Part shown: positions 1 to 64,000 of the stretch, piece after piece
Layout of the letters: every line of letters starts with the position of its first letter
How positions within the stretch are numbered: position 1 is the stretch's first letter
Origin: Candidatus Omnitrophota bacterium
GTDB taxonomy: Bacteria > Omnitrophota > Gorgyraeia > 2-01-FULL-45-10
Direction: 5' to 3'
Assembly (NCBI GenBank): GCA_041650935.1
Contig: JBAZKH010000002.1
Coordinates: forward strand, 64,372-128,371
Length of the DNA stretch: 64,000 nucleotides
Translations under genes and position numbers: made by a program
The notes under the pieces: generated by a model
Databases searched by the model: none
What the model was told of the DNA's origin: nothing
The model's input: the letters and a program-made list of their open reading frames with translations, nothing else

Positions 1-778
1 GATACTCTTTTACGAAGCTCTCGGGCTGACACCGCCGCAATTCGGCCACATGCCGCTTATAATGGGCGCCGACGGCGCGAAACTATCCAAGCGCCACGGA
101 GGCGTTTCCGTCGAAGAGTACAAAAAAGAAGGGTTTCTGCCGGAAGCGCTTGTCAACTACCTGTTATTGCTCGGCTGGTCGCCGGGCGGCGACCGGGAGC
201 TCATCGGCCTGGATGAAGCCGTGAAGTTATTCAATATCGATGATATGAAGGGCGTCCAGGCAAAATTCGACCTGATAAAACTCAAATGGATGAACGGCGA
301 ATATATCGCCGCGCACCCGGACGCGGCTCTTTTACCGCTAATAAAAAAACAGATGACGGATGAAGGTAAACCGCCTGCCGCTCCGGACGAAACATTGCTC
401 AAAGTGATAGGTTTATATAAAGTGCGCATTAAGACGCTTTCCGAATTTGTCGGCATGACCGACTATTTCTTCGCCGATACTTATTCGGTCGAGGAGAAAG
501 CCGCCGAAAAGTACTTGTCGGGAGCCGGATCAAAAGATATCCTGAAAGAATTTTCCGCAAAGCTCGAAAAAATAGAAGATTTTTCCCATGGTGTTATTGA
601 GGAAGCCTGCCGCGCGCTGGCCGCGGAAAAAGGGGTGAAGGCGGGCCAGATAATTCATCCCACCAGAGTTGCGATAAGCGGTAAGACGACCGGAGCAGGG
701 CTATTCGAGATGATGGAGGTCCTGGGTAAGCCCAAGGTCCTGGAGCGCATGCAAAAAGCCGCCGGGGTTTCCGCATAG
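1..778 (+). CDS. gltX: Glutamyl-tRNA synthetase, C-terminal part (the gene starts upstream of the window)
   Basis: Translation from position 2 gives ...[22 protein letters not shown], the class I KMSKS-region signature of GluRS. The anticodon-binding C-terminal domain follows. The reading frame is open from the window edge. Confidence 0.85.
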
Positions 779-792
779 AAGGGCGACGTAGA

Positions 793-2475
793 ATGGAAAA
801 TACCAAATCCACAAATTTCATACGCGAGATAATAGACGAGCATCTGAAGACCGGCAGGTTCGCCCAAAAGGTCCATACGCGGTTTCCGCCGGAACCGAAC
901 GGCTATCTCCATATAGGGCACGCGAAATCGATCTGTCTTAATTTCGGTATCGCCCGGGATTATAAAGGATTATGCAACCTCCGCATGGACGATACAAACC
1001 CGGAAAAAGAAGAAGTCGAATATGTCGACTCTATCATTGAAGATGTCCGGTGGCTCGGGTTCGACTGGCAGGACCGGTTATTCTACGCCTCCGACTATTT
1101 CGAAAAGATATACGGATACGCGGTAGAATTGATAAAGACAGGCAAGGCATACGTATGCGATCTTGACGCAGACCAGATCCGCGAATACCGCGGCACCCTG
1201 ACAAAGCCCGGTAAGCCGAGCCCGTCCCGCCTCCGGACGGCCGGTGAGAATCTTGCGCTCTTCGAGCGCATGAGGCAGGGCGAATTTCCCGACGGCGCCA
1301 AGACTCTCCGGGCGAAGATCGATATGCAGAGCCGGCATATAATAATGCGCGACCCGGTCCTTTACCGGATCAAGCGCGAGCACCACCACCGTACGCTCGA
1401 CAAATGGTGCATATATCCAATGTATGATTTTGCGCACTGCATCTCCGATTCGATCGAGGGCATCACGCATTCGATTTGCACGCTCGAATTCGAAAATAAC
1501 AGGCCTCTCTACGACTGGATCCTCGACAACCTGAATATTTATCACCCTCAGCAGATCGAATTTGCGCGGCTTAACTTAAGCCACACGGTCTTAAGCAAGC
1601 GCAAACTCCTGCAGCTCGTCAACGAAAAGCTCGTCGAGGGATGGGACGATCCGCGTATGCCGACTATCTCCGGTTTTAGGAGACGCGGCTATACGCCGGC
1701 GGCAATAAGGGGCTTCTGCGATGAGATCGGTGTCTCGAAGATGGATTCGATAATAGAGCTGGCGGTGCTGGAGAACTCGATACGAAATGAACTGAACAAG
1801 ACGGCCCCACGCGCCATGGCGGTCTTAAAGCCGGTGAAGCTTGTTATTACAAATTACCCTGAGGGCAAGACCGAAGAACTCGACGCGGTAAATAATCCCG
1901 AGGACCCGTCGGCGGGAACGCGCAAGATCGTATTCGCGCGGGAACTTTATATAGAGGCAGATGATTTCCGCGAAGTGCCGCCTCCGAAATTCTTCAGGTT
2001 ATCGCCCAGTAAAGAGGTGCGCCTCAGGTACGCGTACTTCGTAAAGTGCACGGAGGTGATGAAGGACGCCTCCGGCAGGATCGCCGAGATACGATGCGTA
2101 TATGATCCGGCAACACGGGGCGGGGACGCGCCGGACGGACGAAAGGTGAAGGCGACGCTCCATTGGGTGTCGGCCCGCCAGGCCGTAGACGCGGAGGTCC
2201 GGCTCTATAATACGCTTTTTACTAAACGCGCGCCGGACGATGTCCCGGAGGGCGCCGATTTCAAGGCCAATCTGAACCCGAAATCCCTCGAGGTGCTGAC
2301 CGGATGTAAACTTGAGCCCGGGCTTACCAGAGCAGTTGCGGGAAGCCGCTATCAATTCGAGCGGCTAGGCTATTTTTACCTCGATCACGTTGCCGCTAAA
2401 GAGGGTAAGCGCATTTTTAACCGGATCGTTACGCTCAAAGACGAATGGGCGAAGATTCAGCAAAAGAAGCATTGA
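793..2475 (+). CDS. glnS: Glutaminyl-tRNA synthetase
   Basis: 560 aa. N-terminus has [16 protein letters not shown] (HIGH motif). GlnRS-like length and C-terminal beta-barrel region. Sits next to tRNA-Gln. Confidence 0.9.
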
Positions 2476-2575
2476 AAAACGGGCGGTTTTGGTATAAGAT
2501 TTATAGTCCGCCCTTGCTTTAACATATGGGCGGGATAATGGGACGGTTTAGACTTTGATATGCGAGATTAGCTGT

Positions 2576-2649
2576 TGCCCGGTGGTGTAATGGTAGCACG
2601 GCAGCCTCTGGAGCTGCTTGTCTAGGTTCGAATCCTAGCTGGGCAACCA
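2576..2649 (+). tRNA. tRNA-Gln (anticodon CUG)
   Basis: Manual cloverleaf. Acceptor stem TGCCCGG/CTGGGCA with one G-U pair. Anticodon stem GCAGC/GCTGC, loop CTCTGGA (U33, anticodon CTG, purine 37). T-arm CTAGGTTCGAATCCTAG. Discriminator A plus an encoded CCA. Confidence 0.85.
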
Positions 2650-2745
2650 TCCTACTTCGCTCTTAAGGCAGTCAAATAGAGTAGAGCTTCGTAGGATACC
2701 CTACGAAGCACCAGGTTATTTAAGTATTGGAGTGCGAAGTAGGGC
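2650..2745. repeat. Repeat R, copy A. About 95 bp, with terminal inverted repeats CTACTTCGC...GCGAAGTAG and an internal perfect 10-bp hairpin (GCTTCGTAGG-ATAC-CCTACGAAGC). Starts 3 nt after the tRNA-Gln CCA.
   Basis: A 38-nt core TACTTCGCTC(T/C)TAAGGCAGTCAAATAGAGTAGAGCTT is shared with 3726-3763. Both copies are bounded by the same inverted termini. Confidence 0.5.
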
Positions 2746-2848
2746 AACTATCAGTATTCGCTGACACTAGGATTTGAAAAGAGCGAGCACTGAGCGAAGC
2801 GACGACGCCCTTGCTTTTATTATATTTTTGGATATAATATAAGACCCC

Positions 2849-3262
2849 ATGATAATTTACGAAGAAATATTGCGCGAGTTCCAGAAGCAGAAGGTTAAGT
2901 ATATCCTGGTGGGCGGGATTGCGTTCAATCTATTAGGAGGAGAGCGGGCTACTCACGATATGGACGTGATTGTTGAAATGAGCGACGATAACCTGGCGAA
3001 AGCGGTCTCCATACTTAAGCGCGAAGGCTATAAAATAAAGCAACCGGTAGACCCTATGGAAATAGCGAACATAAAAACCCGTAATGATTGGATATACAAT
3101 AAGAATATGAAGGCGTTCAACTTCTACAAAAAAGATGAAATGAAGAAAGTGGATATTATTATAGATTCTCCGGTGCAGTATCAAAAAGCCGAAAAAGACA
3201 AGGTTAAGATTAAGAGCGGCATATTGAATATACCGGCAGGCCCATGGACCAGTTTGATGTAA
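2849..3262 (+). CDS. Hypothetical nucleotidyltransferase-fold protein (MNT/AbiEii-like motif)
   Basis: 137 aa. The motif LVGGIAFNLLGGERATHDMDVIV resembles the Pol-beta nucleotidyltransferase G-G/S...D-x-D signature. A possible 53-aa ORF follows on + at 3303-3464. Confidence 0.35.
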   Translation: MIIYEEILREFQKQKVKYILVGGIAFNLLGGERATHDMDVIVEMSDDNLAKAVSILKREGYKIKQPVDPMEIANIKTRNDWIYNKNMKAFNFYKKDEMKKVDIIIDSPVQYQKAEKDKVKIKSGILNIPAGPWTSLM

Positions 3263-3501
3263 AAACCCTTAAAAATATAGAAAAAATTAGCAAAGAAATA
3301 AGATGAATTTTAGATGGGAGACGGAAAAAGAAAAGTTGTTGCGTTCGATGAAGGTCTCTCCGCAGAAGAAGATGGAGTGGCTTAATGAGATGCACGATTT
3401 TTTGCTTTCTACGGCCACACCTAAAAGGAAAAAGATTTTTTGGAAATTGAGAGGAATTAAGTAAAAACTTCGCACATAACAATTTGGAATATACAGATTT
3501 T

Positions 3502-3586
3502 GCGCGGGTGGTGGAACTGGCAGACACGACAGTTTGAGGGGCTGTTGGGGCAACCCTTGCAGGTTCAAGTCCTGTCCCGCGCACCA
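3502..3586 (+). tRNA. tRNA-Leu (anticodon GAG), type II with long variable arm
   Basis: Acceptor stem GCGCGGG/CCCGCGC. Anticodon stem ACAGT/GCTGT, loop TTGAGGG (anticodon GAG). Long variable arm, T-loop TTCAAGT, discriminator A plus CCA. Confidence 0.85.
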
Positions 3587-3704
3587 TTTTAGTCAGTACG
3601 AGTATGGACTTGAAGCGAGCGAGCGCCGAGCAAAGCGAGGAAAAGCGCTATGCGCGACAGCGAGCGAGGTGAGGTTACGCAGCCGCCTATGGCGGCGTAG
3701 TAAC

Positions 3705-3725
3705 CAAGTCCTGTCCCGCGCACCA
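3705..3725 (+). repeat. Exact 21-bp direct duplicate of the tRNA-Leu 3' end (CAAGTCCTGTCCCGCGCACCA, identical to 3566-3586)
   Basis: Read directly from the sequence. The two copies bracket a 118-bp GC-rich segment (3587-3704). Confidence 0.8.
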
Positions 3726-3811
3726 TACTTCGCTCCTAAGGCAGTCAAATAGAGTAGAGCTTTGCCCTACGAAGCTCTACCCTTATCTAAGCGTCTTAAG
3801 AGCGAAGTAGG
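3726..3811. repeat. Repeat R, copy B. Starts immediately after the duplicated tRNA-Leu 3' fragment and ends 1 nt before tRNA-Glu.
   Basis: Same termini (TACTTCGCTCC...GAGCGAAGTAG) and core as 2650-2745. Internal hairpin GTAGAGCTTTGCCCTACGAAGCTCTAC. Confidence 0.5.
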
Positions 3812-3889
3812 GGCCTCATCGTCTAGCCTGGCCTAGGACATTAGGTTCTCAGCCTAAAGACTGGGGTTCAAATCCCCATGGGGCTACCA
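3812..3889 (+). tRNA. tRNA-Glu (anticodon CUC)
   Basis: Acceptor stem GGCCTCA/TGGGGCT with two G-U pairs. Anticodon stem TTAGG/CCTAA, loop TTCTCAG (anticodon CTC). T-arm TGGGGTTCAAATCCCCA. Discriminator A plus CCA. Confidence 0.75.
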
Positions 3890-3929
3890 TATATTCTGCC
3901 TCGAACCAGAGAGGCAGAGAAAATCAGCT

Positions 3930-3963
3930 GTAGGGCACCTTTAAAGGTGCCCTACGTATTTTT
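3930..3963 (+). terminator. Rho-independent terminator after the tRNA cluster: perfect palindrome GTAGGGCACCTTTAAAGGTGCCCTAC followed by GTATTTTT
   Basis: 11-bp perfect stem plus a T-run. A second hairpin, TCTGCCTC...GAGGCAGA, lies at 3895-3918. Confidence 0.6.
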
Positions 3964-4177
3964 CAATTTGTCGTCGAGGAAATCAGAGATACCGCACCAG
4001 CTTGATCGATCCTGCCAGCATTGGCTCTGACCATCGGATTCTACGGAAGCAGCTCAAATCCAGCCAAAACACGCGTTTATTAACGCTCTAACTCTCTTAG
4101 TTAATCGATGGACAGTTAATGGAATATTGACCGACTATTTGCGAGATTTGAGGTAGTGATTTAGCAGGTTAATTCCA

Positions 4178-4558
4178 TTAACTGCTTTTGAGGAGAAAGT
4201 CCCACATCTTGATCTGTTTTTCCCAGAGAGGTTCTTTGACGATATTGCGGATGCTGTATTCGCCGAGAGCGAATAATCGCTTGTTTTTGGATAGTAGAAT
4301 ATCTTTCTGAATCTTCGGACATAACAAAAGAATCTCCATTATCTGGCACATTCGCGCTGGCGTCATATTAAGCCACTCCGATATCTGCCTTGAAGTCATG
4401 CCTGAGTCTTTTTCAAGCATATCCTTTATCTGATAAGCGAGAATCAAGTATTGGCGCAGCTTCGGCTCTTGAGATAGCTTTAGCATGTTGTACTTATGCG
4501 ATTTATGCCGCACAGGTTTTAAGTCTATTTTGAATTCAAACTTCAAGTCAGTTCCCAT
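4178..4558 (-). pseudogene. C-terminal segment of a large serine recombinase, in a different frame from 4570-6144. Either a frameshift (pseudogene or sequencing error) or a programmed shift.
   Basis: The translation (KFEFKIDLKPVRHK...LSQEPKLRQYLILAYQI...ISEWLNMTPARMCQIMEILL) is collinear with the C-terminus of the intact paralogue 32347-33942 (HQFALKLAELKHIPYHRQ...SKEPLIRQNLILAHQI...IAGWIGISPARICHIATMLL). Stop coordinates differ mod 3. Confidence 0.6.
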
Positions 4559-4569
4559 AAAATCCTCGC

Positions 4570-6144
4570 TTATTTTAAGTCCTTTTGCAGTTCTGGATGC
4601 AATAGCAGGTATAGGAATTTAAGTCCGTTGTGGTTTAACGTGAGCGCGATTTTGCCGTCCATAGCGCTATAATCGATCCGTTTAACCATGAGTTTTAATG
4701 CTTTGTATTTTTCCTGAGGGAAAAGTGTCTCCCAGATAGGGGAGTTCATTATAAGCGCCTGCGAAAGTTCGTGATCCGTGATGAGTTTTTGTCCAAGCGT
4801 CATCTCTTTTACACGAGCTTCGGTTAATAAGCGGTCAAAGTCGCCATGTTTAGCAGTTAAATTTTTCAATTGGAGTTCCAGCTCTCTCTTATTACAATCC
4901 GGGTTCTTTAACGATTCTTTTACAGTCTCGATTTTTTCATTTAAGGTACGGGCATCTTTAATAAGAGTTTTCATCTCCTTATTATGAGTTTCAATCTCCT
5001 TTTGGATCTGCTCGTTTACATCGCGCAGCGCTTCTTTGCGCAGTTCCGACTCATTGGCTATTTTTATTAATGAGACCACTACTGCGTTTTCAATATCCTG
5101 CGCATTAACAGATCTTGTAGGGCATCCAGAATAACCGCGCTTATGAGCGTTTAAGCAGACATAGTAGCGGTATTTTCGGCCGTCTTTCTTACTGCTGTAA
5201 GTATGAAACATAAGGCTGTTACAGGCCTTGCAGTGCAGGGCGCTGCCAAGGAGGCCTGTATTAGGCGTATTCTTGGAATAGTCGCGCCTTACGCGGTTAC
5301 CCGCGATAATTTCCTGCGCTTTATTGAATGTTTCATCCGAGACTATGGCATCATGCGAGCCTTTGTAGAGTTCGCCGTTATATTTGACCTTGCCGATATA
5401 GAGCACATTATTTAATATGTGACTGATATTCGATGCCTTGAACCTTATGCCTCCGTGATCGCCTGATTTGGTCGGATGGCGTTTGGTAAGATAGCCTTTT
5501 TCATTCAGTATCTTCGCTACTGATAGCAGGGTTCTCTTTTTCAAGTATAGGTCGAATATCTCGCGTACCAGTTGTGCGTCTTTTTCGTTCACTACAATCC
5601 TATGATTTGCTTTATCGAGATCATAGCCTAATATCGGACGGCCTCCGAGCCATTTGCCTTTCTTACGAGCAGCTCCCATCTTGTCTTTAACACGCTCGCT
5701 GATAATCTCGCGTTCGAATTGGGCGAAGGAAAGAAGGATGTTGAGCGTAAGGCGCCCCATAGAATTATTGGTGTTAAAGGCTTGAGTTACGGATACGAAG
5801 ACGACGTTATTTTTCTCGAAGAGTTCGAGCAGTTGAACGAAATCGAGCAAGGATCGCGATAGCCTATCGACTTTATAGACCACAACGCAGTTAATCTTGC
5901 CTTCTTTAATATCGGCGATTAGCTTTCGCAAGGCAGGCCTTTCGGTATTAGCGCCCGTATAGCCTCCATCATCGTATCGATCCGGTAATAATATCCATCC
6001 TTCGCTCTTTTGGCTATTAATATAACTCTCAGAGGATTCGCGCTGGTTATCCAAAGACGTGAAGTCCCGGTCTAAGCCCTCGCTTGTGGACTTACGCGTA
6101 TAGATCGCGCAGTATAATCGTTTTGTGACAGTCTTTTCAGCCAT
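4570..6144 (-). CDS. Large serine recombinase: resolvase/invertase catalytic domain, recombinase domain and zinc-ribbon region. Truncated relative to its paralogue.
   Basis: N-terminus YCAIYTRKSTSEGLDRDFTSLDNQRE carries the catalytic Ser context. Also VVYKVDRLSRS. Cys-rich segment HCKACNSL...YYVC. 524 aa against 531 aa for the paralogue. Confidence 0.8.
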   Translation of the reverse strand: MAEKTVTKRLYCAIYTRKSTSEGLDRDFTSLDNQRESSESYINSQKSEGWILLPDRYDDGGYTGANTERPALRKLIADIKEGKINCVVVYKVDRLSRSLLDFVQLLELFEKNNVVFVSVTQAFNTNNSMGRLTLNILLSFAQFEREIISERVKDKMGAARKKGKWLGGRPILGYDLDKANHRIVVNEKDAQLVREIFDLYLKKRTLLSVAKILNEKGYLTKRHPTKSGDHGGIRFKASNISHILNNVLYIGKVKYNGELYKGSHDAIVSDETFNKAQEIIAGNRVRRDYSKNTPNTGLLGSALHCKACNSLMFHTYSSKKDGRKYRYYVCLNAHKRGYSGCPTRSVNAQDIENAVVVSLIKIANESELRKEALRDVNEQIQKEIETHNKEMKTLIKDARTLNEKIETVKESLKNPDCNKRELELQLKNLTAKHGDFDRLLTEARVKEMTLGQKLITDHELSQALIMNSPIWETLFPQEKYKALKLMVKRIDYSAMDGKIALTLNHNGLKFLYLLLHPELQKDLK

Positions 6145-6151
6145 AACTCAC

Positions 6152-6661
6152 CTAAAGGTTAAAAAACGCGTATCCATTCCAGTGCGCCCCTGTTATCGCG
6201 CTGGCTACAGCGCCGATAGTCTTATAAAATTTGCCATTATATTCAAAGCCTTTTTCAAGCGCTTTGACGCGAATTTCAGTGCTCTTATAGTTCTTGGTAA
6301 TGATGGTGCCCGGGATAGGGAGCCTTCTATCTCGCGTAATAAGCTGTTTATTGGCGATATCAGGCCGCAGCGTCTTATTATTGATAGGATCAAATTCATT
6401 AACCAGTTCCTTAACCTTGTTATATACCGGTTCCGGAAGGCCGCCGTATTCGATCTCCTGTATCCGATAAGCTATCCTCTGCCACAGATACGTCTTATTA
6501 TTCGAAGTCGCCTTTTTGCCGTCAAATAGCTCCGAATATCGCGCTTGAAGCTCCGGAACAGCCATCTCTTTTAAGGCCAATATTTGCTCTAAAATCGCCT
6601 CATTCATTGCCAAAACCTCCTCTCTAACCTCATTACATATAGGCCATACTAACTGCCGCAA
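6152..6661 (-). CDS. DUF2924-family protein (frequent partner of large serine recombinases)
   Basis: 169 aa. The C-terminus RLPIPGTIITKNYKSTEIRVKALEKGFEYNGKFYKTIGAVASAITGAHWNGYAFFNL is nearly identical in pattern to 33951-34394. Sits immediately upstream of the recombinase in both copies. Confidence 0.65.
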   Translation of the reverse strand: MRQLVWPICNEVREEVLAMNEAILEQILALKEMAVPELQARYSELFDGKKATSNNKTYLWQRIAYRIQEIEYGGLPEPVYNKVKELVNEFDPINNKTLRPDIANKQLITRDRRLPIPGTIITKNYKSTEIRVKALEKGFEYNGKFYKTIGAVASAITGAHWNGYAFFNL

Positions 6662-6817
6662 GTCAAGGCAAAGGGAGCAGATAGTTTTGATTGTTAAAGG
6701 GGGTCAAAAGCTATATAATAAACAAGCAGATATGGCGATAATATAGCGTTATGAGATATACTGAAATGTAAATAATGCTGAAGTTTTTTAATGGAATGAC
6801 TGAGGTAAAAAATAATC

Positions 6818-8446
6818 ATGAGTAGATATAATGGTTGGTCGAGAGAAAAACTAATAGCCGAGATTAAGCGCCTAAAGAAGGGTAAGAAATTCGGGTTAGT
6901 TTGGGAAGATAAAATCGAAGACGTGGCGGAACTTTGCAAAACAAAACTACCTGTCTTAGTAGAAGTTGAGGATAAAGAAATCTCCAGCGATTCCCATGGC
7001 TCGGCTAATATTCTAATCGAAGGTGATAATTACCACGCCCTATCGGTTCTTAATTACACACATAAAGAAAAAATTGATTTTATCTATATCGATCCGCCGT
7101 ACAATACTGGTAATAATGACTTTATCTATAATGACAAATTTGTTGATGCCGAAGACCCGTATAGGCATAGTAAATGGATAGCTTTTATGGAAAAACGTCT
7201 AAGGTTAGCAAGGCCTCTTTTGAAAAAAGACGCAGTAATTTTTATTAGCATTGATGACAATGAGCAATCACAGTTGAAATTATTATGTGATGAGGTATTT
7301 AATGAGAAAAATTTTGTTTCCACGATAATTTGGCAGAGAGCATATAGCCCAAAAAATCAGTCCAAAAGAATTTCCGTTGATCATGAATATATCTTGGCAT
7401 ATGCAAAAAATATTGAATTTTTGGATTTCAAGTTACTCCCAAGAACTGAAAAAATGAATGCGAGATATAAGAATCCAGATAAAGATCCTCGTGGCAATTG
7501 GAAATCCGGTGATTTGGTGGCAAACGAAGAACGAAGAAACGGCCATTATATTATTACTGGACCTCATGGTAATAAATTTGATGCTCCTCCCGGGAAGCAT
7601 TGGAGTTTCGGAAAAGAAACGATGATGGGATTTCTGAAAGATAATCGACTTTATTTTGGAAAAGACGGGAAAGCATTTCCTTCTCTGAAACAATTTTTAA
7701 ACGAAGTCCAGCAGGGCAGGAAGGCTTCAACACTGTTTTTCCATGATCAAGCTGGTCATAATGATGAGGCGAAAAAAGAGCTAAAAGATTTTTTTGAACA
7801 ATCAGATGATTTATTTTCTACCCCAAAACCAACACGCTTGATAAAGCAACTTATGAGATTGCTAAATAAAGATGATGCGATTATTTTAGATTTCATGGCT
7901 GGCTCAGGTACAACAGCGCAAGCCGTTTTAGACCTCAACAAAGAAGATCGCGGTAATCGCCAATTTATTCTTTGCACTAACAACGAAAATAATATTTGTT
8001 CGAATGTTTGTCATCCGAGAATTAAAAAAGTTATAGTCGGCTATAAAGATATTAAAGGTGAAAAAGTCGAAGGTTTTGGTGGAAATCTAAAGTATTTCCG
8101 AACAGACTTTGTCGACGCCGATCCGACAGACAAAAATAAAAAGAAATTGACCAAGATGGCCACGGGAATGCTTTGCCTCAAGGAAGGCACTTTTGAGAAG
8201 ATAATAAACAAAAAAGCCTTCAAGATTTATAAAAATACTAACCATTACACCGGCATTGTTTTTGATCAAATGGCGATATCTGATTTCAAGGAAGCCAGTG
8301 CCAAGATGAAGGGTAAATTTAACGTCTATGTGTTCTCGCTTGGTGATGATTCTTTTGAGGAAGAATTTGATGACATTAAGCAGAAGGTTAAATTGTCCCC
8401 TATCCCCGAAGTCATTTTGCGGGTTTACAGGAGAATTTTCAAATAA
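6818..8446 (+). CDS. mod: Type III restriction-modification methyltransferase (Mod), N6-adenine/N4-cytosine DNA methyltransferase
   Basis: 542 aa. DPPY motif in FIYIDPPYNTGNNDF. C-terminal FxGxG-like MAGSGTT. Stop overlaps the start of the downstream res gene (TAATG). Confidence 0.8.
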   Translation: MSRYNGWSREKLIAEIKRLKKGKKFGLVWEDKIEDVAELCKTKLPVLVEVEDKEISSDSHGSANILIEGDNYHALSVLNYTHKEKIDFIYIDPPYNTGNNDFIYNDKFVDAEDPYRHSKWIAFMEKRLRLARPLLKKDAVIFISIDDNEQSQLKLLCDEVFNEKNFVSTIIWQRAYSPKNQSKRISVDHEYILAYAKNIEFLDFKLLPRTEKMNARYKNPDKDPRGNWKSGDLVANEERRNGHYIITGPHGNKFDAPPGKHWSFGKETMMGFLKDNRLYFGKDGKAFPSLKQFLNEVQQGRKASTLFFHDQAGHNDEAKKELKDFFEQSDDLFSTPKPTRLIKQLMRLLNKDDAIILDFMAGSGTTAQAVLDLNKEDRGNRQFILCTNNENNICSNVCHPRIKKVIVGYKDIKGEKVEGFGGNLKYFRTDFVDADPTDKNKKKLTKMATGMLCLKEGTFEKIINKKAFKIYKNTNHYTGIVFDQMAISDFKEASAKMKGKFNVYVFSLGDDSFEEEFDDIKQKVKLSPIPEVILRVYRRIFK

Positions 8447-10662
8447 TGCAGCTTAAAAATTATCAAATCAACGCTATTGGCGAGTTATTAAGTAAGGCCA
8501 AAAAGCTGTTTACCTATGCCGATAATAAAAAGCTAATATTCAAGGCTCCTACCGGCTCTGGTAAGACCATAATGGTGGCCGAGTTTTTGAAGCAGCTATG
8601 TGAGGATAAGGAGATTAAATTTCCTCTTGCCTTTATCTGGACGGCCCCACGGCAATTGCACGAGCAAAGCAAGAATAAGCTGGATTACTATTACGAGCCG
8701 AGCCGGGCCCTGCGTTGTTCTTTCTTTGAGGACTTGGACGATAAAAAGATCGACCAAAATGAAATTTTGTTCTTTAACTGGGAGAGTATTAACAAAGAAG
8801 ATAATATCTACATTCGTGATAACGAGCAGGATAATAATCTGTTAAATGTTGTCGCTCAGACCAAAGAAGAAGGCCGGACGATAATTCTTATTATAGATGA
8901 AAGTCACCATCATGCCACAAGCGAAATATCACAAAACTTAATTCGAGATATTGGACCCAAGCTAACGATCGAGGTATCCGCCACCCCGGTCCTAGAAAGC
9001 CCGGATGAGATTGTTTCCATCCAGTTAGAGGACGTCAAGGTTGAAGGGATGATCAAGAAAGCCGTTATCCTTAACCCAGAGTTTAATAATGTACTAAAAG
9101 ATGAAAAAATTCAGAGTCAACTAAGTAAGCAATCCGAAGAGTTGGTTATTGAGCTTGCCCTAAAAAAAAGGAAAATCCTGAAAGAGGCCTACCAAAAGGA
9201 AAAGATCGATATCAACCCTCTGGTGCTTGTGCAATTGCCGGATCGGCATACCAGTCTCGAAGACGTCATAAAAGATAAAGTTATAGCGATTCTAAAGGAT
9301 AAGCACAAGATAACAACCAAAAACGGTAAACTGGCAATCCATCTTTCCGGTGACCACAAAAATTTAGAGAACATTTCAAGAGCGGACAGCGAGACGGAAG
9401 TTTTAATATTTAAGCAGGCACTCGCTCTGGGTTGGGATTGTCCTCGGGCGCAAATATTGGTTCTATTTCGTGATTGGAAAAGCATTGTTTTTTCAATCCA
9501 GACGATCGGCAGGATTATGCGTATGCCCGATCCCGATTATGGCCACTATGCAAATGAAATTCTCAATCACGGATATATATTCACCAATCTGGACGATATA
9601 GCAATTCAAGAGGACATTGCCAGAGACTACATCACGATTCATATATCAAGACGTCGAGGCGATTATTCGCCTTTGGGTATGCCTTCCTGCCATTCAAAAA
9701 GGCATCGTGAAAAAACAAGATTATCGCTATTCTTTATTAAAGTCTTTTCGCAAGAAGCCGACGCTTATGGTCTTGCTAAAAAGATACAGAAGAAATCAAA
9801 AGGTTTGAGTGTAAATTTTATCTCAGATTTCAAGGCGGAGAGCGTTGACGCTTTGGTGGGACAGACGATTTCTGGTGATAAGGGCATCAAAATGACCGGA
9901 TTTGATCTGCAAAAGTATTTCGATTATTTCATCAGAAAAAATCTTGCTCCGTTTCATCCGGAGGATCGATCCATTGGCAGGCTAAAAGAAGCGATCTACT
10001 ATTTTTTTGACTACACGATGGGTATTAAGTATGAGGATGATCAGGAAGCTATTGTCGAAATGGTGCTCAGCGAGCACAATATACAGCATTTTATCAATGT
10101 TATAGATCAGACCAAGGAAAAGTATAGAGACCATGTATCGAAGAGGGAAAAAGAGCTTGATTATGATGAAAAATGGGATGTGCCGGAAAGCATCAGTTTT
10201 AGCTCTCAATGCGTCCTCGAGCATCAGAAGAAATCAATTATGCAGCCGTTTTATAACAATGGGCGGTCGGCTCTTGAAACGGCATTTATTAAATATCTGG
10301 AAAGCCCCAATAAGGTGGCTTGGTGGTTCAAAAATGGTGATCGGGATGCCGTATATTTTGCCGTTCCCTATGAAGAAGGTAGCGATAAGAAGCCTTTTTA
10401 CGTTGATTTTATTATTCGTATGAAAGATGGCTCTATCGGTCTTTTTGATACCAAATCAGGTCTTACAAGGCAAGTAGCAGGCCCAAAAGTAGACGGACTT
10501 AATGCCTATATTCACGAGCAGAATAAAAAAGGCAAAAATCTATTCGGTGGAATCGTTACCAATACCGATGCTCGCAATTATACCGGCCGATGGATTTATT
10601 TTAATAAGGACGCAAAAGTTTTTACGAATAGCTTTGATAACTGGGAAAATTTGGTTTTATAG
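8446..10662 (+). CDS. res: Type III restriction enzyme Res subunit (SF2 helicase plus endonuclease)
   Basis: 738 aa. Walker A APTGSGKT. DExH-like IIDESHHHA. Translationally coupled to mod. Confidence 0.75.
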   Translation: MQLKNYQINAIGELLSKAKKLFTYADNKKLIFKAPTGSGKTIMVAEFLKQLCEDKEIKFPLAFIWTAPRQLHEQSKNKLDYYYEPSRALRCSFFEDLDDKKIDQNEILFFNWESINKEDNIYIRDNEQDNNLLNVVAQTKEEGRTIILIIDESHHHATSEISQNLIRDIGPKLTIEVSATPVLESPDEIVSIQLEDVKVEGMIKKAVILNPEFNNVLKDEKIQSQLSKQSEELVIELALKKRKILKEAYQKEKIDINPLVLVQLPDRHTSLEDVIKDKVIAILKDKHKITTKNGKLAIHLSGDHKNLENISRADSETEVLIFKQALALGWDCPRAQILVLFRDWKSIVFSIQTIGRIMRMPDPDYGHYANEILNHGYIFTNLDDIAIQEDIARDYITIHISRRRGDYSPLGMPSCHSKRHREKTRLSLFFIKVFSQEADAYGLAKKIQKKSKGLSVNFISDFKAESVDALVGQTISGDKGIKMTGFDLQKYFDYFIRKNLAPFHPEDRSIGRLKEAIYYFFDYTMGIKYEDDQEAIVEMVLSEHNIQHFINVIDQTKEKYRDHVSKREKELDYDEKWDVPESISFSSQCVLEHQKKSIMQPFYNNGRSALETAFIKYLESPNKVAWWFKNGDRDAVYFAVPYEEGSDKKPFYVDFIIRMKDGSIGLFDTKSGLTRQVAGPKVDGLNAYIHEQNKKGKNLFGGIVTNTDARNYTGRWIYFNKDAKVFTNSFDNWENLVL

Positions 10663-10688
10663 AATAATATGATTAGATAAGGAAAATT

Positions 10689-10835
10689 ATGGATAAGAAA
10701 TCGCATACATCGCTAGAAGTGTTTTTTAATTCTCTTGAGGAGAAGGATAAAGAGCTATTGGTAGATTATATGAAAGATCGTAAATATGAAAGTCTTTCTA
10801 GTAAATTCGACACGCTTTTAAAGACGAAAAAATGA
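10689..10835 (+). CDS. Possible 48-aa ORF translationally coupled (ATGA overlap) to the downstream ATPase
   Basis: Start ATG 10689 with an upstream AAGGA-like RBS. The TGA stop overlaps the ATG of 10832. Below the ORF-track length cutoff. Confidence 0.25.
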   Translation: MDKKSHTSLEVFFNSLEEKDKELLVDYMKDRKYESLSSKFDTLLKTKK

Positions 10836-13219
10836 AAATTACTAAACTCACAATAAGAGGATTTAGAGGATTTAACGAACAACAATCAATACCATTAGAT
10901 AGTAATGTTATCTTAGTTTATGGTTTGAATGGTTCAGGGAAGAGCAGTTTTACAGAGGCCTTGGAATGGCTATTTTTTGGTGAAATATCTAGGCAGCGGC
11001 TATCTCGTTGTCGTTCTGAATATCAATACGAGGAATATTTAAAGAACCTTTTTTATAATGATACCGGAAATCCTTTTGTCGAGATAGAAGGTATAATTAA
11101 TGGTAAAAATATAAAGATAAAGAAAGAAATAAATCCAGATGGCGAAAAACTCTTCATAGATGATAAAGAATCCCCAGATCTTAATGCCATCAATCTCAAT
11201 TTAGAGAGCTATTTCAGACCAATGCTTGCTCAAACCGAAATAAAAGCTCTGGTAGATTCTGAGCAAAAAGATCGATGGGAGCAGCTTTCAAGCATTTTAG
11301 GCCAAGATGAACTTACTAACCTTAGGGAAAACCTGATATCTCTTAGAAATAATAAGAAAAAGGACGAAAATTATAAAAAACAAGAGTTGAAATGGCAATC
11401 TATTCTAAGTGATATAACTGAACTTCAATCTCTCTCGCAACTTAACCGTGCTATTCAGGATTTAGATAGCATTAATTTGCTTTCCGGAATAAAAAATATT
11501 ACCGGAAGTTCTACAAATAATCTTCAAGATATTCTTAAAGAAGTTAGAATTAGGCAAAAAAGCCTTCTGAATACCGAAATAGGCAAGCGTGTAACCGAAA
11601 TATCCTATCTAGACGCTATTGAATTATCGAAATATTTAAAAGAATTATCGGATAGTTTTACGAAGCTTGAGGAGCATTTAATAATATCAACGAAAGAAGG
11701 GCATGATCATGATTATTTAGATTTTCTAAAAAATGGATTAGCTTTTGTGAAATTACCAGAATGCCCATATTGTTTGGAAAAAACATTAAATCAAAAACGC
11801 TTGGATGATATCAATGAAAAATTGGAATTAGGCAAGGAGTCTCGAGAAGCAAAAAACCAGTTCGATCAGCTCAAGAATTCCATAAAATTATGGATACAGT
11901 CTTTTCCCGAAAGCATTAAGTCGTATCTTCCATCTCAACAAGAGTTAAAAATAATATCACAGAAATTCCTTGATATAGAAGAAGCAGAATTGGCAGTTAA
12001 GGTTCAGAACATCGAGAAAGAAATAGCTACTACAATTGCAAGTCTTAATAAAGAATTAAAAAGCGCTATTGATGAATTTCATGGTTATCTTGAAATAAGA
12101 TATTTTCATAAAGGTACTGTGGATGAAAATATACCAAAAAAACTATCTGACATCATACAAAAAATAATATCTCAGCAGAATGACATTATTACGAAATGGG
12201 AAGATTTAAAAATAGAAATAGCGAAAAGCTTATCTATTACAGGAGTCGTAAACCAAGAGGAAATAAAAAAGTGGTTAGCTTTGGAAAAAATAGCCTCTTT
12301 TTTCATTAACGCAGTAGAGTTTATTAAATGTGCAAGCTTACTTAAACAAATCGATGTGATACAGGCCAAGTTAGAGCAATATGAGAAAAGTGAAATTACT
12401 AGACTTTTACAAGAACATGCTACTGAAATAAAAGCGTACTATGAAAAACTAAACCCAGGAGATAAAATTCAGTTTTCTGGAATAGAAGTAAAAGGTGGAG
12501 TGAGGCGTCAGGCTAAGCTTAGCGCGGAAGCTTTTGGTAAAGTTGTTAATCCAGTTACCTTTTTTAGCGAGGCACATACCAATAGTTTAGCATTGAGTAT
12601 TTATTTTCCCCAAAGAGTAGATCGAAACAATACTTGGGATGTTGTTATACTGGATGATCCTGTTCAATCAATGGATGAAAATCATTCACAAGCATTGATT
12701 GATATTTTGGTCGGTATATCTACGAAGAAACAAGTGATAGTGTTGACTCATTCAAAATCATTCTTCCGTCGTTTGTGTGCTCGCTTTGGGCATTTGAAAC
12801 CAAAGATATTTTTATTCCATAATAATGATGAGAAAGGTCCATCTATTTGTCTTGATAAAGGAGAAACTCTTTCCTATTTGTCATTAATTGAGGAAAATTG
12901 TAAAAAGGGAGACCTTAGATCATTAGAAACTGCTTCTCAACATTTACGGAAATCCATAGAGTCTGTATGTTTAGAGTTTCTATTAGATAAAGGAACAAGT
13001 TTTAGCAAAGCACAGAAACTACAAAATGCTGGTTTGCAATCTTCTTTTGCAGAATGCGAAAAGTTAGGTTTGCCTGCGTCTGAAACAGGCAAGCTAAAAA
13101 GTGTATTGGATACTTCACACAGTGATTCACATGCTTGGAGTATTGCTGATACAACTGTCGGTACTATACAAGTTGGAAAAAAGTACGTCCAAGATATTTA
13201 TGATGCATACTTAAAATAA
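10832..13219 (+). CDS. Rad50/SbcC/SMC-like ABC ATPase with a long coiled-coil insert and about 190-aa C-terminal extension. Candidate defence ATPase.
   Basis: 795 aa. N-terminal Walker A GLNGSGKSS. Signature-like FSEAHTNSLALS, Walker B VVILDDPVQSMD and H-loop VLTHS near the C-terminus. About 500 aa of predicted coiled coil lie between. Confidence 0.6.
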   Translation: MKITKLTIRGFRGFNEQQSIPLDSNVILVYGLNGSGKSSFTEALEWLFFGEISRQRLSRCRSEYQYEEYLKNLFYNDTGNPFVEIEGIINGKNIKIKKEINPDGEKLFIDDKESPDLNAINLNLESYFRPMLAQTEIKALVDSEQKDRWEQLSSILGQDELTNLRENLISLRNNKKKDENYKKQELKWQSILSDITELQSLSQLNRAIQDLDSINLLSGIKNITGSSTNNLQDILKEVRIRQKSLLNTEIGKRVTEISYLDAIELSKYLKELSDSFTKLEEHLIISTKEGHDHDYLDFLKNGLAFVKLPECPYCLEKTLNQKRLDDINEKLELGKESREAKNQFDQLKNSIKLWIQSFPESIKSYLPSQQELKIISQKFLDIEEAELAVKVQNIEKEIATTIASLNKELKSAIDEFHGYLEIRYFHKGTVDENIPKKLSDIIQKIISQQNDIITKWEDLKIEIAKSLSITGVVNQEEIKKWLALEKIASFFINAVEFIKCASLLKQIDVIQAKLEQYEKSEITRLLQEHATEIKAYYEKLNPGDKIQFSGIEVKGGVRRQAKLSAEAFGKVVNPVTFFSEAHTNSLALSIYFPQRVDRNNTWDVVILDDPVQSMDENHSQALIDILVGISTKKQVIVLTHSKSFFRRLCARFGHLKPKIFLFHNNDEKGPSICLDKGETLSYLSLIEENCKKGDLRSLETASQHLRKSIESVCLEFLLDKGTSFSKAQKLQNAGLQSSFAECEKLGLPASETGKLKSVLDTSHSDSHAWSIADTTVGTIQVGKKYVQDIYDAYLK

Positions 13220-13279
13220 TTTATTTGGATGAATCGGAATCGAGAACGGTCCAGAAGGTGCCATTTCATAAATTAAACT

Positions 13280-14011
13280 ATGAAACCCGGCGACATACTA
13301 CTATTTAAGGCAGAAAAAGATTTAGCCTCAAAACTTATCGCGTGGGGCACTAACAGTCTCTATAGTCATGTTGCCATTTGCGTCTCGGAGGAGATGAATC
13401 TTGCTATCGAATCTATCCCCGGCGGAGGCGTCCGTGGCCGTGACATAAGAAAGATCCAGGAAACCTATGACGTCTATAGCATTAAAGACGGATATAGTTT
13501 CGATCTGCATAGCACAATATCTTATCTGGTAGATAAGTTAAACGCGAAGTACGATACCTGGGGTATCACATTTCTTGGTATTTTAAAATTTTTTATCAGA
13601 ATAGGCTGCCCCTTGAGACCCATAGCAAATAAGTGGCAAAAGGATCGAGACTATTTCTGTTCCGAGCTTTGTTATGAGGCGTTTTATCGCGGCGGAGGGC
13701 TCGATATAGTGCCAGCCGTTTCCGAAGCAGATGTAACTTCCCCGGGTGATATCGCAAAGAGCCAGATTGTGGAGTTAATAGAGAGTAAAAAGGGAAAGGA
13801 GCCGGCCATGGGATGGTATATGAAGATGGTGGAGAGAGTAAAGGCGCTTGATACCCCGATGTTTATGCTATTTGTAAGCGTTAAGGCGCTCGGTGGTTTG
13901 GCGATCGGTATCATAATCGCGCCTTATGTTGGCAGGATAGGGTGGTGGGTACTACTTGCGGCTATTATTATATCTATCCCCCTAATGCTTAAAATATTTA
14001 AAAAGACATAA
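13280..14011 (+). CDS. YiiX/YaeF-like permuted papain-fold amidase (Peptidase C92 / DUF830 family) with a C-terminal transmembrane anchor
   Basis: 243 aa. N-terminal GDILLFKAEKDLASKLIAWGTNSLYSHVAI (family GDILL...S..I...T.S.YSHV motif). Downstream Cys in CSELCYEAF. The C-terminal 60 aa are strongly hydrophobic (two predicted TM helices). Confidence 0.5.
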   Translation: MKPGDILLFKAEKDLASKLIAWGTNSLYSHVAICVSEEMNLAIESIPGGGVRGRDIRKIQETYDVYSIKDGYSFDLHSTISYLVDKLNAKYDTWGITFLGILKFFIRIGCPLRPIANKWQKDRDYFCSELCYEAFYRGGGLDIVPAVSEADVTSPGDIAKSQIVELIESKKGKEPAMGWYMKMVERVKALDTPMFMLFVSVKALGGLAIGIIIAPYVGRIGWWVLLAAIIISIPLMLKIFKKT

Positions 14012-14264
14012 CGATATATAAATTAGGAACAACAACGACCATTTTTTAATATTCCCGAATCAAAAACCGGTCGCGATTACACGGCCGGAGTTAGCAATCG
14101 AAAATAAATAAATCTCAATCCCTGAACAGATTATGCCTATTCGGGGATTTTCATTTCCATCAGAGTAAAGATTTTTGTTGACAGGAATAGCCGACTGTAA
14201 TATAATCTTACAAGACTTGTAATATAATCGAACATATGATACACTTTATATTGGAGGTGAGAGC

Positions 14265-15026
14265 ATGATTACAAAGCATAAGCTTGCGGAAAGAATAAAA
14301 AAGATGCGAGAAGATAGGGAGCTCTCACAAGAGGAGCTTGCTGCCAAGCTGGGAGTGCCTCGTCCTTCAATATCTCAGATCGAATCAGGACAAAGGGATA
14401 TAAGCAGTATAGAGCTGGCAAAGATTGCAAAGATATTCGAAATCTCAATGGATGATTTATTAAGCCCAGACCTAGATGGAAAAGAACGTATGGATATGAA
14501 AAGAGAGCCAAAAATGCCTAAATTCAACAAAGAGAAGTTTAAGCAAGTGCTGCTGTATATCTTAGATAAGTGCGGAGCCAAGGCTAACGTTGGAGAAACA
14601 GTATTATATAAGCTGCTTTATTTTTCTGACTTTAACTATTATGAACTATTCGAAGACTATTTGACAGGAGCAGCTTATAGAAAGATAAGTTACGGGCCAG
14701 CCCCTTGTGATTTTCAGCATATTGTTCAGGAGATGATAGATGAAGGCAAGTTAAAGAAGGTCACAACAGAGTATTATGGCAAGCCTCAGAAGAAATATTT
14801 ACCGCTAGTCAATGCTGATATAAATGAATGGAAATGGAGCGCACGGGAAAAAGAAGTAATTGATAACGTCATTGAGAGATTGTCTGCTATGGATGCCACC
14901 ACAATAAGCGAATTTTCTCATGAGGATATCCCGTGGGAGGTAACCAAGGACAAGGAAATAATAGACTACGATACCGTCTTCTATAGAAAACCGCCCTTTT
15001 CAGTGAGAGCATACCCCGAGGAATGA
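14265..15026 (+). CDS. XRE-family HTH fused to a Panacea/SocA-like (DUF4065) domain. Putative antitoxin.
   Basis: 253 aa. N-terminal HTH LSQEELAAKLGVPRPSISQIESGQRDIS. The C-terminal region VLYKLLYFSDFNYYELFEDYLTGAAYRKISYGPAP matches the DUF4065 pattern. Confidence 0.55.
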   Translation: MITKHKLAERIKKMREDRELSQEELAAKLGVPRPSISQIESGQRDISSIELAKIAKIFEISMDDLLSPDLDGKERMDMKREPKMPKFNKEKFKQVLLYILDKCGAKANVGETVLYKLLYFSDFNYYELFEDYLTGAAYRKISYGPAPCDFQHIVQEMIDEGKLKKVTTEYYGKPQKKYLPLVNADINEWKWSAREKEVIDNVIERLSAMDATTISEFSHEDIPWEVTKDKEIIDYDTVFYRKPPFSVRAYPEE

Positions 15027-15030
15027 CATC

Positions 15031-15375
15031 ATGGAATTTACATCTGTGGCTGAATTCGACTCGGAGTTTGATAAGCTCCTCAAAAAATACCGCAGTTTAG
15101 AAGAAGACCTAAAAGTCCTAAAAGCCGTTCTGGTGAAATACCCTCGTGGATACGAACCTTTTGCATTACGGATACCCGGCCTTGGCATTGAAACAGAGAT
15201 CTATAAGGTTAAGCACTTTCGGTGTAAGGCATTGAACAGAGGATCACGCAGCGGCATCAGGGTAATATATGCGTACCTAGAAGCTAAACAAGAAATCAAG
15301 TTCGTGGAAATATACTATAAAGAAAAAGGCGACGTAGACTGTAACAAGGAGAGGATTCAGAAGTATTTTACATAA
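15031..15375 (+). CDS. Putative RelE/ParE-superfamily toxin partnered with the Panacea antitoxin
   Basis: 114 aa, 4 nt downstream of the antitoxin. The C-terminal GIRVIYAYLEAKQEIKFVEIYYK resembles the RelE/ParE R-V-I-Y core. Confidence 0.4.
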   Translation: MEFTSVAEFDSEFDKLLKKYRSLEEDLKVLKAVLVKYPRGYEPFALRIPGLGIETEIYKVKHFRCKALNRGSRSGIRVIYAYLEAKQEIKFVEIYYKEKGDVDCNKERIQKYFT

Positions 15376-15543
15376 AAAGAAGAGGACGGAATAAAATTAA
15401 AAGGTTTGCGACCCCTCTTATCCCGCCCTCCATACTAGTAATCTGCTCTAGTATTGCTGGCAACAGTTTATAATAGTGAGGTGAAGGTAGTCAACAACTT
15501 TGTCGGTTTCCCTGCAGAAATTCCATAGGAAGGAGACTACCCA

Positions 15544-15750
15544 ATGGCAAAGTACAACAGAAACTCGGGGAAGCCTTGGAAGTCAAGCGAAGTATCACAG
15601 CTGAAAAGCTTGGCGCGCCAAAACACCCCTACCAGAGTCATCGGTTTAAAATTAGGACGTACGCCAGATGCCGTATATAGCCGGGCAAGTGAAGAGAATA
15701 TATCATTAGATCCGACTAACCGATCACCCTATAATCGTAGAGCGAGATAA
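15544..15750 (+). CDS. Hypothetical small basic protein
   Basis: 68 aa. Good RBS GGAAGGAG 8 nt upstream. No recognisable motif. Confidence 0.3.
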   Translation: MAKYNRNSGKPWKSSEVSQLKSLARQNTPTRVIGLKLGRTPDAVYSRASEENISLDPTNRSPYNRRAR

Positions 15751-16089
15751 GGGAAAAGCATTAATGTAATACTAAATGCCCATCCGTTTGAGGTGGGCAT
15801 TTAGTATGTTCAGGCGATTTTATAATAAAAATCACGAAGAAAGGATAATAAAACACGGCCTTACGCCTTACCATCGCAGGTCTTGGTGTCAAGCCATCGA
15901 GCGACGAAGAGGAATTAAACTTAATATATTCAAATAAATCATAAGTAATCATGGAAAGAATTGGATATAGGGAACCATTCATTACCGAAAATCATCGCTG
16001 TCCAGAACTGAATCACCCGAAGTAGTGCTACAAAACTCGCGCTATAATCTTATGCGTATGATATAATTACATAATTAATAAGGCAGATT

Positions 16090-17133
16090 ATGAAAAGAAT
16101 ACCGAAAGAATATGAAATCGGGGATAAGACCATAGACAGCTTGATAAGTGAACTTACCAAGAGATCCGGTTCTGTTGAAACCGAACACGTGCTGCGCGAA
16201 ATCCTTACGACTGCTGTTAAGTTAGGAAGGGAATCAAGCGATAAGGGAGATCTGAAGCTTATCAATAATGCTCTGAAAGAATTGCGGTATTCTTTCAAGA
16301 TATTTTCTCCTTATAGAGATATTAAAAAGGTGATAATCTTCGGATCTGCGAGATCAAAGAAGACATCAGCCGAATATAAGATGGCTGAGGAATTTACGCG
16401 AAAGCTGACAGCTAAGGGTTATATGATCGTAACCGGAGGCGGTCCCGGGGTTATGGAGGCCGGAAACAAAGGTGCTAAAGCAGGCAAGGAATTTGCGTTA
16501 AATATAAGGCTTCCTTTTGAGCAAAAGCCCAATCCGTATATTGACGAAAAAGATAAAATAATCAACTTTAAATATTTTTTCACAAGAAAACTGATCTTTG
16601 TCAAAGAGACCGATGCCACCGCTCTTTTCCCCGGCGGATTCGGCACGCATGATGAGGGGTTTGAAATGCTTACCCTGATCCAAACCGGTAAATCTAGGCC
16701 CAGGCCAATAGTTTTAATGGAACCCAAAGGCTCGACATATTGGGAGGCATGGAAACGCTATGTAGTCGACCATCTGCTTAAAAATGACTTTATTGCAAAA
16801 GAAGACCTTAAGCTTTTTCGTATTACGAAGACTGCTGACGAAGCAATAAAATATATTGATGATTTTTACAGGATATATCACTCAATAAGATATGTCTCGG
16901 GCCTGACTGTAATAAGATTGAATAAAGAGATCTCGCCAAAAAAGCTAAAATTAATCAATCAAGAGTTTAGGGACATTTTGACAAGCGGTGAGATCAAGAG
17001 TTCGCCTCCGATGAATAAAGAGGTTCAGGAAAGGGAATATCTTAATCTGCCCAGGATAGCGATGAATTTTAATATGCGTGACTATGGCAGGCTTTGCGAG
17101 ATGATCCATGCCATTAATAGAGACCAGTCGTAA
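16090..17133 (+). CDS. LOG-family (TIGR00730-type) nucleotide 5'-monophosphate nucleosidase-like protein
   Basis: 347 aa. TGGGPGVMEAGNKGA and PGGFGTHDE motifs typical of LOG/PpnN Rossmann proteins. Confidence 0.7.
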   Translation: MKRIPKEYEIGDKTIDSLISELTKRSGSVETEHVLREILTTAVKLGRESSDKGDLKLINNALKELRYSFKIFSPYRDIKKVIIFGSARSKKTSAEYKMAEEFTRKLTAKGYMIVTGGGPGVMEAGNKGAKAGKEFALNIRLPFEQKPNPYIDEKDKIINFKYFFTRKLIFVKETDATALFPGGFGTHDEGFEMLTLIQTGKSRPRPIVLMEPKGSTYWEAWKRYVVDHLLKNDFIAKEDLKLFRITKTADEAIKYIDDFYRIYHSIRYVSGLTVIRLNKEISPKKLKLINQEFRDILTSGEIKSSPPMNKEVQEREYLNLPRIAMNFNMRDYGRLCEMIHAINRDQS

Positions 17134-17175
17134 ACGCGTGCAGGTTTTGGTATAATAGGGCAAAGGCAGGCATTA

Positions 17176-17868
17176 ATGAAAGAGCGCATACTCATAGTCG
17201 AAGATGACAAGCACATATCTAAATTGGTTAAATTTAACCTCGAAAAAGCCAATTATGAATGTACTATTGCCGCAACCGGAGAGAAGGCCCTGGAAGCATT
17301 GGATGACCGATCCGTAGATCTTATAATCTTAGACATAATGCTTCCCGGCATGGATGGATTCGGGATTTGCCGTGCGATAAAAGAAAAAGAAAAGTTTAAA
17401 AACATACCAATAATAATGCTTACCGCCAAGGGCGAAGAAGTCGATAGAATAGTCGGGCTTGAATTAGGGGCGGATGACTACATAGTTAAGCCATTCAGCC
17501 CGAGGGAGCTGGTGCTAAGGGTTAAAGCGATTCTAAAAAGAGGTAAGGTTGAAGAAGCTAAAAAAGATATTCTGGCGGCAGGAGACATAATAGTCGATAT
17601 TCCAAAACATAAAGTAACAGTTAAAGAAAAACCTATAGACCTTACCCAGATGGAGTTCAAGCTTTTAGTGACGCTTATGGAAAGGCGAAGCCGGGTACAG
17701 ACACGAGAAAGGCTTTTGTCCGATGTCTGGGATATGGGTACAGGCGTTGATACGCGTACTATCGATACGCATGTGAAACGCCTAAGAGAGAAACTGGGCA
17801 AATCCGGCAGTCTTATAGAGACCATAAGGGGGCTCGGTTACAAATTCAAGGAAGAAGATGAGGATTAG
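17176..17868 (+). CDS. phoB: OmpR/PhoB-family response regulator (probable PhoB)
   Basis: 230 aa. Receiver domain with DD...D...K residues. C-terminal winged-helix (KPFSPRELVLRVKAIL...). Followed by a histidine kinase and the pst operon. Confidence 0.75.
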   Translation: MKERILIVEDDKHISKLVKFNLEKANYECTIAATGEKALEALDDRSVDLIILDIMLPGMDGFGICRAIKEKEKFKNIPIIMLTAKGEEVDRIVGLELGADDYIVKPFSPRELVLRVKAILKRGKVEEAKKDILAAGDIIVDIPKHKVTVKEKPIDLTQMEFKLLVTLMERRSRVQTRERLLSDVWDMGTGVDTRTIDTHVKRLREKLGKSGSLIETIRGLGYKFKEEDED

Positions 17869-19630
17869 GATATATTGGAAACTGACCTTTATATTTTGCT
17901 CGCTCATAGTCCTTATACTTACCGCGGCATATTTTTATCTTAATACCCACCTGAAGACCTACACTGAAACTCGTATACAGGATAACCTAAAAAAAGACCT
18001 CCTTTTAAACAAGAACCTTATCGACAACGAGTTGAGCCATAAGATAAACTCTGCCGATACGGATGATCTTGCCAATCGAATCGGCCAAAGTTTAGGCGTG
18101 CGGGCGACTATCATCAATCCAGAAGGCGTTGTCATTGGCGACTCCGAAGTAGGCAAGGAGGGGCTGCCGAAGCTCGAAAATCATATAACAAGAACTGAAG
18201 TTCAGGATGCCTTGCGAGAAGGTTTTGGTCAGAGCAAGCGTTTTAGCACCAGTATAAGAAAGAATATGCTGTATATGGCAGTTCCTTTAGGAAAAGGAAA
18301 ACTTATTGGAATATTGAGATTGGCTATCCCGCTTTCCGATATAGAGCTTATCGAGTCAAGGATGTTTAAGACTATAGGCATAACAGTAATTTTTGCTCTT
18401 CTTGCCACATTGATCGCAAGTTTTTTTGTTTCAATCATGATTTCGAGGCCGTTATACGAAATGTCTGCCATAGCAAAGCGCCTTGCAACGGGAGATTTTT
18501 CAAGAAAAGCGATAGTGCATTCTAACGATGAAACTGGAGACCTCGCCAAGGCCCTGAACGATATGGCGGATGAAATAAATGCAAAAGTGAAGAATATATC
18601 ATCCGAAAAGGCAAAGCTGGAGGCGATACTATCAAGTATGTTTGAAGGGATAATGCTTACAAACGAAAGAGGCGAAATCCTGTTGCTCAACCCATCGATC
18701 AGAAAGCTGTTTTTTATCGACTCATCACCGGAAGGCAGGAAGCCGTTAGAAGTAATACGGAATAACGCGATACAGGAGATCGTCGACAGGGTTTTACATG
18801 AAAATAGAGAGGTCATAACACAGGAAGTCAGCATTTCGATACCGGAACAAAAGACGATAATGATAAACGGAGTGCCCATTATTAAAGATAATATTATCGA
18901 GGGCGCTGTTTTCGTTTTCCATGATATTACAGAATTAAAACGTCTCGAAGAAATCCGCAAAGATTTTGTAGCAAATGTTTCGCATGAACTGCGCACCCCC
19001 ATATCAAGCATCAAAGGTTACGCGGAAACGCTTTTAGATGGAAAGGTTGATAACGAGGATACCGTAAAAGAATTCTTGAGTATCATCTATCAGGACAGCA
19101 ACCGCCTTGCGAATCTAATAGATGACCTGCTGGATCTTTCTAAGATAGAATCCGGCAAGATGAAGATGGAATTCGAACCCTTGGAGATATTGCCAATCGT
19201 AAGTCGATGTGTAAATGTGTTAGAAAAAACGGCTAAGGATAAAACGCTATCCTTAAAATTGGACATTCCTGCTGATTTGTCAAAGGTATTGGGTGATCAC
19301 AAGCGGCTATCGCAGGTTTTCTTAAATCTTTTGGATAATGCCATAAAATATACCCCTGAAGGTGGATCAATAACCGTAATCGCCACCAGCAAAGAAAAGA
19401 TAGTTCAAATCGACATTTCCGATACAGGGATCGGCATTGCCGAGAAGGACCTACCGAGAATATTTGAACGCTTTTACAGGGTCGATAAAGCCCGTTCCCG
19501 GGAGCTCGGGGGAACAGGGTTAGGCCTTTCTATCGTCAAGCATATCATTCAAGCCCACAACGGCCAGGTCTGGGTGCAATCAACACTCGGACAGGGCTCT
19601 ACATTTAGCTTCACCATTCCGACAGCTTAA
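17858..19630 (+). CDS. phoR: Sensor histidine kinase (PhoR-like) with N-terminal TM, HAMP, PAS, HisKA and HATPase domains
   Basis: 590 aa. H-box VSHELRTPISSIKGY. G-boxes DTGIGI and GGTGLGLSIVK. Start overlaps the stop of the regulator. Confidence 0.75.
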   Translation: MRIRIYWKLTFIFCSLIVLILTAAYFYLNTHLKTYTETRIQDNLKKDLLLNKNLIDNELSHKINSADTDDLANRIGQSLGVRATIINPEGVVIGDSEVGKEGLPKLENHITRTEVQDALREGFGQSKRFSTSIRKNMLYMAVPLGKGKLIGILRLAIPLSDIELIESRMFKTIGITVIFALLATLIASFFVSIMISRPLYEMSAIAKRLATGDFSRKAIVHSNDETGDLAKALNDMADEINAKVKNISSEKAKLEAILSSMFEGIMLTNERGEILLLNPSIRKLFFIDSSPEGRKPLEVIRNNAIQEIVDRVLHENREVITQEVSISIPEQKTIMINGVPIIKDNIIEGAVFVFHDITELKRLEEIRKDFVANVSHELRTPISSIKGYAETLLDGKVDNEDTVKEFLSIIYQDSNRLANLIDDLLDLSKIESGKMKMEFEPLEILPIVSRCVNVLEKTAKDKTLSLKLDIPADLSKVLGDHKRLSQVFLNLLDNAIKYTPEGGSITVIATSKEKIVQIDISDTGIGIAEKDLPRIFERFYRVDKARSRELGGTGLGLSIVKHIIQAHNGQVWVQSTLGQGSTFSFTIPTA

Positions 19631-19901
19631 TTCCCAGATAATACCCCGTTTTACAATTCACACACAGTTCACATCCCCTTAAGGATTTTGTCACCTCACC
19701 ACGCTATACTTCCATTGAACAAAGAAAGCGAGGTGGCAAAATGATGAAAGATACCCTTCAGATAATATTCGCAGCATCCTTATTAGTAACTCTGATTTTT
19801 GTACTGCTTCGCTACGTAAAACCTCGTAGGAATCAAGCCGAGTTTATTATAGGCCTGTTGAAAAACTTAAGCGAAAAAAATGGGTTGGAGGGGAAATATA
19901 T

Positions 19902-20606
19902 ATGCCGCAAAAAAAGAAAATACTGATTGTAGATGACGAAAAACAACTTGTGTCATTGGTCAGCCTCCACATGAAGATGTCCGGCTATGAGGTCCTATCA
20001 GCCAAAGACGGTGAAGAGGCGTTGGCTATCACCAAGGAAGAGGCCCCGGATCTCATAATACTCGATCTGATGCTTCCTAAAATAGACGGCTGGGAAGTTT
20101 GTAAGCGACTAAGAGCGGAATCAAAGATAGGGGATATTCCCGTAATAATGTTGACTGCTCGTTCGGAAGCCGGAGACAAGCTAAAAGGATTCGAATGCGG
20201 CGCCGATGATTACGTAACGAAACCTTTTAGCCCAAGAGAGCTTGTAGCGCGTGTAAAGCGGGTTCTTGCCAGAGCCGAAAAAGGACCTTCAACACCTACA
20301 AGATATAGCTTCGGCGATGTTGATATAGACCTTGAAAATTTTACGGTTAAGGTGAAAGACGAGGAAATCCCTATTACTGAGAAAGAAAGAGGCATCCTTA
20401 AGGTGCTTATAAGCAGGCCCGGCGAGCTTTTTACCCGGGATCAATTATTGGATGCCGTATGGAGTAATAAGGACAGCGTTGAATATGGCAATATTGACGT
20501 TCATATAAGGCATCTAAGAGAAAAAATAGAAAAAGACCCGGAAAACCCGCAGATAATCAAGACGGTTAAAGGCGCGGGTTATATATGTGAGGTACGGGCA
20601 GTATAG
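19902..20606 (+). CDS. Second OmpR-family response regulator with no kinase of its own
   Basis: 234 aa. ILIVDDE...DLIILDLMLP...KPFSPRELVARVKRVL. Confidence 0.8.
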   Translation: MPQKKKILIVDDEKQLVSLVSLHMKMSGYEVLSAKDGEEALAITKEEAPDLIILDLMLPKIDGWEVCKRLRAESKIGDIPVIMLTARSEAGDKLKGFECGADDYVTKPFSPRELVARVKRVLARAEKGPSTPTRYSFGDVDIDLENFTVKVKDEEIPITEKERGILKVLISRPGELFTRDQLLDAVWSNKDSVEYGNIDVHIRHLREKIEKDPENPQIIKTVKGAGYICEVRAV

Positions 20607-20648
20607 ATGAATAATGGGCTCCGAATTCAAAAGAAAGGAGGTGAAAAA

Positions 20649-20843
20649 ATGTTCGGTGATGAACTGACAATAGGGAGCGTTAGAGCTCAGTCAAATCGTC
20701 TTAAAGAAATCCTGTCTCAGATAGAAAATGATGAAAAATGGCAGGATCACAGCTCGTATTATGCCAAAGAGATGCATGATATCGAGAGGAATTTGAGAAG
20801 GATCCGAAAGACGGATTTTGAGCTTATAAATAAGTGTGGATAG
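20649..20843 (+). CDS. Hypothetical small protein. Start reassigned to an internal Met with a strong RBS.
   Basis: AAGGAGGTG lies 7 nt before ATG 20649. The track ORF 20607-20843 is trimmed accordingly. Confidence 0.3.
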   Translation: MFGDELTIGSVRAQSNRLKEILSQIENDEKWQDHSSYYAKEMHDIERNLRRIRKTDFELINKCG

Positions 20844-20888
20844 ATAACTGATAAGGATATCAATGATGAAAAAAGGAGAAAGGAAACG

Positions 20889-22277
20889 ATGAAAAAGATA
20901 TTATTAGCCGTAGTTTTAGGAGCCCTGTTCCTGATAATGGCTAAAACACCGGCGCAGGCAGGGGAAGTTGATGTTTTGGTGCAGAAGCTGGTTGAGAAAA
21001 ACATTCTCACACCGGCTGACGCGCAGATAATTCTTGATGAAACAAAGATTCAAGTCTCAAAAGATCTCGCGCAGGCAAAGTCGCTTTCTGTGCCTGAGTG
21101 GACCCAGAGGATAAAATGGGGAGGAGATGTAAGGTTCAGAACGCAGGGTGATTGGGGCAGCCCTACCGGAGCAGCCGCGACAGACGTCGTAAAACATCAG
21201 AGGATCAGAGAAAGGGTTCGTGGTAGATTCTATATGGAAGGGAAAATTAATGACTTCATGTATGGCGGGGTGAGGTTTGCTGGCGGAGGCACGAGCGCAA
21301 GATCCACCAATGACACTCTTGACGATTATTTTACCAAAGATATGGTAATGTTTGATCAGTACTATATCAGGACTGAGGCACCAAGCGATATGATCAGGGA
21401 TTACGGCCAGTATTTTAGCGATGCCAAACTCTGGTTGGGAAGATTTCCTATTCCATATGAGTATTCTGAGCTCGTATGGGACTCGGATATAAATTTGAAC
21501 GGCATCGCATTCCAGTATGTATCCCCTGATTTAAAGACAGGTGTGCTGCCTGATATCAACATCTACTCTAATATGGGTTTTCACTGGGTAAATGAAGGCG
21601 CCAACATTAGCGATGATCCGCTGCTCTTTGGGTATCAGGTAGGTGGAAAGACCGCTCCTTTTGGCCCCCTCGATACCATACTTAATATAGCAGCCAGCAT
21701 GTGGGATTTTACGCACTTGAAAAACAAGGCCCCCACAGGATCGGCGCTCACAAATTCACGCTGGTGGAACGGTGCCGGGCTTGACAACCCTACGAATACC
21801 GACAGGTTTAATTATTATCTGTTCGATGTACTGCTTAACGTGGACAACTCAAAGATATTCGGTATTGAGTTTCCGCACGGCTTCTATACAGATCTAGTTC
21901 ACAACATGGGATGCTCTACTGAAAACAACGGATGTCTGGTAGGCGGGTATATAGGTAAGAAGAAATTGAAAGTTCCGGGAGACTGGAAGGTCAGGGCCGA
22001 ATGGCGCTACATAGAGCGCGATGCAGTTACGGACTTCACTCCGGATTCGGACTTCTACGGCTTCGGTACTTATAACACGGCCGCCACCAGCGCTAACACG
22101 AACGGTATGCCGAGAGAAGGCGGCACTAATGGCAAAGGTATCAATCTGGCCGCCGAGTATCAGCTCTTTAAGAACACTACGCTGAACATTGAATACTACT
22201 GGATGGAGCCCATAAAGTCTTGGCAAAATATGAAGCCATGGAATGAGCTCCAGGTCGATGTAGTAACGAAGTTCTAG
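20889..22277 (+). CDS. Outer-membrane porin with signal peptide. Probably a Pho-regulon phosphate-selective porin (OprO/OprP-like).
   Basis: 462 aa. N-terminal signal MKKILLAVVLGALFLIMAKTPAQA. Aromatic-rich beta-strand pattern ending in F. Located between the pho regulators and pstS. Confidence 0.45.
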   Translation: MKKILLAVVLGALFLIMAKTPAQAGEVDVLVQKLVEKNILTPADAQIILDETKIQVSKDLAQAKSLSVPEWTQRIKWGGDVRFRTQGDWGSPTGAAATDVVKHQRIRERVRGRFYMEGKINDFMYGGVRFAGGGTSARSTNDTLDDYFTKDMVMFDQYYIRTEAPSDMIRDYGQYFSDAKLWLGRFPIPYEYSELVWDSDINLNGIAFQYVSPDLKTGVLPDINIYSNMGFHWVNEGANISDDPLLFGYQVGGKTAPFGPLDTILNIAASMWDFTHLKNKAPTGSALTNSRWWNGAGLDNPTNTDRFNYYLFDVLLNVDNSKIFGIEFPHGFYTDLVHNMGCSTENNGCLVGGYIGKKKLKVPGDWKVRAEWRYIERDAVTDFTPDSDFYGFGTYNTAATSANTNGMPREGGTNGKGINLAAEYQLFKNTTLNIEYYWMEPIKSWQNMKPWNELQVDVVTKF

Positions 22278-22405
22278 AGCCCTTCGACAAAAGCTCAGGA
22301 CTCTATCCTGAGCGAAGTCGAAGGATAGAGTTCACAAAGATTTCACATTTCTGTCACGTAAAATATATAATAACATAGTATAATTTAAACCAGAAGGAGG
22401 AGGAA

Positions 22406-23347
22406 ATGAATAGATTCGTTCGGTTGTTTACTATAGGTGCCGCGCTTGTCTTCTACTGTAATATTTGCTTGGCGGAAGATATGGTGCAGGTGAAGGGTTC
22501 CGACACCCTTATTAACATGGTGCAGAAACTGTCCGAGATATATATGGCGAAAAAGCCAGGCACCGCCATCGCTGTTACAGGAGGCGGATCAGGCACAGGG
22601 ATAGCGGGTTTAATAAACAAAAAATGCGATATAGCGAATTCATCGCGGCAGATCAAATCGAGCGAGGTTGAAGACGCCAATAAAAGAGGGGTAGATCCGA
22701 AAAGAGTAGTCGTAGCGATAGACGCTCTTAGCATTATAGTAAGCGCGCAAAATTCGGTCGATAAGCTTACGGTCGATCAGATCGGTAAGATCTATAGGGG
22801 CGAAGTAAAGAATTGGAATGAAGTAGGCGGGAATGATTTGCCCATTACCCTTTATGGCAGGCAATCAAATTCCGGCACCTACGATTTTATGAAAGAAAAT
22901 GTTATGCTCGGGGAATACTCCCCGAACCTTAAGAGCATGAACGGTAACGCGCAGATAGCGGAGGCCCTTAAACAGGACGCTTCCGGCATAGGCTATGTAG
23001 GAGTCGGCTATGCCAAAGAGGCGTCCGGTATCAAGGTGTTAAAAGTGGCTACCAAGCCGGGGGCTACCTATTATGATCCGATGAACTCTATTGATGTGAA
23101 GAACGGCAAATACCCGATAACACGGCCGCTTAATCAATATGTGAACGGCACTCCAAAGGGAGCTGTCAGGAACTTCATTATATTTGAGCTAAGCGAAGAA
23201 GGTCAGGCAATAGTTGAGAAAGAAGGCTTTTTCGCGATACCGGGCGAATATCAGGCTTATAACGACCAGACTCTCGGTATAACAGGGACGGTGAGAGACG
23301 ACCCTATGAGGCCCAAGGATCTTGGCGTAAATGACGGTATAGGATAG
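22406..23347 (+). CDS. pstS: Phosphate ABC transporter substrate-binding protein
   Basis: 313 aa. Signal peptide. PBP-fold motifs GSDT and TGGGSGTG. Confidence 0.8.
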   Translation: MNRFVRLFTIGAALVFYCNICLAEDMVQVKGSDTLINMVQKLSEIYMAKKPGTAIAVTGGGSGTGIAGLINKKCDIANSSRQIKSSEVEDANKRGVDPKRVVVAIDALSIIVSAQNSVDKLTVDQIGKIYRGEVKNWNEVGGNDLPITLYGRQSNSGTYDFMKENVMLGEYSPNLKSMNGNAQIAEALKQDASGIGYVGVGYAKEASGIKVLKVATKPGATYYDPMNSIDVKNGKYPITRPLNQYVNGTPKGAVRNFIIFELSEEGQAIVEKEGFFAIPGEYQAYNDQTLGITGTVRDDPMRPKDLGVNDGIG

Positions 23348-23372
23348 ATGCATATGAAAGGATTGATAGGCC

Positions 23373-24263
23373 ATGGCTAAGCATAATAATTTCAAAGAGA
23401 AACTTATCCATGGCCTATTCTTCCTTAATGGGCTGCTGGTAGTAATAGTTCTAGTGGGCATATTTGTCTTATTGGTAACAAAATCCCTGCCGGCCTTCAA
23501 AGAAATACGTTTTAGCGAATTTCTGTTTAAGGCAAATTGGAATCCTACCGCTACCTTTGTGACGCCCTCATACGGAATAGGATCTATGCTTGTAAGCACG
23601 TTGATGGTATCTATAGGCGCCCTCGCTATCGCTATACCGCTTGGCATAGGCGCAGCCGCATATTTATCTGATGTGGCGAGCCAACGAGTCAGAGAAATAG
23701 CAAAGCCTATAATAGAGATATTGGCAGGCATACCTTCTGTGGTCATCGGTTTTCTTGGAATAGTATTAGTGGGGCCGGTTATCGCCAAGATATTCCATAT
23801 TTCAAACGGCCTGAATGCCCTTAATGGGTCAATTCTTCTTGCCGTTATGGCGTTGCCCACTATTATAAGTTTATCGGAAGACGCCCTGAATAGCGTCCCT
23901 AAATCGTTTCAAGAGGCATCACTTGCGCTGGGGGCCACACACTGGCAAACTCTGGTTAGGGTAAAAATACCGGCGGCGTTATCGGGAATAATCGCGGCCA
24001 GCATGCTGGGCATGGGCAGGGCCATAGGCGAGACCATGACTGTTTTAATGGCTACAGGTTGCGCCATCGCGATGCCGACAAGTTTTTTGCAATCCGTACA
24101 GACCATGACCGCGACTATAGCCATTGAACTGGGCGAAGTGCCCTATAATACAACCCATTATTACGCTCTTTTCGGCATAGGTCTTGTACTATTTATTATT
24201 ACTTTCATTGTAAATATGATTTCCGACATCGTATTGCATAAGTATCAGAGGGTCTTGAAATGA
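23373..24263 (+). CDS. pstC: Phosphate ABC transporter permease PstC
   Basis: 296 aa polytopic membrane protein with an EAA-like loop. Gene order pstS-C-A-B. Confidence 0.8.
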   Translation: MAKHNNFKEKLIHGLFFLNGLLVVIVLVGIFVLLVTKSLPAFKEIRFSEFLFKANWNPTATFVTPSYGIGSMLVSTLMVSIGALAIAIPLGIGAAAYLSDVASQRVREIAKPIIEILAGIPSVVIGFLGIVLVGPVIAKIFHISNGLNALNGSILLAVMALPTIISLSEDALNSVPKSFQEASLALGATHWQTLVRVKIPAALSGIIAASMLGMGRAIGETMTVLMATGCAIAMPTSFLQSVQTMTATIAIELGEVPYNTTHYYALFGIGLVLFIITFIVNMISDIVLHKYQRVLK

Positions 24264-25114
24264 AGGCCAGACAATTTAAAGAGATTTTTGGGTTTAATAT
24301 CCTAAGGCTATGTGTAGGCATTGTTATCGTCATTTTAATAGTTATTTTATACGATATAACAAGTAAGGGCATCGGGGTGATAAGCTGGAAGTTCCTTACA
24401 GCTATGCCCAAGAATGGAATGACAGAAGGCGGTATATTGCCCGCCATAGTAGGCACTTTTTTAGTAACCGTTATAACGGCGTTATTATCCATTCCTTTAG
24501 GGATGGGATGCGCTATTTATTTGAATGAATATGCCAGAGATAATAAAATTACTCGGCTGATCCGCATGTCTATACGTAATTTATCAGGCGTGCCTTCAAT
24601 AGTATATGGGTTATTCGGTGTAATATTGTTTGTCCAGATGATGAATTTAGGGACCTGTATCCTATCAGCAGGATTTACCCTCGGGCTTATGACCTTGCCA
24701 TGGACGATCACAGCAAGTGAAGAGGCATTAAAAAATGTGCCAAATTCATATAGAGAAGGGGCTCTTGCCTTGGGTGCCACAAAATGGCAGGCGATTAAGA
24801 CTAACGTACTGCCATATGCCATCCCCGGAATGTTAACCGGCACTATATTGGGCTTATCTCGCGCCGCCGGAGAGACGGCGCCCATCCTTTTTACCGGAGC
24901 GGCTTTTTCCCTCCCGTTTTTGCCGAAGTCTCTGTTCAGCCAATTTATGGCATTGCCATATCATCTTTATATAATGTCAACTCAGCATCATGCCGTGTCT
25001 AAGGTAAGACCTATTGCGTACGGTACGGCCTTAGTGCTTATCGCGCTCGTGTTTATAATGAACCTATGCGCCGTAATGGTGCGGTACCGTTTAAGAAAGA
25101 TTAAGATGGAGTAA
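24260..25114 (+). CDS. pstA: Phosphate ABC transporter permease PstA
   Basis: 284 aa. EAA-type loop [24 protein letters not shown]. Overlaps the pstC stop. Confidence 0.8.
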
Positions 25115-25118
25115 TCTA

Positions 25119-25877
25119 ATGGACGATATAAAGATAAGAGTCGGGAATTTTAATTTTTACTATGGCAAAACACACGTATTAAAGAATGTGTCGATGGATA
25201 TTGCCACAAATAAAGTAACCGGCATTATTGGCCCGTCAGGATGCGGTAAATCAACATTTTTGCGCAGCATAAACCGTATGAACGACACGATACTTGGCAC
25301 CAAGGCAGAGGGCCGCATGATAATAGACGGTAAGAATATTTATGATGAAGATATTGATGTTGTAGAGATAAGGCGCAAGGTTGGGATGGTGTTTCAAAAA
25401 TCAAACCCTTTTCCGAAGACAATATTTGATAACGTAGCCTATGGGCTCAGAATAAATGGAGTAAAGGATAAATACTATATACAGGAACGGGTGGAAAAAA
25501 GCCTGAAAGACGCGGCAATATGGGATGAGGTTAAGGATAGGTTGAACAAGAACGCATTTGAGCTATCCGGTGGTCAGCAGCAACGGCTTTGTATAGCAAG
25601 AGCATTGGCGGTGGAACCGGAGATAATTCTTATGGATGAGCCCGCTTCCGCGTTAGATCCTACCGCAACGCTGAAGATTGAAGAATTGATACAGCAGCTT
25701 AAGAAGAAATACACTATAATTATCGTAACCCATAATATGCAGCAGGCGGCCAGAATTTCTGACTTCACAGCGTTTTTTATGCTGGGCGAACTCATGGAGT
25801 ATAATATTACGAGCATCATGTTTACAAAACCCAGCAAAAAAATAACCGAAGACTATATAACGGGGAGGTTCGGATGA
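25119..25877 (+). CDS. pstB: Phosphate ABC transporter ATP-binding protein PstB
   Basis: 252 aa. Walker [10 protein letters not shown], signature LSGGQQQRL, Walker B ILMDEP. Confidence 0.9.
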
Positions 25878-26287
25878 TAAGGGTGATTTTGCTGATAGCT
25901 ATGTGTCTAACCTTATCTTCCTGCGAGACCGTGCGAAGTATCCAGAATGACGAGAGATTTAGTACCGTAGGCTCCTTTGAGCTAAATCCGGTTCAGCTGA
26001 ATAATTATTGGTATAATGGTCAGTCATACGAGTACAATGAATATGAGATAGAGATTACGGCCGGGCCAGGCCCGGCGAAAATTCAGTGGGCCGGGAGAAC
26101 AATAGGTACAACGCCTTTCGTCTATCGCTTCACGGGAATATTGGACAAGGATGACTACATAAAAGTCCGGGCCATCCCTATTGACGGAAATCTTCCGGCT
26201 CAGGAAGCGATGCTTCGTATAAGAAAAGAGCTTCCGAGAAAAATACATTTTGATCTACGAAATAAACAAGAGGCCAATGGTATATGA
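25874..26287 (+). CDS. Hypothetical lipoprotein
   Basis: Signal peptide with lipobox LSSC. 137 aa. Confidence 0.4.
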
Positions 26288-26691
26288 AGAAAGTGCTGTT
26301 TGTGTGTGTAGAAAACTCATGCAGAAGCCAGATGGCGGAAGGGTTCGCCAGACTTTCTGGTAAGGGCATATTCGAGCCATATAGCGCCGGGTCAAAGCCA
26401 TCCGGCAAGGTTGATCCTATGGCAATAGAGGTTATGAAAAAGGTAGATATAGATATATCATCACAGAAATCCAAGAGTTTTACCGACCTTGGCGTTAAAG
26501 AATTTGACATGGTTATCACATTAGGATGCGGTGATGTGTGCCCATTTGTTCCCGCGAAGGAACATATAGAATGGAAGGTAGACGATCCGAAAGGCAAAGA
26601 TATCGATTTTTTCAGGGTCGTTCGAGATCAAATCAAAGACCACGTTAAAAGATTAGCAGAATCTATTATTCATAACGAAAGAGGGAGATAA
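26284..26691 (+). CDS. Arsenate reductase / low-molecular-weight protein-tyrosine phosphatase family (ArsC, LMW-PTP type)
   Basis: N-terminal CVENSCRSQMAEG (CX5R P-loop) and downstream Cys residues. 135 aa. Confidence 0.65.
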   Translation: MKKVLFVCVENSCRSQMAEGFARLSGKGIFEPYSAGSKPSGKVDPMAIEVMKKVDIDISSQKSKSFTDLGVKEFDMVITLGCGDVCPFVPAKEHIEWKVDDPKGKDIDFFRVVRDQIKDHVKRLAESIIHNERGR

Positions 26692-26695
26692 AAAA

Positions 26696-27370
26696 ATGGA
26701 AAGACACTTCGACGATGAATTAAGAGATTTAAAACAAGATATTTTGAAAATGGGCGTCTTCGCCCAGGAGGCTATCCATAACTCTATAGAATCCTTAAAG
26801 AATCGCGATAGGGAGTTGGCGAAGAGTATTATAGAAAATGACACAAAAGTAGATAAACTCGAACTTGTCATTGATGAAAAATGCGTTGACTTAATCGCTC
26901 GACACCAGCCACTTGCAAAAGATCTGAGATTCATTACGGTCGGTATGAAACTAAATTCAGAACTCGAAAGGATTGCTGATATAGCGGTTGATATTGCGCA
27001 GCGGGTTCTCGAAATCGTAGATAAGCCGCTTTTAAAGCCTTTAGTCGATATTCCAAAATTGACGGTTGTTGCGCAAAGTATGATAAAAATGGCTGTCGAT
27101 TCATTCGTGAAAGGCGATGTTGAACTGGCCAAAAAAGCTATATTGTCCGACAGTGAAGCCGATAAGCTGCGCAATTTAATAACAAAGGAACTGATCGAAG
27201 ACTATATGGCTAAAGACGCCTCCACGGCTCCAAGAGCTGTTCAGCTTTTATTAATTGCTCGTTTTTTAGAAAGAATTTGCGATCATGCAACAAACATTGC
27301 TGAAGATGTTATTTATATGGTTCAGGCCGAAGTCGTTAAACATCATCCCGAGAAATTGAAGGAGGCGTAA
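26696..27370 (+). CDS. phoU: Phosphate transport system regulator PhoU
   Basis: 224 aa. Two PhoU repeats with conserved ERIADIAVDIA and ERICDHATNIAEDV motifs. Confidence 0.85.
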   Translation: MERHFDDELRDLKQDILKMGVFAQEAIHNSIESLKNRDRELAKSIIENDTKVDKLELVIDEKCVDLIARHQPLAKDLRFITVGMKLNSELERIADIAVDIAQRVLEIVDKPLLKPLVDIPKLTVVAQSMIKMAVDSFVKGDVELAKKAILSDSEADKLRNLITKELIEDYMAKDASTAPRAVQLLLIARFLERICDHATNIAEDVIYMVQAEVVKHHPEKLKEA

Positions 27371-27486
27371 AATAGTTTAAAATAAGATTTAAACTTGAGA
27401 TTTTCTTCAAAAGTAGTAAAATAAGCTCAAGATGAAAGAGCTAAGCCCGAACGAATTTTTGAGGAAACCGAAACAATAAAATAATT

Positions 27487-27520
27487 AAAACCCTCGTTTA
27501 TAATAACGAGGGTTTTTTCT
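27487..27520 (+). terminator. Rho-independent terminator downstream of phoU (AAAACCCTCGTT-TATAATA-ACGAGGGTTTTTTCTTT)
   Basis: Perfect 9-bp GC-containing stem followed by a T-run. Confidence 0.7.
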
Positions 27521-27552
27521 TTGGTAGGAATTAACTTTTCTAGGAGGGAGAA

Positions 27553-28089
27553 ATGGAATATCCCAATTTATATAAAGAACAAACGATTGAAGTGCTCGAT
27601 CTACCCTTTATGATATTGAAAGATGACAATGGTTATATGTGGGAATTCCCGCTGCGCTTAACGCCGCCTCCTTCAGGATGGATGATTGGAGATACGGTTG
27701 TTATTGAACCGGCGGGAGCTACGAGAAAGGGTGAAGATAAAGCTTATTATAAAGTAATCAACAAAACCAGAAAGCAAGAAGCAGGAGCTGGTCTGAATAA
27801 CCCATCTGACAGTATCAAAAAGAACTTAGAATTGAGTGATTTAAAAGAAGACTATGCTAATTATGATGCGGAGATGAGAATTACAAAGATAGAAGGTGAA
27901 TTATTTACGTTGGAAGATAGCTCGAAGTGGTATGTATATAATGTAGTACTCAATCCGGGTCTCTGGAAAGTCGGGGATATAGTGACAGTTGCTAGAGCTA
28001 TTGAAAAAAGCAAGAATAAGATTTGTAAAATGACGAACATTAAGACCGGAAAAGTTTTAATGGCAGTCCGGAAAAGGGCTGAAGAATGA
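27553..28089 (+). CDS. Hypothetical protein, first gene of packaging module 1
   Basis: 178 aa. Stop overlaps the start of the ParB-MTase gene (ATGA). Confidence 0.35.
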   Translation: MEYPNLYKEQTIEVLDLPFMILKDDNGYMWEFPLRLTPPPSGWMIGDTVVIEPAGATRKGEDKAYYKVINKTRKQEAGAGLNNPSDSIKKNLELSDLKEDYANYDAEMRITKIEGELFTLEDSSKWYVYNVVLNPGLWKVGDIVTVARAIEKSKNKICKMTNIKTGKVLMAVRKRAEE

Positions 28090-29345
28090 ATATTCGGAAA
28101 GTCCGTATCGATCAAATAAACCCCGCCGCTTACAACCCCCGCCTTGATTTAAAACCCGGTGATCCCGAATATGAAAAACTCAAGAAAAGCATTAAAACTT
28201 TCGGCTATGTCGAGCCCTTGGTATGGAATAGCCGGACAGGAAATCTTGTCGGGGGACATCAGCGCCTGAAGGTTCTTACTGAACAAGGTGATAAGGAAGT
28301 AGATGTCAGTGTCGTTGACCTTGACCCCGAAAAAGAAAAAGCCTTGAATCTGGCTTTAAATAAGATTCGCGGTGATTGGGATATTGAAAAACTCGGTGAG
28401 CTTCTGGATGAGCTCGGTAAAAGCCCCGACTTTGACGTAACTTTAACAGGCTTCGACATTCCAGAAATCAGCGAAATCCTCGACCAATTGGAAGAAGCCA
28501 AGGAAGATGATTTTGATTTTGAAAGCGCATTAAAAGATGAGGAAAAAGCCACGACCAAGCCGGGCGATATCATTGGGCTTGGTGAGCACAGGATTTTATG
28601 CGGCGACGCTTCAAAGCTGGAAGATCTGGCGAAACTTCTAGGAAACGAAATAGTCGGCCTGATTCACACAGACCCGCCCTATAATGTCGATTACTACGGA
28701 GGAGCTAGGCCTCATGATAAAGCTCGTCCTAAAAACTCAAAGCAGTGGAGGAGGATTTATAACGATAACATGAGCCAAGAAGATTATGAAAAATGGCTCA
28801 AAACTATTATTACTAACGCTTCCAAGTATCTTGCTCTCGGAGCGGCTGTTTACATCTGGAACGGCAGTCGGCAATTCGGCCCCATGTATGATATGCTTAC
28901 TGAGTTAAATTTTCATATAGGGTGCGTAATTACATGGGCAAAAGAACGATTCGCCATAGGCTACGGAGATTATAACCAGCAGACCGAATTCTGCCTATAC
29001 GGCTGGAAAGAAAAGGCAGGCGCTCATAAATGGTATGGCCCCAATAACGAATCAACTTTATGGCAAATCAAAAGAGATTCTACCGCCGGATATATCCATC
29101 CCACCCAAAAACCAGTTGCTTTAGCCCACAGAGCCATTAGGAATAGCTCAAAAAGAGGAGATATTGTGCTCGATCTATTCTTAGGTTCCGGCACAACCTT
29201 GATGGCCGCGGAGTCATTAAAAAGAAGGTGCTTTGGTACGGAAATCTCCCGCGCATATTGCGATGGAATCATTAAAAGGTATGTGAAATTTGCCGGTAAA
29301 GATAAAGTTTCTCAAGAAATTTTAAAAAAATACGAACTTTCATAA
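28086..29345 (+). CDS. ParB-like nuclease domain fused to a beta-class N6/N4 DNA methyltransferase (phage-type)
   Basis: 419 aa. N-terminal ParB/Srx-like region with GGHQRL. MTase motif IV DPPY (IHTDPPYNVDYYGG) precedes motif I FLGSGTT. Paralogue at 46371-47648. Confidence 0.75.
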   Translation: MNIRKVRIDQINPAAYNPRLDLKPGDPEYEKLKKSIKTFGYVEPLVWNSRTGNLVGGHQRLKVLTEQGDKEVDVSVVDLDPEKEKALNLALNKIRGDWDIEKLGELLDELGKSPDFDVTLTGFDIPEISEILDQLEEAKEDDFDFESALKDEEKATTKPGDIIGLGEHRILCGDASKLEDLAKLLGNEIVGLIHTDPPYNVDYYGGARPHDKARPKNSKQWRRIYNDNMSQEDYEKWLKTIITNASKYLALGAAVYIWNGSRQFGPMYDMLTELNFHIGCVITWAKERFAIGYGDYNQQTEFCLYGWKEKAGAHKWYGPNNESTLWQIKRDSTAGYIHPTQKPVALAHRAIRNSSKRGDIVLDLFLGSGTTLMAAESLKRRCFGTEISRAYCDGIIKRYVKFAGKDKVSQEILKKYELS

Positions 29346-29359
29346 GGAGGTAAAAATTT

Positions 29360-30034
29360 ATGCCGGATGAAGAACGCCCCGATAATATCGAAGAATCCCC
29401 AGCACTTCAAATATTAGCACAGATTCGAGACGGCACGCTAGATCCTAAAAAAATACCTTCAGAAATCCGCCAAGACTGTGTCGAACATCTGTGGCATGTG
29501 GAAGGCCAGCCTACAGCCGCAATAGCCCAGATCTTAAAAGTAAGTGATAAGACGATCAGGCGCGATAAGGATGATATCAGGGAAAGAAACGCCAAAAAAT
29601 TAACTCCTGAGGACAGGCTAAAACTTCTCAATGAATTCATGTCTAAATGGACCGCTTCGCAAGAGAATTTACAGAGATTGTCGCGCTCGCAAACGGGATC
29701 GATTCAGGAAAAATCGCAGGCCGGTTATTTTGCCATGAAAGCCATTAAAGAACAGATAGAGATTCTTCAAAGTTTAGGTATCTTTTATGAGAAGCCGGAG
29801 CAGTCAGAAATTGATATCCATGCTCACGAGGAAGAAGTTAACCCAGCTAAATTAAAGGAAGAATTAGCGCGCCTTGAAAAAATAGCGAATGACAAGGATA
29901 TCAATGATCCGGAAGTCGCAAAATTAATAGAGGACGTAAAGCGCAATATCGCAATCGCGGAGGCTAAAGAAGGATTAACTAAGTTGGAAGGAAAGATTAA
30001 TGATATAACTAAGAATAAGGATTCTCAGAAGTGA
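29360..30034 (+). CDS. HTH-containing small protein in the terminase small-subunit position (putative TerS)
   Basis: 224 aa. Central TAAIAQILKVSDKTIRRDKDDIRERNA helix-turn-helix. Lies immediately upstream of the large terminase and overlaps it. Paralogue at 47635-48312. Confidence 0.4.
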   Translation: MPDEERPDNIEESPALQILAQIRDGTLDPKKIPSEIRQDCVEHLWHVEGQPTAAIAQILKVSDKTIRRDKDDIRERNAKKLTPEDRLKLLNEFMSKWTASQENLQRLSRSQTGSIQEKSQAGYFAMKAIKEQIEILQSLGIFYEKPEQSEIDIHAHEEEVNPAKLKEELARLEKIANDKDINDPEVAKLIEDVKRNIAIAEAKEGLTKLEGKINDITKNKDSQK

Positions 30035-31728
30035 GTATCGGCATTGAATCAGAAAGACGTCTGCGTAAAACGATGGGCAAAAAATCCATCTTGGCCTTTG
30101 CCGATATTTATCTTTCTCATCATATAAAACTCAAAAGTCCAAGCCCTCCTTTTCACAAAGAAATATGCGATTTTCTCATAGACATGACTAACCATCGCGA
30201 TAAACGGCTGGCAATCGCGGCGCCACGCGGATACGCAAAAAGTACACTTGTAAATTTATTTTATGTATTGTGGTCTATTTGTTACGGAAAAGAACGATTT
30301 ATCTTAATTTTTTCAGCGACTGCCGATCAGGCGCAGTCGCAGTTAGCCACAGTGTCAAAAGAGCTTCAAACAAATATTCTCCTGCGAGATGATTTCGCGG
30401 ATGTATTTTCCACCAAAAGTCAGATTAAAGGAAAATTTACCCAAGATGAAATCATTACACCTAATGATATTAAAGTAAAAGCATATGGCGCAGGACAAGG
30501 TTCCCGGGGGATTAAGCATAATGAGCATAGGCCTACTTTAATTCTCCTCGATGATATCGATGGTGAAAAGAATACTTATAGCTCCAAAGCCAGAGAAAGT
30601 ATCTTCAGCTGGTTTAATCAAGTGGTCCTGTTTATGGGCGCGATTAACGTTGTTAATATGATCGCCATAGGAACACTTGTCCACCCCAAGTCACTATTGA
30701 CACGGCTGACCTATAAAGATGAATTCCTTAATTGGGATAAACTTATTTATAAGGCGATCGAAGAATTCTCCAAGCATGACGACTTGTGGCAAAAGTGGGA
30801 GAATATCGCGCGTAATCGCGGCGAGAGTTATGAAAGCGGAGTAGGCCTAGAAGCGGCAGATAGGTTCTTTCAGGATAATAAAGCCGATATGCTTAAAGAC
30901 ACAAAAGTCCTCTGGGAAGAGATGGAAGATTATTATACATTGATGAAAATCAAGACATTTGGAACTTCCTATAGCTTCGATTCCGAGAAACAAAATGATC
31001 CCACTAAAACTATGGATAGTCGTTACGACCCGGGAAAATTCTACTACTGGGATGACCAATTCCCCACGCTGGAAGAACTGCTCGCATCATTCGGCGGCGA
31101 CTATAGCTATGTAGGTGCCTGCGACCCGAGCGTTGGCGTAAAAAGTGGTCGCTCGGATCACTCGGGTATCATTATCCTTGCCCAGCATAAAGGCCGGCTT
31201 TATATCATCGATGCCGATATTATGGAACGTACTCAGGATGATCTGGTTCATACTATTGTTAATTACTGCAAAATCCGCCATCCAATGAACAACTTCATTA
31301 TCGAAGCTAATCTATTCCCACAGTTATTGCTTAATACTGTGCGTAATCACGCTTATAAGGAAAATGTTGTAGCCCCTTTTAAAGAAATCCGCAATACCGG
31401 GATTTCTAAAGAACAAAGAATCTTTGGAATGGAAACCTATCTTACAACAGGTACGGTTTTATTCTCCCGAAAGCATACAACATTGCTTGATCAACTTAAA
31501 TATTTTCCCAGAGACGATCATAACGATGGCCCGGACGCTTTAGAGATGGCCATAAGGGCAGCGGAAAGTCGAGTCAGTTTCTTGCCGATGGATGACGATG
31601 ATATAAGAGACAAACAGGGAAGACGTATTACTGATAGGGATTTTGGCCAAACAACTCCAGAAGAGGATGCGCGAGACGAGGACGACGAAGATGATGATCC
31701 AAATCGCAAGGGTGGCGTTAGCCCCTAA
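30031..31728 (+). CDS. Phage terminase large subunit (ATPase plus RNase-H-like nuclease) with an unusual acidic C-terminal tail
   Basis: 565 aa. Walker A AIAAPRGYAKST, Walker B LILLDDIDGE. C-terminal nuclease Asp residues (GACDPS, IIDADIME). Tail EEDARDEDDEDDDPNRKGG. Confidence 0.7.
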   Translation: MSIGIESERRLRKTMGKKSILAFADIYLSHHIKLKSPSPPFHKEICDFLIDMTNHRDKRLAIAAPRGYAKSTLVNLFYVLWSICYGKERFILIFSATADQAQSQLATVSKELQTNILLRDDFADVFSTKSQIKGKFTQDEIITPNDIKVKAYGAGQGSRGIKHNEHRPTLILLDDIDGEKNTYSSKARESIFSWFNQVVLFMGAINVVNMIAIGTLVHPKSLLTRLTYKDEFLNWDKLIYKAIEEFSKHDDLWQKWENIARNRGESYESGVGLEAADRFFQDNKADMLKDTKVLWEEMEDYYTLMKIKTFGTSYSFDSEKQNDPTKTMDSRYDPGKFYYWDDQFPTLEELLASFGGDYSYVGACDPSVGVKSGRSDHSGIIILAQHKGRLYIIDADIMERTQDDLVHTIVNYCKIRHPMNNFIIEANLFPQLLLNTVRNHAYKENVVAPFKEIRNTGISKEQRIFGMETYLTTGTVLFSRKHTTLLDQLKYFPRDDHNDGPDALEMAIRAAESRVSFLPMDDDDIRDKQGRRITDRDFGQTTPEEDARDEDDEDDDPNRKGGVSP

Positions 31729-31825
31729 AAAGAGGTCTTTTAAGGGCGGACATTTTGATTAAAATAGCGTGTCCGCCGAAAAGAGCGTATATTTTATAAC
31801 TATATATACATCAATTGGTTATGAT

Positions 31826-31880
31826 TTTATGTCCATCTGAAAAGTGGACAGAAATGGACATAAAAGTGGACATGTCCAAA
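31826..31880. promoter_or_regulatory. Cluster of TGGACA/TGTCCA repeats including the perfect palindrome TGGACATGTCCA. Candidate binding-site array.
   Basis: The sequence ATGTCCATCTGAAAAGTGGACAGAAATGGACATAAAAGTGGACATGTCCAAAT contains five copies of (T)GGACA or its complement within 55 bp. Confidence 0.35.
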
Positions 31881-32037
31881 TACCTCTCTGAAACTCGCCT
31901 CTCTGATTTTCGAAAATTCTTGTTTTCTGTAACTCATAACTGTATAATGGTGCTTAAGAATTAAGATGTAACATTAATGTTAGGGGATAACCCCCCTACC
32001 AAAAATCTCTCTCTCGTTTTAAGAAGAGAGAGGCATT

Positions 32038-32074
32038 AAGCTCTGATTGGTTCAGCCGATCAGAGCTTTTTCTT
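32038..32074 (+). terminator. Hairpin plus T-run (AAGCTCTGAT-TGGTTCAGCC-GATCAGAGCTTTTTCTTT)
   Basis: 10-bp perfect stem followed by TTTTTCTTT. A second hairpin, CTCTCTCG...GAGAGAG, lies just upstream at 32008-32033. Confidence 0.5.
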
Positions 32075-32346
32075 TGTCTTTACGTTTCAAAGACTTAGGG
32101 CATTTCTACCCGACGAGCCACGCAGCTTTTAACATTATTCTCTTTTAGCATTTAAAATTTATGCAGATCAGGCCAGCTAATCGCCGGAATAGCTCGATTC
32201 ATCTCTGATTTGGATTATTTTAGAGTGCGTGTAGTAAATGGTATTTTGGCGATATTATGCTGCTATTGATCGAACGGAATAGCCATTTACTAGGAATTGG
32301 CAGATACCTGGCTGGACTTATCTCTAGTAAATGACCTACTTGTGGG

Positions 32347-33942
32347 CTAATTTTGCTGGGACTTAAGGAGGTTATTCCAGATCTCTTGCTGCCTATTCCA
32401 GTCTAATTCCTGCGTTATATCGCGCAGCTTGTATTCAGGGATGCTGGACAACGCTTTGTTGTCAGACAGGAGTATCTCTTCCTGGATTCGTGGCGACATG
32501 AGGAGCATAGTCGCGATGTGGCAGATCCTGGCTGGACTTATGCCGATCCAACCAGCGATTTCTTTTAAAGTGCATCTTTTTTCATGCACGATTTGGTCTA
32601 TCTGATGAGCCAGGATCAGGTTCTGCCGTATGAGCGGTTCTTTGCTTATCGCGGCCTGCTGGCGATGATAAGGTATATGCTTTAATTCAGCCAGCTTTAG
32701 CGCGAATTGGTGGCTTTTATCGCCATCATGGAGCACTATCTCAAGAGTTCCGTTAACCGCGTCGTAATGCGCAACCTTGGCGATTGATTTAAGGACTGGT
32801 ATTTTTGCTTCCAGGGTTAGCGATTCCCAGACCTTGGCCTCAATCCGCGGATCTTTGCAGACTGTCCTTAAAAATTCCATAAACTTATTCTCAATAGCTT
32901 GAGCTGAAATGAGACGCGTAGGACAGCTCTTATAGCCACGCTTCTGGGCGTTCATACAAAGGTAGTAATGGTACTTATTAGTGCCTTTCTTGCTATATAT
33001 GTAGTACATAGTGCTATCGCAGGCCTTGCAGCGCAGGATACTGTTTAATAAGCCAGTATTCGTCACTACGCCAGCGACCTTGCGCTCACGACGGTTATTG
33101 GCCAGTATTTCTTGAGCCTTTTGGAATATATCGTCGGGTAATATGCGCTCTTGCTCGCCTTGATAAAGCTGCCCGGCATGATGAACTTTACCGATATAGA
33201 ATGGATTTTTAACTATCGATTGAATGCTCGTACTTTTAAACTTTACACCGCCGGATTTCCGGCCTTCCAGGGTAGCGTAGCTTTTTGTCATGCGACTCTT
33301 CTCATTTAGCGCTACTGCTACTGAAAGGAGAGATCGCTTCTCAAGATAAAGATCGAATATCTCTTTTACGATCTCGGCCTCTTTTGGATTTATGACAAGC
33401 TTTCGGTTTATCTTGTCGATATCATAGCCTAAAGGCGGCCTGCCACCGACCCACTTACCTCTCTTTTTGGAAGCAGCCATCTTGTCGCGTGTTCGTTCGC
33501 TTATAATTTCACGTTCGAACTGTGCAAAAGAGAGGAGTATATTTAAGGTAAGGCGCCCCATCGAGGTATTGGTGTTGAAAGCCTGTGTCACAGATACAAA
33601 TGTTACGTTGTTCTGTTCAAAGAACTCTAAGAGTTGAGTAAAATCAAGAAGCGAGCGTGATAATCGATCTACTTTATAAACCACGACACAATTAATGCCA
33701 CCTTTTTTAATGTTAGTCATGAGTTTTTGCAGGGCAGGTCGTTCGGTATTCGCTCCTGTATAGCCAGGATCATCGTAGCACTCAGACAACGTTATCCAGC
33801 CTTCCGACTTTTGGCTTTGGATATAGCTCTCTGCCGATTCGCGCTGGTTATCTAACGACGTAAATTCCTGCGCTAACCCTTCAGTAGTCGAGACGCGTGT
33901 ATATATGGCGCAATTAATCTTTTTCTTTTCTTGTTTTTCCAT
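32347..33942 (-). CDS. Large serine recombinase, intact (531 aa)
   Basis: N-terminal INCAIYTRVSTTEGLAQEFTSLDNQRE. VVYKVDRLSRS. Recombinase domain. Cys cluster CKACDSTMYYIYS...YYLC. Paralogue of 4178-6144. Confidence 0.85.
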   Translation of the reverse strand: MEKQEKKKINCAIYTRVSTTEGLAQEFTSLDNQRESAESYIQSQKSEGWITLSECYDDPGYTGANTERPALQKLMTNIKKGGINCVVVYKVDRLSRSLLDFTQLLEFFEQNNVTFVSVTQAFNTNTSMGRLTLNILLSFAQFEREIISERTRDKMAASKKRGKWVGGRPPLGYDIDKINRKLVINPKEAEIVKEIFDLYLEKRSLLSVAVALNEKSRMTKSYATLEGRKSGGVKFKSTSIQSIVKNPFYIGKVHHAGQLYQGEQERILPDDIFQKAQEILANNRRERKVAGVVTNTGLLNSILRCKACDSTMYYIYSKKGTNKYHYYLCMNAQKRGYKSCPTRLISAQAIENKFMEFLRTVCKDPRIEAKVWESLTLEAKIPVLKSIAKVAHYDAVNGTLEIVLHDGDKSHQFALKLAELKHIPYHRQQAAISKEPLIRQNLILAHQIDQIVHEKRCTLKEIAGWIGISPARICHIATMLLMSPRIQEEILLSDNKALSSIPEYKLRDITQELDWNRQQEIWNNLLKSQQN

Positions 33943-33950
33943 CAGACCTC

Positions 33951-34394
33951 CTATAAATTAAAGAACAGATATCCGTTCCAATGCGCTCCGGTTATCTCCT
34001 TAGCGATTGCGGATAATGTCTTATAAATCTTTCCGTTATACTCGAAACCTTTCTCAAGTACCTTTACTCGGTACTTAGCGTCATTATATTCCTTAGTAAT
34101 CACAGTTCCCGGAATAGGAAGACGCTTATCCTTGGTACTGGCTGGCAGACATGAAGGCGGCCTATCCGGCCTGAGAGCTTTGTTATTGATAGGATCATAC
34201 TCCTCAATAAGCGCCGAAAGTCGCCCATTGGCCTTGTCTGATAGACTGCCTTGCTCGCGCTCCTGTAGCCTATAAGCGATCTTACGCCAGAGATAGAGCC
34301 TATGGTTACTGGTGGCATCCTCGCCATAAAGCTCCTTATATCTCTCGAGAAGCTCTTCAACAGGCGCACTTTTAAGTGTCATTATCTCGCTCAT
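33951..34394 (-). CDS. DUF2924-family protein (recombinase partner)
   Basis: 147 aa. KRLPIPGTVITKEY...GFEYNGKIYKTLSAIAKEITGAHWNGYLFFNL, paralogous to 6152-6661. Confidence 0.65.
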   Translation of the reverse strand: MSEIMTLKSAPVEELLERYKELYGEDATSNHRLYLWRKIAYRLQEREQGSLSDKANGRLSALIEEYDPINNKALRPDRPPSCLPASTKDKRLPIPGTVITKEYNDAKYRVKVLEKGFEYNGKIYKTLSAIAKEITGAHWNGYLFFNL

Positions 34395-34538
34395 TTTGGC
34401 CCCCTTTCCTTAATACATATATAGCCATAGGTTTTTCGAAATAGCAAGTTATATTAGAGATAAGCACAATATACAGTAGGAATAATTTAGTGTTGGCAAC
34501 ACCAGATTTATGTATCATTAAAATTTATTACTTTTTAC

Positions 34539-34567
34539 TTGACAGAATTATTGCCATGTGATATATT
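34539..34567 (+). promoter_or_regulatory. Sigma70-type promoter for the Type I restriction-modification operon: TTGACA, 17-nt spacer, extended -10 TGaTATATT
   Basis: -35 TTGACA at 34539-34544. Spacer GAATTATTGCCATGTGA. -10 TATATT at 34562-34567 preceded by TG. Confidence 0.5.
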
Positions 34568-34573
34568 TTCTGC

Positions 34574-35185
34574 ATGGTTAAAGATGATATAGACATGACA
34601 GAAAGAACGAAGCCTTTAAAACTATTATCCAAAGAGATATTTTCAGGCGCTCCATTATATAGTACGGAGAAAATGGAAGAAGGCGCGGATGGTCTTCCCT
34701 TGATAAATATTAAGGATGTAGCCGAAGGAACTATTAGACCTGATACGTGTCGGCGGTTAATACCTGGGGATTTTAAGAACTTAGCTAGATATTTAGTATA
34801 TCCGAAAGATGTCGTTGTTACCTGCAGAGGTAGCCTATTGAAAGCCGCTGTTATTCCCGAGAACATCGGCAAGGCTCTAATAACATCAAACTTAATAGCC
34901 GTACGCCTAGACGAGTTAGTGTTACCAGAATTTTTGGCCATATATCTGAATATAAAGGAAGGCCAAAGAAAAATTCTTACGAGCGCAACTTCCGCTGATA
35001 CGCGCCTCGTGCTTACAGTTTCAAACATAGAAGAGTTTGAGATTCCTGTTTTGCCGATCAATTTACAGAAACAGATAATAGATTTAACAGCGTCTTCTGT
35101 TGAACAGTATAGATTGAGTTTGGATGCTGCAGTCACAAGGAAAAAAATTACCGAGCAGATTATAGAAGAACTAATAAAGAAATAG
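34574..35185 (+). CDS. hsdS: Type I restriction-modification specificity subunit, half-size (single target-recognition domain)
   Basis: 203 aa. One target-recognition domain followed by the conserved C-terminal helical region (LQKQIIDLTASSVEQYRLSLDAAV...). Lies directly upstream of hsdM. Confidence 0.55.
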   Translation: MVKDDIDMTERTKPLKLLSKEIFSGAPLYSTEKMEEGADGLPLINIKDVAEGTIRPDTCRRLIPGDFKNLARYLVYPKDVVVTCRGSLLKAAVIPENIGKALITSNLIAVRLDELVLPEFLAIYLNIKEGQRKILTSATSADTRLVLTVSNIEEFEIPVLPINLQKQIIDLTASSVEQYRLSLDAAVTRKKITEQIIEELIKK

Positions 35186-35196
35186 GGAGGATAAAA

Positions 35197-36717
35197 ATGT
35201 CAAAGCTAACAAATGGCGAACTCAATAATTATCTATGGGGTGCAGCAGATATTCTACGCGGCTCGATTGACTCATCCGATTATAAGAACTATATCTTCGG
35301 CTTTCTATTCCTTAAGCGTCTATCCGATGTTTTTGAGGATGAGGCGGAGAAAGTTATACAGAGGGAGCTTAAACGTGGCACATCTCAGGCTGAGGCCACA
35401 AAGATAGCCATGGAAGATCCAGACGAGCATCAATTCTTTGTACCGAAGCGCGCTCGCTGGTCCGAGATACGCAAGGTTTCACAGAATATAGGAGATGAGC
35501 TCAATAAGGCCTGTCATGCTCTCGAAGATAAGAATCAGATCCTCGAGGGCGTTCTTGCAGACATAGACTTTAATTCCAATAAGCTCGGCGATACAAAAAA
35601 CCGCGATTCGGTACTATCACGGCTTGTGAACCACTTCTCTAAAATCAGCCTTAAAAATACAGACCTCGAAGAGCCGGACATGTTGGGTAGGGCCTATGAA
35701 TACCTCATTGAGAAGTTCGCCGACGACGCCGGAAAAAAAGGCGGAGAGTTTTATACGCCGCGGAAAGTTGTCCAGCTGATCGTGGAGCTTCTAAAGCCCA
35801 AAGAAGGTATGCGTATTTGCGATCCCACCTGTGGTTCAGGCGGTATGCTTATCGAATGTGCCCATTATATAGAGAGGAAGAAGGGTAACCCAAGGAATAT
35901 TTCATTGTTCGGCCAGGAAAAGAATCTGGGTACCTGGGCCATATGCAAGATGAACATGCTCCTACATAACCTACCTGATGCAAGAATTGAGAAGGGCGAT
36001 ACAATACGGACTCCCAAACTTGTTAAGGAAGGCGAGTTAATGCTATTTGATAGAGTCATAGCAAACCCGCCATTCAGCTTAAAAGATTGGGGCATGGAAG
36101 CGGCTCAGAATGATGGTTTCGGAAGATTTCGTTATGGCATTCCTCCAAAGACCAAAGGAGATTATGCTTTCATGCAGCACATGATTGCTACAATTAACGA
36201 TAAAGGTATGGTTGGTGTGGTGATGCCTCACGGCGTGCTCTTTAGGGGCGCATCTGAAGGTAAGATCAGGAAAGTCCTGATAGAAGAAGACCGCTTTGAG
36301 ACGGTGATAGGATTAGCCCCGAATCTTTTCTACGGCACCCCCATTCCTGCAACAATTTTAATCTTTAATAGGAACAAACCAAAGGAGCGAAAAAACAAAA
36401 TTTTGTTTATTAATGCTTCAGGATGTTATGAGGGAGGCAAAAATCAGAATAAACTCAGAGCCGCAGATATCGAAAGAATCGTTAGTGCTTTTAATGGATA
36501 TGAGGATATAGAAAGATTTGCTAGGGTAGTTTCGCAGGATGAAATTAAGGAGAACGACTACAATCTTAATATTAGCCGCTACATTGATATGACGGAACCC
36601 GAACCCAGGATCGACGTCAGGGATGCGCTTAAGAAGTTACGCGATCTTGAGGCTCATCGCGATCAGGCTGAAAAAAAGATGGATGAATGCTTGAAGGGAT
36701 TAGGGTATGGGAAATAG
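35197..36717 (+). CDS. hsdM: Type I restriction-modification DNA methyltransferase subunit
   Basis: 506 aa. N-terminal HsdM_N region (LWGAADILRG...YIFGFLFLKRLSD). Motif I DPTCGSGGML, motif IV NPPF (VIANPPFSLKDW). Confidence 0.9.
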   Translation: MSKLTNGELNNYLWGAADILRGSIDSSDYKNYIFGFLFLKRLSDVFEDEAEKVIQRELKRGTSQAEATKIAMEDPDEHQFFVPKRARWSEIRKVSQNIGDELNKACHALEDKNQILEGVLADIDFNSNKLGDTKNRDSVLSRLVNHFSKISLKNTDLEEPDMLGRAYEYLIEKFADDAGKKGGEFYTPRKVVQLIVELLKPKEGMRICDPTCGSGGMLIECAHYIERKKGNPRNISLFGQEKNLGTWAICKMNMLLHNLPDARIEKGDTIRTPKLVKEGELMLFDRVIANPPFSLKDWGMEAAQNDGFGRFRYGIPPKTKGDYAFMQHMIATINDKGMVGVVMPHGVLFRGASEGKIRKVLIEEDRFETVIGLAPNLFYGTPIPATILIFNRNKPKERKNKILFINASGCYEGGKNQNKLRAADIERIVSAFNGYEDIERFARVVSQDEIKENDYNLNISRYIDMTEPEPRIDVRDALKKLRDLEAHRDQAEKKMDECLKGLGYGK

Positions 36718-37951
36718 TCACAAGCTACCTTCCGGATGGAAGCGTATTAAGCTCGGAGAGTATCTTACCGAAATTAGCGATCGCAATAACACAATCAAAG
36801 ATAACGGCGCGCCCGTTCTGAGTGTCACAAACAGACCCGGTTTTTCGATATCAGAGGAGCATTTTTACAAAAAAGTGTTTAGTAAGGATCTGTCTAATTA
36901 CAAAATTATTAAGAGAGGGCAGTTCGCCTATAACCCTTCAAGGGTCAATGTTGGCTCTATAGCACGCCTGAAGGAAGTCGATAAAGGGCTACTCAGTCCT
37001 ATGTATGTTACATTTGAGACCAAGATGGGTCTAAATGAATCATACCTGGATCATTGGATACTCAGTCCTCGCTTTAGAAGCCTTGTCAAGGCTGGCACGC
37101 AAGGTAGCGTAAGGAATTCATTAAATTTCTCTGCTCTTGCAGATTTCCCATTTTACCTTCCACCTGATGAAGAGCAAAAGAAGATAGTTGAAATCCTTGA
37201 TCGTATCGATCTTGTCATCGACCAAACCCAAGCAATTATTGATCAAACTCAAACTCTCAAGAAGGGTCTCATTCAGGAGTTATTCACGCGCGGGATTCCG
37301 AGTAAGAAAAAAAAGTTTATAAAAAGTGAACTTGGGGAAATTCCAGAAAAATGGCAAATTTTAAGGTTTGAAAATATCGTTGCTGACTATAGAAATGGAA
37401 TATATAAACATGAAAGACATTATGGAGCTGGAGTTCCTTGCATCAGAATGTATAACATATTTGATGGCAAGGTTAATACTCGAAATACACCATTAGTGAA
37501 AGCAAGCAAGAAAGAGTTGGTTGATTATGGTTTATTACCAGGGGATATATTAATTAATAGAGTAAATAGTTTAGACCAAGTAGGTAAGGCTGGTATTGTG
37601 AGAGAAGACTTAGGACCGGCTGTTTTTGAAAGCAAGAATATTAGGGTAAGAACAGACGGGTCAAAATGTCTTCCCGAGTATTTAATTACCTTTTTATCAT
37701 CTTCTCTATATTTAAGACAGATGAAACGTGGAATAAAAGCAGCTGTGCAACAGGCAACTATTAATCAAGACGATTTAAATCGAATAAAGATTAGCTTACC
37801 GCAAATAGAAGAGCAGCAGGTCATTATTAATCTTATGCAAAAGATTGATTTAGATATTCAAATTAACCAGACAACATATAATTTTTATCACGAAGTCAAA
37901 TCTGCAATTATGCAGGTCCTTTTGACTGGCGAGGTAAGAATTAAAAAATGA
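36707..37951 (+). CDS. hsdS: Type I restriction-modification specificity subunit, full-length (two target-recognition domains)
   Basis: 414 aa. Two target-recognition domains separated by a central conserved helix, and a C-terminal conserved helix. Overlaps the hsdM stop. Confidence 0.8.
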   Translation: MGNSHKLPSGWKRIKLGEYLTEISDRNNTIKDNGAPVLSVTNRPGFSISEEHFYKKVFSKDLSNYKIIKRGQFAYNPSRVNVGSIARLKEVDKGLLSPMYVTFETKMGLNESYLDHWILSPRFRSLVKAGTQGSVRNSLNFSALADFPFYLPPDEEQKKIVEILDRIDLVIDQTQAIIDQTQTLKKGLIQELFTRGIPSKKKKFIKSELGEIPEKWQILRFENIVADYRNGIYKHERHYGAGVPCIRMYNIFDGKVNTRNTPLVKASKKELVDYGLLPGDILINRVNSLDQVGKAGIVREDLGPAVFESKNIRVRTDGSKCLPEYLITFLSSSLYLRQMKRGIKAAVQQATINQDDLNRIKISLPQIEEQQVIINLMQKIDLDIQINQTTYNFYHEVKSAIMQVLLTGEVRIKK

Positions 37952-37961
37952 GAGGTGTGAA

Positions 37962-39032
37962 ATGAGCGACTATTCTAAATTATTCGAGGCAATATTAAAG
38001 GAGTCGAAAAACGCTAACGGAGCCTTTGGGCAGCTCCTTGACTCCTCAATAAACATACCGGAAGGGATCCGGTCTACGGCTAGTGATAGCCATAATCATT
38101 TGCGAGAATTTTTAGAAGGTGAGCATAAGCGAGATTCGACCTTTCCGCGGGTGTTATCCATAAAAGATGATGATTTCTTGGGAGGTTCTTTTGCAAGACA
38201 TACTAAGATATGGCCGCTGGATGATATAGATATATATTTCCCGTTGGATGGGTTTAATCTGTCTTATCTGCAAAACGGCTATAGGTTGCCATATACCGTT
38301 GTGTCAGATGGCGTGTTATCAAATAACCCATTGTTAGGTAGCCGCTGGACGATCGGAATTTATATATCGTCTTCTAAGTTAGTGACAGAATTTGCAGCAG
38401 TTCTTAAGCGGCACTATCCTGATACTAAAGTTAAACCCGATGGACAATCTGTTGCTATAAGGATGACCCAGGGTGAAACGTCCGATGAAGAAGGTTTGGG
38501 ATACGATATAGTTCCCTGCTTCTCATTGCAGCCGGATAACAAGACGGAAAGCTCTTTTTACCTTATACCCGATGGAAAAGATAACTGGACAAGGACTAAC
38601 CCTAGGATTGACACTGAGATAGCGGAAAAATTACACGTCGCTAACAATAAAACATATAGGAAAGTAGTTAAAATTGTGAAATATTGGAATAAAGAAAAGT
38701 TTCGTAGCATATTACCTTCCTATTATATTGAATTGGCTATAGCAAAGGGCTACATACAGAAAAATAAAGAGGGCGAGAATATAAACAGCCTTTCTTATGG
38801 TGTGGCAGTTGGATTCTGGGCTCTTAATGAGGCTATTAAACAGGGTGGTCAAGACTCATTTCTGCCATTGGCGCCCAAGGTTTACCCGGGACAATTAGAC
38901 GAAGGGCATAAGTTAATAATAGGTGCAGCCCACTCTGTTTCTCTTCAGGCTTGGGATGCTGAGAAAGCTGGCAATCAAGATCAAGCGATAAGTCACTGGA
39001 AGCGGATTTTTGGTGATACGTTTGGAGCGTAA
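37962..39032 (+). CDS. cGAS/DncV-like nucleotidyltransferase (CD-NTase-like). Candidate CBASS cyclase.
   Basis: 356 aa. GGSFARHTKIWPLDDIDIYF gives the GS-x11-[DE]h[DE]h motif. Third acidic residue at GYDIVPC. C-terminal VVKIVKYWNKEK resembles the OAS/cGAS KxW helix. RBS GAGAGGTG. Confidence 0.55.
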   Translation: MSDYSKLFEAILKESKNANGAFGQLLDSSINIPEGIRSTASDSHNHLREFLEGEHKRDSTFPRVLSIKDDDFLGGSFARHTKIWPLDDIDIYFPLDGFNLSYLQNGYRLPYTVVSDGVLSNNPLLGSRWTIGIYISSSKLVTEFAAVLKRHYPDTKVKPDGQSVAIRMTQGETSDEEGLGYDIVPCFSLQPDNKTESSFYLIPDGKDNWTRTNPRIDTEIAEKLHVANNKTYRKVVKIVKYWNKEKFRSILPSYYIELAIAKGYIQKNKEGENINSLSYGVAVGFWALNEAIKQGGQDSFLPLAPKVYPGQLDEGHKLIIGAAHSVSLQAWDAEKAGNQDQAISHWKRIFGDTFGA

Positions 39033-39042
39033 AGGATAAGCC

Positions 39043-39864
39043 ATGAAATTAACAGACCGATTAATCGAAGCTATGAGATCCGAGTTTGGTAAGAGCAAGA
39101 GATGGTATCATAGAAGTATTTGTGCAAGCTTAGGGATGTTGCTACTATCAGTAATCCTGGTTCCTTGTTCGTCCGGCATATCCGCAGTCATATTAGGGAT
39201 GGGCTTATTTATCTTACCGATGCTCTTATTTGTATCACGCGAATTTTCATTAGAACATCAGGATCGCGCTGAGTATATTAGGCGCTCTCTTATGTTGGCA
39301 GATGCTCTCGATCATAAGCCATCAAAAATTGAATTAGCTCAACTCAAAATCGACGTGGGAAGCATAGACAGAAGCGAGCCATTATTCGATAAACGTTATT
39401 ACGACTCTAAAATAGCTGTTGGGCCGAGTAGATTGATTGATATTTTAGCAGAATCAGCATTTTTTACGCATAACCTAAGTAAGCGTGTAGCCTATATTTT
39501 AGGGGGCATAATTTGTGTCGGCGTTGTTGGTCTATTTTTTGTCCTTTATATGCTTCTTAGTATACCTGTCGGGCATGAGATATCCTTGGTGGTTGCCAAA
39601 TGGGCTGCTCTAGTTATGTCATTCTTAGCAGCAGGAGATTTTTCATATTTATTTCGTAGATCTTTTTGTTTGTCCATAGCTTCCAAAAATGTGTTAAGTA
39701 AAAGCGATGTGTTCATAAAGAATGGAAATATTTCTGCAGAAGATGCAATGGAATTGGCAGATGAATATAACTGCGCTGTTATACAGTCGCCGCCAATTCC
39801 GGGTGCAATTTATAAGTACATGCTCAAATCATTGAATGAAGCATGGCGAAAGAGGCAATCATGA
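39043..39864 (+). CDS. Multi-pass membrane protein. Candidate CBASS membrane effector.
   Basis: 273 aa. Four hydrophobic segments (LGMLLLSVILVPC, VILGMGLFILPMLLFV, IICVGVVGLFFVLYMLL, AALVMSFLAAG). Immediately follows the nucleotidyltransferase. Its stop overlaps the hsdR start. Confidence 0.45.
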   Translation: MKLTDRLIEAMRSEFGKSKRWYHRSICASLGMLLLSVILVPCSSGISAVILGMGLFILPMLLFVSREFSLEHQDRAEYIRRSLMLADALDHKPSKIELAQLKIDVGSIDRSEPLFDKRYYDSKIAVGPSRLIDILAESAFFTHNLSKRVAYILGGIICVGVVGLFFVLYMLLSIPVGHEISLVVAKWAALVMSFLAAGDFSYLFRRSFCLSIASKNVLSKSDVFIKNGNISAEDAMELADEYNCAVIQSPPIPGAIYKYMLKSLNEAWRKRQS

Positions 39865-42842
39865 CCAGTAAAGGTTGGAACGAGTTACACTTATCAGAAG
39901 ACTCGACCGTTGAGCTCCTGCAGGCTCTAGGGTATACGTTTGTCCCCCCTGAGCAATTGGAGACAGAACGAGGTAGCCTTAAAGAGATAGTGTTGACCTA
40001 TCGCCTGGAGAAGAAGCTCAAAGAGATAAATCCTTGGCTTTCAGATGAGAATCTTAAAAAGGCGGTTCGTGCCATAACCACTGTTCCAGCAACGAGTCTT
40101 ATCGAGGCAAATGAAAAGATTTATACGTCTTTGGTTCATGGTGTTTCCATTGAGCAGGATATAGGCGATGGGCAAGGCAAGAAGGGTCACAGCGTATCCT
40201 TCATTGATTTTGATCACCCAGAGAAAAATGAGTGCGTAGTTACCCGCCAATTTAAAGTTGCTGGGCCAAAAGAAAATATTAAGTGCGATGTTGTCGTCTT
40301 TATTAACGGTATCCCTGTTGTTTTAATAGAGTGTAAAAATCCCACGATTCTTGATCCTATTAATAAAGCAATCGAGCAGCTTTTTAGATATCAGGAGCTA
40401 AAAGAAGAATATAAAGATAGGGGCGCACCTAAGCTATTCGAAACCATGCAGCTTCTTATAGCCACGTGTGGGCAGCAGGCAAAATATGCTACCGCTTATA
40501 CTCCATATCGTCATTATCTCGAATGGAAGGTTCCATATCCGATCAGCCTCGATGAATTAAATGAAAAATATACCAAAAGATTGTTTGGAAGGACGCCCAA
40601 TCCGCAAGATATTCTCATATATGGCCTGCTTGAAATCAGCAATCTGCTTGATATAATCAGAAATTTTATTTCTTTTGAGGTTGAGGGTGGGAAGACCATA
40701 AAGAAGATAGCTCGCTATCAGCAATTCATAGCTGTCAATAATGCCATCAGAAGAATTCAGAAGGAGAAAAGTTCGAAGAAGCGCGGAGGCGTTATCTGGC
40801 ATACTCAGGGCTCAGGCAAGTCTCTTTCTATGCTTTGGCTTGCTGTTAAGCTAAAGAGATGTAGAGAGCTTGAAAATCCCACCCTAGTTATTGTTACGGA
40901 TCGCGTAGATCTTGATAATCAGATTGTTGGAACATTCCAAAGATGTGGTTTCCCGAATCCGGCTCAGGCAAAGAGCGTAGCTAATCTGCGCGAGCTTATT
41001 AGGCAGGGGAATGGGCAAACAGTCATAACTACTATTCAGAAGTTTCAAGAAGCATCCGAAAATACAAGACATCCTGTGTTGTCAGAGGCAGAGAATGTAT
41101 TTGTGATGGTGGATGAAGCGCATAGAACACAGTATAAGAATTTAGCAGCCAATATGAGGCAGGCATTACCTAATGCGTGTTTCTTTGGCTTTACAGGCAC
41201 GCCAATAGATAAGAAAGATCGTAGCACTATACAGACCTTCGGGCCGTATATCCATACTTATACAATCGAGCAAGCCGTACAGGATGGGGCTACCGTCCCC
41301 ATTTATTATGAAAGCAGGCTTCCTGATGTTCATGTACAAGGTGAGAATCTTGATACCATTTTCGACAGATATTTTCAGGAATATAGCGAAAAAGAACGTG
41401 AAGAGATAAAGCGAAAATATGCCACAGAAGAGATAATTGGCCTTGCGTCCTCTAGGGTGGAAGCCATATGCCTAGATATTATTGATCATTATGAAAAATT
41501 CATCATGCCAAATGGCTTTAAGGCTCAGATTGTAACTCCGAGCAGAGAAGCTGCTATTATGTACAAGGAGATGCTTGATAAGCTCAGTGGTCCACCATCA
41601 GCAGTTTTGATATCAGGTAGTAACAATGACCCACAGCGGCTTAAGAAGCATCACAAGACTCAGGCTGAGGAGAAGGAGATAATTCGTAGTTTTAAGGAAG
41701 ATCCCGTTGAAAAATTAGCCATTATTATTGTCTGTGACAAGCTTTTAACTGGTTTCGATGCTCCTGTGGAACAAGTAATGTATATCGATAGCCCTTTAAA
41801 AGACCACACGCTCCTACAGGCGATAGCACGTGTAAATAGAACCGCAGACAAGAAAGACTACGGCCTTGTAATTGACTATTGGGGTATTTCAAAAGATCTA
41901 CAAGAGGCGCTTATTGTATTTCAACCTACTGATATAGTAGGAGCGTTAACTCCAAAAACGGATGAATTGCCAAGGCTTGAAGCACGTCATAGAATTGCTA
42001 TGCATTTCTTTGATAAAGTGACCAGAGATGATCTTGAGACATGTATAAAAATAGTAGAGCCAGAAGATGTAAGGGCAGAGTTTGATCTTGCATTCAGACG
42101 TTTTGCGCAGAGTATGGATATGGTTTTACCAGATCCTGCAGCATTACGGTATAGTTCTGATTTAAAATGGCTAGGCAAGATTAGAAATGCCGCGAGAGCT
42201 CGTTTTAGAGACTCTTCCCTAGACTTATCGAGTTGTGGTGCAAAGGTGAGGCAGCTTATCGAAGAACACATAAAAACCGATGGCGTACAGAGGCTACTTG
42301 AGCCAGTTTCCATTTTTTCAAAGAAGTTTGATGAATTTGTTGAAAACCTTACTACACCAGAAGCAAGGGCGAGCGAAATTGAACATGCTATGCGGCATGA
42401 AATCCACGTTCATCTTCAGGAAGACCCTGTATTTTTCGAATCTTTAAAAGCGCGTCTTGAGAAGATAATCGAAGAGAGGAAGCAGCAAAGGATAGATGCT
42501 GTTGAAGAGCTCAAACGCCTAAATTCATTAGTTGAGGAAATGCGTAATATTGGCAAGGTGGCCGAAGACCTAGGTTTCACAGAGACAGAATATGCATTCT
42601 ATAAGATGTTAAAGGCAAGTAGTGGCAAAAAAGATGACAATAGCTATGAAGCTTTGGCCCATTCAATCGTTAAAGCTTTAGAAAATCTGGCAGTTATAGA
42701 TTGGGTGCATAAAGATGACGTTCAGCGAGAAATGCGTAGGCAGATAAAAAGTATTCTTCGTTCAGGAGGTTATCAATTTGAAGAGATCGAAATCTTGATT
42801 GCCAAGATTATGGATTTAGCGAGGGTAAGACTGGCCAAATGA
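39843..42842 (+). CDS. hsdR: Type I restriction-modification endonuclease subunit
   Basis: 999 aa. PD-(D/E)xK motif VVFINGIPVVLIECK. Helicase Walker A HTQGSGKSL. DEAH (MVDEAHRTQ). Motif VI QAIARVNR. Confidence 0.9.
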   Translation: MAKEAIMTSKGWNELHLSEDSTVELLQALGYTFVPPEQLETERGSLKEIVLTYRLEKKLKEINPWLSDENLKKAVRAITTVPATSLIEANEKIYTSLVHGVSIEQDIGDGQGKKGHSVSFIDFDHPEKNECVVTRQFKVAGPKENIKCDVVVFINGIPVVLIECKNPTILDPINKAIEQLFRYQELKEEYKDRGAPKLFETMQLLIATCGQQAKYATAYTPYRHYLEWKVPYPISLDELNEKYTKRLFGRTPNPQDILIYGLLEISNLLDIIRNFISFEVEGGKTIKKIARYQQFIAVNNAIRRIQKEKSSKKRGGVIWHTQGSGKSLSMLWLAVKLKRCRELENPTLVIVTDRVDLDNQIVGTFQRCGFPNPAQAKSVANLRELIRQGNGQTVITTIQKFQEASENTRHPVLSEAENVFVMVDEAHRTQYKNLAANMRQALPNACFFGFTGTPIDKKDRSTIQTFGPYIHTYTIEQAVQDGATVPIYYESRLPDVHVQGENLDTIFDRYFQEYSEKEREEIKRKYATEEIIGLASSRVEAICLDIIDHYEKFIMPNGFKAQIVTPSREAAIMYKEMLDKLSGPPSAVLISGSNNDPQRLKKHHKTQAEEKEIIRSFKEDPVEKLAIIIVCDKLLTGFDAPVEQVMYIDSPLKDHTLLQAIARVNRTADKKDYGLVIDYWGISKDLQEALIVFQPTDIVGALTPKTDELPRLEARHRIAMHFFDKVTRDDLETCIKIVEPEDVRAEFDLAFRRFAQSMDMVLPDPAALRYSSDLKWLGKIRNAARARFRDSSLDLSSCGAKVRQLIEEHIKTDGVQRLLEPVSIFSKKFDEFVENLTTPEARASEIEHAMRHEIHVHLQEDPVFFESLKARLEKIIEERKQQRIDAVEELKRLNSLVEEMRNIGKVAEDLGFTETEYAFYKMLKASSGKKDDNSYEALAHSIVKALENLAVIDWVHKDDVQREMRRQIKSILRSGGYQFEEIEILIAKIMDLARVRLAK

Positions 42843-43579
42843 TAACGGAAAAAGGAACAATAGCATTCGGGAGCCATAATATAGACTTCTTCATACGACG
42901 AAGCAGCAGAAGAAGGACTATAAGTCTTTTTGTCGATCCCCACGAAGGAGTATTTCTGAGAGCGCCGCTGGGACCATCAGTTGATTCGCTAATAAAATTG
43001 GTGCATTCTAAAGCTGACTGGATCATAAAGAAGCAGAAGCAAATCGAAGAAGTGGGTGAGTTTCTTCCTAAGAGAGAGTTTGCTAATGGCGAAACATTTT
43101 TATATCTTGGGCGGCAGTTTCGTCTTAAAGTTTTAAGATTAGATAAAGCATCTTCAAGCAAAGTGAAATTTACGAATGGATGCTTTATAGTTTCTATCAA
43201 TGATGAATATACAGAAGTGGGCAAAAAGAGAGTCATGAGGAAGTTACTAACCAATTGGTACAAGAGGCATGCTCGCAACGCATTATTTAATAGGATTAAA
43301 ATTTACGCTAAGAAGCTAGATCTTGCACCAGTGGAGTTTGCTTTAGCAAACCAGAGCAAGCGGTGGGGCAGTTGTAGCCATAAAGGCAAGGTCAGATTCA
43401 ATTGGCATATTATTATGGCTCCTCTATCTCTAATTGATTACGTTGTCGTTCATGAGCTCTCACACCTAAAGCAACCAAACCACTCGCAAGAATTTTGGAA
43501 ATTATTAGGCAACGTAATGCCTGATTATGAAATAAGGCGCGATCGACTTCGCAAAGAAGGGCATAAGTTTTATTTTTAA
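42839..43579 (+). CDS. DUF45/YgjP-like (M48-family) zinc metallohydrolase, commonly co-transcribed with hsdR
   Basis: 246 aa. HExxH motif VVHELSHLKQPNHSQEF. Overlaps the hsdR stop. Confidence 0.65.
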   Translation: MITEKGTIAFGSHNIDFFIRRSSRRRTISLFVDPHEGVFLRAPLGPSVDSLIKLVHSKADWIIKKQKQIEEVGEFLPKREFANGETFLYLGRQFRLKVLRLDKASSSKVKFTNGCFIVSINDEYTEVGKKRVMRKLLTNWYKRHARNALFNRIKIYAKKLDLAPVEFALANQSKRWGSCSHKGKVRFNWHIIMAPLSLIDYVVVHELSHLKQPNHSQEFWKLLGNVMPDYEIRRDRLRKEGHKFYF

Positions 43580-43621
43580 TATGTTTAATAGCAAAAATAG
43601 CAATATTATTTCGGAGACAAT

Positions 43622-44398
43622 ATGCAATTTCAATATTATGACCTAGGTAATCTAAATGGCGGAGAAATAGTTGAGGTTATTCTTTCAGGGAACTCCGCTA
43701 ATGTCAGATTGATGGACAGTTCAAATTATAGTAGCTTTAAAAATGGTAGACATCATACATATTATGGTGGACTTGCAAAAAGTTCCCCCGTTAGGATTCC
43801 TGTCCCAAGATCTGGGCACTGGTATGTGACTGTTGATTTAGGCGGATATCGTGGTACGGTAAGAACATCGGTTAATGTTTTGCCAGGCGCGCTTCCTGAG
43901 TTACGACAAGTCCCGCTATCGAGCGTTCCAACTCTTCGCTTGGATAGAGATTATACTAATGGTCAATTTGTAGAAAGAGAGGAACATAGGGAATACGATG
44001 TTTTTGTTTCTCATGCATCAGAAGATAAGGATGAAGTGGTGCGGCCTTTAGCTATAAAGTTACAATCAAAGGGTCTGAAAGTCTGGTATGATGAGTTTGA
44101 GTTAAAAATCGGAGATAGTCTTAGAAGAAAAATTGATAAAGGACTTGCAAACAGTCGATTCGGGATAGTTGTACTTTCAACCGCATTTATTGGCAAGGGC
44201 TGGGCAAATTATGAATTAGACGGAATTGTAACAAAAGCAGTTTCTGGCCAACAAGTGATTCTTCCAATTTGGCACAATATAACAAAACAGCAAGTCATTG
44301 ATTATAGCCCCTCCCTCGCAGATAAGCTTGCAAGGAATACAGCAATAAATACTATTGATGAGATAGCGGAGGAGATATATGGGGTTGTCAAAAGTTGA
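43622..44398 (+). CDS. TIR-domain protein with an N-terminal DUF1883-like domain
   Basis: 258 aa. C-terminal half YDVFVSHASEDKDEVVRPLAIKLQSKGLKVWYDEFELKIGDSL... is a classical bacterial TIR. The N-terminal 100 aa (QYYDLGNLNGGEIVEVILSGNSANVRLMDSSNYSSFKNG...) recalled as DUF1883-like. Confidence 0.65.
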   Translation: MQFQYYDLGNLNGGEIVEVILSGNSANVRLMDSSNYSSFKNGRHHTYYGGLAKSSPVRIPVPRSGHWYVTVDLGGYRGTVRTSVNVLPGALPELRQVPLSSVPTLRLDRDYTNGQFVEREEHREYDVFVSHASEDKDEVVRPLAIKLQSKGLKVWYDEFELKIGDSLRRKIDKGLANSRFGIVVLSTAFIGKGWANYELDGIVTKAVSGQQVILPIWHNITKQQVIDYSPSLADKLARNTAINTIDEIAEEIYGVVKS

Positions 44399-44457
44399 GT
44401 ACGTTATTGTATATATAGGCATAAGATAAAGGTTACATAAATAAAAGGAGGTTTATT

Positions 44458-44691
44458 ATGTCTGACCGAAAACGCGTGTGGGTTTCGCCTGATGGCGAGG
44501 GTGGATGGAACGTGAAGACTCAAGGGAAAAGCAAGGCTGCAGGTAATTTTGAAGATAAAAGCAATGCAATTGATAAGGCTAAGGATATTGCGCAAAATGC
44601 ATCAAAAGGGCAGGTTATTATTCAAAAAAGAGATGGCACTATTCAAACTGAATATACTTACGGGAAAGATCCGTATCCACCGAAGGGGTAG
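44458..44691 (+). CDS. DUF2188-family small protein
   Basis: 77 aa. VWVSPDGEGGWNVKTQGKSKAAGNFEDKSNAIDKAKDIAQNASKGQVIIQKRDGTIQTEYTYGKDPYPPKG fits the DUF2188 pattern. Strong RBS AAGGAGG. Confidence 0.55.
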   Translation: MSDRKRVWVSPDGEGGWNVKTQGKSKAAGNFEDKSNAIDKAKDIAQNASKGQVIIQKRDGTIQTEYTYGKDPYPPKG

Positions 44692-44730
44692 AACTTATTT
44701 CTGATATATAAGCAGGGGCAAACGCAGGAT

Positions 44731-45558
44731 ATGAAAAAACTCCACAATTTTTTTCTATATCTATTTATTGCCTTACTTTTAGTCCCAGGTTGCAATGTTT
44801 CTACTAAGTCTCAACCTGCAACAGCCCAAAGCACAGGCCTCTTTGCGCATACGAAAAGAGCCGATAACAATGAGCACATTCTTTTCGGCTATCCCGGCCA
44901 CGAAAAAATCATTCTTTACCGCAAAGGCTATGTTTTAGGATATAACCCAGATAAGAAGAATGCAGACTGGGTAAGTTACCATTTTACCGAAGCCTATTGT
45001 GTCAAGAACGCAGGTAGGACAGGAGATTTTAGGCCAGACCCAGATTTGCCTCCCGGACAAAGGGCAGAATTAGTTGATTACAAGAATAGCGGTTATGATA
45101 AGGGTCACTTAGCTCCTGCCGCGGATATGGCAAGAGACACACAGACAATGTCCGAGAGCTTTCTTTTATCAAATATGACACCACAGGTGGGTATTGGCTT
45201 CAATAGAGGCATATGGAAGAACCTAGAAGAGAAGGTAAGGAGCTGGGTACACCAGAAGAAAAATATCTATGTCTTTACAGGGCCTATCTATGCGAACTCC
45301 ACTTACAAGACCATAGGGCCAAACAGGGTAGCCGTTCCTGCGCATTTCTATAAGATAATAGTTTCCTGCACAGAAACAGGGGAAAACCTTGATTCGATAG
45401 CGTTTATTCTTCCTAACCAAAAAGGGCCCGGTAATATGCTGCCACAATTTATTACTTCTATTAGAGAGATTGAAAAACGCACCGGATTAGACTTTATGCA
45501 TGATCTCGATGATGATATTGAAAATAAACTCGAAACCAAAACAGCAAAAATGTGGTAA
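44731..45558 (+). CDS. Secreted or lipoprotein DNA/RNA non-specific endonuclease (Serratia NucA family)
   Basis: 275 aa. Signal peptide with lipobox LVPGC. Active-site region GYDKGHLAPAAD (DRGH-type). Confidence 0.7.
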   Translation: MKKLHNFFLYLFIALLLVPGCNVSTKSQPATAQSTGLFAHTKRADNNEHILFGYPGHEKIILYRKGYVLGYNPDKKNADWVSYHFTEAYCVKNAGRTGDFRPDPDLPPGQRAELVDYKNSGYDKGHLAPAADMARDTQTMSESFLLSNMTPQVGIGFNRGIWKNLEEKVRSWVHQKKNIYVFTGPIYANSTYKTIGPNRVAVPAHFYKIIVSCTETGENLDSIAFILPNQKGPGNMLPQFITSIREIEKRTGLDFMHDLDDDIENKLETKTAKMW

Positions 45559-45576
45559 AGAAGAGGGGATAAAAAT

Positions 45577-46140
45577 ATGGGCAAAATAATTGATCCAAAG
45601 AAAATTAGAATAGGCGATGTTATACTTGTAGCGAGCGGCACAGCCGCTACTATTTGGGTACAACAAAAGTTGGGGTATGGAGATAGAAGCAAATGGACTC
45701 ATGTAGCGGGATGTATGGGGGGCTATGATTTAATTGAAGGGCAAGTTCCAAGATCAAGAGTCTGTGACCTGCAAAAGAACTATGTTGATAAAAAGATTGA
45801 AATAAAAGTAATGAGAAAGACTTATGATAACAATTATCCTAGAATAAAAATAGCTCTTTGGTGGGCTTCTATGAATAATACACTTTATGATTTTCCTCAA
45901 CTTTTGTGGTATCCTATAAAAGCAATTGGCCATATTTGGCCAGCATTAGGAAATTGCCTGTTGCATGTAAATAATATATTTAACAACAAAAAATTGCTTA
46001 TTTGTTCAGAATTATTAGCCAGTGGTTTTTATAAAGAAAATTATTATATATTTGGTAAGACAGCCGAAAATGTGCTGCCAGCAGATTTTGATGACTCCAC
46101 TATATTTAACGAAGTAACCGATATCTGGCTAGAAGTATAA
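45577..46140 (+). CDS. YiiX/YaeF-like permuted papain-fold amidase (Peptidase C92 family), soluble form
   Basis: 187 aa. IGDVILVASG...SKWTHVAGCMG and downstream CSELLASGFY. Same family signature as 13280-14011. Confidence 0.45.
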   Translation: MGKIIDPKKIRIGDVILVASGTAATIWVQQKLGYGDRSKWTHVAGCMGGYDLIEGQVPRSRVCDLQKNYVDKKIEIKVMRKTYDNNYPRIKIALWWASMNNTLYDFPQLLWYPIKAIGHIWPALGNCLLHVNNIFNNKKLLICSELLASGFYKENYYIFGKTAENVLPADFDDSTIFNEVTDIWLEV

Positions 46141-46370
46141 AAAGTAAAATATATTTAACTTAAATAATATCAATAATTTATAACTTGCATTTTCTTATAT
46201 TTGTGGTATATTTATAGCGAGAGTGTTAATAAAAAATACTCTTCTTTGTAGCAGATAGTACCGCTACCTAATTCATGTGGCGCCTAACAGCGGCATGAGT
46301 CCAAATTAACGGATTCGTGCCGCTTTTTTTGTTGCCAGCGGCACCTAATGGCTAAAATTGGAGGTGCCAC

Positions 46371-47648
46371 ATGAAGATTCAAAAAGTAAAAGTTTCAGAA
46401 ATCAACCCCGCTGTTTACAATCCTCGTATTACACTTCAGCCAGGCGATGCCGAGTATGAGGGTCTTAAGAAAAGTATCCTAACGTTCGGCCTGGTTGAGC
46501 CACTTGTTCTAAATAAGCGCACAGGCAACCTTGTCGGTGGTCACCAACGGTTGAACATACTTATCGCTGCTGGATTTGAAGAAGTAGAGGTAAGTGTCGT
46601 AGATCTCGATCCTACGCAGGAAAAAGCTCTTAATCTCGCCTTAAACAAAATCCAGGGCGATTGGGACAATGAAAAGCTCGCGGTCTTACTAGAGGAGCTA
46701 ACCAAGATCCCTGACTTTGACATCGGCCTCACGGGCTTTGACTTGCCGGAAATTAGTGAAATCCTGGATAAAGCCGAAGATGCCAGGGAAGATGAGTTCG
46801 ACCTCGATAAAGAGCTCGATAATTTAGGTAATGCCGTAACTCAAAAAGGCGACCTTATTCTTCTCGGCAAACATAGGCTACTGTGTGGTGATTCTTCAAA
46901 TCCAGAAGATATAAAGAGGTTAATCGGTGATGAAAAGGTTAACCTGATTTTTAGCGATCCGCCATACAATGTCAATTACTATGGTGGCAATCGACCGGTG
47001 GATAACGTTCGCCCAAAAAAATCGCGTGATTGGAATAGGATTTATAACGATAATTTGAGCCAGGCAGAATACGAAAAATGGCTTAAAACGATCCTTAAAA
47101 ACGTGACTCCATATCTTGCGCCGGGCGCGCCTTGTTATTTGTTTAATGGGTCGGCCCAATTTGGGTCTATGTACCAGATGCTTACCGAGCTGAAATTTCA
47201 TGTTTCATGCGTAATAACTTGGGCAAAGGAAAGCTTCTCCATCGGTTATGGCGATTATAACCAGCAGACCGAGTTTTGTCTCTACGCCTGGAAAGAAAAT
47301 AATGGTGCACATAATTGGTATGGCCCTACAAATGAGTCAACCCTCTGGCAGATAAAGCGAGACCATACCGCCAGCTATGATCACCCGACCCAGAAACCTG
47401 TCGCTTTGGCTCACCGCGCGATAAAGAATAGTTCCAAACGGGGGGACGTTGTCCTGGACATGTTTTTGGGTTCGGGCACCACCTTAATCGCGGCAGAGGG
47501 CTTGCATAGGGCATGTCTTGGGATCGAGATTGATCCTCATTATTGCGATGCCATAGTGCGCCGCTACATTTCTTGTATAGGTAAGAACAAGGTACCAGCG
47601 GAGCTTGTGAAAAAGTACTATAGCGAGGCGCAGCATGTCAGTAAATAA
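46371..47648 (+). CDS. ParB-like nuclease domain fused to a beta-class DNA methyltransferase (paralogue of 28086-29345)
   Basis: 425 aa. GGHQRL. IFSDPPYNVNYYGG. FLGSGTT. Collinear with the first copy. Confidence 0.75.
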   Translation: MKIQKVKVSEINPAVYNPRITLQPGDAEYEGLKKSILTFGLVEPLVLNKRTGNLVGGHQRLNILIAAGFEEVEVSVVDLDPTQEKALNLALNKIQGDWDNEKLAVLLEELTKIPDFDIGLTGFDLPEISEILDKAEDAREDEFDLDKELDNLGNAVTQKGDLILLGKHRLLCGDSSNPEDIKRLIGDEKVNLIFSDPPYNVNYYGGNRPVDNVRPKKSRDWNRIYNDNLSQAEYEKWLKTILKNVTPYLAPGAPCYLFNGSAQFGSMYQMLTELKFHVSCVITWAKESFSIGYGDYNQQTEFCLYAWKENNGAHNWYGPTNESTLWQIKRDHTASYDHPTQKPVALAHRAIKNSSKRGDVVLDMFLGSGTTLIAAEGLHRACLGIEIDPHYCDAIVRRYISCIGKNKVPAELVKKYYSEAQHVSK

Positions 47649-48312
47649 CGATCAGGCCAATAAAGAGCAGCCTATCCTTGTGCTGATCCAAGACATAAAG
47701 GAAGGCCGCGTAGCGCCTGAAGTTGTCGATAAGGACTTGCGCCAGCAGTGTGTCGAAGTGTTTTTGGGTGAGGGGTACACCGTTGCCTCAATAGCTCAGA
47801 TATTTAAGAAGTGCGATAAGACAATCCGGCGCGATATCGAGGATATAAGAGCACGCAACGCCATTACGCCGGATATAGACCTGGCCAAAAAGACCATAGG
47901 TGAGATGGTCGTATATATGCATACCCACCGGGCGTACCTAATGCGCCTTGCGCGCTCAAAAGATGCCTCGCTGGCCGAAAAGGCCCAGGCCGAATACTTG
48001 GCGGCTCGTATAGGCCTAGAACTGATCGCCAAGCTGCAAACCCTGGGGTTCCTGCCTTTAAAACCTCAGGAGATCGTTGCTGATATCTCGCATCATGTAG
48101 CTGCCGATAATGAGAGTTCGTTCGGAGAATTGAGATCTGAGATAGTAGAGATAGAGAGAATTTCGAAGGAATCCGGAGAGTTGACGCCGGAAATGGTAAA
48201 AGAGCTTGAGAATTTAAAAAAGAGAATTGAAAAAGCGGAAATACAGGATAGCGTAATCAAAATATCATCCCATGCGGATGAGGAAGGGAAAAAAGATGAA
48301 AAAGATAATTGA
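47635..48312 (+). CDS. HTH-containing TerS-like protein (paralogue of 29360-30034)
   Basis: 225 aa. VASIAQIFKKCDKTIRRDIEDIRARNA helix-turn-helix. Confidence 0.4.
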   Translation: MSVNNDQANKEQPILVLIQDIKEGRVAPEVVDKDLRQQCVEVFLGEGYTVASIAQIFKKCDKTIRRDIEDIRARNAITPDIDLAKKTIGEMVVYMHTHRAYLMRLARSKDASLAEKAQAEYLAARIGLELIAKLQTLGFLPLKPQEIVADISHHVAADNESSFGELRSEIVEIERISKESGELTPEMVKELENLKKRIEKAEIQDSVIKISSHADEEGKKDEKDN

Positions 48313-49873
48313 AACTATCAGTAGCGAGATCGGGAGGATCAGAAGGAGGGCGGGAATGGATTTCATCAGTTTCCGTAACTTTTATTTCCAACATTATAAT
48401 AAAAGTCCGGATGGCGAATTCCAGAAAGAATTATCGCAAATCCTCGCCAATATGACTACAAGAAGAGGCGCGCGATATGCAATAGCGGCGCCGCGTGGAT
48501 TCGCAAAAAGCACGATCGTAGGATTACAGTATGTGATCTATTGTATTTGCTATAAGCTTGAGGACTTCATTGTGATAGCCTCCAGCACAAGCAGTCAAGC
48601 GACGGATTTTTTGCGGCATATTAAAGAGGAGTTCGAGAACAACGAAAGATTAAAATTGGACTTTCCGGAAGTTTGCGAAGTCGGCAGTAAGCTAAGCCCA
48701 CCGCGGTGGACACAGAGCGAGATCATCACCAGTAATGACGTGAAGGTCATCGCTCTAGGCACGGGACAACAGTTAAGGGGTCGCAGACACAAAGAATCGC
48801 GGCCTACGTTAATAGTTCTTGATGATATCGAAACCGATGAGTCGGTGGAGAATCCAGATAGTCGTTATAAGCTGGAAGATTGGATAAATAAGACCGTCCT
48901 AAAGGCAGGTGATGCTAGAACCAATGTTATAATTATTGGTACGTTGCATCATCCCGCATCTCTACTGGCAAAATACACTGACCCCAAACAATCGCCCGGT
49001 TGGACCAGTAAAATATACAAGGCGATAATATCGCATGCCGAACATGTCGAGCTATGGGAAAAATGGAAGCGGATACTCTCAGGTAAAGAAACCTACAATG
49101 GGGAATTTGGTAGGGATGCGGCATTTGCGTTTTATAAAAAGCACGAAAGTACTATGCTTGAAGGAGTGAAGCTTTTATGGCCGGACTTCAAGAGCTATCA
49201 CGATCTTATGTTGATGCGGGAACAGGAGGGTTATTCCAGCTTCGATTCCGAAATGCAAAACGAACCCATTAACTCAAGGGACTGCGCCTTTAATATGGAA
49301 GAGGTGAGCTATCGAGAGGATGAATTTGAATCCGAGGAGCATTTAATGCGTGCAATGCGGCACGAAATACTATGTTTTGGGTCATGCGATCCGAGCCTCG
49401 GCAAAGAAGGGAAACAGAGCGACGACTCAGCCATAGTTGTTGTTGCTTGGAATGCTGAAAGAGGGAAGATCTATGTATTGGAGGCCGATATTGCCAGGCG
49501 CAGCCCCGATAAGACGATAGAAGATATACTGGCCCATCACATGAAGCATGAGATTGTGGGGTTTGCCTTTGAGACAAACCAATTTCAGGAGATTATGGCA
49601 AAGGATCTTATAAAGCGCGCCAGGGAAAGATGTATACCGGTACGGCTTAAGGAGGTGAGAAATACCGGGGATAAGCTTGCCAGGATACAGTCGCTTCAGG
49701 CCCTTATCAAGAGCGGTGCTATAGTATTTTCCAGGAAGCATCAGACCTTGCTTGAGCAGCTACGGTATTTCCCTAAGGGCCCGCATGACGATGGGCTGGA
49801 TGCATTGGAGATGGTAGTGCGGTTATGCTATAAGCCACCAAGAGACTACAGATTGTTATCTATACCGTGGTAA
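48272..49873 (+). CDS. Phage terminase large subunit (paralogue of 30031-31728). The true start may be the internal Met at 48296.
   Basis: Walker A AIAAPRGFAKST, Walker B LIVLDDIETDE. C-terminal nuclease GSCDPS. RBS GAGGAAGGG lies upstream of ATG 48296. Confidence 0.7.
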   Translation: MRMRKGKKMKKIIETISSEIGRIRRRAGMDFISFRNFYFQHYNKSPDGEFQKELSQILANMTTRRGARYAIAAPRGFAKSTIVGLQYVIYCICYKLEDFIVIASSTSSQATDFLRHIKEEFENNERLKLDFPEVCEVGSKLSPPRWTQSEIITSNDVKVIALGTGQQLRGRRHKESRPTLIVLDDIETDESVENPDSRYKLEDWINKTVLKAGDARTNVIIIGTLHHPASLLAKYTDPKQSPGWTSKIYKAIISHAEHVELWEKWKRILSGKETYNGEFGRDAAFAFYKKHESTMLEGVKLLWPDFKSYHDLMLMREQEGYSSFDSEMQNEPINSRDCAFNMEEVSYREDEFESEEHLMRAMRHEILCFGSCDPSLGKEGKQSDDSAIVVVAWNAERGKIYVLEADIARRSPDKTIEDILAHHMKHEIVGFAFETNQFQEIMAKDLIKRARERCIPVRLKEVRNTGDKLARIQSLQALIKSGAIVFSRKHQTLLEQLRYFPKGPHDDGLDALEMVVRLCYKPPRDYRLLSIPW

Positions 49874-49942
49874 TCTAGCGAAAATAGCCCTAGGCGCGGT
49901 TGATCGCCTAGGGCTATTTTTATATTATTGTGCAGTTAAGGA

Positions 49943-50185
49943 CTATATATTGCGCTCGGCTTCTTTTATTAGCTTGCTTAATGGCTGGTTTAAAGCAGAG
50001 GCGACCTTATAGGCGGTACCGATTCCTACATCTACTTTGCCAAGCTCTATTGAACTGACGTAGGTGCGGTGTATTTCGGCCTTATCCGCAAAATCCTCCT
50101 GGGAAAGACCCATATTATGGCGTCTTCTTCTGACTGCCATCCCAAATTCTTCCCTAAAGCTATTAACCTTGCCTTTGTCTTTCAT
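49943..50185 (-). CDS. XRE/Cro-family HTH transcriptional regulator
   Basis: 80 aa. MGLSQEDFADKAEIHRTYVSSIELGK helix-turn-helix. Confidence 0.6.
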   Translation of the reverse strand: MKDKGKVNSFREEFGMAVRRRRHNMGLSQEDFADKAEIHRTYVSSIELGKVDVGIGTAYKVASALNQPLSKLIKEAERNI

Positions 50186-50204
50186 CAGAGCTATAATCCC
50201 ATCT

Positions 50205-50238
50205 TGTAGACAATAAATCTACAGACGATAGTCTACAA
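50205..50238. promoter_or_regulatory. Operator-like sites in the divergent intergenic region: perfect palindrome TGTAGAC-AATAAAT-CTACA plus a third half-site AGTCTACAA
   Basis: Lies directly upstream of the XRE gene start and of the divergent gene 50292. Confidence 0.45.
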
Positions 50239-50291
50239 AATGAATATGCCATTTTGGGGATAATATTGGCTATAAAAGGAGGGTTAGGGCT

Positions 50292-51032
50292 ATGAAAAAG
50301 ATAAGGCATTTTATCAAAGCGCATTATAAGGTAACTTTGGCACTATTTATTTTGTCGTTTCTGTGCAGCAGTGTGCTTGCTAAGGAAGTAATGTATGAAA
50401 ACCCACAAATATTCGATTATCCGTTCGATAAGGTGTGGACAACCGTTGTGCTAGCGCTTCAAAAATCAGGTATGATGATAAAAGAGATGAATAGGGATAG
50501 CGGATTCATCTCTACAGATTGGGGCATGATGGGTGGCGGCATCGGAGGAGCATTTAGCAGGGCAATGGTGGGTAGGGCGTATTTATACAAATTTACCTAT
50601 TCAATCGTTCCTATTAATGATCGTCAAACTTCCGTGAAAATAAAGTGCGCTGTTGGGCTACAGAATCAGTTCGGGCAGATAGACTCGGGAGATTGGATGG
50701 CAGGTGGCGATCTGGCAAAGAATGAGCTGGAACAGATCAAGGGGCTTGATTTATGGCTGATTGGGGAGCCATCCGTGGCTATGGGAATAGATTATAAGTA
50801 TAATAAGGACCTTGATAGGCTTAGAATCATGAAGGTATTCCCAAATACATCTGCCAAAAAGGCAGGCATGAGATATTATGATCTTCTTATGAAAATAGAC
50901 AGCAGAGACATAACCAATGAGCGCGACTACATGACAGCCATGAAAAATCTTAAGCCAGGCGACATATACACTGTAACTATATCGCGTTTTGATGAAGCTA
51001 AAGAGTTCAAGCTGACAGCAGAAGCTAAATAA
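50292..51032 (+). CDS. Secreted protein with a C-terminal PDZ domain
   Basis: 246 aa. N-terminal signal or TM segment. C-terminal MRYYDLLMKIDSRDITNERDYMTAMKNLKPGDIYTVTISR is PDZ-like. Confidence 0.45.
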   Translation: MKKIRHFIKAHYKVTLALFILSFLCSSVLAKEVMYENPQIFDYPFDKVWTTVVLALQKSGMMIKEMNRDSGFISTDWGMMGGGIGGAFSRAMVGRAYLYKFTYSIVPINDRQTSVKIKCAVGLQNQFGQIDSGDWMAGGDLAKNELEQIKGLDLWLIGEPSVAMGIDYKYNKDLDRLRIMKVFPNTSAKKAGMRYYDLLMKIDSRDITNERDYMTAMKNLKPGDIYTVTISRFDEAKEFKLTAEAK

Positions 51033-51176
51033 CAGCAATTATCCTACTAGCCTTTCAGCGATCCTACCCGTTGCATAAAATCCGTTGAAGGCTGACTATC
51101 GAGGAGTATAATACATATATATAGGGACAGAATAAAGAAGGATGCCTCAATTGTACGCTATTAAAAAGGGATAACA

Positions 51177-53093
51177 ATGCCTCAAGACAGAATAAGTGGA
51201 GCCGATGCAGATAGGTATGGCAGTGAGACTGCGAGGCTGATAGCAAAAGCGATTGGAGCTATATCTATCAGCGAAACCAGTAATGAATTTGAATTAGATA
51301 ACAGTAAAATAACAATCAGATGCGCTAGAAAAAATACGCAAAATTTGGGTGCCCCGTATAAACTATTAGAAAGAGTAAGTGCTGTAATAGCTGCTTTAGA
51401 GCAAGAAAATGGCGATTATAAATTATACGAAATAACCCCGGCTAAATTTAAGGAAAAGATGAGGCCCACAGGAAGCACAGGGCCATCTGCCGGAAGAGTT
51501 GGGCTAGTGAGTAAATCCTTATTTATTAATGAAGGGAAATTCATCCGTGAAGTAAAATTGAATACAGAAGAAAAAAATAAAATATGGAGGATGGCTTTTC
51601 GTTGTGGAAACCAGGGTCAATCATTGTGGGAGGAATGCAAAAAATATAATGTTGCAGCAATCACTTATAGCCCTTTGGAAAAATTCGATTTAACAAATCA
51701 CAAGTATAATGAACCAGTCGAGCTATGGAGCAAGCTTTCCTCCTCTTCACAAAAATCAAGCCTAAGACACGTTGCCTACGATATGAAAAATGGTGATACG
51801 ATATATGTTAAAGAGGGACCGAAAATTATTTGCAAAGGGACTGTCTTAGGTAAGCCAGATCGGGCATATGTATTTGATCAGAGTTTTCGAATAGTTGATC
51901 ATAATGGTACCCCATGGCCTCACCAAGTGCCTGTAGCGTGGGAAGCTTCTTTTGAACCCGTTGGTGTGCTGCTTGGAGCAGAACAAAATGCCGTTCTGGA
52001 GCTGAATGGTGAACGATTAAGTAAATTACAAAAGGCCCTTTCAAACAATGGGGCAGTTGGTGTTGAAAACAAAATTGCCAGGATCTGTTGGAATGATCAT
52101 GGATGGCAAAGACCTTCCGGACGCGATGGTAAAAGTAAGAATAAAGATGCGTATGAGTTTAAAGTAGGATATGGACATGAGGAGTGGTTGCTTGATACAG
52201 AAAAATTAGTTGATGGCTATCATTATGGATACTTACAGCCAATTGGAAAGGCTTGGGATAAATATCAAGGCCAAACTTTTAATATTTCTCTCTATTCGAT
52301 AAACGACGATTCGCGCCAGCGATGGTGGATTGGAACCATCAGAAATGCCGAGGTTGTATCGCCAGAGGAATCGAAAGAAGTTTTAGAATATTATAAGAAA
52401 AAAGGCTGGCTGCAAGAAATGATAGACCAAATAAAAAATATAAATGGTGACGAGAGAGATTTTGGTAAAAATGCTCCATTCGCATTTACGAATATTAAAT
52501 TTAAGCCAGCCGATTGGGAATTGCTCGATCCCCCGCAGCGTATTTCAAATAAGGACAAATCAGTATCATCTACTTACTATGTGCTACTGAATAAAGTAAA
52601 AAATCCAGATTTGGAGCTACCATTTGGCGATGATCCAACTTTTACCCCAGGGCATACCATAAGAGATGAAAAAGGCATTGCATATTATGGACAGAGAAAA
52701 AGCGAGATTGACCGTTTCCATTATAAGATGCAGAATAACTCATATAAGCAGTTAGTAGATATGTATGGGCATGATAATGTTAGCACCGAACGCCAGATAG
52801 GCATTGGAGCAGCCGTTGATATTTCAGTTAAAGATGGAGATGGTGAAATCTTCTATGAATTTAAAACCAGTAATTCCATAAAAGCATGTATACGGGAAGC
52901 CCTATCGCAACTTCTCGAGTATTCATATTATCCTGATACGGAAAGAGCGAAGAAATTAATTATCGTATCGCAAAATCCAATAACTAAAGATGCCAAAAAT
53001 TATTTAATTAAGATTAGAGAGCATTTTAAAATACCTGTTTATTACAAGCAATATAATGTAGATAAGAATTGCTTGGAAGAAGATGAATATTAA
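51177..53093 (+). CDS. Large hypothetical protein with a C-terminal PD-(D/E)xK nuclease-like motif and a possible PUA/EVE-like N-terminal region. Candidate modification-dependent restriction enzyme.
   Basis: 638 aa. C-terminal AAVDISVKDGDGEIFYEFKTSN (D...E-x-K). N-terminal GDTIYVKEGPKIICKGTVLG beta-barrel-like segment. No ATPase motifs. Confidence 0.3.
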   Translation: MPQDRISGADADRYGSETARLIAKAIGAISISETSNEFELDNSKITIRCARKNTQNLGAPYKLLERVSAVIAALEQENGDYKLYEITPAKFKEKMRPTGSTGPSAGRVGLVSKSLFINEGKFIREVKLNTEEKNKIWRMAFRCGNQGQSLWEECKKYNVAAITYSPLEKFDLTNHKYNEPVELWSKLSSSSQKSSLRHVAYDMKNGDTIYVKEGPKIICKGTVLGKPDRAYVFDQSFRIVDHNGTPWPHQVPVAWEASFEPVGVLLGAEQNAVLELNGERLSKLQKALSNNGAVGVENKIARICWNDHGWQRPSGRDGKSKNKDAYEFKVGYGHEEWLLDTEKLVDGYHYGYLQPIGKAWDKYQGQTFNISLYSINDDSRQRWWIGTIRNAEVVSPEESKEVLEYYKKKGWLQEMIDQIKNINGDERDFGKNAPFAFTNIKFKPADWELLDPPQRISNKDKSVSSTYYVLLNKVKNPDLELPFGDDPTFTPGHTIRDEKGIAYYGQRKSEIDRFHYKMQNNSYKQLVDMYGHDNVSTERQIGIGAAVDISVKDGDGEIFYEFKTSNSIKACIREALSQLLEYSYYPDTERAKKLIIVSQNPITKDAKNYLIKIREHFKIPVYYKQYNVDKNCLEEDEY

Positions 53094-53117
53094 CCTTAAC
53101 AAGGAAATGAGGTTATT

Positions 53118-53864
53118 GTGCTAGAACGAGAATTTGAAGATATTCTGTCAACATATCCAGAATTAATAGAGGAAGGGTTGTCTTTAAAAGGCCGTCAGGT
53201 GAACACTGATAGAAAATTCATAGATTTACTTTTTAAGGATAAAACTGGCCAGGACTTGATAGTAGAGCTGAAAATAGGAGTAGCAAAAAGAGAACATGTT
53301 GCTCAGTTGTTAGATTATGCTGGATATAAAATAGCTGAAGGTAAAGTGCCTGTTAGGATTATGCTTATTGCGAATCGAATCCCTGAAAATTTTAAACATT
53401 CTTTCGATTATTTCGGGTTTGAATATAAAGAAATAACCATTGATAAATTGCACGATTTCGTACGCATCAAAAATGATCAAAACCTATTAAAGATCTTTGC
53501 AGCCCCTGTAGAAAATGAAAAAAGCTTTGTGACCGAGCCCACACGCACAGATCTTTCGGTTAGCAGGCCGAGCCTAGCCATAAAAACACCTATAAATGGG
53601 ACCAATCGCAATGAAACCAGACAAGCGATGGCATCTCGTATTAAATCCGGACAATTGTTTAATCAAGCCAAATGCGCCATAGAGCTACTTAATACATCTC
53701 AGGACCCCGTAGATATGAAAAGAATAATCTCTTTTATGTCTACGAAAGGCTACCATTCAAAAACTTACTATGATTTATTTAATTCATTGGTCGATTCCGA
53801 CCTTGTTGAGCAGGTAACTCTTGGCGGTAGAAAGGCATATCGGCTAAGAAGAGATGAGTTATAG
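53118..53864 (+). CDS. NucS/DUF91-like RecB-family nuclease domain protein with a C-terminal winged-helix-like region
   Basis: 248 aa. EEGLSLKGRQVNTDRKFIDLLFKDKTGQDLIVELK...QLLDY matches the NucS C-terminal nuclease pattern (E..G...D-x-L...ELK...Q..Y). Confidence 0.5.
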   Translation: MLEREFEDILSTYPELIEEGLSLKGRQVNTDRKFIDLLFKDKTGQDLIVELKIGVAKREHVAQLLDYAGYKIAEGKVPVRIMLIANRIPENFKHSFDYFGFEYKEITIDKLHDFVRIKNDQNLLKIFAAPVENEKSFVTEPTRTDLSVSRPSLAIKTPINGTNRNETRQAMASRIKSGQLFNQAKCAIELLNTSQDPVDMKRIISFMSTKGYHSKTYYDLFNSLVDSDLVEQVTLGGRKAYRLRRDEL

Positions 53865-54108
53865 CAAAAATAGATTTACGCCTTAGCTTCGAGAAGCCCC
53901 ATATAGATAGGGGCTGCAATTCTCAATTGCTAAAGCGGGAATGGAGATATTGAATATGGAAATAAATATTCGTATTCGAATCTCTGTTAAGGCCCTAAGA
54001 GTTATTTTATCATTGCTCTTATGGGCAGTGATAGGATAGCCCTGAGGTCCGGGCCACGGAGGGGTTTAATAACCCCTCCGTGGTTTTTTAAATTTAGGAA
54101 AATGATAT

Positions 54109-54882
54109 ATGAAAGATAGCTTAAAGTTTCACCCGCTAGTAGAGAAGACTAAAAAAGGCATCGATAAATCTCATATATACAGAGGATGTATTAAGAATAA
54201 ACATGGCGATATTAATATTCGAATCGGACCAAATAGCCTTGATCGAGCATTAAAAATCATGGATTCGGTAATTAAGAAACTTGAAAAGAAAAGCGCGAAA
54301 GTATTTCTAAATGAGCAACAGTATAAGAGCGCTACTTGCGTAACCATTTTTGAAGAAACGCTTTCAATAGATCTATATGAAAAAATAAATATTACCAAAA
54401 AGAAAGAGATGCGAGATCGTTTTGATTACGATCCTTATAACTATACTCCTAATGGGAATCTTGTGCTTCGCATCAAAGACGGTCCTTATGAGATTCGTAG
54501 CGAGTGGGAAGACGGCAAGAGGAAACAATTAGAGGATCACATAGATGATTTTATCGATGGATTGTTTCTTGCAGCAAAGAAGGGGAGGGCTGATAGGTTA
54601 GAAAGAGAGCGCGAACATCGGAAATGGGAAGCGGAAGAGAGTAGGAAAGAAAAAGAAGAGCAGGCAAGGCAGCGCGAACAGGCAGAGCTCGATTCGCTAG
54701 AAAATGAAGCAATGCGATGGCAAAGAAGCAAAATAATCCGAGCTTATATAGAAGCCACTACGGATGCATATATAAAAAAGAACGGCAAAATTGATCCGGG
54801 AAGCGAATTTGACCAATGGAAAACATGGGCTAACGAGCGCGTGAATCGTCTCGATCCTCTTTACGGCAAATTTCCTGCATAA
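54109..54882 (+). CDS. Hypothetical protein with a charged coiled-coil segment
   Basis: 257 aa. RADRLEREREHRKWEAEESRKEKEEQARQREQAELDSLENE. No enzymatic motif recognised. Confidence 0.3.
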   Translation: MKDSLKFHPLVEKTKKGIDKSHIYRGCIKNKHGDINIRIGPNSLDRALKIMDSVIKKLEKKSAKVFLNEQQYKSATCVTIFEETLSIDLYEKINITKKKEMRDRFDYDPYNYTPNGNLVLRIKDGPYEIRSEWEDGKRKQLEDHIDDFIDGLFLAAKKGRADRLEREREHRKWEAEESRKEKEEQARQREQAELDSLENEAMRWQRSKIIRAYIEATTDAYIKKNGKIDPGSEFDQWKTWANERVNRLDPLYGKFPA

Positions 54883-54898
54883 CAAAAAAGAAAGTTAC

Positions 54899-55108
54899 GT
54901 GTTGAAAGATGGGGAAAGGATGGGCTCAATGAAAACACCCGAGTATAGCAGTGAATCAGGCCATAATCTAGAAGACTGCGAGAATGAAATAGCCGAAATA
55001 CTAGCCGACGCAATGTATGAGCACATTAAAAAAAGCCCGCAAAAACCAGATCAAAAGGTAAAAGATAAAGAACATGAAAGCCAGATAAAGCAATGTCCGG
55101 GTCGGTAG
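54899..55108 (+). CDS. Hypothetical small acidic protein
   Basis: 69 aa ORF. No motif. Confidence 0.2.
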   Translation: MLKDGERMGSMKTPEYSSESGHNLEDCENEIAEILADAMYEHIKKSPQKPDQKVKDKEHESQIKQCPGR

Positions 55109-55331
55109 GGATGGACATTACTATCCCATAGTATTTCAGTAAGTTACGTAATTTCAGGCCAAAAATGACCGGACAAAACGGACACGTTTTCGCTCATTTT
55201 GTCCGTTTCGGACACCAAAAATCACCGAGGAATACTATCTCTCTATTCGAAATTTTCTTGATATGATAAGGTATTATGGCTATAATGCACCTGTGTAAAT
55301 AAGAGATACCTTGCCGTAGTGATACGGGCAA

Positions 55332-55344
55332 GGGCTACCATATA
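55332..55344 (+). repeat. 13-bp exact copy (GGGCTACCATATA) of the 3' end of tRNA-Glu plus 4 flanking nt (identical to 3881-3893). Candidate right-hand att remnant.
   Basis: Read directly from the sequence. Preceded by the hairpin CCTTGCCG...CGGGCAAGG and followed by a terminator. Confidence 0.4.
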
Positions 55345-55383
55345 GAAAAAATCACCGTAGAAAGAACGCGGTGATTTTTTTAT
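55345..55383 (+). terminator. Rho-independent terminator, potentially bidirectional (GAAAAAATCACCG-TAGAAAGAA-CGCGGTGATTTTTTTATT)
   Basis: Stem ATCACCG/CGGTGAT, flanked by an A-run and a T-run. Confidence 0.6.
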
Positions 55384-55517
55384 TGTGGTAGCTATAGGGG
55401 ATTTGAAGCTATAGAACGCCGAGTGAAAATTTGCCGTTTAGAGAAATCTATGCTACAATTGTCTTATCATGATAAATAAAAGGAGGCCGTTGTTTAAAAT
55501 CTTGCTCTCTTTATAAA

Positions 55518-55553
55518 AACATTTCGTCCATGACGGGCGAAATGTTTTTTTAT
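55518..55553 (+). terminator. Hairpin plus T-run (AACATTTCGTCC-ATGA-CGGGCGAAATGTTTTTTTATT) upstream of the hss-like gene
   Basis: Roughly 10-bp stem with one bulge, followed by TTTTTTT. Confidence 0.5.
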
Positions 55554-55587
55554 TGTCTAAACTTCATAAAGGGAGGGCAATGATATC

Positions 55588-57036
55588 GTGATATTTAAAA
55601 ATAACGTTCTGATAATCGGATACGGATCCGTAGCTCGCTGCGTTTTACCGATCCTCCTCAAGCATATCTCCATACCGTACAAAAACATCACAATAATCGA
55701 CTTCGTAGACAAGAGAAAAGAGCTTTTGCCCTGGATAAAACGCGGAATAAAATTCTGCCAGGGAAAGATCACCCCGCTCAACATTTCCCAGGTCCTATCG
55801 GAACATGTTTCTCCCGGCGGTATTATAATCGATTTATCGTGGAATATAGACTGCATCGAAATGCTCAACTGGTGCCATGATAATAATGTTTTGTATATAA
55901 ATACGTCGGTTGAGCAGTGGGACCCTTACGCCGATATCCACAATAAGACGCCGTTCCAAAAATCCCTGTATTACCGCCAGAAGGAGATAAAGAAGGCGTC
56001 GTCCCGGTGGCGGGCGCCTGCGGCGACGGCGATCCTGGACCACGGCGCCAACCCGGGGCTCATATCTCATTTCACAAAGAAAGGACTCGCCGATATCGCT
56101 CAAAGATCGCTGGAAGATAATAATCTTTCGCCGAAGGCAAAGCGCAGGATCAAAGAGTGCCTTAAAGCAAAGATATTCGCTCATCTAGCTAAGGAGCTGA
56201 ACGTCAAGGTCATCCATATAAGCGAGCACGATACGCAGATCACGGACAGGCCTAAAAGGTATAATGAATTTGTGGGCACATGGTCGATCGAGGGCCTGCG
56301 GGAGGAGGGGATAGCTCCCGCAGAGATGGGGTGGGGCACCCACGAGACGGATATACCGCTATTTTCGACGTTCCCTCCCGCGAACAGCAAGAACCAGATA
56401 TTCCTTTCCCAGATGGGAATGAATACCTGGGTCCGCTCCTGGGTTCCCAGCGAGGAGATAATCGGCATGGTCATACGCCATGCCGAGGCGATAAGCATCT
56501 CCGACCATCTTACCGTCAAAGAAAAAGGCAAGATAATATATTGTCCGACGGTACATTATGCCTATATGCCGTGCAATGAGACTATAACATCTCTTCATGA
56601 GCTCAGGTGCAGGAATTACGACCTTCAAAAGCGGCTGAGGATCATGAACAATGAGATCACGGAAGGCGATGATATATTGGGGGCGCTCATCATGGGGCAT
56701 AAATATAATTCCTGGTGGACGGGGAGCGTACTCAACATCCATGAATCGCGCAGGCTCGTGCCTCATCAGAACGCGACGACGGTGCAGGTGGCCATCGGGG
56801 CGGTATCGGCCGTCATGTGGATGCTGGAGAATCCGCGGAAAGGTATCTGCGTGCCGGACGATCTCCCGTACGAATATATACTCGACATCGCGCATCCGTA
56901 CCTGGGGAAGCTGGTATCGATCGCTTCTGACTGGACACCGCTGAAGAATTACCAGATCTTCTTTAAAGAAAACCCCAACCTGTGCCTGGACAGGAAGAAC
57001 GCGTGGTCCTTTAAGAATTTCTTATTCTGTGATTAA
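55588..57036 (+). CDS. hss: Homospermidine synthase-like protein (saccharopine dehydrogenase superfamily)
   Basis: 482 aa. N-terminal Rossmann IIGYGSVARCVLP. Segments GANPGLISHF, GTWSIEGL, AEMGWGTHE, VHYAYMPCNE and HQNATTVQV match my recollection of bacterial homospermidine synthase. Confidence 0.6.
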   Translation: MIFKNNVLIIGYGSVARCVLPILLKHISIPYKNITIIDFVDKRKELLPWIKRGIKFCQGKITPLNISQVLSEHVSPGGIIIDLSWNIDCIEMLNWCHDNNVLYINTSVEQWDPYADIHNKTPFQKSLYYRQKEIKKASSRWRAPAATAILDHGANPGLISHFTKKGLADIAQRSLEDNNLSPKAKRRIKECLKAKIFAHLAKELNVKVIHISEHDTQITDRPKRYNEFVGTWSIEGLREEGIAPAEMGWGTHETDIPLFSTFPPANSKNQIFLSQMGMNTWVRSWVPSEEIIGMVIRHAEAISISDHLTVKEKGKIIYCPTVHYAYMPCNETITSLHELRCRNYDLQKRLRIMNNEITEGDDILGALIMGHKYNSWWTGSVLNIHESRRLVPHQNATTVQVAIGAVSAVMWMLENPRKGICVPDDLPYEYILDIAHPYLGKLVSIASDWTPLKNYQIFFKENPNLCLDRKNAWSFKNFLFCD

Positions 57037-57101
57037 AAAATTAACTTGATAATTAGGCGCCCTGTGCTACAATCACTATAAATGTAATACGGGGACGCAA
57101 A

Positions 57102-57518
57102 ATGGCTGGATTATTCAGGTTTGGTATCTCTTTATCGAAAGATTTGCTCGATAAGTTCGACAGGCTCATAGAAGGGAAGAGTTATTCCAGCCGCTCCGAA
57201 GCATTGCGCGACCTGATAAGGCAGGAATTGGTAAAGAAAGAGTGGGAGCGGGGCAGCGAGGTGGCCGGCGCCGTTACGCTTGTCTATAACCACCATAAAA
57301 GAGAGCTCGTAAATAAGCTTACCGATATCCAGCACGATCACCAGAAAGTAATTATTTCTACCCAGCATATACATCTCGATCACGATAATTGCCTGGAAAT
57401 AGTCGCTGTAAAAGGCCATCCGCGCGAGGTCCAGAAACTGGCAGATACGCTTAAGGCTGTAAACGGCGTCAAGCACGGCGCATTGAACATGACGAGCACC
57501 GGCAAGGATATCGATTAG
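57102..57518 (+). CDS. nikR: Nickel-responsive transcriptional regulator NikR
   Basis: 138 aa. N-terminal ribbon-helix-helix (SRSEALRDLIR). C-terminal metal-binding domain with HHKRELVNKL...STQHIHLDHDNCLEIVAVKG, closely matching the E. coli NikR pattern. Confidence 0.85.
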   Translation: MAGLFRFGISLSKDLLDKFDRLIEGKSYSSRSEALRDLIRQELVKKEWERGSEVAGAVTLVYNHHKRELVNKLTDIQHDHQKVIISTQHIHLDHDNCLEIVAVKGHPREVQKLADTLKAVNGVKHGALNMTSTGKDID

Positions 57519-57544
57519 GTAAAAACAGACAAGGTCATAAATTT

Positions 57545-58519
57545 TTGAAGACGCAGACGGTAGTTTTAACCGGCGGAGCCGGATTTATCGGGAGTTGTTT
57601 CCTGTGGAAGCTGAATAAAGAAGGCATCGACAATATAGTAGTGGTCGATAACCTCGGCACGTCCGAAAAATGGCGTAATCTCACGGGCAAGAGATTTTCA
57701 GACTATATCCAGAAGGACGATTTCCTGAAAGTGCTGAGCGCGGACAAGATCAGGAATGTCAGCGCAGTAGTGCACCTGGGAGCCTGCAGTTCAACCACCC
57801 TCACAGACGCCGCGTACTACATCAGAAATAATTACGAATATTCGAAAACTATCGCTGTATGGGCCAGGCGGCACGGCGCCCGCTTCATATACGCTTCTTC
57901 TGCCGCGACATACGGCAGCGGCGCGGAAGGGTATGATGATTCCGAAGCGACGCTGTATAATTTAAAACCATTGAACATGTACGGTTATTCAAAGCATCTT
58001 TTTGACATGTGGGCGCTGAATAACGGCATGCTTAAAGAGACGGCGGGAATAAAATTTTTCAATGTATTCGGCCCTAACGAGTACCATAAGGGCGAGATGA
58101 TGAGCGTTATCTGTAAAAGATTCAAGGATGTGAGAGATAAGGGCGTCATAAGGCTTTTCAAATCGTATAACAGTGATTACAGGGACGGTGAGCAGCAGAG
58201 GGATTTTATTTATGTCAAAGACGCCGTCAAGGTGCTCTATCATTTTTTCACACATCCGCGGCTTAACGGCATATTTAATCTCGGCTCCGGGACCGCGAGA
58301 AGCTGGAACGATCTCGCGCATGCCATGTTTTCGGCGCTGGAGAAGAAGCCGAGGATCGAATATGTAGAGATGCCGGAAGAGATCAAGCCGAAATATCAGT
58401 ATTTCACCGAGGCCAGGATGAATAAATTGCGCAAAGCCGGGTACAGGGCCGGCTTTACCTCGCTGGAAGAGGCCGTGAAAGATTACGCGATATACCTTAA
58501 GGACGGCAGCTGCATGTGA
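57545..58519 (+). CDS. hldD: ADP-L-glycero-D-manno-heptose 6-epimerase
   Basis: 324 aa. TGGAGFIGS...VVDNL NAD-binding N-terminus. YGYSK catalytic motif. Overall HldD/RfaD architecture. Confidence 0.75.
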   Translation: MKTQTVVLTGGAGFIGSCFLWKLNKEGIDNIVVVDNLGTSEKWRNLTGKRFSDYIQKDDFLKVLSADKIRNVSAVVHLGACSSTTLTDAAYYIRNNYEYSKTIAVWARRHGARFIYASSAATYGSGAEGYDDSEATLYNLKPLNMYGYSKHLFDMWALNNGMLKETAGIKFFNVFGPNEYHKGEMMSVICKRFKDVRDKGVIRLFKSYNSDYRDGEQQRDFIYVKDAVKVLYHFFTHPRLNGIFNLGSGTARSWNDLAHAMFSALEKKPRIEYVEMPEEIKPKYQYFTEARMNKLRKAGYRAGFTSLEEAVKDYAIYLKDGSCM

Positions 58520-58884
58520 GGCGGGAGGAGAGAATATCGATGCACGACCTAAGATACGCGAACGAGATCCTGGCAGCCCTGAAAAATAAAAATGTAAGTA
58601 AGGGCAGGGCCAAAGACGTAACCGTTAACGTCAGATTGAGCCCGTTTAGCCACGTGAGGCCGGAAGGGCTGAACGAAACATTCCGGTTATTAGCGGGTAG
58701 CGAGGGTTATGGTAATGTTAAGCTGGATGTTAAGGCGTTAGAGTTCGAGATGCATTGCAGGTCCTGCGGCCGCGAATCCAGGCACGCGAAAGCCGTTTTT
58801 AAATGCCCTTATTGCGATTCCGCCGACTTTGATATACAGAAGAACGAAGAATTTTACATAGATTCGATAGATATAAATAATTAA
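58516..58884 (+). CDS. hypA: HypA-like hydrogenase/urease nickel-incorporation zinc-finger protein. The likely start is the internal MHD at about 58540.
   Basis: MHDLRYANEIL (the MHE-type N-terminus that binds Ni). C-terminal CRSCG...CPYCDS double CxxC zinc motif. Neighbours nikR. Confidence 0.5.
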   Translation: MRREERISMHDLRYANEILAALKNKNVSKGRAKDVTVNVRLSPFSHVRPEGLNETFRLLAGSEGYGNVKLDVKALEFEMHCRSCGRESRHAKAVFKCPYCDSADFDIQKNEEFYIDSIDINN

Positions 58885-58894
58885 CATACACCCG

Positions 58895-59989
58895 ATGGAA
58901 ACAGGCGAAGTAGCGTTGTTACAAAAGACACCTTTATATGAGACCCACACAGCGATGGGCGCCAAGATGGCCCCTTTTGGCGGTTGGCTCATGCCCATAC
59001 AGTACGATGGGATACTTTCCGAGCATGCCCACACGCGCAATGCCGTATCCGTATTCGATATCTGCCACATGGGTGAATTTATGCTGGAGGCCGATCCCGT
59101 CTCAAGCGGCCTCGACCGCATCGTTACTCAGAATATCATTGCAATGCCCGCAGGCGCCTGCCGTTACGGTTTTATGCTTAATGATGATGGCGGGGTTATC
59201 GACGATCTTGTCGTTTACAGGTTCGGGGAAAAATCATGGATGCTTGTCGTCAACGCCGCAACCATCGCTAACGACGAGACGCATTTAAGAAAACATCTCT
59301 CCGGGCAATACAGTTTCGAGAATGCATCTGCCGTAACGGGTAAACTAGATATCCAGGGGCCGAAGTCGCCCGAAACGCTAAAAACAATTTTCGGGGATGG
59401 GATAATGCGCCTGGCTTATTACACCTTCGGCAAATTTAAGTTATGGGGAGACGATGTTATAGTGAGCCGCACCGGATATACCGGAGAGCCCGGATATGAA
59501 GTATATATACCGGCTGCCCGGGCGGTGAAGTTCTGGAAATTTTTGACGGGAAAAGACAGCCGTGTCAAACCCGCGGGACTGGGCGCCCGCGATACCCTGC
59601 GGCTTGAGATGGGGTACCCTCTTTACGGTCAGGACCTCGATCCGGGCCATACGCCTGTTGCGGCCGGGTTCGGGCGGTTCGTCGATTTCGATAAAGATTT
59701 TATAGGAAAGAGCGCCTTGCTTAAAGAGCGTAATCTGGGGGCGAAGGAGCGTCTTATCTGTTTCAAATCCGTGACGCGCCGCTCGCCCCGCCACAGCTTT
59801 GCCATATTTAAAGGCACTGAGCGCGTCGGGACGGTTACGAGCGGTTCTTTTTCCCCGAGCCTCCTGGCGGGTATAGGGATGGGCTACGTTTCCGGCGATC
59901 ATAAGATCGGCGACTCTCTCATCGTCAGGGATTCTAACACGGAAATACCGGTGACCGTTGTCAAAAAACCTTTCTATCATAACAAATAG
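58895..59989 (+). CDS. gcvT: Glycine cleavage system T protein (aminomethyltransferase)
   Basis: 364 aa. TPLYETH...VFDICHMGEF. Followed by gcvH and gcvP. Confidence 0.85.
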   Translation: METGEVALLQKTPLYETHTAMGAKMAPFGGWLMPIQYDGILSEHAHTRNAVSVFDICHMGEFMLEADPVSSGLDRIVTQNIIAMPAGACRYGFMLNDDGGVIDDLVVYRFGEKSWMLVVNAATIANDETHLRKHLSGQYSFENASAVTGKLDIQGPKSPETLKTIFGDGIMRLAYYTFGKFKLWGDDVIVSRTGYTGEPGYEVYIPAARAVKFWKFLTGKDSRVKPAGLGARDTLRLEMGYPLYGQDLDPGHTPVAAGFGRFVDFDKDFIGKSALLKERNLGAKERLICFKSVTRRSPRHSFAIFKGTERVGTVTSGSFSPSLLAGIGMGYVSGDHKIGDSLIVRDSNTEIPVTVVKKPFYHNK

Positions 59990-60000
59990 GAGATATTCCG

Positions 60001-60390
60001 ATGAATGCGCCGAAAAATATTTTATATACCAAAGACCATGAATGGGCCCGTATCGAAGGCAAGAAGGCCTATATCGGTATTACCGATTATGCGCAAGCGG
60101 CGCTGGGAGATATCACATTTGCCGGCCTGCCGAAGAAGGGGGACGTGCTGAAGCAGTCCGACATCTGCGCGACCGTCGAGAGCGTAAAAGCCGCCTCCGA
60201 TGTTTACGCTCCGTTTTCCGGTAAAGTTGTCGCAGTTAACGAAAACCTTGCCGCGCATCCCGAATTAATAAATAAATCTCCATACGAGAGCGGTTACTTT
60301 TTTATTATGGAGATCTCCAATGAACCCGAGAAGGCAAAGCTTATGGATAGCACCGCCTACAGCGCTTACGTGGAGGGGATCTCCAAGTGA
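60001..60390 (+). CDS. gcvH: Glycine cleavage system H protein (lipoyl carrier)
   Basis: 129 aa. YTKDHEW. Lipoyl-lysine motif ESVKAASD. Confidence 0.9.
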   Translation: MNAPKNILYTKDHEWARIEGKKAYIGITDYAQAALGDITFAGLPKKGDVLKQSDICATVESVKAASDVYAPFSGKVVAVNENLAAHPELINKSPYESGYFFIMEISNEPEKAKLMDSTAYSAYVEGISK

Positions 60391-61714
60391 GTTATGTTCC
60401 GCATACCAAAGACGATATTAAGGAGATGCTCAAAACAATAGGGGTTTCGGGCGTCGGGGACCTATTTAAAGATATTCCCGCGAGTCTCCGCCCAAAATCG
60501 TTTAATATTCCGGCGGGTAAATCTGAGTGTGAAGTCACCGGCCATTTAAAAAGACTCTCTTCGAAGAACGCGACGGACCTGATAAATTTCGTCGGAGCGG
60601 GTTTTTACGACCACTTCATCCCTGCCGCGGTCGACGCGATCGTGAACCGCCCGGAATTTTATACGGCATATACCCCGTACCAGCCGGAATGTTCCCAGGG
60701 CTGGCTCCAGGCGATATACGAATACCAGACGGTCATCTGCGAGCTTACCGGCCTCGATGTCTCCAATGCTTCTTTATACGACGGCGGGACCGCCATCTAT
60801 GAGGCGGCGATGATGGCCTTACGGCTTACGAAGCGAAACAAGATCATCATGGATAGCGGCGTTAATTTGATCTACCGCACTATGCTCTATACTTATACGT
60901 CCAACCTTTCGATCGAATTCGTTGAGATACCCGTTGTGCACGGCCAGAGTTCGCGCGAGGAGCTTTTCAAGCACCTCGACGATAAGACGGCGGCGGTGAT
61001 CCTGCAGAACCCGAATTTTTTCGGAGCGGTCGATGATTATAGCGATATAGTCGAGCGTGTCCACAAACACGGGGCGCTTGCCATCGCTTCCGTCTATCCG
61101 GTTTCACTGGGCATGCTGAAATCGCCCGGCGAGATGGGATTCGACATTGCCACGGGCGAAGGGCAGAGTCTCGGCATTCCGCTCTCCTTTGGAGGACCGT
61201 ATCTCGGTTTCATGGCAGCCAAAAAAGAGCTGGTGCGGCAGATGCCCGGCAGGATCGTGGGAGCCACGATCGATAAGGACGGCAGGAGGGGCTTCGTCCT
61301 GACGTTACAAACGCGCGAGCAGCATATAAGGAGAGAAAAGGCTACCTCCAATATATGCTCGAACGAGGCCCTGTGTGCGCTGCGCGCGGTCGTATTCGTT
61401 TCGCTTGTAGGCACCGAGGGTTTAAAAGAGCTCGCCCAGCGTAATTACCAGAAAGCGGAATTTGCCAAGAATGAACTGTCGCGGATCGCCGGAGTTGAGG
61501 TTAAACGCTCCGCGCCTACCTTTAATGAGTTTACGGTGAGCTTGCCGCGGCATGCCAACGAAGTGGTCTACGGCATGATAGATAAAGGTTTTGCCTGCGG
61601 GTTCCCGCTGGGTAGATTTTATAAAGGTATGAATAATTATCTTCTGGTTGCCGTTACCGAAAAAAGGACCAAAGAAGATATCCGGAAACTTGCCGACGGA
61701 CTGGAGGCTGTGCT

Positions 61715-61718
<4 letters not shown>
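60387..61718 (+). CDS. gcvPA: Glycine dehydrogenase (decarboxylating) subunit 1
   Basis: 443 aa. Typical GcvPA N-terminal half. Overlaps the gcvH stop. Confidence 0.9.
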
Positions 61719-63166
<1,448 letters not shown>

Positions 63167-63186
63167 AACAGTCCTAAAAGACGCGT

Positions 63187-63933
63187 ATGAAGACATTCAG
63201 GCTCATCAGGTCCCGTCCGTCGGGCGCATCCTGCAATATGGCATTGGACGAGCGGATATTTTCCCGTTATCTTGACGAAGGCATCCCTGTTTTCCGCGTC
63301 TATGGCTGGAAGAGACCCGCCCTGACCTACGGTATTTCGCAAAAACCGGATGATTCTCTCGACGGGCCGCGCCTTGCGCGGGACGGAATAGAGGTTGTAA
63401 AAAGGATTACCGGCGGTGGTATACTGTTCCACGACAACGAAATAACTTATAGTTTTGTCTGCAGTAAGGCGGATGTGGGTGAACCGGCCGGGACGCTGGT
63501 CTCTTACCGTGAGATATGCGCCTTTCTCATACGATTTTACGATCTCATCGGTCTTAAGGCCTCTTTCGCGCTTGAATCCGGGGATTTTCGAAATAGATGC
63601 GCTCCGCACGAACTCTGCTCGGCCGCTCATGAAAAATATGACATCGTAATTAACGGCAAAAAGATAGGCGGGAACGCCCAGAAGCGGAAACGGCAGGTTG
63701 TATTCCAGCACGGTTCTATACCCATCGGCATCGATTGGAATTTAGCGCGCCGTTATATCAGGACTTTGCCCGAAGACGTATCCGCCGGGGTAACTACGCT
63801 CCGTGAAGAGCTGGGAAGCGTCCCGGAAAAAAGAGTGCTGGAAGAGAAGCTTATCGATGCTTTTAGCGCTGAATTCGGCGTTCGCTTTACCGAGGAGACA
63901 GGAGCCCTGTATGAGACCGGCGTGGCTCGATAA
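63187..63933 (+). CDS. Lipoate-protein ligase / octanoyltransferase family protein (LplA/LipM-like catalytic domain)
   Basis: 248 aa. RITGGGILFHD and KIGGNAQKR motifs of the BPL/LplA/LipB fold. Follows the gcv operon, consistent with GcvH lipoylation. Confidence 0.6.
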   Translation: MKTFRLIRSRPSGASCNMALDERIFSRYLDEGIPVFRVYGWKRPALTYGISQKPDDSLDGPRLARDGIEVVKRITGGGILFHDNEITYSFVCSKADVGEPAGTLVSYREICAFLIRFYDLIGLKASFALESGDFRNRCAPHELCSAAHEKYDIVINGKKIGGNAQKRKRQVVFQHGSIPIGIDWNLARRYIRTLPEDVSAGVTTLREELGSVPEKRVLEEKLIDAFSAEFGVRFTEETGALYETGVAR

Positions 63934-64000
63934 GAAGATAAGTTTGAACGCGTGCTCCGGCATGAAGGAGACACTGCGCAGCCTGCGCGTCGAGACTGTA

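Follow-up and report, generated by a model that had tools for sequence, protein, structure and literature searches.

The four small genes at 43622-46140 of the window, which is the whole 64,000-nucleotide stretch of DNA analysed here, are probably a mosaic built from three cassettes that move independently, one of them a single-gene TIR module of the AbTir type. This 2.5-kb stretch fills the variable cargo slot of an integrative element of approximately 17.5 kb (32347-49873), with the gene order serine recombinase, DUF2924, type I restriction-modification (R-M) system, cargo, ParB-methylase and terminase. The first-pass annotation had described a cluster of four defence-type genes. All four plus-strand open reading frames are present, its assignments of a DUF1883-TIR protein, a DUF2188 protein and a NucA-type nuclease are borne out by Pfam, and its view of the neighbourhood as a defence island is supported. 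The cluster is flanked by a type I R-M operon and a ParB-methylase/terminase module. If the genes are separately mobile cassettes rather than one system, the cluster as a unit would be ordinary.

The features of the cargo slot and its flanks are listed in Table 1. The genes from DUF1883-TIR to ORF4 are probably transcribed together at the end of the R-M operon, up to the terminator-like hairpin, which lies 3' of ORF4 and closes the co-directional gene block. This proposal is drawn from gene spacing and a consensus terminator scan, in which no terminator-like sites were detected between the four genes. The element ends are not marked by direct repeats of at least 12 nt, and where the cassettes join, a search for repeats and hairpins returned only short matches at chance level. 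Rfam returned three tRNAs and nothing else, and megablast of 43-56 kb of the window against phage genomes gave no match. ParB-methylase relatives in viral contigs were considered as a guide to the cargo slot and set aside as too distant (30-45%, with one partial match at 64%).

Table 1. Features of the cargo slot and its flanks, in window positions.
Feature	Positions	Strand	Size or remark
HsdR (type I restriction subunit)	39843-42842	+	left flank of cargo slot
YgjP-like metallopeptidase	42839-43579	+	left flank; start overlaps hsdR stop
TIR cassette	43582-44441	+	860-bp block, absent from otherwise collinear L176 (blastn)
DUF1883-TIR gene	43622-44398	+	258 aa
DUF2188 gene	44458-44691	+	77 aa
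NucA-type endonuclease gene	44731-45558	+	275 aa
ORF4	45577-46140	+	187 aa
Intrinsic-terminator-like hairpin	46289-46334	+	14-bp stem, 8 G-C pairs, T-run; strong
ParB_N-fused N6/N4 DNA methyltransferase	46371-47648	+	right flank of cargo slot
TerS-position protein	47635-48312	+	225 aa; right flank
Large terminase	48272-49873	+	right flank

DNA comparison with close relatives resolves the stretch into three blocks, namely the TIR gene, DUF2188 alone, and NucA together with ORF4. The first boundary is defined by locus L176, which carries hsdR and YgjP (86% and 66% protein identity) and DUF2188 (87%) and no TIR gene. Window positions 39861-43581 align to 269-3989 of this locus and positions 44442-44691 to 3985-4234 (blastn), and the TIR gene is thus a clean insertion between YgjP and DUF2188. 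In locus L175, all that remains of the TIR gene is a 3' fragment (window 44318-44393, 78% nucleotide identity, peptide ADKLARNTDVNTVEEIAKEI) upstream of DUF2188 (94%), after which come a 116-aa gene and the ParB-methyltransferase (80%). DUF2188 would already have been in place when the TIR gene arrived on its upstream side. NucA and ORF4 form one block at 74% nucleotide identity in L090, and the pair is also found in the P0121 contig. Locus L098 contains an ORF4 homologue followed by the ParB-methyltransferase, TerS-position gene and TerL of the right-flank module (53%, 49% and 45%), and the element in L181, though syntenic, combines other genes.

The TIR protein consists of an N-terminal DUF1883 beta-sandwich (residues 1-88; PF08980, 6.5e-36) and a TIR domain (residues 123-256; TIR_2 6.8e-20, TIR 1.9e-14). 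The phrog_9211 profile covers it end to end (7.9e-112). In phmmer searches against the PDB, the TIR domain matched AbTir (7UWG, 2.1e-55; 8G83, 5.3e-55; a further AbTir structure is 7UXU), BtTir (7UXR, 2.4e-52), TcpB/BtpA and PdTIR, the matches including 4LZP (2.5e-44), and the DUF1883 part matched 2B1Y (2.4e-16). Searched by fold, the DUF1883 domain had nothing beyond weak beta-sandwich matches (GOLD, collagen-binding, PliG-like; E >= 5e-3), with no pointer to a ligand. The identity between the TIR domain and crystallised AbTir is about 70% by a hand count on the printed alignment. Judged by its sequence, the protein is a member of the AbTir/BtTir/TcpB group, a membership that the first-pass annotation had missed. 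The family is large and conserved, with at least 7,998 clusters and 63-95% identity held across many phyla. Among the 120 homologues listed, all contain both DUF1883 and TIR, and the W..[YH]EL[DN]G motif is kept in 120/120. The exact protein was absent from the assembly index in an exact look-up.

The comparison with AbTir also extends to individual residues. The WxxxE motif is intact as W194-A-N-Y-E198 (the glutamate codon is at 44213-44215), where W194 corresponds to W204 and E198 to E208 of AbTir, and the BB-loop reads G164-D-S166-L167. Besides W194 and E198, residues G164, S166, K192, W217 and S133 match those involved in catalysis, assembly or ligand contact in AbTir, whereas T205 of AbTir is replaced by Ala195. 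The two-domain build is common to both proteins, and the Acinetobacter locus L029 aligns at 68% over residues 1-257. AbTir is encoded on a pathogen chromosome, whereas the window gene occupies an R-M-linked cargo slot of an uncultured environmental bacterium. AbTir is an NADase that yields 2'cADPR and assembles as filaments, and its E208A mutant is dead (10.1101/2022.05.07.491051); its expression in E. coli leads to NAD+ loss (10.1101/2023.05.19.541320). The retained glutamate is consistent with the NADase-type domain proposed in the first-pass annotation. By analogy with AbTir, the window protein would self-assemble, cleave NAD+ by means of E198 and produce 2'cADPR, with the DUF1883 beta-sandwich possibly serving as a regulatory or sensor part. 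The output may be NAD+ depletion, as in abortive infection, or a signal to an effector encoded elsewhere. The protein further matches RT-TIR_XII (PADLOC, 1.2e-19) and NF042941 (NCBIfam, 1.8e-30), and retron reverse transcriptases with a fused TIR use this same TIR clade as their effector domain, which fits a role as an effector NADase.

In PADLOC, the TIR half alone is covered by PDC-S66 (1.5e-73) and also matches ThsB (1.3e-42), and the DUF2188 protein gives a strong full-length match to PDC-S16 (7.5e-24). PDC-S66 and PDC-S16 are PADLOC candidates, presumably single-gene ones as we read the letter S, and this would fit independent mobility of the TIR and DUF2188 genes.

We surveyed the neighbours within 10 kb of TIR relatives at 82 loci. 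These neighbours are heterogeneous, and no recurrent downstream partner was found. The four genes had been presented as a linked unit, a view that is not supported for the set: DUF2188 is adjacent at one locus in 82, and neither NucA nor ORF4 occurs at any (0/82 each). The first-pass annotation had itself named a lack of such linkage in other genomes as the outcome that would refute it. HsdR lies within 10 kb at 7-9 of the 82 loci. The closest TIR relatives (88-89% identical) reside in unrelated defence islands, next to a BglII R-M system and an SMC-type system, to GmrSD, or to DUF5677/SNF2 genes, and in KPC plasmids a TIR-family gene is found within a transposon context. A gene of about 100 aa that occupies position -1 in 17/82 loci was considered as a conserved upstream partner and rejected as a general one: most of these cases belong to a single Bacteroidales arrangement, and the window lacks the gene.

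These contexts bear on whether the TIR protein might instead be a host-interaction or metabolic factor, either a TcpB/TcpC-like mimic or a decapping enzyme for NAD-RNA, that hitch-hikes on mobile elements. The structural relatives TcpB and TcpC have been described as virulence factors, and TcpB, a relative of AbTir, was first described as such (10.1101/2023.05.19.541320). The family is found across clinical plasmids, and AbTir reportedly strips nicotinamide from NAD-capped RNA (PMC10937652). However, the family is present at 63-84% identity in free-living and uncultured members of many phyla, among them Aminicenantes, Omnitrophota, Chloroflexota and Planctomycetota, its members are repeatedly placed in R-M operons and defence islands, as the HsdR, BglII, GmrSD and SMC-type neighbours illustrate, and the protein matches a PADLOC defence candidate and the ThsB models. 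We consider a host-interaction or metabolic role improbable. The candidate status of PDC-S66 and the first description of TcpB-like AbTir relatives as virulence factors were nevertheless counted against the three-cassette mosaic.

The DUF2188 protein is matched by PF09954 over profile positions 2-62 of 62 (3.2e-18, 66.1 bits, cut-off 22) and by phrog_3220, and its gene has a strong ribosome-binding site of its own, AAGGAGG. An intact AbTir-type TIR is lacking at all four of the closest relatives examined (82-94% identical). The contexts of close relatives in L175, L176, L177 and L181 were compared, and the gene there tails other systems, among them hsdR-YgjP, ubiquitin-like E2/E1 operons and a 1267-aa gene. 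DUF2188 is a promiscuous small defence-island gene that tails many different systems.

The first-pass annotation had also stated that the TIR gene lacks a ThsA/SIR2-SLOG partner and is not a canonical Thoeris system. This is correct: no such gene is found near it, and the sole SLOG-like gene, at 16090-17133, lies at a distance of 27 kb and is matched by no PADLOC model. What had escaped it is that the TIR-DUF2188 pair is already on record. A preprint catalogues 29 putative Thoeris types, TIR-DUF2188 being one of them, and records a neighbouring DUF2188 gene for 33 TIRs, calling DUF2188 a putative effector; the window TIR domain is identical over 134/134 residues to an entry of its Table S1, with the same TIR-DUF2188 pair (10.64898/2025.12.03.692087). 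The two genes could thus form a Thoeris-like system in which the TIR protein detects infection and makes 2'cADPR, DUF2188 acts as the effector switched on by this signal, and NucA and ORF4 are unrelated. As in Thoeris, the TIR protein matches ThsB models and a small gene lies immediately downstream. The order TIR then DUF2188 recurs in L075 at 64% and 36% identity with close spacing (12 nt, against 59 nt in the window), the only two DUF2188 genes within TIR loci are both immediately 3' of TIR, and in L175 the TIR remnant is directly upstream of DUF2188. The L075 order, the L175 remnant and the 33 TIRs of the preprint leave room for some functional coupling.

Unlike Thoeris, the locus has no recognised signal-binding effector: no SLOG, Macro, SIR2 or other signal-binding module was detected in the three downstream genes (Pfam, PADLOC), and no Thoeris-type conserved operon with an effector gene was found among the 82 TIR-relative loci. 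DUF2188 is missing within 10 kb in 81/82 TIR relatives, and an adjacency of about 1% is of the order expected, on an estimated background, for two common defence-island genes. The pairing is also dispensable in close relatives, since L176 has DUF2188 without TIR and the closest DUF2188 proteins tail other systems. The preprint tested 30 operons, and the DUF2188 type is outside that set. These observations argue against an obligate TIR-DUF2188 pairing, and we regard the two-gene system as unlikely. L176, with no TIR, and L175, with only a remnant, offer natural controls on the role of DUF2188 in TIR signalling.

The NucA-type protein matches Endonuclease_NS over its full length (1.4e-55, 188.8 bits, cut-off 23), and its PDB matches are EndoG, Anabaena NucA and Serratia nuclease. 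The active-site motif DKGH is at residues 123-126, and N148 within SNMTPQ (147-152) is the putative Mg-binding asparagine. The D-x-G-H catalytic histidine, the asparagine metal ligand and a downstream N..W..LE segment are common to these nucleases, which have DRGH where the window protein has DKGH. The N-terminus, MKKLHNFFLYLFIALLLVPG followed by C21, has a charged start and a hydrophobic core (KD 2.47), with the cysteine placed after a lipobox-like LVPG (MKKLHNFFLYLFIALLLVPGC). The nuclease had been called exported, with a lipobox and a DKGHLAP active site. The DKGH motif and the N-terminal Cys21 stand, while the lipobox is only approximate, with Pro at -2, which is unusual. We predict an exported lipoprotein with Cys21 directly after LVPG. 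Anabaena NucA and Serratia nuclease are exported proteins; the window protein would carry a lipoprotein signal in place of a plain secretion signal, and the adjoining gene encodes a Cys-His enzyme-like protein rather than a NuiA-type inhibitor. Such a signal would have the nuclease act outside the cytoplasm, out of reach of a signal made by the TIR protein.

ORF4 had been assigned as a second C92 amidase. The C92 protein at 13280 does pass the Pfam model, though at a borderline 28.0 bits against a cut-off of 27, whereas ORF4 matched no Pfam family, PF05708 included, even at E<=10, and no NCBIfam model, YiiX and YaeF included. No Pfam domain was found among the 180 ORF4 homologues listed, a search of the ORF4 profile against PDB sequences gave nothing, and the C92 assignment is therefore not confirmed. 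A remote relationship is nevertheless visible: hhalign of ORF4 against the 13280 protein gave a probability of 66% (E 5.8e-5), and the top Foldseek match of an AF2 model (pLDDT 78) was the permuted NlpC/P60 protein 3KW0 (probability 1.00, E 1.1e-3, TM 0.47-0.55), followed by HRASLS3 and AdPLA. The residues H42, E54 and C143-S-E are invariant in the family alignment, with the permuted order of His then Cys. ORF4 thus has in common with YiiX/YaeF (C92, PF05708; 3KW0) and LRAT/HRASLS proteins the His-before-Cys order, a glutamate 12 positions past the histidine (E54) and a CSE on a helix, but it falls below every curated family threshold and has a long helical insert at about residues 86-138. From the model and the alignment, it appears to be a cytoplasmic and only remote permuted NlpC/P60 relative (YiiX/C92-like, LRAT-like) of an unnamed family. 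No family members were found in IMG/VR viral contigs or in plasmids.

It had further been suggested that C92 amidases accompany defence genes. The neighbours of ORF4 point elsewhere, to NucA or other exported phosphodiesterases. NucA is its sole conserved partner, and TIR is not a partner. Endonuclease_NS genes adjoin the family in the window, the P0121 contig and L090, EEP/DNase I-like phosphodiesterases in L093 and L101, and PLD/HKD proteins at 8 loci, with a Nuc-like gene in L116. In all, three or four ORF4 clades adjoin exported phosphodiesterases, lipoproteins or secreted enzymes, of three unrelated superfamilies, and in many cases the reading frames overlap or nearly touch. Exported proteins in general are not enriched beside ORF4 (21% at +/-1 and 20-24% at +/-2); the signal is confined to these particular phosphodiesterase families. 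In the window, the probably cytoplasmic Cys-His enzyme travels with NucA. We tentatively raise, without favouring it, the idea that ORF4 represents an undescribed cytoplasmic permuted-NlpC/P60 family dedicated to partnering exported phosphodiesterases; such a partner could shield the cell that makes these enzymes until they are exported, or could process or anchor them. NucA and ORF4 are also found separately, in L181, where NucA is present without ORF4, and at most ORF4 loci, which have no nuclease; this was counted against the mosaic as drawn. A 188-aa gene after NucA in L181 was checked as an ORF4 homologue and gave no HMM match.

Could all four genes constitute one co-adapted system, in which, say, a TIR sensor or signal generator drives the nuclease while DUF2188 and the amidase play accessory parts? 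Their common direction, tight spacing and single terminator after ORF4 would suit such a system, and the syntenic element L181 has, within 4.4 kb, a NucA homologue, DUF2188 and a TIR gene from a different family (ThsB_TIR). Yet the L181 genes are interspersed and in another order, and ORF4 is not among them. None of the 82 TIR loci has NucA or ORF4, homology to different relatives ends at separate boundaries for each block, and the predicted lipoprotein signal would place the nuclease beyond a TIR-made nucleotide. We consider a four-gene system highly improbable.

With the three-cassette mosaic as the preferred reading, the row of four defence-type genes would consist of cassettes that came to lie side by side by chance in a cargo hotspot, and an over-reading of the cluster is averted. 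The association of ORF4 with phosphodiesterases is a small new lead and the one possibly new point of the locus. More broadly, the locus ties a very large and unusually conserved DUF1883-TIR family to AbTir, an enzyme of known chemistry. Because members of this family are repeatedly placed in R-M operons and defence islands, our analysis argues that AbTir-type proteins may not be virulence factors but mobile modules of a single gene that act in immunity or abortive infection.

The ORF listing contains four plus-strand genes whose coordinates match exactly those of the defence-type cluster proposed by the first-pass annotation (see table). They do not overlap, are separated by gaps of 59, 39, and 18 nt, and begin 42 nt after the preceding YgjP-like gene. 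No terminator-like hairpin was found between the four genes, and a strong one is present on the plus strand at 46289-46334. Pfam confirmed the assignments of DUF1883-TIR, DUF2188, and Endonuclease_NS, but not that of the fourth gene, ORF4, to the C92 family, for which Pfam and NCBIfam were blank. The original observation was largely correct, whereas its interpretation as a linked cluster was not. The four genes together are an ordinary mosaic of cargo genes of the defence-island type.

Positions of the four genes and of the recombinase of the element that carries them
Feature	Position	Strand	Description
Large serine recombinase	32347-33942	-	left end of the element carrying the cluster, with DUF2924
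DUF1883-TIR gene	43622-44398	+	258 aa; ORF listing, Pfam DUF1883 and TIR
DUF2188 gene	44458-44691	+	77 aa; ORF listing, Pfam DUF2188
NucA gene	44731-45558	+	275 aa; ORF listing, Pfam Endonuclease_NS
ORF4	45577-46140	+	187 aa; ORF listing, no Pfam family

For the closest TIR relatives we collected 80 genomic and 2 viral loci, each including 10-kb flanks, and used the window's neighbouring genes as queries against them in tblastn and, on every ORF of at least 40 aa, in phmmer. DUF2188 occurred in one of the 82 loci (L075), while neither search detected NucA (0/82) or ORF4 (0/82) within the flanks; HsdR lay within 10 kb of the TIR gene in 7-9 loci. These neighbour counts therefore show no conserved linkage of the four genes as a set. 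Clustering of three genes on each side revealed heterogeneous neighbours, the largest cluster being a ~100-aa gene at position -1 in 17 loci, mainly from one Bacteroidales arrangement. There, a 745-aa AAA-type ATPase, a 337-aa protein, the ~100-aa protein (2-5 nt before the TIR gene), and DUF1883-TIR follow one another (L037, L038, L049, L057, L062, L063, L065-L067, L069, L070, L073, L076, L078, and L079). This array, reaching back ~4 kb from the TIR gene and missing from the window, may be a multi-gene system centred on this TIR family. The nearest TIR relatives on long contigs (88-89% identical) all sit elsewhere than in the window's setting: one flanked by a BglII-type R-M and an SMC_N/large-helicase system, a second adjoining GmrSD, and a third adjoining DUF5677 and SNF2 genes. 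The full-length gene is also found on 115 plasmids at ~64% identity; on KPC plasmids it stands beside a second, divergent TIR gene in a Tn3-family transposon context. Examples are the carbapenemase plasmids E. coli pKPC-b33e (L182) and an Aeromonas plasmid (L183), where this context adjoins blaKPC-2.

Homology boundaries in relatives' loci (L176, L175, L177, L181, L090-L092, L098, and the P0121 contig) divide the stretch into three blocks, TIR, DUF2188, and NucA plus ORF4. Contigs carrying the closest DUF2188 relatives (82-94% identical) were compared with the window. L176 encodes a homologue of the 39043 gene (58%), followed by HsdR (86%), YgjP (66%), and DUF2188 (87%). At the DNA level, window 39861-43581 corresponds to L176 269-3989, and homology picks up again at window 44442. 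The intervening 860 bp (43582-44441), which hold the TIR gene with ~40 nt on either flank, represent a clean insertion/deletion relative to L176. In L175, a 27-codon remnant of the DUF1883-TIR 3' end (ADKLARNTDVNTVEEIAKEI) at 3896-3976 follows a 1267-aa gene and shares 78% nucleotide identity with window 44318-44393; downstream come DUF2188 (94%), a 116-aa gene, and the ParB-methylase (80%). The TIR gene has been lost or replaced there and DUF2188 retained, and because the remnant lies upstream of DUF2188, the TIR-DUF2188 junction predates the window. In L177, DUF2188 is at the tail of a Multi_ubiq/E2/E1 operon, upstream of which genes for an HTH protein and an M78 peptidase run in the opposite direction. 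Bacterial ubiquitin-like conjugation operons directly precede close DUF2188 relatives at L176 4651-8234 and L177 1922-4234, their components being Multi_ubiq, Prok-E2_E, ThiF E1, TCAD9, and BubE. L181 carries a syntenic element with a serine recombinase (59%), DUF2924 (56%), type I R-M, a 329-aa gene, and DUF2188 (82%), and farther on a ThsB_TIR of another family, AbiGi, and NucA (61%); ORF4 was not found in this locus. In L090-L092 and the P0121 contig, NucA (75%) is followed after 21 nt by ORF4 (75% and 94%) in other contexts, and DNA alignment joins both genes in one block (window 44845-46130). In L098, an ORF4 homologue (61%) and a 140-aa gene precede the ParB-methylase (53%), a TerS-position gene (49%), and TerL (45%).

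G+C content is ~40% over the whole 4-55.5 kb stretch versus ~52% in the flanks, and three tRNA genes lie at 2.6-3.9 kb. The element carrying the cluster (32347-49873) comprises, on the left, the recombinase, DUF2924, an hsdS fragment, hsdM, hsdS, hsdR, and YgjP, and on the right a ParB_N-fused methyltransferase, a 225-aa protein, and TerL (48272-49873). Between hsdS and hsdR is a CBASS (37962-39864) with a cyclase (PADLOC, 9.6e-49) and a 273-aa 4TM effector (1.1e-20). The cyclase is of the SMODS/CD-NTase type, and this minimal CBASS is nested in the type I R-M operon; a 4TM-like gene also lies directly upstream of hsdR in L176. Upstream of hsdM, adjoining the recombinase/DUF2924 pair, a short extra HsdS-like ORF (34574-35185; 203 aa; Methylase_S, 4.7e-4) may be a spare specificity half-gene. 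Immediately upstream lies a tandem twin of the same design (4570-31728), with a recombinase (4570-6144, minus strand), type III R-M, an LmuB-like ATPase, and a C92 protein, ending in a ParB-methylase at 28086, a 224-aa protein, and TerL (30031-31728). Both elements share a minus-strand serine recombinase, R-M, variable cargo, a ParB_N-methylase, a ~225-aa protein, and a terminase. The genes scanned in either element included no recognisable capsid, portal, or tail gene, so both look like satellites or remnants and not like full prophages; direct repeats of at least 12 nt were not found at the element ends. The twin's cargo includes, at 10832-15026, the LmuB-like SMC ATPase (PADLOC LmuB, 4.4e-42), the borderline C92 protein (13280-14011), and an HTH-SocA/Panacea protein (14265-15026); the C92 protein might act as effector partner in a Lamassu-like system. 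It also includes a LOG/SLOG-type protein at 16090-17133 (Lysine_decarbox, 1.5e-25; SLOG cluster4, 9.9e-10) with an N-terminal extension of ~80-120 residues and no PADLOC match. Its gene, the window's sole SLOG-like one, is 27 kb away from the TIR gene, in agreement with the view that the latter has no SLOG partner nearby.

The TIR gene belongs to a known, characterised enzyme family. In a PDB sequence search, residues 123-256 matched the crystallised TIR domain of AbTir (7UWG, 7UXU, and 8G83; E 2e-55), with ~70% identity counted by hand from the alignment; other close relatives were BtTir (7UXR), TcpB (4LZP, 4LQC, and 4C7M), and PdTIR (3H16). AbTir is an NADase that makes 2'cADPR, is inactivated by E208A, has W204, G174, and S176 as residues important for activity, and is active as a filament (10.1101/2022.05.07.491051); its expression lowers NAD+ in E. 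coli (10.1101/2023.05.19.541320). With a 10-residue offset, the corresponding residues of the window protein are W194, E198, G164, S166, K192, W217, and S133. Because E198 matches AbTir E208 and the motif W..[YH]EL[DN]G is kept in 120/120 homologues listed, the catalytic glutamate is present. At least 7,998 clusters at 90% identity were scored for the family, and the 120 members listed all share the two-domain, ~258-aa build. Relatives with 63-84% identity occur in Aminicenantes, Bacteroidota, Bacillota, Chloroflexota, Planctomycetota, Omnitrophota, Desulfobacterota, and Gammaproteobacteria including Acinetobacter. Across the window gene and P0001-P0120, identity is 63-95% along all 258 aa in at least eight phyla, and length hardly varies, a conservation unusual for a mobile gene. 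In PADLOC, the TIR half matched candidate PDC-S66 (1.5e-73), ThsB models, and the TIR of type XII retron RT-TIR proteins, and NCBIfam gave a retron-TIR match (1.8e-30); this TIR clade therefore also serves as a fused effector domain. Residues 2-90 matched the DUF1883 structure Atu1913 (2B1Y), and the AF2 model of this domain (pLDDT 81) is a beta-sandwich with weak, unspecific fold matches.

A Sorek-lab preprint scanned defence islands for TIR operons, excluding standalone TIRs, and described 29 putative Thoeris types (10.64898/2025.12.03.692087). Its Table S1 row ga0265297_10000132117, from the same metagenome as L098, has a TIR domain identical to window residues 124-257 (134/134), so the TIR-DUF2188 pair was already catalogued; other AbTir-like TIRs listed there are 59-84% identical. 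The main text terms DUF2188 a 'putative effector', and the 30 operons tested did not include the DUF2188 configuration. A HicB-like fold and a solved structure (5JN6) are reported for DUF2188 in a recent paper, and 10.1101/2022.04.27.489752 cites earlier work tying it to several other defence contexts. That TIR and DUF2188 form a two-gene system agrees with the recurrence of the pairing, with 33 TIR genes having a DUF2188 neighbour in Table S1, the window pair included, but appears unlikely given that only ~1% of TIR loci contain it and that DUF2188 persists without an intact TIR in L175 and L176. From these gene neighbourhoods, the pairing is recurrent, but rare and dispensable, and probably not obligate.

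NucA matches Endonuclease_NS along its full length and aligns with the structures of EndoG, Anabaena NucA, and Serratia nuclease. Its motifs are DKGH (123-126), SNMTPQ at 147, and NRGIWKNLEE; compared with DRGH nucleases it has the DKGH variant, with the catalytic His kept. The N-terminus (MKKLHNFFLYLFIALLLVPG followed by C) is a lipoprotein-type signal with a lipobox that seems slightly atypical, and export is predicted. A porin gene in the window suggests a diderm host; NucA would therefore be periplasmic or surface-anchored and, because of this location, an unlikely target of a cytoplasmic nucleotide signal. By sequence, it is a standard NucA, predicted to be exported.

ORF4 has no Pfam match even at E<=10, and its 180 homologues are ~180 aa each, with no Pfam domain in those listed. 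The protein falls below every curated threshold for the C92 amidase that it had been called, and even the 13280-14011 protein is a borderline C92 (PF05708, 28.0 bits versus a cut-off of 27). H42, E54, C143-S144-E145, a WWA.MNN..YD segment, and D172 are invariant in the alignment. Comparison with the 13280-14011 protein by hhalign (probability 66%, E 5.8e-5, 130 columns) paired the segments GD.IL, H.A, and CSEL..FY. The top fold match of the AF2 model (pLDDT 78.1, pTM 0.75) was 3KW0 (E 1.1e-3, probability 1.00, TM 0.47-0.55), the permuted NlpC/P60 'cysteine peptidase' from B. cereus; next came HRASLS3 and AdPLA, and then, with weak scores, classical NlpC/P60 enzymes. By its invariant residues, hhalign, and fold matches, ORF4 is an unnamed, remote permuted NlpC/P60 protein; no signal peptide was found in it.

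Flanking genes were called and clustered in 80 metagenomic loci and in L090-L094. Among 91 immediate ORF4 neighbours, Pfam identified PLDc_2 (8), Exo_endo_phos (2), and Endonuclease_NS (1), the remainder being heterogeneous. The PLD-like (~500 aa), EEP, and NS neighbours all begin with signal or lipoprotein-type peptides, and several share 4-20 nt with the ORF4 homologue; the surveyed loci show no general excess of exported proteins beside ORF4. Genes overlapping or abutting ORF4 relatives are of the PLD/HKD type in L123, L127, L131, L141, L142, L144, L162, and L163, and of the EEP (DNase I-like) type in L093 and L101. PLD-adjacent homologues form one clade (mutual identity 74-91%), with the PLD gene on either side, EEP-adjacent homologues a second (84%), and NS-adjacent homologues a third. 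Such gene orders are suggestive of three or four independent associations of ORF4 with exported phosphodiesterases of three superfamilies, and this association is the sole lead here with some novelty.

Follow-up and report, generated by a model that had tools for sequence, protein, structure and literature searches.

YenY4I and McaZI stand for two groups of modification-dependent (Type IV) restriction endonucleases, with the architectures EVE-DUF3427-PD-(D/E)XK and DUF3427-PD-(D/E)XK, respectively (Lutz et al. 2019, PMC6765204). Enzymes of this build cleave phage DNA that carries chemical modifications. Other enzymes join a reader of the PUA superfamily to an HNH nuclease, including the EVE-HNH enzymes VcaM4I and TspA15I and the SRA-HNH enzyme TagI (PMC7897488, PMC6212794). 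DpnI, FcyTI and Psp4BI are DpnI-like Type IV enzymes that consist of a PD-(D/E)XK nuclease and a winged helix (Helbrecht et al. 2024, PMC11037411).

We analysed a window of 64,000 nucleotides from a Candidatus Omnitrophota genome, with a three-gene block at the right-hand end of its low-GC accessory region. The position given in a preliminary description of this DNA agrees with a rise in GC content from 0.40 to 0.53 past about 56 kb, and the coordinates, strand and lengths of the three open reading frames are exactly as stated there: A638 (51177–53093, 638 aa), B248 (53118–53864, 248 aa, GTG start) and C257 (54109–54882, 257 aa), all on the plus strand. By sequence comparison, all three are real genes rather than chance open reading frames, because each has many homologues. 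Family searches with the three proteins returned no ATPase or methyltransferase, as had been described. The two PD-(D/E)xK nuclease candidates that had been named, A638 and B248, both stand, with intact catalytic residues, and both are predicted to encode DNA-cutting enzymes, from sequence and, for A638, from a structural model as well.

Our best explanation, which we hold as a whole and with middling confidence, is as follows. The surrounding DNA (about 32.0–55.34 kb) would be an integrative serine-recombinase element of around 23 kb, the second of two related ones, and A638, B248 and C257 would be separately acquired cassettes in its variable cargo slot. A638, a predicted four-domain stand-alone nuclease, would be a self-contained modular DNA endonuclease, with Type IV-like restriction its most likely role judging from its sequence and by analogy. 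B248 would be a second, independent single-gene nuclease, and C257 a protein unrelated to either, whose gene turns up repeatedly among the cargo of the same element family.

The two related elements are tandem insertions adjoining a tRNA-Glu gene. Besides a large serine recombinase with DUF2924, the second one encodes a ParB-methyltransferase, a terminase-like protein and an HTH regulator; the recombinase, methyltransferase and terminase form paralogous pairs across the two. Pfam matches in the left arm include a Type I restriction–modification (R-M) operon, and the element itself carries two methyltransferases. Upstream of the cargo slot is a backbone stretch (46371–50185, strand unassigned) with the same order in loci L001, L003 and L009: a ParB-N6/N4 methyltransferase gene (46371–47648), a gene for a 225-aa protein, a terminase-large-subunit-like gene (48272–49873, labelled from the Terminase_6C annotation in L001) and an HTH regulator with a Pfam HTH match (49943–50185, minus strand). 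The first element holds a paralogous copy of this backbone and ends directly after the terminase-like gene, such that its cargo slot is empty; in the second element the slot lies between the terminase-like gene and the right end. At the right boundary the tRNA-Glu 3′ end recurs as an attR-like copy, GGGCTACCATATA (55332–55344, plus strand). This 13-mer by itself carries no statistical significance, and its only other exact copy in the window is the tRNA-Glu 3′ end at 3881–3893. DNA-level homology to the related L003 element ends at 55343. Between C257 and this boundary lie a 69-aa open reading frame of uncertain status (54899–55108, plus strand), with nothing significant in a Pfam search, and a conserved non-coding element of about 90 nt (55090–55190, plus strand) with an inverted repeat ATGTCC/GGACAT and CGGACA repeats. 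The latter gave no match in an Rfam search and is found again behind different cargo genes of related elements.

The preliminary description had taken the three genes as one block or system, a grouping that does not recur: in the other genomes compared, the three are not linked. Among 80 loci from other genomes, none had a B248 or C257 homologue within 8 kb of a gene of the A638 family (hereafter A-family). The A638 homologues in L001 and L003 sit behind the same backbone with different downstream genes; L001 has a non-homologous 474-aa gene in the place of B248, and the L003 locus has a homologue of neither B248 nor C257. Homologues of C257 occur without A638 or B248 in L009, L010 and L012, and B248 homologues of 56–58% identity occur without A638 or C257 in other contexts, next to helicase, WYL, AAA_15/21 and MazE genes. 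The DNA itself has cassette borders between A638 and B248. An A638 segment (51162–53092) is common to L001 at 79.6% identity, and starts at 51156 in the comparison with L003, such that homology runs from 15–21 nt ahead of the start codon to the stop codon, and B248 and C257 lie on a separate segment in common with L004.

These neighbourhood data largely refute a joint multi-gene nuclease system, made up of all three genes or at least of A638 and B248, which we consider very improbable indeed. Several observations do speak for it. Only 24 nt lie between A638 and B248, with one promoter-like site ahead of A638 (TTGAAG-16-TATAAT, 51085–51112, plus strand, from a consensus scan only) and one strong terminator-like hairpin behind B248 (54051–54086, plus strand, a 16-bp stem followed by a T run). 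B248 has a ribosome-binding site, GAGG, 7 nt ahead of its start, and a further 244 nt separate it from C257, such that A638 and B248 are probably one transcript and C257 another. A and C genes also occur together in L001, as do B and C in L004, and the PDC-S02 model of PADLOC, which seems to join an N-terminus like domain 2 of A638 to a NucS nuclease like that of B248, gives a weak hint of fusion elsewhere, but the match of domain 2 to the N-terminus of that model is marginal (E 0.0011). Under the separate-cassette reading, B248 would be co-transcribed with A638 here only through its place of insertion. Co-operation of the two in this particular genome is conceivable because of the 24-nt gap and common terminator.

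A638 has 191 homologues at E≤1e-3, and its AlphaFold model has a mean pLDDT of 81.8. Domain 1 (aa 11–130; 51207–51566, plus strand) is a confidently modelled alpha/beta domain (pLDDT around 78–96) that gave no match in a Pfam search; it is fused straight to the C-terminal module in the homologue P0029, and P0028 has domains 1 and 2 joined to HNH instead of to that module. Domain 2 (aa 137–290; 51585–52046, plus strand) is assigned to DUF8426 (PF28530) by precomputed annotation only, and this family is annotated in relatives that have the region but not in P0029 and P0038, which lack it. The N-terminus had been described as beta-barrel-like and as a possible PUA/EVE reader. Of the first part, only a beta-rich character holds, and only for domain 2, which is poorly modelled (pLDDT about 50–70). 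As to the second part, neither sequence nor profile searches connect the N-terminal region to PUA or EVE domains.

The D...EFK motif that had been noted at the C-terminus is D548...E561-F-K563 of domain 4 (aa 505–638; 52689–53090, plus strand), a PD-(D/E)xK nuclease by conservation and model topology. D548 and E561 never vary across 60 homologues, and K563, H515, E538 and Q578 are each conserved in at least 90%. AlphaFold places the three catalytic residues in the second and third strands of an alpha-beta-beta-beta-alpha-beta core, at pLDDT >90 (helix 514–530, strands 535–541, 545–553 and 556–562, helix 568–584, strand 591–598). Foldseek matches in the PDB are Hjc, PvuII, XisH, Can2/Card1, NucS and Eco15I of the BisI family; their probabilities reach 1.0, but no E-value is lower than 2e-3. 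The homologue P0038 is above the Pfam cut-off for PDDEXK_9, and the family profile lines the nuclease motif up with that of Cas4 (4r5q).

Between these regions lies domain 3 (aa 296–500; 52062–52676, plus strand), a conserved, unannotated domain of around 200 aa with invariant columns, the pattern CWN..W..PSG...GHEEW and a putative role in target recognition. Its conserved residues are W305, N306, W310, P313, S314, G315, K319, G331 and G333, followed by H334, E335, E336, W337, D340, H349, Y350 and W411. The domain is well modelled by AlphaFold (pLDDT 88.9, pTM 0.81); it had no Pfam match even at E=10 and gave nothing against an EVE domain by hhalign. The only coherent fold matches, all PUA-like, are sub-threshold: YTH and EVE by Foldseek against the PDB (E>1, TM around 0.2) and ASCH in BFVD (E 0.07, TM 0.32–0.37). 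Sequence, profile and fold comparisons gave no significant match to a known reader for domain 2 or domain 3.

Residues 296–638, domain 3 plus nuclease, are the most noteworthy part of the three-gene block and, by sequence, make up a widespread unnamed nuclease family. At E≤1e-3, matches to domain 3 comprise at least 1,220 representative protein clusters from bacteria and some archaea; 213 of 248 family members have a nuclease of 130–160 aa behind it, and 62 of the 248 have no N-terminal extension. The extensions that do occur form no fewer than 26 clusters unrelated to one another, most of them themselves without a known family. That of P0095 matches EVE across the full length of the domain (E 0.0074) and that of P0033 is SRA-like (E 0.05; precomputed PF26348), each below Pfam thresholds; a reader role for these partner domains is our assumption. 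WP_102392639, a plasmid protein of Vibrio gigantis, instead has domain 3 fused to HNH_2 (3.2e-12). A search of 185,579 species genomes located 234 A-family loci, spread over many phyla; 2.9 million viral contigs yielded only 8, and 50,697 phage records contained none. No neighbour is constant; the commonest immediate ones are Type I HsdS (8) and HsdM (7), then integrases and transposases, and about 10% of members lie inside Type I R-M operons.

A modification-dependent, Type IV-like function, which the preliminary description had called plausible but speculative for the block, is reasonable for A638 and not for the three genes together, and on other grounds than those given there: by analogy, because a constant module is combined with many N-termini, EVE- and SRA-like ones among them, and because its N-terminal half and its central domain each occur fused to an HNH-type nuclease as well. 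In this mechanism, the C-terminal module would recognise and cut the target, with domains 1 and 2 being one among many interchangeable accessory sets. The non-catalytic domains would bind foreign DNA at a particular feature, of which a modified base is the most plausible; such a base may be flipped into an aromatic and acidic pocket formed by W305, W310, H334, E335, E336 and W337, and the PD-(D/E)xK nuclease would then cleave close by. No partner protein, ATPase or cognate methyltransferase would be needed. We infer from the parallel with YenY4I and McaZI (PMC6765204) that domain 3 recognises the target and that the enzyme depends on modification of the DNA. Against this reading, the enzyme would have to tolerate both the Type I R-M operons in which some members lie and the two methyltransferases of the element.

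The invariant acidic and histidine residues of domain 3 (H334, E335, E336, D340 and H349) might just as well be a second catalytic site or a small-ligand site. Such a ligand or metal site would suit an infection-triggered nuclease of the abortive-infection type, in which domain 3, the variable N-termini or both respond to a free nucleotide signal or a phage protein by setting free an otherwise autoinhibited PD-(D/E)xK domain for indiscriminate DNA degradation. Many protein-sensing defence proteins likewise combine a highly variable N-terminal sensor with a constant effector, a preprint describes PUA-like domains that can sense free modified nucleotides (bioRxiv 10.64898/2026.01.15.699771), and a Vibrio tubiashii plasmid copy of the A-family gene lies between GIY-YIG and AbiH genes. 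We nevertheless consider this version unlikely: about a quarter of the family is domain 3 plus nuclease only, which would require sensing to lie in domain 3; the recognisable partner domains, EVE and SRA-like, are DNA-base readers; and domain 3 occurs with DNA nucleases of two kinds, a feature it shares with known Type IV enzymes.

For B248, the pattern IDLLFKD...LIVELK...QLLDY had been read as NucS/DUF91, and it is a genuine NucS_C/DUF91 domain, above the curated Pfam cut-off (1.4e-10). The match to the PDB NucS structure 2vld has an E-value of 0.002 alone and 1.4e-6 with the family profile, and D36, E50, K52, Q63 and Y67 are invariant among 33 relatives. The nuclease (aa 1–120) is followed by a variable linker and a conserved C-terminal domain of about 85 aa (aa ~160–248). 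This domain is the tail that had been described as winged-helix-like; it has no sequence match in Pfam or the PDB and may bind DNA. PADLOC matches, to PDC-S11 (8e-12) and PDC-S02 (1e-5), cover the nuclease domain only.

The homology of the B248 catalytic domain to the mismatch endonuclease NucS/EndoMS, together with the resemblance of the A638 nuclease to Hjc resolvases and Cas4, raises a role outside defence, in DNA repair or recombination or in the element's own life cycle, through NucS-like mismatch or structure-specific cleavage or as an aid to terminase-dependent packaging. In three Omnitrophota loci a terminase-like gene does precede the A gene by a few kb, but other A-family loci lack a nearby terminase, except L054, an Omnitrophota record carrying P0012, the A homologue of L003. 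B248 moreover has no counterpart of the N-terminal domain of NucS and, at 53 bits, is far below the NCBIfam equivalog cut-off of 216, and A638 occupies the variable slot rather than the conserved backbone. With the A-family sporadic among species genomes and almost missing from viral contigs, we judge this role very improbable.

C257 had no match in Pfam, NCBIfam, PHROG, PADLOC or the PDB. It has 41 homologous clusters, the named ones being Candidatus Omnitrophota, to which the protein appears to be restricted, and none of its homologues is in viral contigs. The stretch at about residues 150–205 is rich in E, R and K and, from this composition, is a putative coiled coil.

Compared with known systems, the block is linked to PADLOC's single-gene candidates through the B248 nuclease domain, which matches PDC-S11 and PDC-S02, and weakly through domain 2 of A638 at the N-terminus of PDC-S02. 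However, about 70 of 300–360 profile positions are covered, which limits the similarity to domain level, and the C-terminal module of A638 matches no model. B248 aa 3–113 align with the C-terminal RecB-like nuclease domain of NucS/EndoMS (PDB 2vld, 5gke), conserving the catalytic D, E, K, Q and Y, but B248 has another conserved C-terminal domain appended and occurs sporadically on mobile or defence-type loci. B248 shares its domain order with the DpnI-like enzymes: the PD-(D/E)xK nuclease is N-terminal, and the small domain behind it has a sequence pattern suggestive of a helix-turn-helix plus wing. Its nuclease, however, is of NucS type, and no sequence match links B248 to DpnI or any winged-helix family. 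With the PUA reader-HNH enzymes the A-family shares a putative reader joined to a nuclease without a cognate methyltransferase, and shuffling of both parts (HNH in P0028, HNH_2 in the Vibrio protein, EVE in P0095), but neither an EVE nor an SRA domain can be detected in A638 itself, and the resemblance of domain 3 to YTH, EVE and ASCH folds is below significance. YenY4I and McaZI differ from A638 in their middle domain, since that of A638 does not match DUF3427, and in their nuclease, that of A638 being nearest to PDDEXK_9, Cas4 and NucS types rather than DUF3883/NOV_C. The likeness to these two enzymes lies in the whole design: single polypeptides of around 340–640 aa with an optional N-terminal reader, a beta-rich middle domain of uncertain superfamily and a C-terminal PD-(D/E)xK nuclease, of which the two-domain short form is far commoner than the long one, encoded by stand-alone genes that often lie within defence islands.

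The three adjacent plus-strand genes lie exactly where the preliminary description had placed them: A638 (638 aa) at 51177-53093, B248 (248 aa) at 53118-53864 and C257 (257 aa) at 54109-54882. Each has many homologues (191, 36 and 41 homologous clusters, respectively), so all three are real genes; B248 starts at a GTG codon with a GAGG ribosome-binding site 7 nt upstream. The A638 protein is identical to an NCBI entry from Candidatus Omnitrophota, and the source of the window is a metagenome-assembled genome. Only 24 nt separate A638 from B248, a promoter-like site precedes A638, a strong hairpin terminator (54051-54086) follows B248 and C257 begins 244 nt past B248, an arrangement that makes A638 with B248 one likely transcription unit and C257, possibly with a 69-aa ORF, another.

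These genes sit within a stretch of low GC content extending from around 3.9 to around 55.5 kb, which holds two paralogous sets of genes encoding a large serine recombinase, a ParB-N6/N4 methyltransferase, a protein of around 225 aa and a terminase-large-subunit-like protein, with DUF2924 accompanying the recombinase of the second set. The 3' end of tRNA-Glu (GGGCTACCATATA, 3881-3893) has one further copy in the window, at 55332-55344, and DNA homology to a related element in another genome (locus L003) ends at 55343. The 13-mer repeat alone is not statistically significant, but we retained its reading as a putative att site because the L003 homology breaks off at the same base. Given the paralogous gene sets, the tRNA-Glu copy and the end of the L003 homology, we read the region as two related integrative elements in tandem adjoining tRNA-Glu, at about 3.9-32.0 kb (3890-32000) and about 32.0-55.34 kb (32000-55344), with roughly 71-77% DNA identity across the repeat segments compared. 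The terminase-like gene of the first element directly adjoins the element end, and only the second element carries cargo 3' of this gene; we therefore take the stretch from terminase/HTH to the right end as a slot in which cargo is optional.

The second element comprises a Type I restriction-modification (R-M) operon with a SMODS-type nucleotidyltransferase gene inside it, genes for a YgjP peptidase, a TIR protein and DUF2188, two further genes (275 and 187 aa), the backbone, an HTH gene in divergent orientation and a gene for a PDZ protein, and then A638, B248 and C257. The R-M operon (hsdM, hsdS and hsdR; 35197-42842) has two extra genes between hsdS and hsdR, encoding the SMODS-family nucleotidyltransferase (37962-39032) and a 273-aa protein (39043-39864), and the YgjP-like metallopeptidase gene comes next after it. 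The TIR protein (258 aa, with the TIR domain at its C terminus; 43622-44398) strongly matches the PADLOC candidate PDC-S66 (1.5e-73) and ThsB-like models (1.3e-42), with no ThsA-like partner seen in the PADLOC model search. Cargo of the first element (6818-28000) includes several large ORFs (542, 738, 795 and 590 aa) at very low GC (0.32-0.37 at 11-13 kb).

We also noted a conserved non-coding element of around 90 nt (55090-55190), with an ATGTCC/GGACAT inverted repeat and CGGACA direct repeats, which recurs behind different cargo genes and at the element right end in related elements (L009, 10660-10780; L001, 14415-14506; and two copies in L003, 13647-13707 and 15755-15860). An Rfam search of 49.8-55.7 kb, which includes this element, matched no RNA family. 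The element resembles a junction or end sequence remaining from repeated insertion, or else a binding site for a regulator or recombinase. Within the tRNA cluster, the last 22 nt of tRNA-Leu (3566-3587) are duplicated exactly 139 nt downstream (3705-3726), and a 42-nt sequence following tRNA-Gln (2648-2689) recurs before tRNA-Glu (3721-3762) with 93% identity; these duplications are probably traces that past integration or excision left behind.

Neighbourhood comparison, which the preliminary description had proposed as a check, showed that the three genes are not linked in other genomes, the outcome that it had named as refuting its reading, and the idea of one system was rejected. Homologues of A638 (55-79% identity) occupy the same backbone in L001/L002 and L003, where the gene downstream differs: L001 has a non-homologous gene of 474 aa and L003 a gene of 665 aa. 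In L001 a C257 homologue lies two genes downstream of the A638 homologue, and L003 has none. At L009, L010 and L012, the C257 homologues are preceded by cargo of unrelated kinds (DUF4238, an AAA_22-PRTase-CE protein and AbiEii/AbiGi, respectively), with A638 and B248 homologues absent from all three loci. Homologues of B248 (56-58% identity) occur without A638 or C257 beside helicase, WYL, AAA_15/21 and MazE genes, and B248 next to C257 is kept only in the close relative L004 (84-86% identity), where a 418-aa gene and a small HNH gene precede B248. In DNA comparisons, the segment homologous to other elements starts 15-21 nt 5' of the A638 start codon and stops at its stop codon; B248 and C257 together form a separate shared segment, and C257 alone forms another. 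Finally, none of 80 loci from other genomes that encode the two C-terminal domains of A638 (hereafter the module) has a B248 or C257 homologue within 8 kb. A conserved multi-gene defence system of A638, B248 and C257 is thus rejected, as the genes do not co-occur across unrelated genomes; the block is an accident of cargo accretion, and it would be wrong in this case to take neighbouring cargo genes on a mobile element for a single system.

Other cargo is also shuffled among related Omnitrophota elements. A protein of around 195-211 aa (66-82% identity) is found in L001 (13818-14453), L003 (12154-12732) and L012 (10205-10792), a DUF2971 protein is common to L003 (12771-13688) and L009 (9776-10684; 72% identity), and a protein of around 326 aa is common to L004 (3947-4582) and L009 (8787-9767; 88% identity). 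Because cargo genes recur in different combinations, the slot is a mosaic of shuffled cassettes. The 665-aa protein directly downstream of the A638 homologue in L003 (10145-12142) has a weak N-terminal match to GHKL-type HATPase_c (E 0.002) and is possibly another defence-type cargo gene. C257 itself turns up repeatedly among the cargo of this element family, with changing neighbours; no relatives were detected beyond its 41 clusters, the named ones being from Omnitrophota, and it had no match in any library searched, including a PDB profile search.

The prediction of two nucleases among these genes was largely right, both being genuine nuclease candidates, and a family search of all three gave no methyltransferase hit. 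Residues 3-113 of B248 form a NucS_C/DUF91 nuclease domain (Pfam PF01939, 1.4e-10; 41.6 bits against a cut-off of 24), the family profile retrieves NucS (2vld) from the PDB at 1.4e-6, and D36, E50, K52, Q63 and Y67 are invariant in the family. B248 shares with NucS/EndoMS the C-terminal nuclease domain, its residues 3-113 aligning with NucS 127-237, but it starts at this domain, without the N-terminal dimerisation and mismatch-binding domain, and scores only 53 bits against the cut-off of 216 of the full-length NucS equivalog (NCBIfam NF003270). We therefore rejected its identification as NucS and place B248 in the DUF91/NucS_C nuclease group as a new member. A variable linker joins the nuclease domain to a conserved C-terminal domain of around 85 aa, whose conservation pattern looks like a helix-turn-helix plus wing; Pfam and PDB sequence searches with this tail returned no winged-helix or other match. 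The resulting domain order resembles the PD-(D/E)XK-winged-helix order of DpnI-type Type IV enzymes (PMC11037411), a similarity we treat as a lead only. PADLOC matches of B248 to the untested candidates PDC-S11 and PDC-S02 are confined to the nuclease domain, and a literature search for PDC-S02 found only listings.

Four domains can be distinguished in A638 from its AlphaFold model (pLDDT 81.8) and from pairwise alignment to 120 homologues. Domain 1 (residues 11-130) is confidently modelled as alpha/beta and had no match in Pfam or assignment to a family; domain 2 (137-290), poorly modelled, carries only a precomputed annotation as DUF8426, for which a literature search found no papers; domain 3 (296-500) is confidently modelled (pLDDT 88.9 when modelled alone) and unannotated; and domain 4 (505-638), also modelled with confidence, is a predicted PD-(D/E)xK nuclease. 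In the model, domain 4 has an alpha-beta-beta-beta-alpha-beta core (residues 514-598, pLDDT above 90) with the catalytic D ... (D/E)xK on strands 2 and 3. D548 and E561 never vary across 60 homologues, at least 90% of which also keep K563 and Q578; sets of 118 and 30 sequences show the same conservation of D548, E561 and K563. Foldseek searches of the PDB with the A638 model returned Hjc, PvuII, XisH, Can2/Card1, NucS and the catalytic domain of the BisI-family enzyme Eco15I, with probabilities of 0.9-1.0 (Hjc, PvuII, XisH, Can2 and Eco15I) but with all E-values at or above 2e-3; the nuclease domain dominated this whole-model search and domains 1-3 returned nothing. By sequence, A638 had only marginal nuclease matches in Pfam, NCBIfam, PHROGs, PADLOC and the PDB; it scores 13.4 bits on Pfam PDDEXK_9 against a cut-off of 25.5, which its homologue P0038 passes (26.7 bits), and other proteins carrying the module (the A-family) match Mrr_cat, PDDEXK_4 and NERD weakly. 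Conservation and modelling together identify A638 as a single-gene modular protein with a predicted intact PD-(D/E)xK active site.

The module, residues 296-638, is the conserved functional core. A 130-160-aa nuclease directly follows domain 3 in 213 of 248 members; 62 of the 248 have no N-terminal extension, and the extensions of the rest fall into at least 26 unrelated sequence clusters. Few of these are recognisable (EVE in P0095, E 0.0074; SRA-like in P0033, E 0.05): most partner-domain representatives had no Pfam family, and PDB profile searches with the two largest clusters found no match. The non-catalytic domains are exchangeable and can pair with a different nuclease type: P0029 joins domain 1 to the module, P0047 and P0064 join domain 2 to it, P0028 has domains 1 and 2 with an HNH nuclease replacing the module, and a Vibrio gigantis plasmid protein combines domain 3 with an HNH_2 nuclease (Pfam 3.2e-12).

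Searched with a profile of domain 3, 1.84 billion proteins gave 1,220 representative clusters (563 at E<=1e-30), and 185,579 species genomes gave 234 loci, scattered over Gamma-, Beta- and Deltaproteobacteria, Bacteroidota, Nitrospirae, Planctomycetota, Elusimicrobiota, Omnitrophota, Patescibacteria and one Woesearchaeota genome. Only 8 matches occurred in 2.9 million viral contigs, and none in the phage records searched. This sporadic distribution, together with the position in a variable slot, makes a role in repair or element maintenance unlikely. The immediate neighbours at 77 A-family loci include no constant partner, the commonest being Type I HsdS (8) and HsdM (7), followed by integrases or transposases and assorted nuclease and ATPase genes. 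No cognate methyltransferase is an obligate neighbour: among the 25 commonest neighbour families (124 immediate neighbours), Type I HsdM (7) is the only methyltransferase. On a Vibrio tubiashii plasmid the gene is flanked by GIY-YIG and AbiH genes. The A-family gene is horizontally mobile in cargo, defence-type and Type I R-M contexts. In many Bacteroidota (L045, L047, L048, L051, L052, L066, L069, L078, L083 and others), a form of around 540 aa is flanked by same-strand genes of about 400-440 aa on one side and about 490-540 aa on the other; with HsdS and HsdM the commonest neighbour families overall, this suggests a subfamily embedded in Type I R-M operons. All public names found for members are 'hypothetical protein', and the family is in neither PADLOC (2023) nor the Pfam copy searched, except for the accessory domain DUF8426; defence-annotation pipelines built on these libraries therefore probably miss it.

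Domain 3 bears the signature CWN..W..PSG...GHEEW, and its invariant residues are W305, N306, W310, P313, S314, G315, K319, G331, G333, H334, E335, E336, W337, D340, H349, Y350 and W411. Pfam searches with 25 domain-3 sequences at E<=10 gave no recurrent family, a NOV_C match appeared in only 1 of 30 A-family relatives, and hhalign of the domain-3 profile showed no relationship to an EVE domain or to domain 2 of A638. Searched alone, domain 3 had nothing significant in the PDB or BFVD by Foldseek. Its only coherent sub-threshold fold matches are all PUA-like (YTH and EVE in the PDB, ASCH in BFVD), the BFVD ASCH protein reaching E 0.07 and TM 0.32-0.37, and we take this resemblance as a hint only.

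The suggestion of a Type IV-like restriction function is reasonable for A638 on its architecture, although unproven, whereas profile and structure searches for the known readers anticipated there (EVE, ASCH, SRA or YTH) gave no significant match. The N-terminal domains would help domain 3 to recognise a target, with modified bases of foreign DNA as the most plausible one, and cutting by the nuclease domain would follow, making A638 a Type IV-like restriction enzyme. Under the main rival reading, A638 would be a nuclease triggered by infection, with domain 3 binding a phage protein or a ligand; the invariant His/Glu/Asp cluster of this domain would suit such a role equally well. Extending the restriction-enzyme reading, we suggest tentatively, while leaning somewhat against it, that domain 3 is a previously undescribed class of nucleic-acid (modified-base) reader which, with PD-(D/E)xK or HNH nucleases, would define restriction enzymes of a single protein, an unannotated and widespread family of at least 1,200 clusters from bacteria and some archaea, with specificity tuned by swapped N-terminal co-sensor domains. 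If A-family proteins are modification-dependent nucleases, they would supply a new reader of DNA modifications in the form of their conserved central domain. Readers of this kind have value as epigenetic tools, for which MspJI, AbaSI and DpnI are precedents, and help to show which modifications of phage DNA are countered in little-studied phyla, Omnitrophota among them.

The closest described parallel to the architecture of A638 is the YenY4I/McaZI group, whose members restrict the 5hmC-containing phage T4gt; YenY4I is an EVE-DUF3427-PD-(D/E)XK protein of about 600 aa, and the two-domain McaZI group is commoner (PMC6765204). A638 differs in that domain 3 is not detectably DUF3427 (PF11907), which was found neither in A638 nor in 25 domain-3 sequences at E<=10, and in that its nuclease belongs to a different subfamily from the DUF3883/NOV_C nuclease of that group. 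The A638 family is a sizeable, unannotated variation on the reader-nuclease theme.
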